DNA of 35,271 bases from a virus (taxonomy: Duplodnaviria > Caudoviricetes), in IMG/VR virus record IMGVR_UViG_3300037047_000137, positions 1 through 35,271 of that record. One strand, written 5' to 3'. The notes beneath the pieces were generated by a model that worked only from the letters and a program-made list of their open reading frames with translations, made no database searches and had not been told where the DNA came from. Below are positions 1 through 35,271 of the stretch, in pieces; positions within the stretch are counted from its first letter, which is position 1; each line of letters opens with the position of its first letter. Made by a program: the position numbers and the translations under genes.

Positions 1-1788
1 CACAGCCACCACGTTAGTCATGCTGTCGGCATTGGGTCGGTTGACGGTGACCATGCCATCCGTTATCGCCGTTACCCTGGCCAGGCCATAGGCCGGCACT
101 GTCCCCGCGTAACCGTTCGCCGCTGACATTTGACGTGGCCTCGCGAACGCACTGGCTGGTTGGTCGTTTCCCGGCACGACCGCCCCCAAAGGCAGTTGTT
201 CGTAGGTTCTGACCGCGGTGCGCTCGGTCTGGCGCCTGACGTTTTCGGGCGGTACCCAGGGGTCGTGCTCGCTGGACTCGCTGGCTTGAGTCGTCGCTCC
301 ACTGGGACCGGCTGACCAGGTTATCTGGAGAATCGATCCGTCGAGCTTGAAGTTGTGGATTCCCGCGTAGGTCCGGCTGCCCGTCCTCGTCGGTACGTAC
401 TCGGTCGCCTTGATGGCAAGGATATCATCTAGAGCCGTGGTCACTCCACCCCAATTCATCAAAGCATCATCGCGGTACTGCAGGGCAAGGTGCGTGCAGT
501 CAACGGTTTCTATCCCGAAGCTGCCGCCGATGTTCTTGTCGCGCGTGTGCCGTTCCCCGAAGACCACGCACCGCAGGTAGAGAACCGCGCGGCCGGGGGT
601 ATTCCCGGCCCAGGCAATGACCGGCTCGGAGAACTTCACAATGCCAAGCTGCTCATCGATGTCGAAGCGCTTCGGGTAGATCGTGTGAATGGTCGTGTTG
701 CTACCCTGCATGGACTCCAGGTCATCGGCAAACTCGCCCCGGACGAAGGCCGGTCGGCGTTTGGTGATGGTCTTGAGTTGCTTGCCGTACATTTGTACGG
801 TTTGAACCGTCTGGACAAGCTCGGACGATATCGGCAAGAGCCAATCCAGAAGCGGGTTTTCTCTTTCTACACCCTGGTGCTTCCACCCGGGGATTTTCTC
901 TGGCACGATCCGGTACCATCTGAACACAGTCTGTTCTGCAAGTTTGCGCCTGGACGTTTCTAAGCCAAGCCCTGGTGTGGTTGTGTCAGAAATAGGAGTG
1001 TCGTCCACTTGCGAGAACAGCAAGAAGTCTTCCCCCCATCCACCGTTCGGCTCATAAGAGAGTTCGTCAATCGGTTTGATTGAGCCATCCACGTCCAGCC
1101 CGACCGGCTCCAAAAGGAACTCGTGCTCGTGTTCGGTGTGGCCGCAGATCGCGCGGAGAGTGCTTGGCCTCGGCAAAGGAGTGCTGCCTATCTCGTCGGC
1201 CAGTAGATATGGGCCAGCCATCAGGCTGTAGCCCTCGCCACGTTTGCAGAGCGACACCTTGCCCGTGGTCGGGTCATAGCAAATCAAGAGGTGATAACGG
1301 TCGCACAGCTCCGCCAGCGCCTGGGCCGGCTTGGTGTAATCCCACTCGGTCTCCGGGTACTGGTCCTTCGGCATAAGCTCGATATCGTGGTTGGCTTCCT
1401 CCATCGCCTCCAGACACATTACCGCCAGCTCCTGGGCGCTCTTGACCGACTCGGTCTGTTCCGTCCCAGGCACAGGCTTCTCGCTGTTCAGTCCGATGTT
1501 GTAGCGCCCCACCAGCACGTTGAAGCGCCATCGCCACCGCCGGTCAAGGAACTGCAGCCGCCACGTGGCCGAGCTGCGGTCAGAGCCGCGTTGGCTGAAC
1601 AGACAATCCTTGAAGGTCAGCGCCCTCTCGCCATCGGTGAAGCTGATATCCGACACCTGCGGAACCTGGACGTCAAGCGGCGCGGTGACAATCGTCAGAA
1701 CCGAGGGCGTGATGCCATGCGACAACGTGTAGCTGCCCTCCAGAACCTTGCCGGCGCCAGGCGCCCAGGTTACCCCGATCTGCCCCAT
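1..1788 (-). CDS. Tail tip/hub-type structural protein, truncated by the left window edge (not in the supplied ORF track)
   Basis: I read the frame by hand: there is no stop between the ATG at 1788 (or GTG at 1794, overlapping the upstream TGA) and position 1. It begins MGQIGVTWAPGAGKVLEGSYTLSHGITPS and contains LQFLDRRWRWRFNVLVGRYN. It lies downstream of the tape measure gene. Confidence 0.8.
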   Translation of the reverse strand, partial: MGQIGVTWAPGAGKVLEGSYTLSHGITPSVLTIVTAPLDVQVPQVSDISFTDGERALTFKDCLFSQRGSDRSSATWRLQFLDRRWRWRFNVLVGRYNIGLNSEKPVPGTEQTESVKSAQELAVMCLEAMEEANHDIELMPKDQYPETEWDYTKPAQALAELCDRYHLLICYDPTTGKVSLCKRGEGYSLMAGPYLLADEIGSTPLPRPSTLRAICGHTEHEHEFLLEPVGLDVDGSIKPIDELSYEPNGGWGEDFLLFSQVDDTPISDTTTPGLGLETSRRKLAEQTVFRWYRIVPEKIPGWKHQGVERENPLLDWLLPISSELVQTVQTVQMYGKQLKTITKRRPAFVRGEFADDLESMQGSNTTIHTIYPKRFDIDEQLGIVKFSEPVIAWAGNTPGRAVLYLRCVVFGERHTRDKNIGGSFGIETVDCTHLALQYRDDALMNWGGVTTALDDILAIKATEYVPTRTGSRTYAGIHNFKLDGSILQITWSAGPSGATTQASESSEHDPWVPPENVRRQTERTAVRTYEQLPLGAVVPGNDQPASAFARPRQMSAANGYAGTVPAYGLARVTAITDGMVTVNRPNADSMTNVVAV

Positions 1789-1790
1789 GT

Positions 1791-2879
1791 TCACTCCGCC
1801 AGGGCGTCCGCAATCGTCTCGCCGCCGGCCAGGTCAACCGGCAACGCCACCCCCAACCGCCGGAAGAACTCGGAGAACGTCCCCGCCTCGTCGTTGGTCG
1901 TCGTGAAATACACCTTGTCCCCGACCGCCACCGCAAAGCCGACCCTGACCACCGCGTCGCTCATCGCCGCCAGCGAGGCCACCGTAACGCTGCCGGTCAA
2001 CCCGGAACCGCCATCGGCAATCAGCACCTGTGCCCCCGTGCTCGTGAACGTCGCCGTGTGCGCCACCTTCACCGTGCGCGCCGCGTCGGAGTAAACGTCC
2101 ACCCGCCAGTCACCGCCGCCCTCGTCGACCACGCTCGGGTAAACGTCCCCGGCCTGGCTGGTGTTTGTTCCCTTCGCCGCCCCGGTGAAGCTGTAGGCGG
2201 AGATCACCCCGCCGGCGTCGCCGATCAGCTTCGTCCCCGCCCCAGCCGTGTAGGCGCTCAGAAGCAGGCTGAAGAGCGTCTGCCCGTTGCTGTCCGCCCC
2301 CGCGTACTGCTCCCCGGTCGTCAACGCTCCCGACAGCACCCCGTGCAGGTGCGGCTGCCCCCGGACCTGCCAGGTCTCCGCCCCCGCCCCGCCGGCAACG
2401 CTCGTGCACTCCAACTCCCAGAACTCGTCCGTCAGCAACTGCGTCAGTCCGGACGGCGTGGCCAGGGCGCATGTCCCGGCGTTGTCCGGATCATAGGTCG
2501 GCGTCGTCGCCGCCACCGCCGAACCGTCGATAGACTCTTCCGCCTCCGTCATATCCTCAGCCAGGTCCGCCAGCACATCCGCCAGGCTGAAGCTCGACCC
2601 CGTGAACCCGATGGCCTTCGCCAGCGTTCCGGTGATATAGTCCTCGGCATTTCTCTTGAACTGCGCCTTGTTGTTCTCCATCCCCGCGTTGATGTTCTCG
2701 CGCGTGGCCAGCACCGCCGCCAGAAGCTCCACCTCGGCCTCGGAGTCCTTCAGGATCGCGATTGCCTCTTCAACCGTGGTCACGATCCCCGCCCGGTCCG
2801 TCTCCACCTGGTTGAAGAGCTTGACCAGCTTCCCCAAGTTGGCGAAATGTATCGCGTAGTTTGCGCTGCTCATGGCCAT
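1791..2879 (-). CDS. Tail-associated structural protein (hypothetical)
   Basis: 362-aa ORF with a helical N-terminus and a G/T/A-rich beta-type C-terminus. SD-like GGAG upstream. Located in the tail operon. Confidence 0.7.
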   Translation of the reverse strand: MAMSSANYAIHFANLGKLVKLFNQVETDRAGIVTTVEEAIAILKDSEAEVELLAAVLATRENINAGMENNKAQFKRNAEDYITGTLAKAIGFTGSSFSLADVLADLAEDMTEAEESIDGSAVAATTPTYDPDNAGTCALATPSGLTQLLTDEFWELECTSVAGGAGAETWQVRGQPHLHGVLSGALTTGEQYAGADSNGQTLFSLLLSAYTAGAGTKLIGDAGGVISAYSFTGAAKGTNTSQAGDVYPSVVDEGGGDWRVDVYSDAARTVKVAHTATFTSTGAQVLIADGGSGLTGSVTVASLAAMSDAVVRVGFAVAVGDKVYFTTTNDEAGTFSEFFRRLGVALPVDLAGGETIADALAE

Positions 2880-2894
2880 GTCCGCTATCTCCTA

Positions 2895-3614
2895 TCACAC
2901 ACCCCACAGGTGGGGGTTTGCCGTCATGTAGGCCGGAAGCTCGAATTCGTAGGTCCAAGACACCCCATAGTGCCGGTAACTGCCGTCCGCCTGGCGCTCC
3001 GGCCCGGCCCTGGTGATCTGCCGGCGATCCAACCGTTCGAAACTGTTGAAGAGCGGACTCGGCGTCAGCGGCCAACTCGCAAGCCCCATAGCCGACCCGC
3101 TCTGGACGATCTGCACGGGGGTTCGCCGGTTGACCGTCTGCTGGATCGGTAAGCCATCAAGCGGTACCAGTGTGACGAACCGGGAACCCCCGGTGCCTGT
3201 GATGGTGACTGACTCCTGGAACGCCTCCAGGTTGGCCGCGCTGCCATCCTGGAAGTCAGCCTCGACCGTGAGGCGAAACGACCGCCGGTTGGCGTATTCC
3301 GGGCCCCCGCCCTCCGGGTAGGACGGCGCTTCGATGACCCGGCACCCGCCAACCGACGCCGAAGAATTCAGCACCCGGATAGACGTTGCCCCGTCATAAA
3401 GCCCCAGGCTCTGCCCGTCGCTCGCGTAAGCCGCCTCAAGCGTCGCGATCTTGCCGGCCAGGTCGGACGGTCCGGTGCCGATGATCCACCCATCCACCGT
3501 CCAACGTTCGGTGTAGCCGAACCGCCGGCCGGTGCTGTCCCGCTTCGGCGTGCGCTGCATCTGCACCGCGCATGTGCCGTCCCCGTGGGAGTAGGAACCG
3601 TATTTCAGTATCAC
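2895..3614 (-). CDS. Distal tail (Dit-like) protein
   Basis: 239 aa, immediately after the tape measure gene with a GTGA start/stop overlap. The function is a positional inference. Confidence 0.6.
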   Translation of the reverse strand: MILKYGSYSHGDGTCAVQMQRTPKRDSTGRRFGYTERWTVDGWIIGTGPSDLAGKIATLEAAYASDGQSLGLYDGATSIRVLNSSASVGGCRVIEAPSYPEGGGPEYANRRSFRLTVEADFQDGSAANLEAFQESVTITGTGGSRFVTLVPLDGLPIQQTVNRRTPVQIVQSGSAMGLASWPLTPSPLFNSFERLDRRQITRAGPERQADGSYRHYGVSWTYEFELPAYMTANPHLWGV

Positions 3615-5542
3615 AGCGCCGCCGCTCCCGCCACCGCCTGACTGGATTGCTGGCCACTACGCAGCGACCCGGTCAGCTTGCCTATCGATGCGTTTATCAC
3701 TTCCCAAATCTTCGGCAGCACCTTTTCTGTGATCTGGCTGGCCAAGCTCGGCCCGTCGATCTCCAGCTTGGCCGTGATCTCGTTCTTCATCACCGCCTGG
3801 ACATCCACCTTTTCGAGCATCCCCGAGACCAGCCCCGCCCCCAGCTCCTTGCTGGCCAGCCGCTCGGCGAACCCCTGCCGTTTGACATATTCCTTGAGCA
3901 GGCTGCTCTTGCCGACAACGTCCATCTCGGAGCCGGACAAGCCCTCAAAGGCCGCCTGCCCGCTGCCCTGGAGCTTGGCCAGCACCTTGCGCACCTGGCC
4001 CCGCTCAAGCGCGTTCATCAGCCCATATTGCTCGGAGATCGTCCTGGCCAGCTTCGCCGCGCTGTCCGCCCCGGCCTTGTATTCCCCCATGATCTTCGCC
4101 ACGGCCTTGCTCCGCTCGGTCTCCGCCCTGGCGATCTTCTCCACCGCCGTAACCTGTTTGCCCATCTCTTCGGTCACCTTGCCGACTTCGGGCGATTGGA
4201 GCGCTTCGTTCATCCGGCCCGCCGCGTCGCGCTCGTCGAAAGCCTTCCGCCAGCGCTCCTGGGCCGTTCCCGCTACGTCCTTGGCATAGGCCGCGTCGCT
4301 GCTCTTCTTCCGGCCGGGCAGCACCCAGGCCAGCGGGCTTGTCATCTTCGCGGCTGTCTCCACAAACGCCGCCAGCCCCTCGCCGCCCTCCAGCACCGCC
4401 GCCAACCCCTCGGCCACGTCGCCCAGGAAGTCCGCCAGCTTCGCCACCGCCGGTCCCAGCGCCGTAACAACCCGCGTGAGGCTCGGCAGCACCTTCTGCC
4501 CGACCTCCACCCCTGAGACCTTGATGTCGTTGAGCGCTTTTTCGAATTTGAATGCGTCCGACTCAGCAACCTTCTTGAACGCCTCGCCAGCCGCTCCCTG
4601 GGAATTGGTCAGCGTGTCAACAACCTCGACATAGGTTCCCGCCTGCTCCCCGGCCAGCGCCAGGACCGCCGTCAACCCCCGGACGTTCTCAAACAGGGCG
4701 GACAGGGCTTCGGTGTTCCCCCCGGTCTTCTCTCGGATGTCCGCCAGGAACCCGGCGAAGCCTTTCGCTTTCAGTGCCGCTGCCGAGAAGTCGATGCCAA
4801 GCAACTCCGCCACCTTGGCCGCTTCCTCGGATGGCTTTATGACTGACGTCATAACCCCCTTGAGGTACGTCACCGCGTCGCTGGTCTTGTTCCCGCCCAG
4901 CGTCAAAGTCCCTACCGCCCCGAAGAGATCCTCAAGCGATATGTTCAACTGCGCAGCGAACGGCAGCACCTGCCCCATGCTCGCCGCCAGCTCGGAATAC
5001 GTCGTCTTGCCTTTTTCCACCGTCTTGAAGGCAACGTCGTTGATCCGGTCAACATCCTTCACGGTCATGCCATAGGCATTGAGCACGTTGGTCGTCATGT
5101 CGACCACTTCGGTAACCGATGCCACAGCGCCTATGGCGGTCTTGGCCGACTTCTCCACGAACTGCATGGCTTGGCCGGCTTCTACACCCGAAGAAACCGT
5201 CTGATAAAGCGCCTTGGCCAGCTCTTCCGGCCCCTTGCCAGTCCCGCGCGAGAGGTCCAATATCTGCTTGTTCAGAGCCGCCATGTTGACCTGTGTCGTG
5301 TCAACGATGGTGGATATCTCAGCCATCGCCTTGCCAAACGCCAGCGCATCCTGCGTCCCGCGCACCAGCCACGCCGTGAACGCCGCCGCCCCGGCTCCCA
5401 GCGTCCCCGCCACCAGGTACTTGCCGACGTTGAGCGCACCCTTCTGCAGCCCGTCAATCCCGGACTGCATCTGCCGGATGCCCTTGTTCCCATCAGGCCC
5501 CAGCTTCGAGCCCAATCGGATCAACACCGCACGTTCAGCCAC
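3611..5542 (-). CDS. Tail tape measure protein (TP901-like core)
   Basis: 643 aa, Ala-rich and helical. Typical core segments ELAKALYQTVSSG, DVAFKTVEKGKTTYSELAASMGQV and LFENVRGLTAVLAL. Follows the chaperone genes. Confidence 0.92.
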   Translation of the reverse strand: MAERAVLIRLGSKLGPDGNKGIRQMQSGIDGLQKGALNVGKYLVAGTLGAGAAAFTAWLVRGTQDALAFGKAMAEISTIVDTTQVNMAALNKQILDLSRGTGKGPEELAKALYQTVSSGVEAGQAMQFVEKSAKTAIGAVASVTEVVDMTTNVLNAYGMTVKDVDRINDVAFKTVEKGKTTYSELAASMGQVLPFAAQLNISLEDLFGAVGTLTLGGNKTSDAVTYLKGVMTSVIKPSEEAAKVAELLGIDFSAAALKAKGFAGFLADIREKTGGNTEALSALFENVRGLTAVLALAGEQAGTYVEVVDTLTNSQGAAGEAFKKVAESDAFKFEKALNDIKVSGVEVGQKVLPSLTRVVTALGPAVAKLADFLGDVAEGLAAVLEGGEGLAAFVETAAKMTSPLAWVLPGRKKSSDAAYAKDVAGTAQERWRKAFDERDAAGRMNEALQSPEVGKVTEEMGKQVTAVEKIARAETERSKAVAKIMGEYKAGADSAAKLARTISEQYGLMNALERGQVRKVLAKLQGSGQAAFEGLSGSEMDVVGKSSLLKEYVKRQGFAERLASKELGAGLVSGMLEKVDVQAVMKNEITAKLEIDGPSLASQITEKVLPKIWEVINASIGKLTGSLRSGQQSSQAVAGAAAL

Positions 5543-5924
5543 CCAACGCCTCCACTATCGCTCGATTGACGCTTCGCGTCGCCATGAGCTGCTGCACTTC
5601 CCTGGCCGTCTCTTCCAGCCGGTAGAACGCCCAGGCGGTCTGTTCGTCGATCTGCCCCACATCGAAGCCCTGGACGTGGAATCGCCACCTGCGGTAGACT
5701 GCCAGGTTCTCGGGCGTCCACGCGAACCGCTTCGGACAGATACCGCACTGCGGTTCGTCCCGCGGCCCCCGCAGCCGGTACCGGCCAAGCTCAACGATCG
5801 GCTGCCCGCGTTGCTCCGGGTCGGGATTGCGGAAGTTGTGGTGCTCGTACTTCCGGCAGAAGTCACAGTCCCGCCTTTCGTCCTCGGGCCGCAGCCAGTG
5901 CAGCCGCAGCCCGTCCGTCAGTTT
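5535..5924 (-). CDS. Frameshift extension of the tail assembly chaperone (lambda gpGT equivalent)
   Basis: The -1 frame is open from the slippery site to a stop at 5535 that overlaps the tape measure start. Contains CDFC and CGIC. Confidence 0.8.
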   Translation of the reverse strand, partial: KLTDGLRLHWLRPEDERRDCDFCRKYEHHNFRNPDPEQRGQPIVELGRYRLRGPRDEPQCGICPKRFAWTPENLAVYRRWRFHVQGFDVGQIDEQTAWAFYRLEETAREVQQLMATRSVNRAIVEALGG

Positions 5925-6262
5925 TTTGCGGCGTCCCCGGCACCGACGATGGTCGCGGAAATCTTCCAGAACGCAGCTTCGCACCCCTTGGCCAGCGCCA
6001 CCAGCGATTCGAAGCCTGGCTCCTGCGGCAAAGACCACCACTCCAGGTGATCCGCCGTAAACCTGACCGCCAGCTCCCCCCGGTGCGCCAGGCTGTCCCT
6101 GCCGCCAATCGAGGTCATCTTGGCCCCGACTGACGCCAGCCCGTCCGGCACGCGAAAGCGGATGGTGAAAGGCTCGAAACCGGGAACCTCAATCCTGGCC
6201 TCCCGCGTCTCCGGCTTCGTGAAGTTGAAAACAACGGGCTTAAGCTTTTCTCTCTTGCTCAT
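5918..6262 (-). CDS. Tail assembly chaperone (lambda gpG equivalent)
   Basis: 114 aa, between the tail tube and tape measure genes. Ends GCA AAA AAC TGA. Confidence 0.8.
   Translation of the reverse strand: MSKREKLKPVVFNFTKPETREARIEVPGFEPFTIRFRVPDGLASVGAKMTSIGGRDSLAHRGELAVRFTADHLEWWSLPQEPGFESLVALAKGCEAAFWKISATIVGAGDAAKN
5921..5927 (-). other. -1 programmed ribosomal frameshift heptamer A AAA AAC
   Basis: X XXY YYZ heptamer in the correct phase, immediately before the chaperone stop codon. Confidence 0.85.
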
Positions 6263-6277
6263 GGTCCATCTTCCCCC

Positions 6278-7156
6278 TTATGTGTAGGTCAACGTGCAGA
6301 TGTGGCTTTCGCCGGTCTTCAGCCACGCGCGCAACTTCAGCGTGTCCTTGCGCGACTCCACCCCCGCGCCATCCGGCCATTTGGCCGGGTTCACAACGGT
6401 CATCTCCAGACAGGCAATCGCCAGCGAGTGGACCCCATCGGTGAAGGTGAGGCTCACCGCCAGCGGCGTGTTGGTCCCGGCCAGGGCCAACAGGTCGGCA
6501 AAGGTGTCGGCGTTCTGGTCGAACGCGAGCTCAAGCTCGACCTTCTGGATCGCCTTCTGCACCGTGCTCCGGACCAGGCTGTTCAGGAACCGCTCTTCGA
6601 GCGCGTTGTCCAGCCGGAACTTGAAGCCGCTCGGGAAGTAATTGTTCCCGCCGATGCTGCAGGCCGACAGGTCGGCAAAGCGCATCCGGTCCGGCGGAGT
6701 CAGCGCCGCCACGCTGCCGGAATCAGCCTCCGTGGTACCCAGGAGTTCCAGTATCCAGTCAAGCGGCTCGTTCTCCTGCCCGGAGATCTCCAGCGCCGCC
6801 AGCCAGCATGCCGCGTAAGTGTAGATGTCCACCCCGCGGTCAAGCACCACATCCGCCACCTTGGCCGTCGGGTTCGCCGCCGGCGTGTGTACCCCCGCCG
6901 CGTTGTCCAGGAAAAGGGCCAAGAGGGCGGAAGCCTGTGCGTAGCTCGGCCGCACCGTGACCGATCCCTTTACGTCGATCTTCTTGATCTGCCGGCCATC
7001 CTTCCCTGGCTTGTCCGTCCCGATCATCGCGGTCTCGCTGGGCTCATCCCAGGCGTTTTCCGCCTTCAGCGACTCCTGGGTGACCAGCAGCACGTTGCCG
7101 CCGATTGACCCCGCACAGTCATGCCCGAAAGTCAGTGCCTTGCTCTTGTCCGCCAT
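6278..7156 (-). CDS. Major tail tube protein
   Basis: 292 aa, beta-rich, with a good SD (GAGGAG). Position is between the terminator-like gene and the chaperone. Confidence 0.75.
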   Translation of the reverse strand: MADKSKALTFGHDCAGSIGGNVLLVTQESLKAENAWDEPSETAMIGTDKPGKDGRQIKKIDVKGSVTVRPSYAQASALLALFLDNAAGVHTPAANPTAKVADVVLDRGVDIYTYAACWLAALEISGQENEPLDWILELLGTTEADSGSVAALTPPDRMRFADLSACSIGGNNYFPSGFKFRLDNALEERFLNSLVRSTVQKAIQKVELELAFDQNADTFADLLALAGTNTPLAVSLTFTDGVHSLAIACLEMTVVNPAKWPDGAGVESRKDTLKLRAWLKTGESHICTLTYT

Positions 7157-7168
7157 CGCTCTTTCTCC

Positions 7169-7981
7169 TCACCCCCGCGACCGCAGGGTTACGAACTCAA
7201 AGGTGAGCACGCTCACCCACTGGAAGCGCTCCCATAGCACCTCCAGGTCAACCACTCCCGAATTTGTCTCTTTCTCGCACGCCGCCTCGGGCAACGCCAC
7301 CAGGCGCTTGCCCAGGAACTGGTCCCGCACCTGCTGCCGGATCAGCATCTCGGCCGCCCGTTGCAACGTCGTTTTCGACCGCTCACAGAACGCCACGTTA
7401 ACCCGGTACCGGACCTCGTTGACCTGGCTCCGGTTGGCTTCCGCGTCGTCATCGTCGGGAAAGACCTTGAAACACGATGTGTTGACTTCGTCGAAGTCCG
7501 GCGGGATTTCCTTGGTTGCCACCACCGGGTCCCCGCCCGCATCGGTCAGGCCCAGGGCGGTCAACTGCCCGGCCACCGCGTCCATGATCCGGTCGATCTC
7601 CGCCGCGCTGCCGTCGGTCGGCATGCAGTAACGCGGTTCCAGCCACTCGCTGGTCAACTCGCCGCTCCTGATATAGACCGTAAGCCCATACCCCTGTTCG
7701 TTGGTGAGGCCAGGGACCACCAGGTCACCGGAGCCAACGCGTTTCAGCGCCTCGCTCTCAGCGGACCATGTAGCTGTCGGCAGGAACCGCCGGAATCTGG
7801 CATAGACCACGTCCGTCGGGTTGGGCGTCGTGAGGTGCAGCGTCACCTGCCCGTCCCCGGGCGTGGGCGCGGCGGTCCAGGTGGGCGGGGCGGGTTGTTC
7901 GGCGCCGCCGCCGGTCTCAACGTCGGTCTCAAGGCCGAGCGTGACCAGCCCAAGCCCCGCGCCAGGTCCGCTAACTGCCAT
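7169..7981 (-). CDS. Tail terminator-like protein with an N-terminal fibronectin-III/Ig-like domain
   Basis: The N-terminal segments PTPGDGQVTLHLT and LVVPGLTNEQGYGLTVY are FN3-like. The C-terminal ~145 aa (IDRIMDAVAGQL...YRVNVAF...WVSVLTFEF) fit a tail-completion protein directly before the tube gene. Confidence 0.6.
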   Translation of the reverse strand: MAVSGPGAGLGLVTLGLETDVETGGGAEQPAPPTWTAAPTPGDGQVTLHLTTPNPTDVVYARFRRFLPTATWSAESEALKRVGSGDLVVPGLTNEQGYGLTVYIRSGELTSEWLEPRYCMPTDGSAAEIDRIMDAVAGQLTALGLTDAGGDPVVATKEIPPDFDEVNTSCFKVFPDDDDAEANRSQVNEVRYRVNVAFCERSKTTLQRAAEMLIRQQVRDQFLGKRLVALPEAACEKETNSGVVDLEVLWERFQWVSVLTFEFVTLRSRG

Positions 7982-7989
7982 CCGTCACC

Positions 7990-8637
7990 TCACTCTGCCC
8001 ACGTCGGCGTCCACGTGTATGGCCCGGTGCCGGTGCGGGCCAGCGTGACCAGGAGATTGCCGGCAGCGTCGTAAACCTGCACTTCGGTGCCGGCCGCGTT
8101 GACGATCTTCTTGCCGGCCGTCGCGCCAAGTATTTGCCCGATCTCGGCATCCACGTATGCAGCCAGGGCGGCGAGTTGTGCGTCGAGATTGGCCGAGGCC
8201 ATTCCCACGGCGGTGCGCACTCCGGCCGCGTCCAGCGTGCTGAGGCCGCTCTGGATTTTGGTCACAGCATCAGCCTTGACCGCGGCGGCGGCGATGGCGT
8301 CCGTTGCGAACTTGGCCGAAGTAAGGCTGCCGTCGGCCGGGACCACAACCCCAGGTGTCGCGCTGGCCGTGGTGACCACCGTTACCGCTGCCGGGATGCA
8401 CCCGGACTTGTACGCCACCACGCAGAAGTCCGTATAATTGGTCTCGGCCTGCGTCGGCGTGTAGTAGACGATGCCGCTGCTGCCGCCGTACGCTACGGTT
8501 CCGCCGCCGGCGGTCTCGTCGCCCCCGTTCGGCCGCACCACGACCGAGCAGCCTGATGTCTGCACCGCACCGTCCGATATCTGCACCACCGGCCCGACAG
8601 CGATGCGTGGGGGAGCTGCGGCATTTCTTGGGTACAT
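7990..8637 (-). CDS. Virion structural/decoration protein (hypothetical)
   Basis: Likely start is the ATG at 8637 (TGATG overlap). Contains YYTPTQAETN and Ala-rich helical segments (DAIAAAAVKADAVTKIQSGL, LDAAGVRTAVGMASANLDAQL). Confidence 0.6.
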   Translation of the reverse strand: MYPRNAAAPPRIAVGPVVQISDGAVQTSGCSVVVRPNGGDETAGGGTVAYGGSSGIVYYTPTQAETNYTDFCVVAYKSGCIPAAVTVVTTASATPGVVVPADGSLTSAKFATDAIAAAAVKADAVTKIQSGLSTLDAAGVRTAVGMASANLDAQLAALAAYVDAEIGQILGATAGKKIVNAAGTEVQVYDAAGNLLVTLARTGTGPYTWTPTWAE

Positions 8638-9677
8638 CAGCGAAGTCCTCCACCAAGGATATGACACTGTTTGCGAGTCCAGGCGCCTTTGAACGAGACT
8701 GGAGCCAGGTCCAGATGCTGCACGTCTCCGGTGACCCTATACGAGGAAGTCCCCCCATAGCACACACACGACATAATTGACCGATACGCGGAGGCCGCCT
8801 GCATCAAAATGGTCAGTGTGTCGAGGAGGGAAGAGAACGCCGCGTCGGAATACGTATCCATATACACACGCCCGTAACTCCCAATACTGCGGTCGTGGCG
8901 CATCTGGTAGTAGCGTCGGACATTAAACGCATCATCCCAGTAGTCGGTCTGCTGCAGACCGGCCCCATATACCTCGTGCAGCACGGTGCGAGAGCTGGGG
9001 CCAGCTATCTTGCCGATGCGAAAGCCCAGCAACGAATACCCGTTAGCGAACATATGGTAGAAATCTTGAGTCCCAGAGTATGTGGTCATGATTATCGGGA
9101 AGATGATGCCAGCATCATCACCATCGCTCACAATGGAGTCCACCCGGAAGGACACATTTGCATTCCAATATCTCGCGCCGAAATCTTTGGACATCAGCCA
9201 GTCTGTGTTACGCGGGGCGTTCACAACGCTAACTTTCGTCGCACTGTCTACAGTGAGATATCCGCCGGTATCGGTCTCAGTGTACGTGGTATAGTCCTCG
9301 TACGGGTCAATGTGGAGGTCCTGCGCACCGATGCGCGGCAGCTTCTCCACATCCACCCATGCGTCCCAGGAAGAGTCTGCTGCGCCGGCACGCTTCTCGG
9401 CTACCCGGTTGGCATAGAGTGCCTTGGCTTCGTCTGACTCCTCGTCGTACGGCATCCGCAGGTCGCGCAGCGAGTCCAACCGACCGAAGACGGACGCTTG
9501 CCTAGGATTGAATTCGGTGGCACGCCAGTACTCGAAGCGCAGCATGTCCGGTTCGTCCCGCTTGTTGACCTGTGCACTGCGGGCATTGTGCCAAAGCCGC
9601 AGCCGCTCCAGCGCACGGAGGCAGTATGCCCGCTTGTCGGCATCAGTCCTGGCCGCGATGGGCAGCACGATGCACAT
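8637..9677 (-). CDS. Hypothetical protein with a Tyr/Asp-rich beta-sandwich-like C-terminal domain
   Basis: Start placed at ATG 9677 (MCIVLPIAA). The EDYTTYTETD...KDFGARYW domain is encoded in visibly lower-GC DNA. Confidence 0.6.
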   Translation of the reverse strand: MCIVLPIAARTDADKRAYCLRALERLRLWHNARSAQVNKRDEPDMLRFEYWRATEFNPRQASVFGRLDSLRDLRMPYDEESDEAKALYANRVAEKRAGAADSSWDAWVDVEKLPRIGAQDLHIDPYEDYTTYTETDTGGYLTVDSATKVSVVNAPRNTDWLMSKDFGARYWNANVSFRVDSIVSDGDDAGIIFPIIMTTYSGTQDFYHMFANGYSLLGFRIGKIAGPSSRTVLHEVYGAGLQQTDYWDDAFNVRRYYQMRHDRSIGSYGRVYMDTYSDAAFSSLLDTLTILMQAASAYRSIMSCVCYGGTSSYRVTGDVQHLDLAPVSFKGAWTRKQCHILGGGLR

Positions 9678-9678
9678 C

Positions 9679-9774
9679 TCAGCCCCCCCACCCCTGCCGG
9701 CGCCGGACCCACCACAGCCAGCCGACATATCCGGCCCCCGCCAGGACGATGATGCCAGCAATAGCTTCCGCCAT
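9679..9774 (-). CDS. 31-aa single-pass membrane peptide (below the ORF-track cut-off)
   Basis: MAEAIAGIIVLAGAGYVGWLWWVRRRQGWGG*. It fills the gap between the stop at 9778 and the start at 9677 almost exactly. Confidence 0.6.
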   Translation of the reverse strand: MAEAIAGIIVLAGAGYVGWLWWVRRRQGWGG

Positions 9775-9777
9775 CGC

Positions 9778-10053
9778 TCAGACTCCGAAGAGTTTCCGGC
9801 CCGCCAGAAAGAGCAGGTAGCCTGCTGAACCGCTGCCGCCCGCTACGACAATCCCGATCAACCACCGCAAAACCGGATCGTGCCAACTGCGGCACTTGCT
9901 TTCGCACCGCACCAACCGCCTGTCGTGATTCAGGAGCACCGCGCCAACACGGTCAAACTTGGTCATGAGCAGATGCGCCCGCCCGGCCTCGCTCATCTTC
10001 TCCAGCTCGTCAACGCCCGGCGTCTCGCCCAGGTCGATGCCGTCAACCTGCAT
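9778..10053 (-). CDS. Small membrane protein with a C-terminal TM segment (holin-like candidate)
   Basis: 91 aa. Hydrophobic stretch VLRWLIGIVVAGGSGSAGYLLFLAG followed by RK. Confidence 0.5.
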   Translation of the reverse strand: MQVDGIDLGETPGVDELEKMSEAGRAHLLMTKFDRVGAVLLNHDRRLVRCESKCRSWHDPVLRWLIGIVVAGGSGSAGYLLFLAGRKLFGV

Positions 10054-10066
10054 GGCCGTCCCCCTG

Positions 10067-10636
10067 CTACGGCTGAGGTTTCAACCCCAGCCACTTCCTC
10101 ACCTGGTCAATGCGCTTGTCGGATCCACTGTCAATGAAGTCTCGAAAGTGCGTGCGGTAATCGGCAATCGTGGGCTTCAGCGGCTCCACCGCCGCCACCA
10201 CGCTACGTAACGCCCGGTTGTCGGTCCGCCAATTCCAGATCGCCAGCGCCACCCCCGCCGCCAGAACGGCCAGCCCGATCCAGATCAGGTACGGCACAAG
10301 CTGCGCCAGCGCCCAGGCCAGCCCCGCGACCGCCAGACACGCCAGCGCCCCATAGACCGCCCATCTGCGGGCCAGCGGCAGGAAGATCGCCAGGGCCGCG
10401 CACCCCAGCGTGCCAAAGAGGCTGATGCCGATCACCCAGCGCAGCTTTTGCCGCTGGTCGGCTATGTCCTTCTGCCGGATCGCCACCTTGAGCCCGTCGC
10501 GCTCGGCCTCCACTTCGGCCAACCGCTGTTCCATCGCCTCGCGCGTGCGCGGCAAGGGGTTGCCAGGCGCCGGCCTCGCCGCCGCCGAGCACCCCGCCAC
10601 GGCCAGGACCGTCAGGAGCACCGCCGCGAACCTCAC
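10067..10636 (-). CDS. Lipoprotein-signal, coiled-coil, multi-TM membrane protein (lysis/spanin-like candidate)
   Basis: Lipobox in MRFAAVLLTVLAVAG-C, coiled coil EAMEQRLAEVEAERDGLKVAI, then three hydrophobic segments. Confidence 0.6.
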   Translation of the reverse strand: MRFAAVLLTVLAVAGCSAAARPAPGNPLPRTREAMEQRLAEVEAERDGLKVAIRQKDIADQRQKLRWVIGISLFGTLGCAALAIFLPLARRWAVYGALACLAVAGLAWALAQLVPYLIWIGLAVLAAGVALAIWNWRTDNRALRSVVAAVEPLKPTIADYRTHFRDFIDSGSDKRIDQVRKWLGLKPQP

Positions 10637-11343
10637 CGCAGCCCCCGCTTGGCCGCGTAGCCCTCGTATCGGTCAGCCATGTACTTCTCGATATAGGCCA
10701 CGTTACCGGAGTTGAGGCCAACCACCGGCCGGGCCGGCACCCTCGCCGCCCCCCGGAATCTTCGGATGATGCTCCGGAACACGCTGCGTTTGCTGCCCTC
10801 GCGGTACTGCCCGCCGAAATGCAGCGCTTCAATCCATCGCGTGCCCCTGGTGTAGCCGTAAGTCACGCTGGTTGCCGAAACCCTGACCGCCCCGCTTCCG
10901 GGCTTCGTCAGAAAATCCCAAATCCGCCGGGCCTTCTGCTTGCCCGATGTCCGTATCAGCGCCTTCTGCGCCTTGAACGGTGGCCCGTAGCGCTCGCGGA
11001 ACGCCATCGCCCGGCGCTTGCCGTCCATCGACGTGATCTTGGCCGTCATGACAGCCGGATAACGCCCCGTCCTGACGCTGGGGAGCCTCTGCTTCGGCCC
11101 GATGCTCGGCAACGGCCCCCGGTTCACGATTATGGGCACCACATCGCCCACCTTCGGCCGCGGCTCGGAGTATGTCGGCTGCCAGGGCTGGCCATCCGGC
11201 CCCACGTGCGCCTTGAGCCGCTGCCGGTGCTCTCCCCGGATGTACTTCCCCAGGTGCTGCATCGCCCCGCGGACGGCGTTCTTGCCGAAGCCCTTGAGCC
11301 TCTCCGCCCAGGCGTGGAACTCGGGAACGGTCATCGCGCTCAC
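10633..11343 (-). CDS. Virion morphogenesis/neck protein (P2 gpS / Mu gpG-like)
   Basis: Basic protein with the family-typical motifs GPDGQPWQP, LHFGG and VPARPVVGL. GTGA overlap at 11340-11343. Confidence 0.75.
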   Translation of the reverse strand: MSAMTVPEFHAWAERLKGFGKNAVRGAMQHLGKYIRGEHRQRLKAHVGPDGQPWQPTYSEPRPKVGDVVPIIVNRGPLPSIGPKQRLPSVRTGRYPAVMTAKITSMDGKRRAMAFRERYGPPFKAQKALIRTSGKQKARRIWDFLTKPGSGAVRVSATSVTYGYTRGTRWIEALHFGGQYREGSKRSVFRSIIRRFRGAARVPARPVVGLNSGNVAYIEKYMADRYEGYAAKRGLR

Positions 11344-11690
11344 GAGTCCACCTCGATCACGGGGATCCGCCACTCGTCCGTGCCTTCGAGATAATCCGCC
11401 CCCGCCTGCACGTCGTACTCTGCCCCATCCCCATCGGTGACCATGTCCCCCCGCCGGGGCTCGACCTCCGCGCCGTTCAGGACCAGGTCAGACGCCTTCA
11501 CCGTGAACTCAAGCCGGTGCGCCCGCGCGTAGACCCCTTGCGCGTCCACCACGTCCGCCCCTTGGCTGTTTCTCAGCGCTGTAAGCGTCACTGCCAGCCC
11601 TTCGCGTGAGTAGGCGACCGACTCACCGAAAACGCCGGAAAAGGCCGGCAAAGCGGCCTTGGCGGCGACCTGGAAGGGGTTGTCCGGCAC
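11340..11690 (-). CDS. Head-tail joining protein (lambda gpFII-like)
   Basis: 116 aa with FGESVAYS and EPRRGDMVTDG motifs. Located after the capsid genes. Confidence 0.75.
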   Translation of the reverse strand: MPDNPFQVAAKAALPAFSGVFGESVAYSREGLAVTLTALRNSQGADVVDAQGVYARAHRLEFTVKASDLVLNGAEVEPRRGDMVTDGDGAEYDVQAGADYLEGTDEWRIPVIEVDS

Positions 11691-11702
11691 GGGGAACCCC
11701 GG

Positions 11703-12089
11703 TCAGGCCTGGACCACCTGGCCCAGGAGATCGGCCTTCTGGACCCGGAAGTCCGGAATGCCGTCCACATCCACCACCACGGTCTTCCTGGTGACGCTGA
11801 CCACCGGTCCGGACTTCTCCTGGCCGGCGCGGATGAAGGTCACCACCTGACCCGGCCGGACCTTTTCCGGATCAAAACCAGCCCCGCGGTCAATCAGCCT
11901 CGTGGCCGGGACCGGGGCAGCCTCCGGGGCAGGGGGCGGGGCAGGGGTAGGGGCGTCAACAGTCGCCACCACCGGCGCGCCCCAGACATACCCGCAGGCC
12001 GGGCATGCCGCCCGGACGAATCTCTTGCCCTGGTAAAGGTAAGGCTCGCCCTTGATCTCGGCCGCCTTGCCGCATTCCGGACATTTCAT
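11703..12089 (-). CDS. Zinc-ribbon, Pro-rich linker and SH3/KOW-like small protein
   Basis: ATG at 12089 with an AAGGAG SD. CPEC...CPAC, a PTPAPPPAP linker, then VRPGQVVTF...GPVVSVTRKTVVV. Confidence 0.6.
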   Translation of the reverse strand: MKCPECGKAAEIKGEPYLYQGKRFVRAACPACGYVWGAPVVATVDAPTPAPPPAPEAAPVPATRLIDRGAGFDPEKVRPGQVVTFIRAGQEKSGPVVSVTRKTVVVDVDGIPDFRVQKADLLGQVVQA

Positions 12090-12104
12090 GGGAAGCTCCT
12101 TGCA

Positions 12105-12155
12105 GAAAAGGCCGCGAGGCGGGCCGGCTCCGCAGTAAGGAGCCGGCCCAGCCTC
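12105..12155 (-). terminator. Probable intrinsic terminator after the capsid cement gene
   Basis: Stem GAGGC(T)GGGCCGGCTCC / GGAGCCGGCCCGCCTC, followed a few nt later by CTTTTCT on the minus strand. Confidence 0.55.
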
Positions 12156-12168
12156 GTTATCGTGCCGA

Positions 12169-13038
12169 TCAGGTCGCCGGAACGACCTCGACAATCAGGT
12201 TGTCGAGCTGGACCTCGTTGTCGGCGTGCGCCGCGCTCCAGGTCGCGGTCACGGTCACGTCGATGCTTCCCGAGAGATCCTCGGCCGCATCGGCCTTGGC
12301 GAAGGGCTTCGCCGTCACCGTGCCCGGAACACCCAGGGCGACCACGCCGCAGGCACAGAGGTGCCCGCCGGCGCCAGCGATCCGGACCACCACCGCCGCG
12401 TCGATGTAGAAGAGGTCCCCGTCGGCCACGTCCACCGCGCCGGTGGCGACGATCTCCTCGGTGCCGACCTTCAACTTGACGTTGAGCGTGTCGGCCGCGT
12501 TGTTGTCGTTGACCTTGCCCTGCGCGCGGATGCGGATCACATCGCCGGCCGAGAGCGACGCCCCGACCAGGGTGGCTTTCTTGTCGAAAGCCGTCTCGTC
12601 GGTCGTGTTCTCCACCTCGGCACTGGCCGCCACGTTGGCGGATGCAGCGCTGATGTTCCCCACCTTCCGCTCGTTGAGCGCCACGTAACAGTGCCGATCG
12701 TTCGCGCCGGCCGCGGACACGGTCTTACCCATGTACACGTCGCCGGTGGCACTGCACGGCGTGCCGGTGGCCGCGCCGGTGGTGGCCGTCCCCAGGTAGG
12801 GGTTGCCATCGGCGTCGAACCAGACGTCCGCGCCGGCCGCGAAAGCCTCCTGCTTCTTCTCGACCTTCACGATGCCCTCGACCAACGCGCCCGTCTGCGC
12901 GCCGTTGGCCACATCGCCGACCAGGACGCCGCACCGGCCATCGTCAACCTTGACCACCGCCCCGCCGAGCTTGTCGGCGGAAGCGGTGTAGTCGAGAATC
13001 TCACCCTGCTGGTGGATTCTTGCCTTGGGAGCACTCAT
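12169..13038 (-). CDS. DUF2190-type capsid cement/decoration protein with a C-terminal extension
   Basis: The N-terminal ~125 aa (QQGEILDYT...GALVEGIVKVEK...YMGKTVSAA...YVALNE) match the DUF2190 pattern and directly follow the capsid gene. About 165 extra aa follow. Confidence 0.75.
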   Translation of the reverse strand: MSAPKARIHQQGEILDYTASADKLGGAVVKVDDGRCGVLVGDVANGAQTGALVEGIVKVEKKQEAFAAGADVWFDADGNPYLGTATTGAATGTPCSATGDVYMGKTVSAAGANDRHCYVALNERKVGNISAASANVAASAEVENTTDETAFDKKATLVGASLSAGDVIRIRAQGKVNDNNAADTLNVKLKVGTEEIVATGAVDVADGDLFYIDAAVVVRIAGAGGHLCACGVVALGVPGTVTAKPFAKADAAEDLSGSIDVTVTATWSAAHADNEVQLDNLIVEVVPAT

Positions 13039-13081
13039 TTCATTCCTCGCTTTCTCTCAATGCCCTTGATGGCCGCAGCGC

Positions 13082-15232
13082 CTACGCGCCGGCCATCAAG
13101 ACCGCGCCGCGCGGATCCTGCTGCGCAACGCCGAAGTCCTGGTATCCGCGGAACCCGATCCCCAGCCGATTCGACGGCAGCCCCACCTGCTCGATGGTCG
13201 GCGTGTCGACGCCGTTGAGGAATGCCAGGTCGAAAGCCGCGATGTCCGCCGGGTCGGCGAACAGGTACCACCCCGTGGAACTGACGCTGCCGTGGAAGCC
13301 CGTCGCGGACAGGTACGGGCTGCTGAGCGGCTCGTACTTGCCGGCGTGGATGTTGGCCTCGCCCTGCACCGCCGCGGCGTTGGTGGCGCCCAGGGCGGTA
13401 ACAATGAGGTTCTGCGACTTGTACAGCCGCTCCGCCGTGGCCTTGAGCTCCGGCGGCACCAAGAGGAACTTGGGGAGAACCAGTACCGGCTCGCCCCTGG
13501 TGTCGGTCATCTTCTCCATGAGCCCGACCGCCGTGGTGAGCGCGGTCTCGCCCAGGGCCGTCCCGGCACCCGAAGAATAGTTGCCGTTGCCCGACCCGAA
13601 GAAGGTGCCGGTGTTGTCGAGGATGAGCGTGAAGCCGGCCCGCTCCAGCGCCAGGGCCGCCCCGCGGCCGATGGCCCTCGGGATCCGCAGGAACGCGCCC
13701 ATGTCATCGTTGATGATCATCTGGCGGTCCAGCTCGAAGAAGATCCCGTAGGTCTCCGCCTGCTGGGTGAAGCTCTGCTCGTCCACGTCGCCGTGCTTGA
13801 GCTCGCCCCCGGCAACCACCTTCTTGAAGGTGAAGTCGCTGGTCAGCCGGTACCGGGTGTGCTGCTTGAAGTCGCTCACCTGGCTGATGGAGAAAATCCG
13901 CCTGACCACGCTCTGCGGAGCCAGGTAGGCCTCCAACATGGCCTTGTGGGCCACGTTGCTGAGGATGCCGGTGAGGCTCAGACTGGTGGCCGCCGCCCGA
14001 ATCCACCGGTCGGTGCCTTCCTCGCGCCGGCTCAGGACGATCCCGTCCAGCGCCGCCGCCTCGGCCATCAGCGCCCGCAACGGGATCCGCCGCATGCGCT
14101 GGGCCGCTTCCAGCGTGCGGGCGTCATAGTCCCGCTCCAGCCTGGACTGCGGAAGCTGAGCCTGCATGCAGGCCGCCGCCTCCAGCGCCCTGGCGTCGGA
14201 CCCCGGTTCGCTGCGCTGCAGCCCCGGCCCGACCGGTCGCACCGCCGCGTAGCTGGCCTTCAGCACCTCGCGGTTGAACCGGGACTCGTCCCAGCCCTCG
14301 GCGATGGCCGAAGCGCGAAGCTCCTGCACCCGCTCCCTGGTCTCCTTGGCGCTGCACCAGCCGGCGTTGACCGCCGCCATGTAGCCCCGCTCGATGGCCG
14401 CCACGCGCGTGCGCTCGGTCGCCACGGCCGTCTGGGCCGCCTGCAACGGGTCAGCCTGACCCTCGTTGACCGGAGCCCTGCCGCTGGCATTCTCCGGCTC
14501 GCCGCCCGAAGCCGCGGCCCCGGCCGCAGCCCCTGTCTCGGCATCGTACTCCGCCTTGAGCTCGCTCAGGCGCTTCTCCTCCAGCCCTTCGGGGTCGATG
14601 CCCTTCCCCTGGAGCCATGCCTTGAACTTGGGATCCATGTCTTCCTCCTTCATGCTGGCGGCTATCGAGCCGCTCGTCTGCCCGTCGGCCCCAAGGGCCA
14701 CAAAGCTGATTTCGCGCACCACCCCGGACCTGACCACAGTGATCGGTCCCTTCACGGTGCGCCCGTTGACCTTCGTCGAAGCCCCCGCCCTCACGTCCTC
14801 AAGCACGAGGGTGGACGGGTCCATGCCGATACTCGATTGCCAGGGGAAGCCGTTCTTGCCGCTGGCCACCACCTCGGCCGCGGCCGGGCCGGCGCCGCTG
14901 ACCACGCCGCTGGCCACGATCCGGCCCTTGACCGCCTTGGCCTCGCCGTGGCCCACCACCTGGCCCGAATCGTGGTCGCGCAGGACGCGAATGGGGTTGG
15001 CGAACGCCACCCCGGCCAGGTCAACCATCACCCGGCCGTAGTACCCGATGAACATCGGCCCGCCGGTGTAGCCGACCATCTCGAAGGCCGGGAGCTTCGC
15101 GCCCTCACCTTCGGCCGCCGCGGCCTCAAGCAGCCTGGCGCTGCCGAGCTCGCCCACCAGCCGGAACGGCCGCCCCTCGCGCTGCGCGCCAGCCGCCCCG
15201 GATGCCAACAGCCACGGTCTGCTCGATGCCAC
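13082..15232 (-). CDS. Prohead protease / scaffold / major capsid fusion protein (Mu gpT-like capsid domain)
   Basis: 716 aa. Protease region LRDHD...WQSSIG...EISFVALGAD. Capsid region VSDFK...TYG...RQMIINDDMGAF...PKFLLVPPEL...DFGVAQQDPRG. Confidence 0.9.
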   Translation of the reverse strand: MASSRPWLLASGAAGAQREGRPFRLVGELGSARLLEAAAAEGEGAKLPAFEMVGYTGGPMFIGYYGRVMVDLAGVAFANPIRVLRDHDSGQVVGHGEAKAVKGRIVASGVVSGAGPAAAEVVASGKNGFPWQSSIGMDPSTLVLEDVRAGASTKVNGRTVKGPITVVRSGVVREISFVALGADGQTSGSIAASMKEEDMDPKFKAWLQGKGIDPEGLEEKRLSELKAEYDAETGAAAGAAASGGEPENASGRAPVNEGQADPLQAAQTAVATERTRVAAIERGYMAAVNAGWCSAKETRERVQELRASAIAEGWDESRFNREVLKASYAAVRPVGPGLQRSEPGSDARALEAAACMQAQLPQSRLERDYDARTLEAAQRMRRIPLRALMAEAAALDGIVLSRREEGTDRWIRAAATSLSLTGILSNVAHKAMLEAYLAPQSVVRRIFSISQVSDFKQHTRYRLTSDFTFKKVVAGGELKHGDVDEQSFTQQAETYGIFFELDRQMIINDDMGAFLRIPRAIGRGAALALERAGFTLILDNTGTFFGSGNGNYSSGAGTALGETALTTAVGLMEKMTDTRGEPVLVLPKFLLVPPELKATAERLYKSQNLIVTALGATNAAAVQGEANIHAGKYEPLSSPYLSATGFHGSVSSTGWYLFADPADIAAFDLAFLNGVDTPTIEQVGLPSNRLGIGFRGYQDFGVAQQDPRGAVLMAGA

Positions 15233-15235
15233 TTC

Positions 15236-16822
15236 CTACCTCCTCGACATGTTGGCCAGGGCCTCGGCAATGCGCTCGGGGTCAACCCGGTCGGCAATGG
15301 CCTCGGCAATCCGCTCCGCCATAACCCAGCCCACGGCGTCAATGGAGCCCTCGCCGTTGCGCGGCTCGCTGCCCGGCTCGGGCAGCAGCTCGTACTGCTT
15401 CAAGAGCTTTTGATCCCTGGACATCTGGCGGAGCCCCTCTTCGGCGCTCAACCCCTGCCGCGCCCATTCGATGCTCAGGTTGGTCGTCTTGTTGGCCAAC
15501 CGCACCTGCTGCGCCATCGCCTCTTTGTAGGGGTCCACGTGCTCGATACCGTCGAAGTGCCACGTGTGCGGCTCGGTTGCGCCCGGCTCCCAATCGCGCA
15601 TGTGCTGCGCGCGGGGGGTGAACTGGTAAAAGTCGTTCCACCGCGCGTAGATCGTGGAACAGTCCAGCCCCAGGTCATACTGCGCCGTGTCGATCCACTT
15701 GAAAAACGCCTGGTGATCCAGCCGGCCGGAACTGTAATTGTACGCCGAACTATCGCCCAGGCTGATGTTGTTGGGCTCGTACAGGCACCGGCCCATCTCG
15801 TTGAGAATCTCGCGCTTGAACTCGCGATAGGTCGACGCCGGCTGTTGTGCCTGCATCTGCGCCATCTTCCAGCCGGCCGGCAGCGTGAGCCCGGAGCCGT
15901 ACTCCAGCGATACGGCGTCCATCGGGTCCACCTCGACCGGCGCAAGCTGGGGATGCTCGGAGTAGAGCAACCAGGAGAAGCTGGCCACGTTCTCAGCGGC
16001 GGTCAGCACCGCCAGCGTGTACCGCCGGAGCTGCGCCCCCAGCCGGAACGCCGGGCCGATCTCGCACACCCCGCGCTTCTGCGCCCGCAGCGGCCGGAAA
16101 CGGTGTAGGATTTCCCCCGCCGGCTTGTTCTCGTACTCGCCCATGAAGGTCAAGTACCCGGTCAGGAAGGCCGACCCGCCAGGATGCTCCTTGAGCACGT
16201 CGTAAGACAGGGGGTTGCCGATCTCGTCGTACTCGATGCCGTCGGAGTAGTACTTGCGGCGAAGCTTGTCCATCTGCCCCGTGACCCGTGCCGCTTCGAC
16301 CACCTGAATGTCGAGCTTCACCGGATGCCGCAGCCGGGGGTTGATGACCAACGCCAGGAAGCATTCGCCGTCCTGGGTTTCGAGGATTTCGCACAGCCGC
16401 AGCTTCTGGCCCAGGCGGACCTCGCCGGCCCAGGCGTTGAACGAAGCCTGTTTGGCCTCGTCGTAGCTCTGACTGCCGCCGGCCTCGCTGGTATCGAGCT
16501 GCAACCTCGGCAGGCGCCCCACCACGTAGAGCGCCCGGGTGTCAACCATCGCCCGCAGATAGGCGTTGTTCCGGAGCTCGTAAGCCGCCCGGTTGCGCAG
16601 CGTCGCCCGGACCTGCGGCGAGGCCTCGGCGTCGCCCGACGTGCCCCTGGCCTCGTTCCAGACTTCCTTGAGCTGGTTGTCATTGCGTGCCGCATCGTAG
16701 GTCGCGCGCGGTGCCGGCCGGTGATGCGAGAGCCGGATCGGCCGGCCGAACTCGTCCAATATGGACAGCGCGTTGGCCCGGAACCGGGCAGGGGCGGAAA
16801 GTTCAAGCGTGCGCTCGCGCAT
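15236..16822 (-). CDS. Portal protein, lambda family
   Basis: 528 aa with YDAA, LRNRAAYELRNN, DGECF, DGIEYDEIGNP, RGV, YNYSSGRLD and VDPYKE motifs. Confidence 0.93.
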   Translation of the reverse strand: MRERTLELSAPARFRANALSILDEFGRPIRLSHHRPAPRATYDAARNDNQLKEVWNEARGTSGDAEASPQVRATLRNRAAYELRNNAYLRAMVDTRALYVVGRLPRLQLDTSEAGGSQSYDEAKQASFNAWAGEVRLGQKLRLCEILETQDGECFLALVINPRLRHPVKLDIQVVEAARVTGQMDKLRRKYYSDGIEYDEIGNPLSYDVLKEHPGGSAFLTGYLTFMGEYENKPAGEILHRFRPLRAQKRGVCEIGPAFRLGAQLRRYTLAVLTAAENVASFSWLLYSEHPQLAPVEVDPMDAVSLEYGSGLTLPAGWKMAQMQAQQPASTYREFKREILNEMGRCLYEPNNISLGDSSAYNYSSGRLDHQAFFKWIDTAQYDLGLDCSTIYARWNDFYQFTPRAQHMRDWEPGATEPHTWHFDGIEHVDPYKEAMAQQVRLANKTTNLSIEWARQGLSAEEGLRQMSRDQKLLKQYELLPEPGSEPRNGEGSIDAVGWVMAERIAEAIADRVDPERIAEALANMSRR

Positions 16823-17061
16823 CAGCTCTGCCCCCCGGTCGTCACCGTGCCGCCGTTGTGGATCGGGGAAATACGCATCCCGCGCGCGCCCGTGCCATCG
16901 GCCAGCGCCGCGTACTGGCTGCGGGCCTCGCGGAGCTCGGTCAGGCTGGTATAGGTGATGCTCCTGTCGCCGAAAGACAGCGTCTGCGCTCCGCCCCCGG
17001 CCAGCATCGCCAGGATCGCGGCATCTATCGCTTCGACTATCGCGCTCGCGCTCGTACTCAT
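16822..17061 (-). CDS. Head completion protein (lambda gpW-like)
   Basis: 79 aa from ATG 17061, with QTLSFGDRSITYTSLTELR. TGATG overlap with the portal gene. Confidence 0.8.
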   Translation of the reverse strand: MSTSASAIVEAIDAAILAMLAGGGAQTLSFGDRSITYTSLTELREARSQYAALADGTGARGMRISPIHNGGTVTTGGQS

Positions 17062-17091
17062 TCCTGCCCCACCGAGGCGCTGACCAGGGCC

Positions 17092-17183
17092 AAAAAGAAA
17101 GCGGGGCTGTCGAAGTGTCGGCTCCGACAAGCCCCGCTTCTTTCTGCTTGCGCCGGCTGGGTGGTGGCCGCCACCCGGTCCGG
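17092..17183 (-). terminator. Two-hairpin leader with an intrinsic (possibly bidirectional) terminator upstream of the head genes
   Basis: Hairpin 1 at 17153-17183 (CCGG.CCGGGTGG / CCACCCAGCCGG). Hairpin 2 GCGGGGCT...AGCCCCGC at 17101-17137, flanked by T-rich runs on both strands. Confidence 0.65.
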
Positions 17184-17479
17184 ACCCTGAATCAGACTAC
17201 CTCATGCCACCCGCCTCCGGTTGTCCCGCGCCTCATGCCTACACTTTGACGGAAGGAGAGGGGGAAGGCAAGAAAAATCTCCTTCCAGATTCCGCGTGGC
17301 GGAAAATAGGTGCAAGCTGCGATCCGTGACGCTGAAGCCGAACTTGGCTTTTCCCGGTTCAGCAGACCTATCAGGGTGCTGGAAAAGGCCGGAGGAGCAG
17401 TTACCGGACTGTCCGCCGAAGCACCGGTGTTGCGCAACCGCCAGATGTGCAGCGCCATGCGTCAGGCATTCGGCAGAAC

Positions 17480-17508
17480 TTGACATGGGCCGCGCCCACG
17501 GCAATAAT
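17480..17508 (+). promoter_or_regulatory. Sigma70-type promoter facing the cassette array (Pc equivalent)
   Basis: TTGACA (17480-17485), 17-nt spacer, AATAAT (17503-17508). Confidence 0.7.
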
Positions 17509-17549
17509 CACTTTTCGCTGTGCCGGGCGGCCTGTGGCCATCCGTGGAC

Positions 17550-17587
17550 CCGCTAAAAGATGGGCTTGTCCTGATCGTTGTTCGACC
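17550..17587 (+). promoter_or_regulatory. attI-like entry site (G^TTCGACC core at 17580-17587)
   Basis: A GTT core with no upstream attC palindrome, between the promoter and the first cassette. The left boundary is uncertain. Confidence 0.5.
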
Positions 17588-17600
17588 GAAAGGATAGCAC

Positions 17601-18194
17601 ATGGCGATTTCAATCTACTGCCCTCACTGCCACAAGCACACCGAATTGAGCATCGCTCCTGCAAAGTGCGATGCCCATGGGCGCCCCCACCAGACCCAGG
17701 CCGTCTGGCGCACGGAAGATGGTCGGAAGTGGTGGATCGGCGTGTGCAATTCATGCCAGCAACCATCGCTGGTCCAAGATCGCGGCATTCATGTGTTTCC
17801 TCAACCATTGCCCAATCCAACAGACCCCAATGTCCCGAAAGATCTGGCCAGCGACCTGAATGAGGCAAAGATGTGCTTTGCTGTTCAGTGTTATCGAGCA
17901 TGTGCGGTCATGGCTCGAAGGTGTATCCAGAATGCCTGCATCGCAAAAGGCGCGAAGACAGACAATTTGGTTGCCCAGATCAAGGAACTCACAACATCTG
18001 GCATGATCACTAAAGACGTTGAGGAGTGGGCCACAGTCGTACGCTGGATCGGAAACGACGCGGCTCATCCAAACAAGGATCAGGTAGCGAAGGAAGATGC
18101 TGAGGACGTGCTCGAGCTGGCAGAGCAGTTCCTTCATGTAATCTTTGTAACACCTGCACTCGCCAAAGCGCGGAAGGCGGCGAGAGGGAAATGA
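17601..18194 (+). CDS. DUF4145 (HEPN-like) protein with an N-terminal zinc ribbon; cassette 1
   Basis: CPHC and CNSC, then DLNEAKMC..CAVMARRCIQ and VRWIGNDAAH (RxxGNxAAH motif). Confidence 0.88.
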   Translation: MAISIYCPHCHKHTELSIAPAKCDAHGRPHQTQAVWRTEDGRKWWIGVCNSCQQPSLVQDRGIHVFPQPLPNPTDPNVPKDLASDLNEAKMCFAVQCYRACAVMARRCIQNACIAKGAKTDNLVAQIKELTTSGMITKDVEEWATVVRWIGNDAAHPNKDQVAKEDAEDVLELAEQFLHVIFVTPALAKARKAARGK

Positions 18195-18197
18195 AAG

Positions 18198-18268
18198 GTC
18201 GAACCATCGCCTGCACCGTATTCCTCACTCGCGGCGGGTTCGAAATCCGGTGAGGCGTGACGTTGGGA
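18198..18268 (+). other. attC recombination site (71 bp, canonical)
   Basis: R'' GTCGAAC, 5 nt, L'' CCTGCACC (extra G), a self-complementary centre, L' GGTGAGG, 6 nt, R' GTTGGGA. Confidence 0.9.
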
Positions 18269-18328
18269 ACTGGAAGAAATGAACACAGACAAAGCCATAC
18301 GTGATCCGCGAAAGCGCAATCAGTCCGT

Positions 18329-18360
18329 TCCAAACCTGCCGCTGAGCCCAGACGTTAGCC
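18329..18360 (+). other. Internally deleted attC site
   Basis: R'' TCCAAAC, 5 nt, GCTGAGC, 6 nt, R' GTTAGCC. The L'' and L' boxes appear fused through a shared GCTG. Confidence 0.65.
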
Positions 18361-18415
18361 CAATAGCACTCAAGGCAACCGATGATCACAGGACAGAAAG
18401 CGAAGGGAAGCGTAA

Positions 18416-19516
18416 ATGGTACCGGGTAAGCCGCTGAACCGAAGCCTGCACGCCGCCAGGGCGGCCAAGCAGGACGAGTTCTATACCCAGCTTTCCGACA
18501 TCGAGAAAGAGCTTGTCCACTACAAGACGCACTTCGGGGACAAGACTGTTCTGTGTAACTGCGATGACCCGCGCGTCAGCAACTTCTTCAAATACTTCGT
18601 CAACAACTTCGAGAGGCTGGCGCTGAAGAAGCTGATTGCGACGAGCTATCAGAACGACAAGCCCGATCTGTTTAGCCAGCACAAATCAGGCAAGGGCATC
18701 TATTTCAAGTACAGCGGTGAACAGAAGAAGCAGCGTCTTCCCGACCCCGCGAAGATCATGCCTCGCAAACTGCAAGGCGACGGCGACTTCCGCAGCGAGG
18801 AATGCGTCAGCCTGCTCAAGCAAGCCGACATCGTCGTCACCAACCCGCCGTTCTCGTTGTTCAGGGAGTACGTTGGGCAATTGGTTGAGCACGATAAGAA
18901 GTTCGTCATCTTGGCGAATCAGAACACTCTATCAACCAAGGACATTTTCGAACTTGTTCGCAGTAACAAGCTCTGGCTCGGTTACAACAGTGGGGACATG
19001 GCTTTCAGAGTCCCCGGCCACTACGAACCACGAGAGACTCGTTTCTGGGTTGATGAGCACGGTAACAAGTGGAGAAGCTTTGGCACCATGTGCTGGCTCA
19101 CCAACCTTGACATTGCAAAGCGACATGAAGAACTGATTTTGTACAAGAAGTACGATCCGGTAGTGTATCCCACTTACGACAACTTCGATGCTATCGAAGT
19201 CAGTAAGGTCGAAGAAATACCGCTCGACTACAACGGCACCATGGGCGTTCCAGGCGGGTTCCTCACCAAGCACAACCCTGACCAGTTTGAGATTCTTGGA
19301 ATTACGAAGACGTGGTGCGGGATGGCATCGAAGAAATACCCGACACAGATTCAAGTTGATGCCGACGGAAACAGGAGCGAAGTATCTAAACTGAACGACG
19401 GTGCCGTGCTCAGGTCGCCAAGCCGGCCTACTGGCAAGACCCACTACATCGTCGACGGCAAGTATTTCACTCAGACGTACCCGCGCATCCTGATTCGCCG
19501 AAAGGAGCAAAAGTGA
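18416..19516 (+). CDS. Adenine-specific DNA methyltransferase, EcoRI-methylase family
   Basis: AKQDEFYT, VLCNCDDP, GDGDFRSEEC and catalytic VVTNPPFSLFREY. Confidence 0.92.
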   Translation: MVPGKPLNRSLHAARAAKQDEFYTQLSDIEKELVHYKTHFGDKTVLCNCDDPRVSNFFKYFVNNFERLALKKLIATSYQNDKPDLFSQHKSGKGIYFKYSGEQKKQRLPDPAKIMPRKLQGDGDFRSEECVSLLKQADIVVTNPPFSLFREYVGQLVEHDKKFVILANQNTLSTKDIFELVRSNKLWLGYNSGDMAFRVPGHYEPRETRFWVDEHGNKWRSFGTMCWLTNLDIAKRHEELILYKKYDPVVYPTYDNFDAIEVSKVEEIPLDYNGTMGVPGGFLTKHNPDQFEILGITKTWCGMASKKYPTQIQVDADGNRSEVSKLNDGAVLRSPSRPTGKTHYIVDGKYFTQTYPRILIRRKEQK

Positions 19517-20595
19517 AGATCGAACTCCGGGAAATCACGATCGAACAACTGGTCGACGGTTACGAAGACCGGCAGGAATCGGGCGTCGTCGGCTTCGGCG
19601 GGAAACTCGACATTCGCCCGCCTTATCAGCGGGAATTCATTTACAAGGACAAACAGCGCGATGCGGTGATCAACACCGTCCGGAAGGATTTTCCGCTGAA
19701 CGTGATGTATTGGGCGGTGAGAGATGACGGTGGCTTTGAGGTGATTGACGGACAGCAGCGGACGATTGCGGTCTGCCGGTATGTCAACGGCGATTTTTCC
19801 ATCGGCGACATCTATTTTCACAATCTCCAGGACGATCAGCAGGCACAGATTCTCAATTACAAGTGCATGGTCTATTTTTGCTCGGGCACCGACAGCGAGA
19901 AGCTGGAATGGTTCAAAACGATCAACATCGCTGGCGAGAAACTCACCGATCAGGAATTGCGAAATGCGGTCTATCACGGGCCGTGGACGGCGGAGGCCAA
20001 GCGGTATTTCAGCAAGACCGGTTGTCCGGCGTCCGTGATCGGCAGTGATTACGTCGACGGCAGTCCGATCCGGCAGGAGTTTCTAGAGACGGCGATTGAC
20101 TGGCTATCCGAGGGCCAGATCGACAAATACATGTCGGATCACCAACACGACGCGGACGCCAAGCCGCTTTGGGAATATTTTCAGAAGGTCATTGATTGGG
20201 TGAAGGCAACGTTTCCCAACTATCGCCGAGAGATGAAGCACGTTCATTGGGGGCCGCTTTATAACGAGTTCAAGGAAAAGAAGCTGAATGCGGAAAAGTT
20301 GGCAAAAGAAGTCGCCAGGCTAATGGAAGATGACGAAGTGGGAAAGAAGTCCGGGATTTATCCGTATCTGCTGACGAAAGACGAACGACATCTCAACCTT
20401 CGAGCCTTTTCGGATAAGGAGAAGCGCGAGGCATACGAGCGGCAAAAGGGAAAGTGCGTGAAATGCAGGAAGAAGTTCGACATCGGAGAGATGGAGGCGG
20501 ACCACATCAAACCATGGCACGAGGGCGGGAAAACCAACGCGACCAACTGCCAGATGCTTTGCCGGGAAGACAATCGAAGAAAGTCCGGAAAATAG
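19513..20595 (+). CDS. DUF262 (ParB-like/GmrS) plus HNH endonuclease
   Basis: IRPPYQREFIY, VIDGQQRT and FKTINIAG; C-terminal CVKC...EADHIKPWHEGG...NCQMLCREDN. GTGA overlap with the methylase gene. Confidence 0.9.
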   Translation: MKIELREITIEQLVDGYEDRQESGVVGFGGKLDIRPPYQREFIYKDKQRDAVINTVRKDFPLNVMYWAVRDDGGFEVIDGQQRTIAVCRYVNGDFSIGDIYFHNLQDDQQAQILNYKCMVYFCSGTDSEKLEWFKTINIAGEKLTDQELRNAVYHGPWTAEAKRYFSKTGCPASVIGSDYVDGSPIRQEFLETAIDWLSEGQIDKYMSDHQHDADAKPLWEYFQKVIDWVKATFPNYRREMKHVHWGPLYNEFKEKKLNAEKLAKEVARLMEDDEVGKKSGIYPYLLTKDERHLNLRAFSDKEKREAYERQKGKCVKCRKKFDIGEMEADHIKPWHEGGKTNATNCQMLCREDNRRKSGK

Positions 20596-20600
20596 AGAGA

Positions 20601-20679
20601 GGCTAGCAGTCGGCTTCTCTCGTGCGCGAGGCCCACCGCGGGCTTCGCGATTTTTCGATGGTGAAGCGTAGCGTCAGAC
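20601..20679 (+). other. Degenerate attC site closing cassette 3
   Basis: GGCTAGC 5 nt after the stop (GGCTAAC expected), partial L boxes GCTTC/GAAGC, central hairpin CGCGAGGCCC/GGGCTTCGCG, and R'-like GTCAGAC. Confidence 0.55.
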
Positions 20680-20988
20680 CCTCTCCCCCCCCACCTTCCA
20701 CCTCTCGCCGCATTCAGATTCCAGGCACACCCGATACTGCACATTGCCCACCGTCCCGTTGCTGCGCGTGCGCAGCGACCCACACTTCGGGCAACGGACC
20801 CTGGTCGGGAAGCTGTAAACCTCCCCCTGCCGAGGCTGGCCCATATACGTCCTTTCCCCGCAGCACCTACAAATCCTCCACCCCGGCCCGTCTCCTGACA
20901 ACAAGTCCTTGCACCCGCACTTTTGGCAGGCGATCTCTCCCTTCTGCTGCACCTCCGACAGCCTGACAGGCTTCTTTTCCCCGCTCAC
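20674..20988 (-). CDS. Double zinc-ribbon protein (Ogr/Delta-like late regulator candidate)
   Basis: GTG at 20988 overlaps the terminase stop. CQKC..CRCC and CPKC..CLESEC. Confidence 0.65.
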   Translation of the reverse strand: MSGEKKPVRLSEVQQKGEIACQKCGCKDLLSGDGPGWRICRCCGERTYMGQPRQGEVYSFPTRVRCPKCGSLRTRSNGTVGNVQYRVCLESECGERWKVGGERV

Positions 20989-23195
20989 GCCCGCCTCGCC
21001 TTCTGGAGGTCGCTCAGCCTGACCGTCCGGCCGGCGCTGCCCGCCGGGCGTCCGATGGCATCCAGCGACATACCCATGCGCGCCGCCGCGACGTGGCAAC
21101 CCACAAGCACGTCCCACATGTGGTTCTGTCGGCCCGGCTGCACGGTCCATTTCTCGAAAACCTCCCCTGTCTTCTTTGCCTTCGGCGCCGGCCGCTCGCT
21201 GGTGGCTTGCTCGGCAAACGCCCAGTGCTCGCGGTTCCCCTGCCCCCACAGGCTCAGAGACCCCCGCCCGCCTGGGGCGGTCCGGATGCGCTCCGCCGTG
21301 AAGCTCTTCCACCGGTCGACGTTGTAGACCAACAGCCGGGCGTCACGCTCCCTGGTCAGCACGTGGAACCACCCATCACCCCAATCCCGGCGCGGCACGT
21401 TCTGCGGCATCCGGAGTTCCAGTTCCCCGCCCTGTCCCTTGCTGGGCGCCAGGACCGCCGCGTAAGCGCTCCGCCGGCAGAACGCGTACACCGTCCGCGC
21501 TTGCCACCCGGAATCTATCAGGCACAGCCCCAGCCGGAGCTCGCCGCCGCCCTCCACGGCCCAGGCCTGCCCGCAAAGCTGCGCCGTCAACGCCTCCAGC
21601 GCGGTTGTCAGCGCCGCCTCGGTGCCGCCCAGCCGGACCCGGAGCAGCCGGCGCACCCCGTAATCAGCCACATGCCCCCGGAACCCATCGCCAAACGCCA
21701 TCACCCCGTAGTGCAACTGCGGCTTGCGGCAGTCGATGAAGGCGGTGAGCAGCGTCGATCCGTGCGGGCAGATGCCCTTTGCCAGCCCGTTGGCCTTGGC
21801 CAGCACGTCCCGGGGCTCCAGCGGCGCCTCGTCGCCCTCATACTCGTCGAGCGGCGCGTTCTGGAACTCCGCCATGAAGACCTTTTCGCCGCGGTCGATG
21901 AGCAGGTTGTAGGCATGCTGGATTGCCGACAGCTCGTCCGGCTCCCGGCAGTGATCCCAGGAGACCTCCGCCCCCCGGTCCATCTCCGCCTGGTGGGCGC
22001 GGTAGAACTCCGTCGCCTGGCGCACGGCCTCGGCCCGGCCGCCCTGTTCGTCCGGCAGATCCTGCCGGCGCAGCTCCGCGTACTGGCCCAGCCAGAGGCT
22101 TTCATGCCGCTCGGCCCAGCGCCGGATCATCGGCAGCACATCGCCCTGCCACTCCGGGTGCGCCTTGTGGTCAAGCAGCCGGTCAGCCATGTCCCCCTTG
22201 CGGATAATCGTGCAGGCCATGATGGCCGAAAGCTTCTGCGCGTGCCCCGCCAGCCCCAGCACCGCCCCGGTGATAAGCTTTTCCCTGGTCTCGCACTGCG
22301 CCGGACTCGCCGCGGAAAGGTCGGTCTGCGGGTCGTCGATGATCGCAAAGTCCGGCCGCACAACTGCCCCATCCACCCGCTTGAACTTCATGCCGCGCAG
22401 CCGGCCGGTCAGTCCGAAGCTCTTGATCACCACCCCCGCCGATGGCGCCTCGGGGATGAACGGCAGCACCAGCGCGTCCTTGCGCCACTCGATCTTGGTC
22501 GGCTTCCCCTCGGTCGTCTGCCCAGGACAGCGGTGGGCGATGCCCTCCAGCTCGCGGATCGGATGGCAGACCTCCGGAAAATCATCGGCCAGCAGATCGT
22601 TCTCCTCGAACTCGCGCTTCAGCGAGTCGATGATGTCGATCCCCGCCCGCTTGTCCGCCGCGATGATCGGGATGAACCGCCGGTGCCCGTAGACCGCCGC
22701 CCAGGTTACCGCGCCTTCGATCACCGTGGTCTTTCCGAACCCCCGGAAAACAGCCTCGGCAAACAGCCCACCCTCAAGCACGGCGGTCTGTGTCTTCGCC
22801 AGCACGTGCTTGTGATCGTCCGAGAACGGCAGCGGGAAGCTCTCGCGCATGTAGGTCAGGAGGAAGCGCTCCAGGTCCCGCTCGCACGCCTTCCGGCGCT
22901 CCGGGTCCTTCACCGCCGGAATCGGCCCGATGTCCCGGCCGTCCGCCCGGCGCTCGCGCATGACCTCCGCCTGCGTGCGCTCGTCCTTGTGCTTGAGCTT
23001 CTTCCCCTCCAGCAGCAACCGCCGCAGCCAGGCGATGTAGAACAGCAGGTGTATCCGCCCCTTGGTCCCCAGCCTGTACTTGGTCGATTCCTGATGGTAC
23101 CGAATCTGCCGCTCGGTGATCGTCCCCGGCTGCACCGAGTTGACCAGCTCGGCGAGTTGGAGCGAAGACAGGCGATCGGCGGGAACGGTGGCCAT
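20985..23195 (-). CDS. terL: Terminase large subunit with a lambda GpA-like nuclease domain and an N-terminal HTH-like extension
   Basis: Walker A FRGFGKTT, Walker B FAIIDDPQ; nuclease motifs AFIDC, CLIDSG, PSKG and NHMWD. Confidence 0.92.
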   Translation of the reverse strand: MATVPADRLSSLQLAELVNSVQPGTITERQIRYHQESTKYRLGTKGRIHLLFYIAWLRRLLLEGKKLKHKDERTQAEVMRERRADGRDIGPIPAVKDPERRKACERDLERFLLTYMRESFPLPFSDDHKHVLAKTQTAVLEGGLFAEAVFRGFGKTTVIEGAVTWAAVYGHRRFIPIIAADKRAGIDIIDSLKREFEENDLLADDFPEVCHPIRELEGIAHRCPGQTTEGKPTKIEWRKDALVLPFIPEAPSAGVVIKSFGLTGRLRGMKFKRVDGAVVRPDFAIIDDPQTDLSAASPAQCETREKLITGAVLGLAGHAQKLSAIMACTIIRKGDMADRLLDHKAHPEWQGDVLPMIRRWAERHESLWLGQYAELRRQDLPDEQGGRAEAVRQATEFYRAHQAEMDRGAEVSWDHCREPDELSAIQHAYNLLIDRGEKVFMAEFQNAPLDEYEGDEAPLEPRDVLAKANGLAKGICPHGSTLLTAFIDCRKPQLHYGVMAFGDGFRGHVADYGVRRLLRVRLGGTEAALTTALEALTAQLCGQAWAVEGGGELRLGLCLIDSGWQARTVYAFCRRSAYAAVLAPSKGQGGELELRMPQNVPRRDWGDGWFHVLTRERDARLLVYNVDRWKSFTAERIRTAPGGRGSLSLWGQGNREHWAFAEQATSERPAPKAKKTGEVFEKWTVQPGRQNHMWDVLVGCHVAAARMGMSLDAIGRPAGSAGRTVRLSDLQKARRA

Positions 23196-23209
23196 GCGTC
23201 GTTATCCCC

Positions 23210-24031
23210 TCAGCCCGCCTTGGCCGTGCCGACTTCGGCCGATTGCCGCAACGTCTTCCCGTGGACCACCGCGTTGAACTCCGCCAGCAAGTCCTCCCTC
23301 AAGAACTCGAAATGCATGTTGCCGTTGACGAACCACCGGCACCGGACGTACTCGTTGGCGTACTCCCGGCAGGCGCGGTCCTTCATCGCCTGCTTGATCT
23401 GCGTCGGCAGGTCCTCAGGGTAGCGGGCCACCCCTTTGCCATCGAGCATCTTGAAGACCGTATGCAGACTCCGGAGAATCTTTTCGCGGTCGTAATTCAG
23501 GTGCGGGGCCTCGCCCCGTGCCCATGAGTTGACCATCCAAGTCTTGATCACCTTGCGCCCTATCTCGAAGCGCGCGTTCTTCTCGTTTGTCTTGTAGTGG
23601 TCCCAGTTGCCCGGCCGGAGCCATTCCAGGACCTCCGCGCACGCTTCCTTGAACATCTGCGGAAGCTCCTGCATAAAGCTGCGGCAGAGGGCTTCGACGT
23701 TCTCTGCGGTGAACTCCGGCACGTCCGCGCGTTCGATCTGCTCTTCGATCTCCTTCCATCGCGTAGCGCTGCACGCCTCCTGCACCTGCATCTTGGCAAT
23801 GACCCGCCGCCAATGATCTTTCAGGTGTTCCTGCAGGGCATGTTCAAGATCGAAAGTCAGGTCAGAAGCATAGCGCTCGTGCTTCTTGCGAATCTTGACA
23901 GTCCTGCAGCACCGTTCCGCGCACTCATGGAGCTCCCGAATAGCCGCAATCCCGGCGTCGTACTCCGCCACCTGGGAGGCAATGGTCTCTCGCGGCGCAA
24001 GCGTCGGTGGAATGAAGTCGTAAAAACTCAT
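23210..24031 (-). CDS. DUF4942-domain protein
   Basis: PEFTAENV, YKTN, FKMLDGK and RWFVNGNMHFEFLREDLLAEFN motifs. Confidence 0.8.
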   Translation of the reverse strand: MSFYDFIPPTLAPRETIASQVAEYDAGIAAIRELHECAERCCRTVKIRKKHERYASDLTFDLEHALQEHLKDHWRRVIAKMQVQEACSATRWKEIEEQIERADVPEFTAENVEALCRSFMQELPQMFKEACAEVLEWLRPGNWDHYKTNEKNARFEIGRKVIKTWMVNSWARGEAPHLNYDREKILRSLHTVFKMLDGKGVARYPEDLPTQIKQAMKDRACREYANEYVRCRWFVNGNMHFEFLREDLLAEFNAVVHGKTLRQSAEVGTAKAG

Positions 24032-24047
24032 GGTCTCTCCTCCGTTT

Positions 24048-25013
24048 TCATGCGTACTGCACCCAACACACCCCGTGCGCGTGAATCTCCAGCGCCATCA
24101 GCGCCTTCACCGCCATCCGCAGCGTGTAATTGGTCGTGGACACGTCATCCAGTACAAATACCACTTTGCCCAGGATGCCCCTCACCGCCTTCGTGACCTT
24201 GATCTCGGGGTGCGCCGCGAATCTCCCCCGCCGCCGCTTATCCCACGGCTCGGAAACCTGCACGAACGGCACGTCGATGATTTTCGAGAGCTCCCGGCAC
24301 ACCACGTCCATCGGGTGCTCTTTGTCCAGGTTGCGGATGCTCCTCGGCGCCGCGGTGATGGCCTGAATCTTTCCGAAGCGGTCGTTCTTCTCGAAAAACT
24401 CCACGAAGTCGGTCAGCATCATTTCCCCGCACGCGACCGGATCGTCCTCCTTGACGTTGATGAAGTCCGCCCAATCCACCGGGTCCATGTACCGCTTGAG
24501 CTTCAGCGCGAACGATCCCAGCGACACCCGCTTGAGGTGGAACGGCCCCTTGCCCCGCTGCCGGCCCCCGGTCTCCTCCTCGGTCGCTTCGCTCCCGGCC
24601 GGCGCTTCGGGCGCCTTCGGCTCCGCCTCTTTCTCCCCGCCATCGCCCGGAAAGAACAGGCTCGGCCGGATGATCTTCACCGGCAGCCCCGCCCGGCGCG
24701 CCCGCTTGATCGTGTCCCACGTCCCGCCCCGATCTTTCTCCGTGAACGCCACCACCAGGTCCGAATCGTCAACGATCCGCTGATTGCGGGCGTAGTAGGC
24801 CTTCGTGAACTCGTGCCGCTCCTTGCAGCCGGCCAACTCCGGCAGGTGGCTCACCCACTGGAGCCCGCGCCTTTTCGCGCAGCTCACCGCCGCCTCGTCC
24901 ACCCCCTTCGCCCCGCCGCTGACAATCGTCACCCCACCCGGCAGATCGTCGATGAACCACTCCACCAACTTGAGCTGCGGAAACGCCCGTGACCCGACAA
25001 TCCCAACCCTCAT
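24048..25013 (-). CDS. SLOG (YspA/DprA-fold) plus type I phosphoribosyltransferase (ComF-like) fusion
   Basis: ATG at 25013 with a GGAGGG SD. SLOG motifs GIVGSR, IVSGGAKGVD, RNQRIVDDSDLVVAF and GGTWDTI, an acidic linker, then the PRPP loop VFVLDDVSTTNYTL. Confidence 0.82.
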   Translation of the reverse strand: MRVGIVGSRAFPQLKLVEWFIDDLPGGVTIVSGGAKGVDEAAVSCAKRRGLQWVSHLPELAGCKERHEFTKAYYARNQRIVDDSDLVVAFTEKDRGGTWDTIKRARRAGLPVKIIRPSLFFPGDGGEKEAEPKAPEAPAGSEATEEETGGRQRGKGPFHLKRVSLGSFALKLKRYMDPVDWADFINVKEDDPVACGEMMLTDFVEFFEKNDRFGKIQAITAAPRSIRNLDKEHPMDVVCRELSKIIDVPFVQVSEPWDKRRRGRFAAHPEIKVTKAVRGILGKVVFVLDDVSTTNYTLRMAVKALMALEIHAHGVCWVQYA

Positions 25014-25059
25014 TCCCCGGCCCTCCAAACAACTGCACACAGTCTGATGGGTTTGCTCT

Positions 25060-25284
25060 TCATTTCGCCCCGTACCCATGCCGCTTCAGCAGCCATGCCG
25101 TGTACCTCACCAGGTCAACCCGCCCCTTCGCATCCACCGGCGCCCCCGCCCTCACGTCCTGCAATATCAAGTCTTCGGTGATCACCTCTCCGGCCGGCGC
25201 CAGGCGCAGCGCCGCCGCGAGCTGCGCCGGTACCAGCCCCACGGCCTGCTCTGCCTTCGCTCTCCCCCCGCGTCGCTTCGCCAT
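25060..25284 (-). CDS. Small terminase-subunit-like HTH protein
   Basis: 74 aa from ATG 25284, with GAPVDAKGRVDLVRYTAWL. Similar to the TerL N-terminus; the function is inferred. Confidence 0.6.
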   Translation of the reverse strand: MAKRRGGRAKAEQAVGLVPAQLAAALRLAPAGEVITEDLILQDVRAGAPVDAKGRVDLVRYTAWLLKRHGYGAK

Positions 25285-25286
25285 TC

Positions 25287-26021
25287 TCAGATTCCCGGTA
25301 CCGGCCACTTCACCAGCGGGTTGACCGACTCCCGCCCCTTGCGCGTCTCCGCCACCACCGGTCCCCACTTCCGCCGGAAGGTCGCCATCTGCTCGAGCTC
25401 CGCCTCCATCGTCCTGCTCGCCGCGCAGCCGCCCTTCATGTCCAGATGCCCGACCATGTAATGCCAGGCATTGAACCTCAGCACCCGGCGGTACCGGTTC
25501 AGCACCTGCAACGAAAAGTCGTAATCTTCCTTCAACGGCAACCGCTCGTCGAAACGGATGTCCGCCTTCACGATGCCCATGAACGGCCCGAGAATCGGCG
25601 ACAGCAGCGAAAACGGCGAGTACTCCCGATAGAACATCGGGTCGAACTGCTGATTGACTCCCCACAGAACCGTGCCGATCTCCGCCGCCATCCTGAACCC
25701 GTGCTCGATGAAACGTTCGATCTCGGCCGGCGACTTTCTCCGCCTTTCCCCGTTCTCGTACCGCGCAAACGCCGTGCAGTCATCATCGGCCATCACCAGC
25801 CGCTCGGTCCCCGCGTTGTCCAGGATCCAGTTCCTGACCACCGCCATCCCCCGGCCGTTGGCGCTTTCGGGCATCACGAGCATCCTGGTCTTCGGGTGCG
25901 CCCTTCGGTACGCGTCGGCCTCGCTCTTCGCCACGCACAACACCGCCCGCGGGTACACCCTCAAGCTCGGCACTCTCCCCGGCCGGCGGTAGCTCGGGAT
26001 GAACACCTGCCAATCAGACAC
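25287..26021 (-). CDS. GREB1-like / TET-associated glycosyltransferase (GT-A fold)
   Basis: IPSYRRP, RNWILD, MADDD, KEDYDFSLQ, GGC and KWG motifs. The GTG at 26021 overlaps the ParB gene end. Confidence 0.82.
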   Translation of the reverse strand: MSDWQVFIPSYRRPGRVPSLRVYPRAVLCVAKSEADAYRRAHPKTRMLVMPESANGRGMAVVRNWILDNAGTERLVMADDDCTAFARYENGERRRKSPAEIERFIEHGFRMAAEIGTVLWGVNQQFDPMFYREYSPFSLLSPILGPFMGIVKADIRFDERLPLKEDYDFSLQVLNRYRRVLRFNAWHYMVGHLDMKGGCAASRTMEAELEQMATFRRKWGPVVAETRKGRESVNPLVKWPVPGI

Positions 26022-26661
26022 GGGTGAGCCTCCGGACAACGGGCCCACCCTTGATCACCCGACCGACACCCTTGCGCATATACCCTGGCCGGCTGTCGCG
26101 CGTCTTCACCTGCTTGAGTTCCAGCACCTCCTGCGCCACCTGCCAGTCGAGCGAGTTGTCGAAGTACAGCACGACGTAGTTATGCTCTTCCAGGAGCTCA
26201 GCCGTCACCACCACCTCCCCCGTTTCGCCTTTCTCGGGCGCTTTCAACCCCGGCAGCTCGATCCCCTCCAGCCTCAGCGACGCCGACAGGTCCGGCAGCT
26301 CCACCTTGAGGTCCGCGAGGATCTCCGCCACCCCGTCCGTGAACTCGCCTTCGATGGCCCGGTTGTTGAGCGCCAGGGCCAGCGCAGCCGCCCTCTTCGC
26401 CGGCAGGCTGACCACCACGCACGGCGCGGTGCTGACCCCCAGGTCGACGAGTTCCCGGTGCCGCTGGTGCCCGCTGACAATCTCCCACCGCCCCCGGATG
26501 CGGTTCACCACGATCGGCTGCACGCAACCGAACTCCTCGATGGAAGCCCTCAGCCCCGCCCTCGCCGCCGGCTTGATCTCCCGCGGGTTCTTTTCCCACC
26601 CCTTCAGCTCCGCCAGTTTCAGCGTCCGCACCTCCGGTTTGCTCTTCACGTCATGGCTCAT
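26014..26661 (-). CDS. ParB/Srx N-terminal domain protein
   Basis: ATG at 26661 with a GGAGGG SD. NPR, SIEEFGCVQPIVVN, IVSGHQR and ALALNN motifs. Confidence 0.88.
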   Translation of the reverse strand: MSHDVKSKPEVRTLKLAELKGWEKNPREIKPAARAGLRASIEEFGCVQPIVVNRIRGRWEIVSGHQRHRELVDLGVSTAPCVVVSLPAKRAAALALALNNRAIEGEFTDGVAEILADLKVELPDLSASLRLEGIELPGLKAPEKGETGEVVVTAELLEEHNYVVLYFDNSLDWQVAQEVLELKQVKTRDSRPGYMRKGVGRVIKGGPVVRRLTRV

Positions 26662-26954
26662 CCCTCCTTGTGCGTTTTGCTTAAGTTCCTTCCCGCCGCC
26701 GCCGATAGATTCCCAGACATCCCAACCCGGGGTCATGGCCTTGCGCCATGTCGGCCGGCAGACCTTGTGCACCGGCCCCGGCGATGCTACACCATCGTCG
26801 GCCCGGACTACCCGTTTATCGCAGAACCTTTGCCGCGGGGGCGCTGATTGACCCCAAGAACGACACCAACCCCCGCTGCATCGGGTCGGGGAACACGGAG
26901 GTTCCCCGGCCTTGACCTTCGTCCCCCGCCAGAAAAATAACCCAAAAATCCTTG

Positions 26955-27005
26955 GAGATAGCGACCGGCGCCCTTCTTCGGGGGGGGGTGGCCGGAAGGA
27001 CCCGT
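26955..27005 (-). other. Putative cos packaging site (cosQ plus cosN)
   Basis: The minus strand reads ACGGGTCCTTCCGG, with GGGTCCT (27003-26997) followed 23 nt later by GGGCGCCGGTCG. This matches the lambda layout GGGTCCT-23 nt-GGGCGGCGACCT. Confidence 0.7.
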
Positions 27006-27056
27006 GAGGGGAATCCCCACACGCACATATCACTTTTGCTTGAACCCCGCGAAAGT

Positions 27057-27237
27057 AAGTTGGCGGCTTGTGTCCGCCAACTTTCCCGGACCGGGTAAAG
27101 TTGGCGAAAGTTGGCGGAAAAAGACACACACCTTTAGGTGTGTCTTTTTCGCCAACTTCGCCTACCCGGGTCCGGGAAGGTGGCGGACTGCAAGTTGGCG
27201 GCCGAAGTTGGCGGTCGCCAACTTTCTCCGCCAACTT
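27057..27237. repeat. Iteron cluster and large imperfect palindrome (candidate replication origin)
   Basis: AAGTTGGCG or its complement at 27057, 27075, 27098, 27108, 27150, 27192, 27205, 27216 and 27229, plus a 1-mismatch copy at 27177. Central palindrome GAAAAAGACACAC..CCT TT AGG TGTGTCTTTTTC. Confidence 0.85.
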
Positions 27238-27257
27238 CGAGAATGATATAATCCGGG

Positions 27258-28424
27258 TCATTTCTCGCCCCCGGTTCTCGCCCTGAAGTGCAGTCCGCCT
27301 CCCCGTTCCCCGACCTTCGCTTCGAACAGGCCACAGGCCTTTGGCCCGTCGCTTGCTGACAGTTCGTCCAGGCCGTGGCTGCTGATCACGCCGGCCACCA
27401 GGGAGCGCACAGCGTCCCTGGAGAAGTGTTCACGGCCGTAAACGATCTCCACAAGCTCCCGCTTGGACGTCCATCGATCGGTCTGCAGGTAGGTGCAGAA
27501 CGCCGCGTCATTGAGCGCTTCGGGTGGCTTCTCGCGCACCACCTGCGGCCGGGTTCTCTTCAGGCGTTCGGGGTCGTGTTCGGTTGACTCCCAGAGCGGG
27601 TAGTTCCATCGGAGCACGATGGGTTCGGGCTTCGGCCAAGTCCGGGTGACGGCCTCCGCCACGAAGCAATCGGCTTCTTCATGCTCCCGAAGGATCAGGT
27701 GGGAGTCGGTCGCCCCACTGATGGCGCCTGCCCCGCGGCCGACCTCGGTGACGGACTTCCCCGCCTGATTCCCTTTCGACGCGTGATGGATCACCACCAC
27801 GCCCGACCGCTCCAGCGTCGCCGACATCGTGTCGATCTGGTTGTAAACCTGCGCCATAGCGGCGTTGTCATTCTCCGAGCAGCCTTCCGGCAGGAAACGA
27901 TAGAGGCTGTCCAGGATCACCAGGACCGGCGGATTCTCCATGAGGTGCTGGATGACTGAATTCAGTTCGTCCAGGGGCTTCCATTTGCCTCTGAGCGTTG
28001 CGATCATCATGTGATTTTCGACCTCTGGCGGCAACTCCATCGTCTCCCTGACCGCCTTCAGCCTCGCCGAGATCGTTTCTGGGTGGAGCTCGTTGTCGAT
28101 GATGGCCACCGGACCTGGCGCGCAGAACCAACGGTGGTTGAGCCACGGCCGTCCCGCAACCGCTGACAGTGCCAGGGAATACGCCAGCCACGATTTCCCT
28201 ATCTTTGACGGCGCAACGATGTTCAGCGTCTCCCCCTGGCGCAGGAGGCCATCGATCACCGCCGGCCGGTAATCGCTGCCGAATCTCGAGCGAAGGTCCG
28301 GCAGGCTGTAGAGTCCTTCCTCCCTGGCCTTCCTGGCCAGGGCTTCGGTGGTCAGCCGCTCGGTTTCGAGCCTCAGCCCGTCCGGGCCCAGAATCGCCCC
28401 CACGTCGTTGGCGTCGATCTTCAT
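27258..28424 (-). CDS. AAA_25 / RepA-type (RecA-fold) replicative helicase
   Basis: Walker A APSKIGKS, LVILDSL, IHHASKG and GRGAGAISG. ATGA overlap at 28421-28424. Confidence 0.88.
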   Translation of the reverse strand: MKIDANDVGAILGPDGLRLETERLTTEALARKAREEGLYSLPDLRSRFGSDYRPAVIDGLLRQGETLNIVAPSKIGKSWLAYSLALSAVAGRPWLNHRWFCAPGPVAIIDNELHPETISARLKAVRETMELPPEVENHMMIATLRGKWKPLDELNSVIQHLMENPPVLVILDSLYRFLPEGCSENDNAAMAQVYNQIDTMSATLERSGVVVIHHASKGNQAGKSVTEVGRGAGAISGATDSHLILREHEEADCFVAEAVTRTWPKPEPIVLRWNYPLWESTEHDPERLKRTRPQVVREKPPEALNDAAFCTYLQTDRWTSKRELVEIVYGREHFSRDAVRSLVAGVISSHGLDELSASDGPKACGLFEAKVGERGGGLHFRARTGGEK

Positions 28425-29632
28425 GCCCGGTTCTCCACGGGCGGCGGCGGGATGCACTTCGCGCAGACCTCGCCGCCCTTCCAGCCGAATGCCGGCCAGA
28501 ACTCAGTCCCTCCGCACTCCGGACACGGTGCCGACGGGTCGCGTGGTACCCGGTCCCCCGCGTACTTCAGGCGTTCCGGAAGCTCCCTGACCCTGACTGG
28601 CTGTTCCGCTGGGGTTTCCTGCCCCGTTTCCTGCCCTTCCCGGGGTTCTTCTTCCTCGGTCGGTGCGATACCACCCGCCGGCGAGATCGGTTCCCCTGGG
28701 CAATCTATGGCGGCCGGGGACGTGTATTCGTAGGCGGTCACCGACAGCCCGGCCGCGGTGAGCGCCTCCGCCACCGAATCCCGCCACTTCTCTCCGGCCC
28801 CGTCCCCGTCATAGGTCACCACAACGAACCTGGGCGCGACCTTCCGGATCCGCTCCACCAGCTTGGCCGGGAACTTCCCCCCCTCGCCCGTTGTCGGCGA
28901 CGTCGCCGCGTACCCCGCCCCGACCAACGCCAGGGCCTTAAGCTCGCCAGGACACAGGTACAGCCGATCCGGCGTCTGCCAATCCTCCGGCGGCGGCCAA
29001 AGCGTCTGCGTCCCGTGTTTGGGCTTGGCCGGCGGGTACGTCCCCAGCGGCGCCCATAGGCACTTGGGGCTTTTCGCCTCGCGCCGGCCTTCCTGGTGGA
29101 TCTTCACCGCCAGGAGCTCGCCCCCGGGGCCGGTGATGGGGATCACCCACCCCGTCAACCGCCAGGACCGCCATTCCCTGAACCTGACGCCCAGCGCAAA
29201 GCCCAGCCGGTACCGCTGGGCCGCCTCGATGGTGATCCCCCGCCTGCCGAGCAGCAAGTGTTCCTGAATCCCCGGGTCAGACATCAGCAGGCCGTGCGCA
29301 TCCCGCAGCAGCCTCTCCGCCCTGACCTGGTCGACCCGGGGTTCCTGGTACTCTTCATCCCTCCCGACCTTCACCCCGAGCTCGCCTTCGAGGCGGCGGA
29401 CCGCCTCCGCCGGTGACGCCAGGTGCCATGACCGCATCGCCGCGTCGATCACCGTCCCCGATCCGCACCCTGCCATGCACTTCCAGAACCACACCCCGGA
29501 CTGGTCCTGCCATACCGACATGCTGCCGTGCGCGTCCTGGTGGTACGGACACCGCAGGTGTGGCCCGGGCTTGTCCCGGCCCAGCACGGCCATCAGCAGC
29601 GCGGAGTCGCGCTTAAGGGCGGATAGGTCCAT
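28421..29632 (-). CDS. DNA primase-like protein (CHC2 zinc finger, Toprim, C-terminal zinc ribbon)
   Basis: CPYH...WKCMAGCGSG, LCPGELKA, YDGDGAG and CPEC...CAKC. Start is the ATG at 29632. Confidence 0.8.
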   Translation of the reverse strand: MDLSALKRDSALLMAVLGRDKPGPHLRCPYHQDAHGSMSVWQDQSGVWFWKCMAGCGSGTVIDAAMRSWHLASPAEAVRRLEGELGVKVGRDEEYQEPRVDQVRAERLLRDAHGLLMSDPGIQEHLLLGRRGITIEAAQRYRLGFALGVRFREWRSWRLTGWVIPITGPGGELLAVKIHQEGRREAKSPKCLWAPLGTYPPAKPKHGTQTLWPPPEDWQTPDRLYLCPGELKALALVGAGYAATSPTTGEGGKFPAKLVERIRKVAPRFVVVTYDGDGAGEKWRDSVAEALTAAGLSVTAYEYTSPAAIDCPGEPISPAGGIAPTEEEEPREGQETGQETPAEQPVRVRELPERLKYAGDRVPRDPSAPCPECGGTEFWPAFGWKGGEVCAKCIPPPPVENRA

Positions 29633-29658
29633 TGGGTGTCCTTCGTGGGCAGGAGGCG

Positions 29659-29705
29659 TTGACAACGACATGTTGATCTGTACGATGCTTCCAAGGTAAG
29701 GAGGT
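29659..29705 (+). promoter_or_regulatory. Sigma70 promoter and perfect Shine-Dalgarno of the antisense accessory gene
   Basis: TTGACA-16 nt-TACGAT, and TAAGGAGGT at 29697-29705. Confidence 0.7.
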
Positions 29706-29711
29706 ATCACT

Positions 29712-30311
29712 ATGCTCGCGATACTGAGTGCCATGCCGATTCAGGATGCTCCGACCGTAGCGAGTGACACCACTACGCAATGGATCATGGGCATATCGTC
29801 TATAGTCCTGGCTGCTGTTGGGATTTTTACCATGATCGCCAACGCCAAACTTGCCGCTCGCACAGCGGAGTTGGCGGAATCCACGGCGAAGCAGGCCCAG
29901 GCGACAGAAGGCCAGGCGCGCGCCACTGCCGCTATATTCGCAGCAACACACGTGAACGACCTGCAGAAGCAGGTCGATGACATACAGCGCATGCTGGATG
30001 GCGCAGAGAACAATATTCAGTATATGCGAAACAATCCCAACCATTACTTCCCCTCGCGAAAAGAAGAAATTATGGCCTTGGACAGAGATGTATTTGCCAA
30101 CAGGGTCTTCCCTCAAAGTCGGCACTTGCTGCATTTGGCCATCCGCTACAAGCAGCACCTTAGTCGCTACCATAACAGGCCGGATGTAGCAGCTGATCCA
30201 ACGCAACTTGATGCTGCGCGTTCCCTGTTGCCGGAGATAAAGGAGACCATTGTGCAACTTAGACAACTCGTCGCCAGTCTCACAAAGCATGTTGAGGATG
30301 GTACCAATTAG
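29712..30311 (+). CDS. Moron-like membrane-anchored helical protein of unknown function
   Basis: 199 aa with one TM segment (WIMGISSIVLAAVGIFTMIA) followed by a coiled coil. Lower GC, antisense to its neighbours, with its own promoter and SD. Confidence 0.8.
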   Translation: MLAILSAMPIQDAPTVASDTTTQWIMGISSIVLAAVGIFTMIANAKLAARTAELAESTAKQAQATEGQARATAAIFAATHVNDLQKQVDDIQRMLDGAENNIQYMRNNPNHYFPSRKEEIMALDRDVFANRVFPQSRHLLHLAIRYKQHLSRYHNRPDVAADPTQLDAARSLLPEIKETIVQLRQLVASLTKHVEDGTN

Positions 30312-30586
30312 CATTGGTTCTCGCTTTCCGCCTTCCGTGTGACCAATCCCCACTTGCCGTTGTCCCTCTCGATCTCCACCGGCGCCACAAGATGCGGCTC
30401 GCCGGCCAGCATGCGACGTGACCACACGTCGATAAGCCCCATCGCGTCGAGGGCTGCCGCCGGGATCTCGCCGCTTTCGATCTGGGCCAGCGGCCGTTCC
30501 TCGAATGGCACACCCTGGGCCGTCAACTCCGCCTTGCGTTTCTGACAGGCCTCGCACATCGGCATGGTGTAGAGAATCCTTTTCAC
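30308..30586 (-). CDS. Glutaredoxin/NrdH-like protein
   Basis: GTG at 30586 overlaps the helicase stop. ILYTMPMCEAC..K..L...GVPFEER, with a cis-Pro-like VAPV. Confidence 0.65.
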   Translation of the reverse strand: MKRILYTMPMCEACQKRKAELTAQGVPFEERPLAQIESGEIPAAALDAMGLIDVWSRRMLAGEPHLVAPVEIERDNGKWGLVTRKAESENQC

Positions 30587-32109
30587 AGCCGCGACCAGTC
30601 CACGTGAAGCTGTCCGCCAACCCCCACCAGCGCCGGGAACATCCGCTCCGGCGGTGCTGACTCCACCGGCTCCGCCGCCGGCGCGGCCGATATCCGTCCC
30701 GCCCCGTCGATCGGCGGCCACCTGTTCCCCTTTACGATCCCCGACAGCGCAGCGATAAGGTCCGCCGCGAATCCGAAGCGCAGCCCATCCGGTCTGTCCG
30801 CCACGGCCCGCAGACACGTCCGCCACCCCGCCGGGATTGCGCCTCTCGCCCTCTCGATGCCGCTCCGGAGCGCCGCGCACTGAAGCTCCGTCGCCGGCTT
30901 CAGTCTTTCCGCCTTGGCGATTGTCTTCCTGCCCCCCATAAGCCCGGCCGCGTCACACGCCACAACCAGGCACCGGATCACCGATTCGATCCACGCCAGT
31001 GCCACGGGGATGTTGGCTTCGCGCAACCGCTCCGCCGCGACCATCGGGTCAATCGGCCCCTCCCATTCCGGCTTTTCGGGCGGCTCCCCCAAAGCCTCCG
31101 CGTACCCCAACTGGAAGTTGCCGAACAGGTCGTGCGGATCGTAGAACGTCGCCTCGCCCTTCCCCGGATGGCTCCGGAGCAATCTACCGATCTCCTGGAC
31201 GAACCGGACCCGGCTTTCGACCTGCCGCCTCAGCAGCAGCCACCGCAGCCAGGGATAGTTCGCTCCCTCGGCCAACAGGTTCACGTGAACCGCGCACCGC
31301 AACGCGCCGTCCCGCAGCTCGCGCAACACGCGCCGCCGGTCCCTGGGCATCAGCCGGGAGTGAATCGCCTTGGTCGGCACGCCCTGGCCGTTCAGGTAGG
31401 CCGCGAACCCTTCCGCGTCCTCGATGTCGGTGGCATTGGCCAGCCCCGGCCCCTTGGCATCGCGGACCAGGTCCAGGCACGTCCGGTCAAGCCCATCCAC
31501 CGCCTGCGCGTGGACGATCCGCCAGGGGCACACGACTTCGTCCGCCTGGGCCTCCGCCACGCCATAGCGATAGATCAGCCGGCCGAAGAGGCTGATGGCC
31601 TCGCACAGGTCCGACCTGAACGGCGTCGCCGTCAGGCCCAGCGAATGCGCCGGCGAAAGATTCTTAAAGTCATCCAGGATCGTGCTGCATTCTGTTTTGT
31701 GGCACTCGTCCGCGATCCACAACGCCACCCTGCGCCCGGCCGCCTGGAGCTTTGCCGACAGCGCCGGCACGCTCGGGATGCAGCAGACCACGATGTCGCC
31801 CAGCCGTTTTCTTCGGCCGTACCACGTCCCGATATGCCGCGCGAACCCGCACCGCTCGCGAATCGCGGCAAAAAGGTCTTCGACAAGCAGTTCCGTGGAG
31901 GTGCTCACCACCACCACCTCGCCGGGTTTCAACTCCACGGTGGCGCAGACCTCGCGCACCAACAGGCTCTTGCCCGCTCCCATGATGGCGCTGACCACCG
32001 CCGGTTCCGGAACTTCGGCCGCGTAGTGCTTCACTACGGCCTCGAAAGCCGCTGTCTGCCACTTCCGGGGAGGGCAGAGCGGCCAGGTGGGGGCGGCGAA
32101 CTTCAGCAT
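30583..32109 (-). CDS. Superfamily 2 (DExH, ResIII-like) helicase
   Basis: RKWQ, MGAGKS, IADECH, GLTATP, LAEGANYP and QEIGRLLR motifs. Confidence 0.92.
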   Translation of the reverse strand: MLKFAAPTWPLCPPRKWQTAAFEAVVKHYAAEVPEPAVVSAIMGAGKSLLVREVCATVELKPGEVVVVSTSTELLVEDLFAAIRERCGFARHIGTWYGRRKRLGDIVVCCIPSVPALSAKLQAAGRRVALWIADECHKTECSTILDDFKNLSPAHSLGLTATPFRSDLCEAISLFGRLIYRYGVAEAQADEVVCPWRIVHAQAVDGLDRTCLDLVRDAKGPGLANATDIEDAEGFAAYLNGQGVPTKAIHSRLMPRDRRRVLRELRDGALRCAVHVNLLAEGANYPWLRWLLLRRQVESRVRFVQEIGRLLRSHPGKGEATFYDPHDLFGNFQLGYAEALGEPPEKPEWEGPIDPMVAAERLREANIPVALAWIESVIRCLVVACDAAGLMGGRKTIAKAERLKPATELQCAALRSGIERARGAIPAGWRTCLRAVADRPDGLRFGFAADLIAALSGIVKGNRWPPIDGAGRISAAPAAEPVESAPPERMFPALVGVGGQLHVDWSRL

Positions 32110-32112
32110 TCG

Positions 32113-32316
32113 CTACAATTCCTGTACCGTGTAGCCACGGGTCTTGAGCTTCGCCACGGTCAACGCTTCGTTTGTGGCCGCTTGCCGGTCATTCAACAGC
32201 AGTTCCCAAGCTTCCGCTTCAGTAGAGCCGACAAGCAGCTTGGTCGTTACCCCACCGATGCAGATCGTCCCCCCTGGCGTCACCGGCGCGAACCGTTTCG
32301 GCTTTTTGAGACTCAT
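32113..32316 (-). CDS. Small hypothetical protein
   Basis: ATG at 32316 with an AAGGAG SD (alternative start 32349). Fills the gap between the methylase and helicase genes. Confidence 0.55.
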   Translation of the reverse strand: MSLKKPKRFAPVTPGGTICIGGVTTKLLVGSTEAEAWELLLNDRQAATNEALTVAKLKTRGYTVQEL

Positions 32317-32345
32317 GGTCTTCTCCTTCCGTTCAGCCACGGCAA

Positions 32346-33746
32346 TCATGCGCTTAAGAGCTCCCGGCAAAGGGCGGCGGCGGTGAGCACCGGAACCGCG
32401 TTGCCGATCTGTTTGACCTGTTTGTCGCGACACCCTCCGAATATGTAGCCAGCCGGAAAGGACATGGCCGCGGCCAGCTCGTGGGGCTGTAGCATCCGGA
32501 ACGTAATATCCAGCCGCTCCCCGGATACGAGCCCGTAGCGATCCTTGGTCGTCAGCGTCGCCAGCGGTTCCTGGATCGACCGCGCCCCTCCCTGCCCGTG
32601 GTACTTGATCAGGAACGGCTGCACGATCCCGCCTCCGCCGCGGCCGGCGGTCACGGTCTGCAATGGGCTGTCTATGCTCCTCGGGGCGTTGCCCCGGTAG
32701 TAGCCTTCTGGAGGCAGCAAGAATGGACGGACCAGCCCGTAACGGTTCGACGTGTCTTGAACCGGGAGGGGCAACTCGATGTCATGCACCCGGCCGGCGC
32801 CATCGGAGCGGCCGGCGTGATTGCCCTGATAGCGCACCAGGAACGGCCGAACAAGCGCGATGTGGGCAGGACTCGTAGTCACGGTGGGGACCGGAGCGTC
32901 CACGCTGCGAAGGCCCCGATTGCCATAGATCATTACCAGGAAGGGCTCGGCGGCCGAGCCCCAGAATCTCTCGATGCCGGCGGCGATCCGCTCCAGCGTC
33001 CGCGGCGCGAGTGGATGCTTACGGCCGAAGACGCTGCGGCCCGGGAGCGACCAGTCGATCACCTCGCTTGCCGACCGCCAAGGCGGCAGCAGGTCGCCAG
33101 CCCTACAATGCGTCGGGGTTGGCCACGGCACCGGCCGACGGCCCCGCACGGCGGCGATGAACAGCCGCACCCGACTGGTTGGGTCGCCGTAGTCTGCCGC
33201 ACACAACAGGCGGTCTTCAACCGTGTAGCCGAGCGATCGCAGCGCCGCAAGAAATGCGCGGTAGGTCTCGCCCCGACGCGACTTCAGCGGCTTCCCGTCC
33301 GAGCCCAACGGCGCCCAGTCGCGAAACTCGCGGACGTTCTCGATAAGAACCGACTTCGGCCGGCAGACCTCCACCCACCGCAGCACGCACCACGGGGTTG
33401 AGCGCTTCTGGTCGCTACGTGGCTTGCCCCCCAGAGCATTGCTGTGGTGCGTGCACTCCGGGCTGGCGGTTATCAGGTCGATGCGCTCGCGGCCAATGAC
33501 CGCTCGCGGGTCAAGCCCGGGAACCTCGATGCCCAACTCGGTCACAACGGGCTGCAGCGTCCCGCAGATGTGTCGTGCATCTGGATGGTTCGCCGCATGG
33601 CTCTCGATGGCCAACGGCCAGTGATTGATGGCGGTCAGACGCAGCCTGCGGCCCAGGCCGGAGGCCGCCAGTTGCAGTCCGGTCGAAGTTCCTCCTGCAC
33701 CACAAAACAGGTCAATAGCACGAATCTCCCTCCTGCTATCGATCAT
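32346..33746 (-). CDS. C5 cytosine DNA methyltransferase (phage orphan type)
   Basis: DLFCGAGG, SPECT, IENVREF, YGDPTSRVRLF and QIGNAVP. ATGA overlap at 33743-33746. Confidence 0.93.
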   Translation of the reverse strand: MIDSRREIRAIDLFCGAGGTSTGLQLAASGLGRRLRLTAINHWPLAIESHAANHPDARHICGTLQPVVTELGIEVPGLDPRAVIGRERIDLITASPECTHHSNALGGKPRSDQKRSTPWCVLRWVEVCRPKSVLIENVREFRDWAPLGSDGKPLKSRRGETYRAFLAALRSLGYTVEDRLLCAADYGDPTSRVRLFIAAVRGRRPVPWPTPTHCRAGDLLPPWRSASEVIDWSLPGRSVFGRKHPLAPRTLERIAAGIERFWGSAAEPFLVMIYGNRGLRSVDAPVPTVTTSPAHIALVRPFLVRYQGNHAGRSDGAGRVHDIELPLPVQDTSNRYGLVRPFLLPPEGYYRGNAPRSIDSPLQTVTAGRGGGGIVQPFLIKYHGQGGARSIQEPLATLTTKDRYGLVSGERLDITFRMLQPHELAAAMSFPAGYIFGGCRDKQVKQIGNAVPVLTAAALCRELLSA

Positions 33747-34093
33747 GGCCGTCTTTCCTCCACCAGCACCCGGACCTGATAGCTCCCGACGGTCTCCTGC
33801 CGATACGTCCACGTGATCCGCTGATCGCCGTCATCCACCCCCAACGCCTTGGCCACCCCATCGCGGACGTGCTTTGCCGAGGTGGCAAGGTTGTCGTCAT
33901 CGAGCCAGCCCTTGCCGAATCGCGTGATGGTTACCGTCAATGGCAGCCGTGGCCGGCCGCGACGATGAATCTCGTTCGCCGTCAGCAGCAGCGCAGCTTC
34001 CCGCTGCCGCTTCGCGCGTCTTGCCCGCGAGCCCCAATGCTCGCGCTCATTGGTCTCGCTGACCAAACGGCAAGGCCACGTAAAATCGAACAT
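33743..34093 (-). CDS. RusA-like Holliday junction resolvase
   Basis: LDDDNLATSAKHVRDGVAKALGVDDGD catalytic pattern. ATG at 34093. Confidence 0.75.
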   Translation of the reverse strand: MFDFTWPCRLVSETNEREHWGSRARRAKRQREAALLLTANEIHRRGRPRLPLTVTITRFGKGWLDDDNLATSAKHVRDGVAKALGVDDGDQRITWTYRQETVGSYQVRVLVEERRP

Positions 34094-34109
34094 GGGGAAC
34101 TCTCCAGGA

Positions 34110-34150
34110 GAAAGAAGCAAGGGGCGGGTGGTTGGTTGCCACCCGCCCCT
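34110..34150 (-). terminator. Intrinsic terminator
   Basis: GGGGCGGGTGG / CCACCCGCCCC stem followed by TTGCTTCTTTCT. Confidence 0.7.
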
Positions 34151-34156
34151 GCACGG

Positions 34157-34885
34157 TCAGTACGGAATGCTGGCCGATTCCTTGGCCTTGGCTCGCACCT
34201 TCGCCCAATCCTCGGGCGTGAACGCCGCTTCGTCCTTACCCGGAGCAGCCTCCTGTAGGAGCGTCGGCCAGAACCCTTCGGCGTCTTCCGGCCTGGCGGA
34301 CAGCAGCTCCGCCCAGGCTTCCTCGCGCGTGCATCCGGTCGGCTTCTTGGCCGGTGCTGCCCTCGATGCCGGGGGCTTGGGCGCCCCTGTCGGTCTGGGC
34401 GCGGGCGCTGGCGTACCCCCTGCCATCGCCCGGAGCTTCGCCCCGAGCCGCGTCTGCAACGTCCGCCGCATGGTCGGGTCGGACTTCGGCAGTTCCCCGC
34501 TTCTCCCCTCGTACCCCTCGGGGTTCAGGTACTTCACCTTCAGCCGGTCCCGGCCGTTGTAACTTTCGAAGTCCAGTACCACCTGGACCACCACGCGCGA
34601 CAGGTCCGCGTCCTGGAGCCACATGATATCCCGGCCATCCCACCCCAGGGCCTGCCGCAACGCTTCGATGCTGAAGTTGTTCAGCCCGCCGTCCCGGGTC
34701 TCCAGGTAGTGCCAGCCCGTGATCTCCATCTGCTCGCCGCGGATATCGGCCCACCCGTCCTGAACCATCTCTTCAATCAGCGCGTACCGGACCACCGCGC
34801 AGGCCAGCTTGTTGTCTCCCTGCTCCACCACCCCAACCCCGGCGATGGCAGCCTTGAACGTTCCGGCTCTGTTTGCGAACGCCAT
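34157..34885 (-). CDS. DUF669-like single-stranded DNA-binding protein candidate
   Basis: ATG at 34885. Beta-rich N-terminal domain (ESYNGRDRLKVKYLN), Pro/Ala linker, and a C-terminal IPY tail. Follows the AAA_24 ATPase, as is usual for Sak4 modules. Confidence 0.55.
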   Translation of the reverse strand: MAFANRAGTFKAAIAGVGVVEQGDNKLACAVVRYALIEEMVQDGWADIRGEQMEITGWHYLETRDGGLNNFSIEALRQALGWDGRDIMWLQDADLSRVVVQVVLDFESYNGRDRLKVKYLNPEGYEGRSGELPKSDPTMRRTLQTRLGAKLRAMAGGTPAPAPRPTGAPKPPASRAAPAKKPTGCTREEAWAELLSARPEDAEGFWPTLLQEAAPGKDEAAFTPEDWAKVRAKAKESASIPY

Positions 34886-34890
34886 GAGAA

Positions 34891-35271
34891 TCAGGCCCCC
34901 TTTCCGGCCGCAACCAACCCCAGCGCGTCCCACAGCGCCGGGGAGAACTTGTCCAACGGCAGCGGGTCGGCCAGCTTCCGACTCTTCGCCATGCAGTGCG
35001 GCAACTCCACCGGCCAAATCGTCCGCGTGCCGCTTCCCTGCCCCTTGCCTTCCTTGTCCACCGCCACGTCGTACCCCAGGAACAGCAGGTCATCGAGCCA
35101 CTCGCGCAGCCTCAGCCGGATCGACGCCTTGCCGCTGTTGGGGCTCTGCAACCTCGGCTCGTAGCGGATCCAGTCCTCGCCGGCCGGGTTCGGCACGTTG
35201 CTGGTACAGTCGTGGCAGACCAACACGACGTTCCGCCCGGCCCGGACGTGCTGGTCGAGGTCCGCCAGGAG
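34891..35271 (-). CDS. AAA_24 / Sak4-like recombination ATPase, C-terminal part (5' end beyond the window)
   Basis: NVVLVCH, RYEPRL, REWLDDLLFL and AKSR motifs. The frame is open to 35271. Confidence 0.8.
   Translation of the reverse strand, partial: LLADLDQHVRAGRNVVLVCHDCTSNVPNPAGEDWIRYEPRLQSPNSGKASIRLRLREWLDDLLFLGYDVAVDKEGKGQGSGTRTIWPVELPHCMAKSRKLADPLPLDKFSPALWDALGLVAAGKGA

Follow-up and report, generated by a model that had tools for sequence, protein, structure and literature searches.

A groundwater phage carries an integron-type promoter, a likely gene-docking site and three cassette-like units amid its DNA-packaging genes, raising the question of how these integron parts came to be there and whether the phage can exchange what they hold. 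The initial annotation had seen in them either a docking site served by a host integrase or a captured piece of a host array. The window analysed here (the whole stretch of 35,271 nucleotides) represents 35 kb of a genome of ~44 kb, with ~8.8 kb of the ~44.1 kb lying outside it; a search with the protein at the left end of the window, meant to recover this missing part, found no relative. The promoter, GTT entry, core pairs, unit lengths, gene calls and antisense placement given in that annotation were all confirmed, coordinates included. Its doubt about a chimeric assembly could be dismissed, since the 7-kb stretch concerned lies within a single 44.1-kb contig, with zero differences, in two of the four runs assembled (runs that may be the window's own source).

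The island is antisense, lies between a Zn-ribbon gene and gpW, and has a lower GC content (0.542 vs 0.651). On its left are the gene for a gpW-like head-tail adaptor (16822..17061, minus strand; PHROG head-tail adaptor matches, 73% and 53% identity to relatives) and a phage leader (17062..17311, minus strand) that probably holds the late promoter of gpW-portal and can be aligned to ~17311 with the relatives L055 and L059. The left edge of the island coincides with the upstream end of this leader, beyond which lies foreign DNA (17312..17479); in it, a 71% match to a chromosomal copy of the pad family described below begins at 17454. On the right lies the Zn-ribbon gene that follows terL (20674..20889, minus strand; start not fixed), which has weak zinc-ribbon matches and is found behind terL in relatives as well. 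An Rfam search gave no match at E ≤ 1.

The three units measure 682, 92 and 2319 bp. All of them had been said to pass a circle test, in which the 5' core is the reverse complement of the 3' R'' box; the core pair of unit 1, GTTCGACC (17580) / GGTCGAAC (18197), is indeed perfect, and the remaining two have one mismatch apiece. Since the perfect 8-mer is seen three times in the window, this test is weak when taken alone, and what counts is the position of the box 3 nt after the stop codon. The first site (18198..18268, plus strand, 71 bp) is intact, with R'' GTCGAAC, L'' CCTGCACC with an extra G, L' GGTGAGG and R' GTTGGGA, and thus shows the defining attC layout of an R''-5-L''(extra base)...L'-6-R' hairpin with AAC/GTT on the bottom strand. 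It was the sole match of a strict grammar scan of the window (against 1 of 500 shuffles of the island and 0 of 60 of the window) and the top match in the window, on the bottom strand, of a covariance model (21.9 bits, E 0.0015) that we built from 12 intI-linked Planctomycetota attCs and that is distinct from the IntegronFinder model; other attCs in intI arrays scored 24-64 bits with it. Many other contigs of the same runs match the window solely at 18198-18268. On sequence grounds, this is a true attC.

The following sites degrade progressively from first to last. A gene-less 92-bp stretch (18263..18354, plus strand; core pair with one mismatch) looks from its sequence like a cassette remnant, and leads to a collapsed site of 32 bp (18329..18360, plus strand), composed of an R'', 5 nt, a lone GCTGAGC box, 6 nt and GTTAGCC, which likely arose by deletion between two L boxes. 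The third site (20601..20679, plus strand) is a degenerate attC-like end in which AAC is mutated to AGC and R' reads GTC; its centre forms an intrinsic terminator (20625-20656), a 10-pair hairpin followed by a T run, and its last core, G/TCAGAC, overlaps the stop codon of the Zn-ribbon gene (20674-20676). The C-terminus of the Zn-ribbon protein has diverged, so the reading of the junction at 20673 is uncertain. Neither the second nor the third site had a covariance-model match at E ≤ 10, no stable fold was found for the second, and simple folding z-scores separated none of the three from shuffles. The proposed array of three attCs therefore stands at 18198-18268, where the model match upholds it, and not at the other two sites. 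With one scoring site by our own model rather than that of IntegronFinder, the locus differs from a CALIN, which has at least two attCs and no nearby intI. A SALIN has one attC with no other att site or integrase in the vicinity; the single scoring attC would fit this, yet it is accompanied by the remnants of two attCs and by a candidate attI-type site.

The putative entry point precedes these units. A predicted Pc-like cassette promoter, TTGACA-17-AATAAT (17480..17508, plus strand), matches at 11 of 12 positions and lies 71 nt 5' of the entry GTT, a position that is conserved among its homologues. It is the sole promoter-like site in 16.8-21.2 kb; shuffles of this region average 1.5 such sites, so the promoter scan alone is not significant. 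Contigs from an RNA run cover 17590-17999 and leave 17050-17589 wholly uncovered, a weak hint read with no silent control stretch. The candidate attI-type site (17552..17586, plus strand) consists of an L-like box TCCTGAT, a 4-nt spacer and the crossover G17580/TT, and is proposed from this layout and from the junctions in homologues.

Indeed, promoter and entry site (17480-17586) form one copy of a multi-copy family, here called pads. Other copies were found on four contigs from the same metagenomes, at five loci in the Planctomycetota genome G001 and at two in G356, a genome of the same order, and each precedes a different gene. The four contigs (runs X1 and X6) are distinct from each other, match 17471-17579 at ~84-88%, and carry GTTAGGC where the phage has 17580. 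Their depths are similar within a run (14-17 and 203-225, rough figures), consistent with one genome, and the phage is present at ~1.1x and ~11x these depths in the same runs (also rough figures). The pad motif occurs exactly five times in G001, and a reversed control gave zero matches. Conservation among copies ends at the GTT: 8/8 aligned copies finish with an invariant TGTT, beyond which differing genes (103-239 aa) follow at a fixed distance, with a start codon 17-21 nt 3' of the GTT in six of the eight. A promoter-like pattern is present in 6/8 family copies, with the 71-nt spacing in three, and R''-like remnants were seen by eye at the stop codon in five of the seven chromosomal copies; only 2/8 passed the core-complement test with up to one mismatch. 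In the homologues the same GTT is joined to different genes, which makes the entry site firmer than the initial annotation could show.

Most copies share the AAT-N4-GTT arrangement seen at intI-linked attI sites, from which the phage pad deviates by having GAT in place of AAT. Beside Planctomycetota intI genes, AAY-N4-GTT occurred in 13 of 30 flanks vs 3 of 30 when the opposite strand was read, and gaps of 3, 5 and 6 were found in 3, 1 and 2 of the same flanks. The pad family itself was absent from these 30 intI loci (best score 1.0 vs 36-55), so the attI label relies on layout and junctions. No intI adjoins the pad at any of the seven genome loci, which also gave zero attC model matches, and the DNA of the first two phage sites had no match in four genomes of the order of G001, a search with no positive control. 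Several pattern matches elsewhere were discarded: four of five in genome contigs, none of which aligned with the promoter region (one, examined in full, lies in a gene encoded by the opposite strand); those in G382, G431, G436, G415 and G395, which lack the promoter/cassette layout and look by eye like coding sequence; and six more in the phylum that were judged unconvincing. Together, these data support an integron-derived island with its own promoter and attI-type entry site. Prophages of the same terminase family are present in G001 and G356 (40-42%), and this Planctomycetota lineage is the likely host of the phage. Solo pads dispersed in a host lineage and also present on its phage were not found in the published literature.

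As for the integrase, a six-frame search with the IntI profile found no match in the window, nor any intI remnant upstream of the promoter (17312..17479). The description of the array as integrase-free thus holds for 35 of ~44 kb. A complete integron has intI adjacent to attI; here no intI adjoins the entry site, and the unseen 8.8 kb is not adjacent to it. None of 62 genomes of the class of G001 encoded an IntI over the cut-off. IntI is described as acting in trans on CALINs (PMC9668308), and phage attCs are reported to serve as IntI1 substrates (PMC9892861).

The cargo agrees with the defence-type functions assigned to it at the outset. Cassette 1 encodes a Zn-finger and DUF4145 (HEPN-like) protein (17601..18194, plus strand) with an intact RWIGNDAAH motif, which matches the PADLOC PD-T7-4 profile (E 7.9e-17; the profile gives no cut-off). 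A DUF4145 homologue in another genome, G003, has cassette-like ends by eye and no attC model match. Cassette 3 carries an EcoRI-family adenine methyltransferase (18416..19516, plus strand; PF13651, E 1e-127; PADLOC MTase_II; NPPF intact), for which solved structures gave no match, and a DUF262/GmrSD_N plus HNH nuclease (19513..20595, plus strand; REase_II, E 1e-136) that overlaps the methylase stop. DUF262 usually belongs to type IV GmrSD systems (PMC4619093). Adjacent and with motifs intact, the two genes have the composition of a putative type II restriction-modification system; the pair lies together under the match in 5/17 plasmid records, and the nuclease, whose cluster has 144 members, shares 88% identity with a Fimbriimonadales protein. 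GAATTC is not depleted (5 observed vs 4.2 expected). Matches to the PD-T7-4, type II MTase and REase models support a predicted anti-phage role for the island genes.

Among phage relatives, the slot flanked by the Zn-ribbon gene and gpW is a hotspot for accessory genes in general, with unrelated antisense inserts (HEAT repeat, SUKH, regulator and AAA genes) in 6 of 30 distinct relatives. In L055, a 250-bp antisense promoter insert with a GTT lies at the same place; it has no pad-profile score and was rejected as a pad. None of 44 relative loci had an attC match, a pad-profile search returned nothing beyond the known copies and no relative with this pad, and viral contigs contained 0 matches to three patterns, an exact one for the attC family and two for the pad. 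At least half of the same block was found in 10 runs. In run X11, a contig of a 98-99% identical relative departs from the window at 17231, with no cover of the pad or DUF4145 gene; with 56% of the run covered, at low depth, this is uninformative. No phage variant with other or excised cassettes was seen, and contigs of four runs held no joint skipping any cassette. Nothing here demonstrates a platform active on the phage, and the swappable locus envisaged in the initial annotation finds no support.

We consider it somewhat probable that the phage pad is a stand-alone integron landing pad, at which an IntI from elsewhere inserted three cassettes successively. The phage slot holds one copy of a promoter-plus-GTT unit that is also dispersed, with no adjoining integrase, in Planctomycetota chromosomes, and the restriction-modification pair would have been loaded first and DUF4145 last. 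Part of this loading may have occurred on the phage itself, because the final crossover point directly adjoins the phage stop codon, without intervening host DNA. The promoter would drive the island genes in the lysogen, antisense to the late genes, until halted by the terminator, and the products would protect the lysogen through HEPN-type abortive infection and restriction-modification. Cassette 1 alone is predicted to be still excisable, and 17580 still open to new cassettes. More tentatively, and at less than an even chance, these elements may form a distributed integron, with several pads on each Planctomycetota chromosome and another carried by a temperate phage, all loaded in trans by visiting IntI; the phage would reload its defence slot in place and ferry pads and cassettes between hosts that show no integrase.

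By the test proposed in the initial annotation, the empty sites in relatives and the recurrence of one block in 10 runs point rather to a single acquisition. We regard it as rather unlikely that the pad received its cassettes while in a host chromosome and that the phage slot then took up the entire 3.4-kb block as a moron, expressed and frozen. Such a one-off capture would fit the unrelated inserts in this slot, a pad absent from every relative, the recurrence of the same block, the lack of an excision joint, the ~170 bp of foreign DNA 5' of the promoter, and the uptake of chromosomal integron segments reported for Vibrio phages (PMC9892861); yet the right end is a core-like G/TC that falls on the phage stop codon and lacks a host flank, and the first attC is intact, whereas 0/7 chromosomal pads has a scoring one. 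Improbable, too, is a repeat that is merely a mobile promoter rather than an attI, with cassettes landing beside it at secondary GWT (attG) sites, SALIN-like. IntI is reported to insert cassettes genome-wide at GWT, with expression near promoters (10.1101/2022.09.11.507474), and the pad family is absent beside intI; but random attG use would not fix the junction to one base, as the invariant TGTT of all eight copies does, and the spacing is attI-type. We regard as very improbable a split but complete integron, whose IntI-like recombinase would be encoded in the unseen 8.8 kb: ~20% of the genome does lie beyond the window and a 68.8-kb contig holds these genes, but in the relative L114 the region corresponding to the missing part encodes an ordinary phage integrase, not IntI, with a marginal IntI-profile score (E 0.03).

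Prophage morons, found at accessory hotspots, are antisense genes of low GC that sit within a late operon and bring a promoter and terminator of their own. The island resembles them in all these traits and in a slot that varies among relatives, and differs in being built of integron parts that could be reloaded site-specifically. Integrons were said at the outset to be rarely reported in ordinary tailed phages; phage-borne CALINs are already in print, 17 of them in 10,705 phages (Qi et al. 2023, PMC9892861). Those described there share attC-bounded cassettes without intI and methyltransferase cargo with our phage, which with one scoring attC falls under their two-site threshold. In the Shewanella prophage M16-3 of the same study, too, an attI stands at the head of a CALIN, but together with a complete integron in that prophage, whereas here the pad family is dispersed without intI in the likely host lineage. 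SALINs, as presented by Loot et al. (10.1101/2022.09.11.507474), also have a single detectable attC and no integrase, and their attCs decay by slippage after insertion, to which this island may be likened; unlike them, it would have been entered at a conserved promoter-linked site, repeatedly used, rather than at a random GWT. With the intI-Pc-attI platform outlined by Cury et al. (2016, PMC4889954), the pad shares promoter, putative GTT crossover and uniform cassette orientation, but has no adjoining intI. The cassettes of the chromosomal integrons described by Darracq et al. (10.1101/2024.07.02.601686) frequently encode PD-T7-4 and small type II/IV restriction systems; here putative systems of this kind are carried by a temperate phage.

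CALINs and SALINs are commonly regarded as integron wreckage or stray insertions. If our reading is true, they would instead be active satellites, acting through a conserved promoter-bearing dock with no integrase of its own, which recurs both in the chromosomes and in a phage of one lineage. Current tools miss such pads because they require two attCs and recognise attI of classes 1-3 only, detected solely by exact match as set out in PMC4889954. Phages probably draw on this gene-swapping system and disseminate it, although no exchange was observed on the present phage; temperate phages would thereby gain a site-specific means of swapping defence genes, and cassettes a traffic route between phyla, as the 88% identity of the nuclease to a Fimbriimonadales protein may illustrate.

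All core motifs of the initial annotation were found in place. Of the three attC sites that it proposed, the first stood: site 1 (18198-18268) has the complete attC grammar and is its sole strict match across the window, the same scan matching 1/500 island shuffles and 0/60 window shuffles. A covariance model built from 12 attCs adjoining intI genes in other Planctomycetota placed its top window match exactly at 18198-18268 (bottom strand, 21.9 bits, E 0.0015), with a second-best window score of 12.8; it gives 24-64 bits for other attCs within intI arrays. Many other contigs in the same runs match the site 1 stretch only, at 85-95%, as expected for an attC family. Sites 2 (18329-18360) and 3 (20601-20679) received no score in the window search, so that standard tools would report one attC and no cluster. 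Site 2 reads R''-5 nt-GCTGAGC-6 nt-GTTAGCC, possibly what a deletion between both L boxes would leave, and site 3 carries AAC to AGC and GTT to GTC changes and a central terminator. Integron cassettes enter at the array head, and the increase in decay from the first site to the last would fit such entry.

The island is not an assembly chimera, since each of two runs (possibly the window's own source) has the 15.5-22.5 kb stretch, with zero differences, inside one contig, of 44,183 and 44,108 nt respectively. These contigs are permuted differently from each other, and the phage genome is therefore probably a circle of ~44.1 kb, ~8.8 kb of which lies outside the window, itself the whole virus record. 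The minus strand carries tail, head and replication genes; a phage integrase is encoded by a relative (L114) in a region absent from the window. At least half of the stretch is present in 10 of the 14 runs listed, and the runs holding it are groundwater and coal metagenomes, all of one year. The GC content of the island (about 17312-20673) is 0.542 vs 0.651.

The DUF4145 protein encoded behind the pad (the promoter and entry site, 17480-17586) is a PD-T7-4 match (E 8e-17) that keeps its RWIGNDAAH motif intact, and the methylase-nuclease pair, which fits type II MTase and REase models, retains intact NPPF, YQR and DGQQR. This pair falls within the match in 5/17 plasmid records, and a Fimbriimonadales protein shares 88% identity with the nuclease, so that the pair is a unit of wide mobility. 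Within 17050-18190, contigs of the RNA run cover 17590-17999 only, a weak hint of expression, and the cargo may defend the lysogen. The DUF262 nuclease family is known to cut modified DNA, and the window also holds, 5' of terL, DNA-modification-like genes (23210-27261 and 32346-33812, minus strand) for DUF4942, SLOG, a TET-associated glycosyltransferase, a ParB domain and, further on, a C5 methylase, which are notable alongside its own DUF262 nuclease.

Both the terL end and the portal start were present in 48 relative loci, 30 of them distinct. The gap exceeded 1.2 kb in 6/30 (1.7-7.1 kb; window 4.2 kb), and the large gaps hold unrelated genes, mostly antisense; the slot is therefore an ordinary accessory hotspot. 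The model found attCs in 0/44 relative loci (564 kb) and the pad profile scored in no relative locus, so that the proposed swappable platform was not borne out: among the phages found, the pad is particular to this one. The nearest relatives have a 250-bp insert (L055, TerL 70%) and an empty site (L059, TerL 65%). The L055 insert (4060-4310) is of low GC, lies in the same place, and has a strong antisense promoter, TTGACA-17-TAGAAT, with a 9-codon frame only. In a distant relative (L047), the antisense gene directly 3' of terL (506-3037, minus strand; 843 aa) matches AAA weakly and is defence-like, the Zn-ribbon gene apparently missing.

Four other contigs (runs X1 and X6) match 17471-17579 at about 84-88%, differ mutually, and then run into other sequence; at the loose ends, GTTAGGC stands where the phage has 17580, and promoter homologues lie upstream. 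Within each run the four are of similar depth (14-17 and 203-225), consistent with one genome of origin, and phage depth is, in rough figures, ~1.1x and ~11x theirs. An identical IMG/VR contig stops within the pad at 17527, a break that a pad repeated in that metagenome would account for. Searching 185,579 genomes with a pattern drawn from the copies in the four contigs yielded 5 matches. One, the Planctomycetota MAG G001, aligns with the phage pad over 130 nt at 71%, promoter included; the remaining four were dropped after an alignment check. G001 has 5 exact pad-motif copies (control, 0), and G356, of the same order, adds 2. Conservation across the 8 aligned copies stops at an invariant TGTT; pattern matching finds a promoter-like site in 6/8 (71 nt ahead of GTT in three), and 6/8 have a start codon 17-21 nt past GTT, the genes behind coding for 103-239 aa. 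The core-complement test at <=1 mismatch was passed by 2/8, R''-like remnants are retained by eye in 5/7 chromosomal copies, and the covariance model found no attC at the chromosomal copies. G356 also contains, at about 135.8-143 kb of contig C4 (L139:7825-15000), a repeat core (CRACGGCCTTCGG...AAAT) x11, 470-1060 bp apart between small genes, which resembles a cassette array; the attC model finds nothing there, and the pad motif lies near its start.

IntI above the cut-off was found neither in G001 nor in 62 genomes of its class, against 76/401 Planctomycetota; most of these genomes are MAGs, so that IntI may still occur in the class. The pad family motif was found at none of the 30 intI loci examined (best score 1.0 vs 36-55). 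AAY-N4-GTT is directed away from intI in 13/30 loci vs 3/30 on the opposite strand, other AAY-to-GTT gaps occurring beside intI in 3, 1 and 2 loci. The pad family consensus, CCCAAT-CATT-GTT, has this layout and its junctions fall at GTT, on which grounds the pad would work like an attI. Many Planctomycetota integrons (L140-L169) have their array downstream of intI and co-directional with it, so that promoter and attI are not within the integrase gene and could come away together. IntI recombines secondary sites (PMC10127599, in the part available), which is one route by which pads might move.

The island is real and integron-derived. Its last core, G/TCAGAC, shares bases with the phage Zn-ribbon stop codon, and no host DNA comes after it, which is what entry of the first cassette into phage DNA would produce. 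Loading in place on the phage has a slightly better than even chance of being correct, although the lack of any variant or excision joint in contigs of 4 runs and the diverged Zn-ribbon C-terminus count against it. Capture of a ready-made cassette block by the phage would agree with that lack, but it sits poorly with that same stop-codon core and array end, and we regard it as rather doubtful. The island is mostly frozen.

Prophages of the same terminase family occur in G001, G356 and G402, at 36-43%, and these together with the pad copies suggest a Planctomycetota host. The MAG G001 alone has 6 terminase genes of this family that are nearly full length (L124, L127-L131); at several of them antisense inserts follow the Zn-ribbon gene, with Rhs-like and SUKH immunity-like genes among the inserted ones.

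In the available text of Qi et al. (PMC9892861), 10,705 phages yielded 3 integrons, 1 In0 and 17 CALINs, use of phage attCs by IntI1 was demonstrated, and a prophage CALIN carrying its own attI was described; SALINs and attG were defined by Loot et al. (10.1101/2022.09.11.507474, likewise in part). We found no description of dispersed solo attI sites in the literature covered, most subscription papers being outside its scope. In the present case, the pad on the phage has homologues in the chromosomal pads of the likely host lineage.
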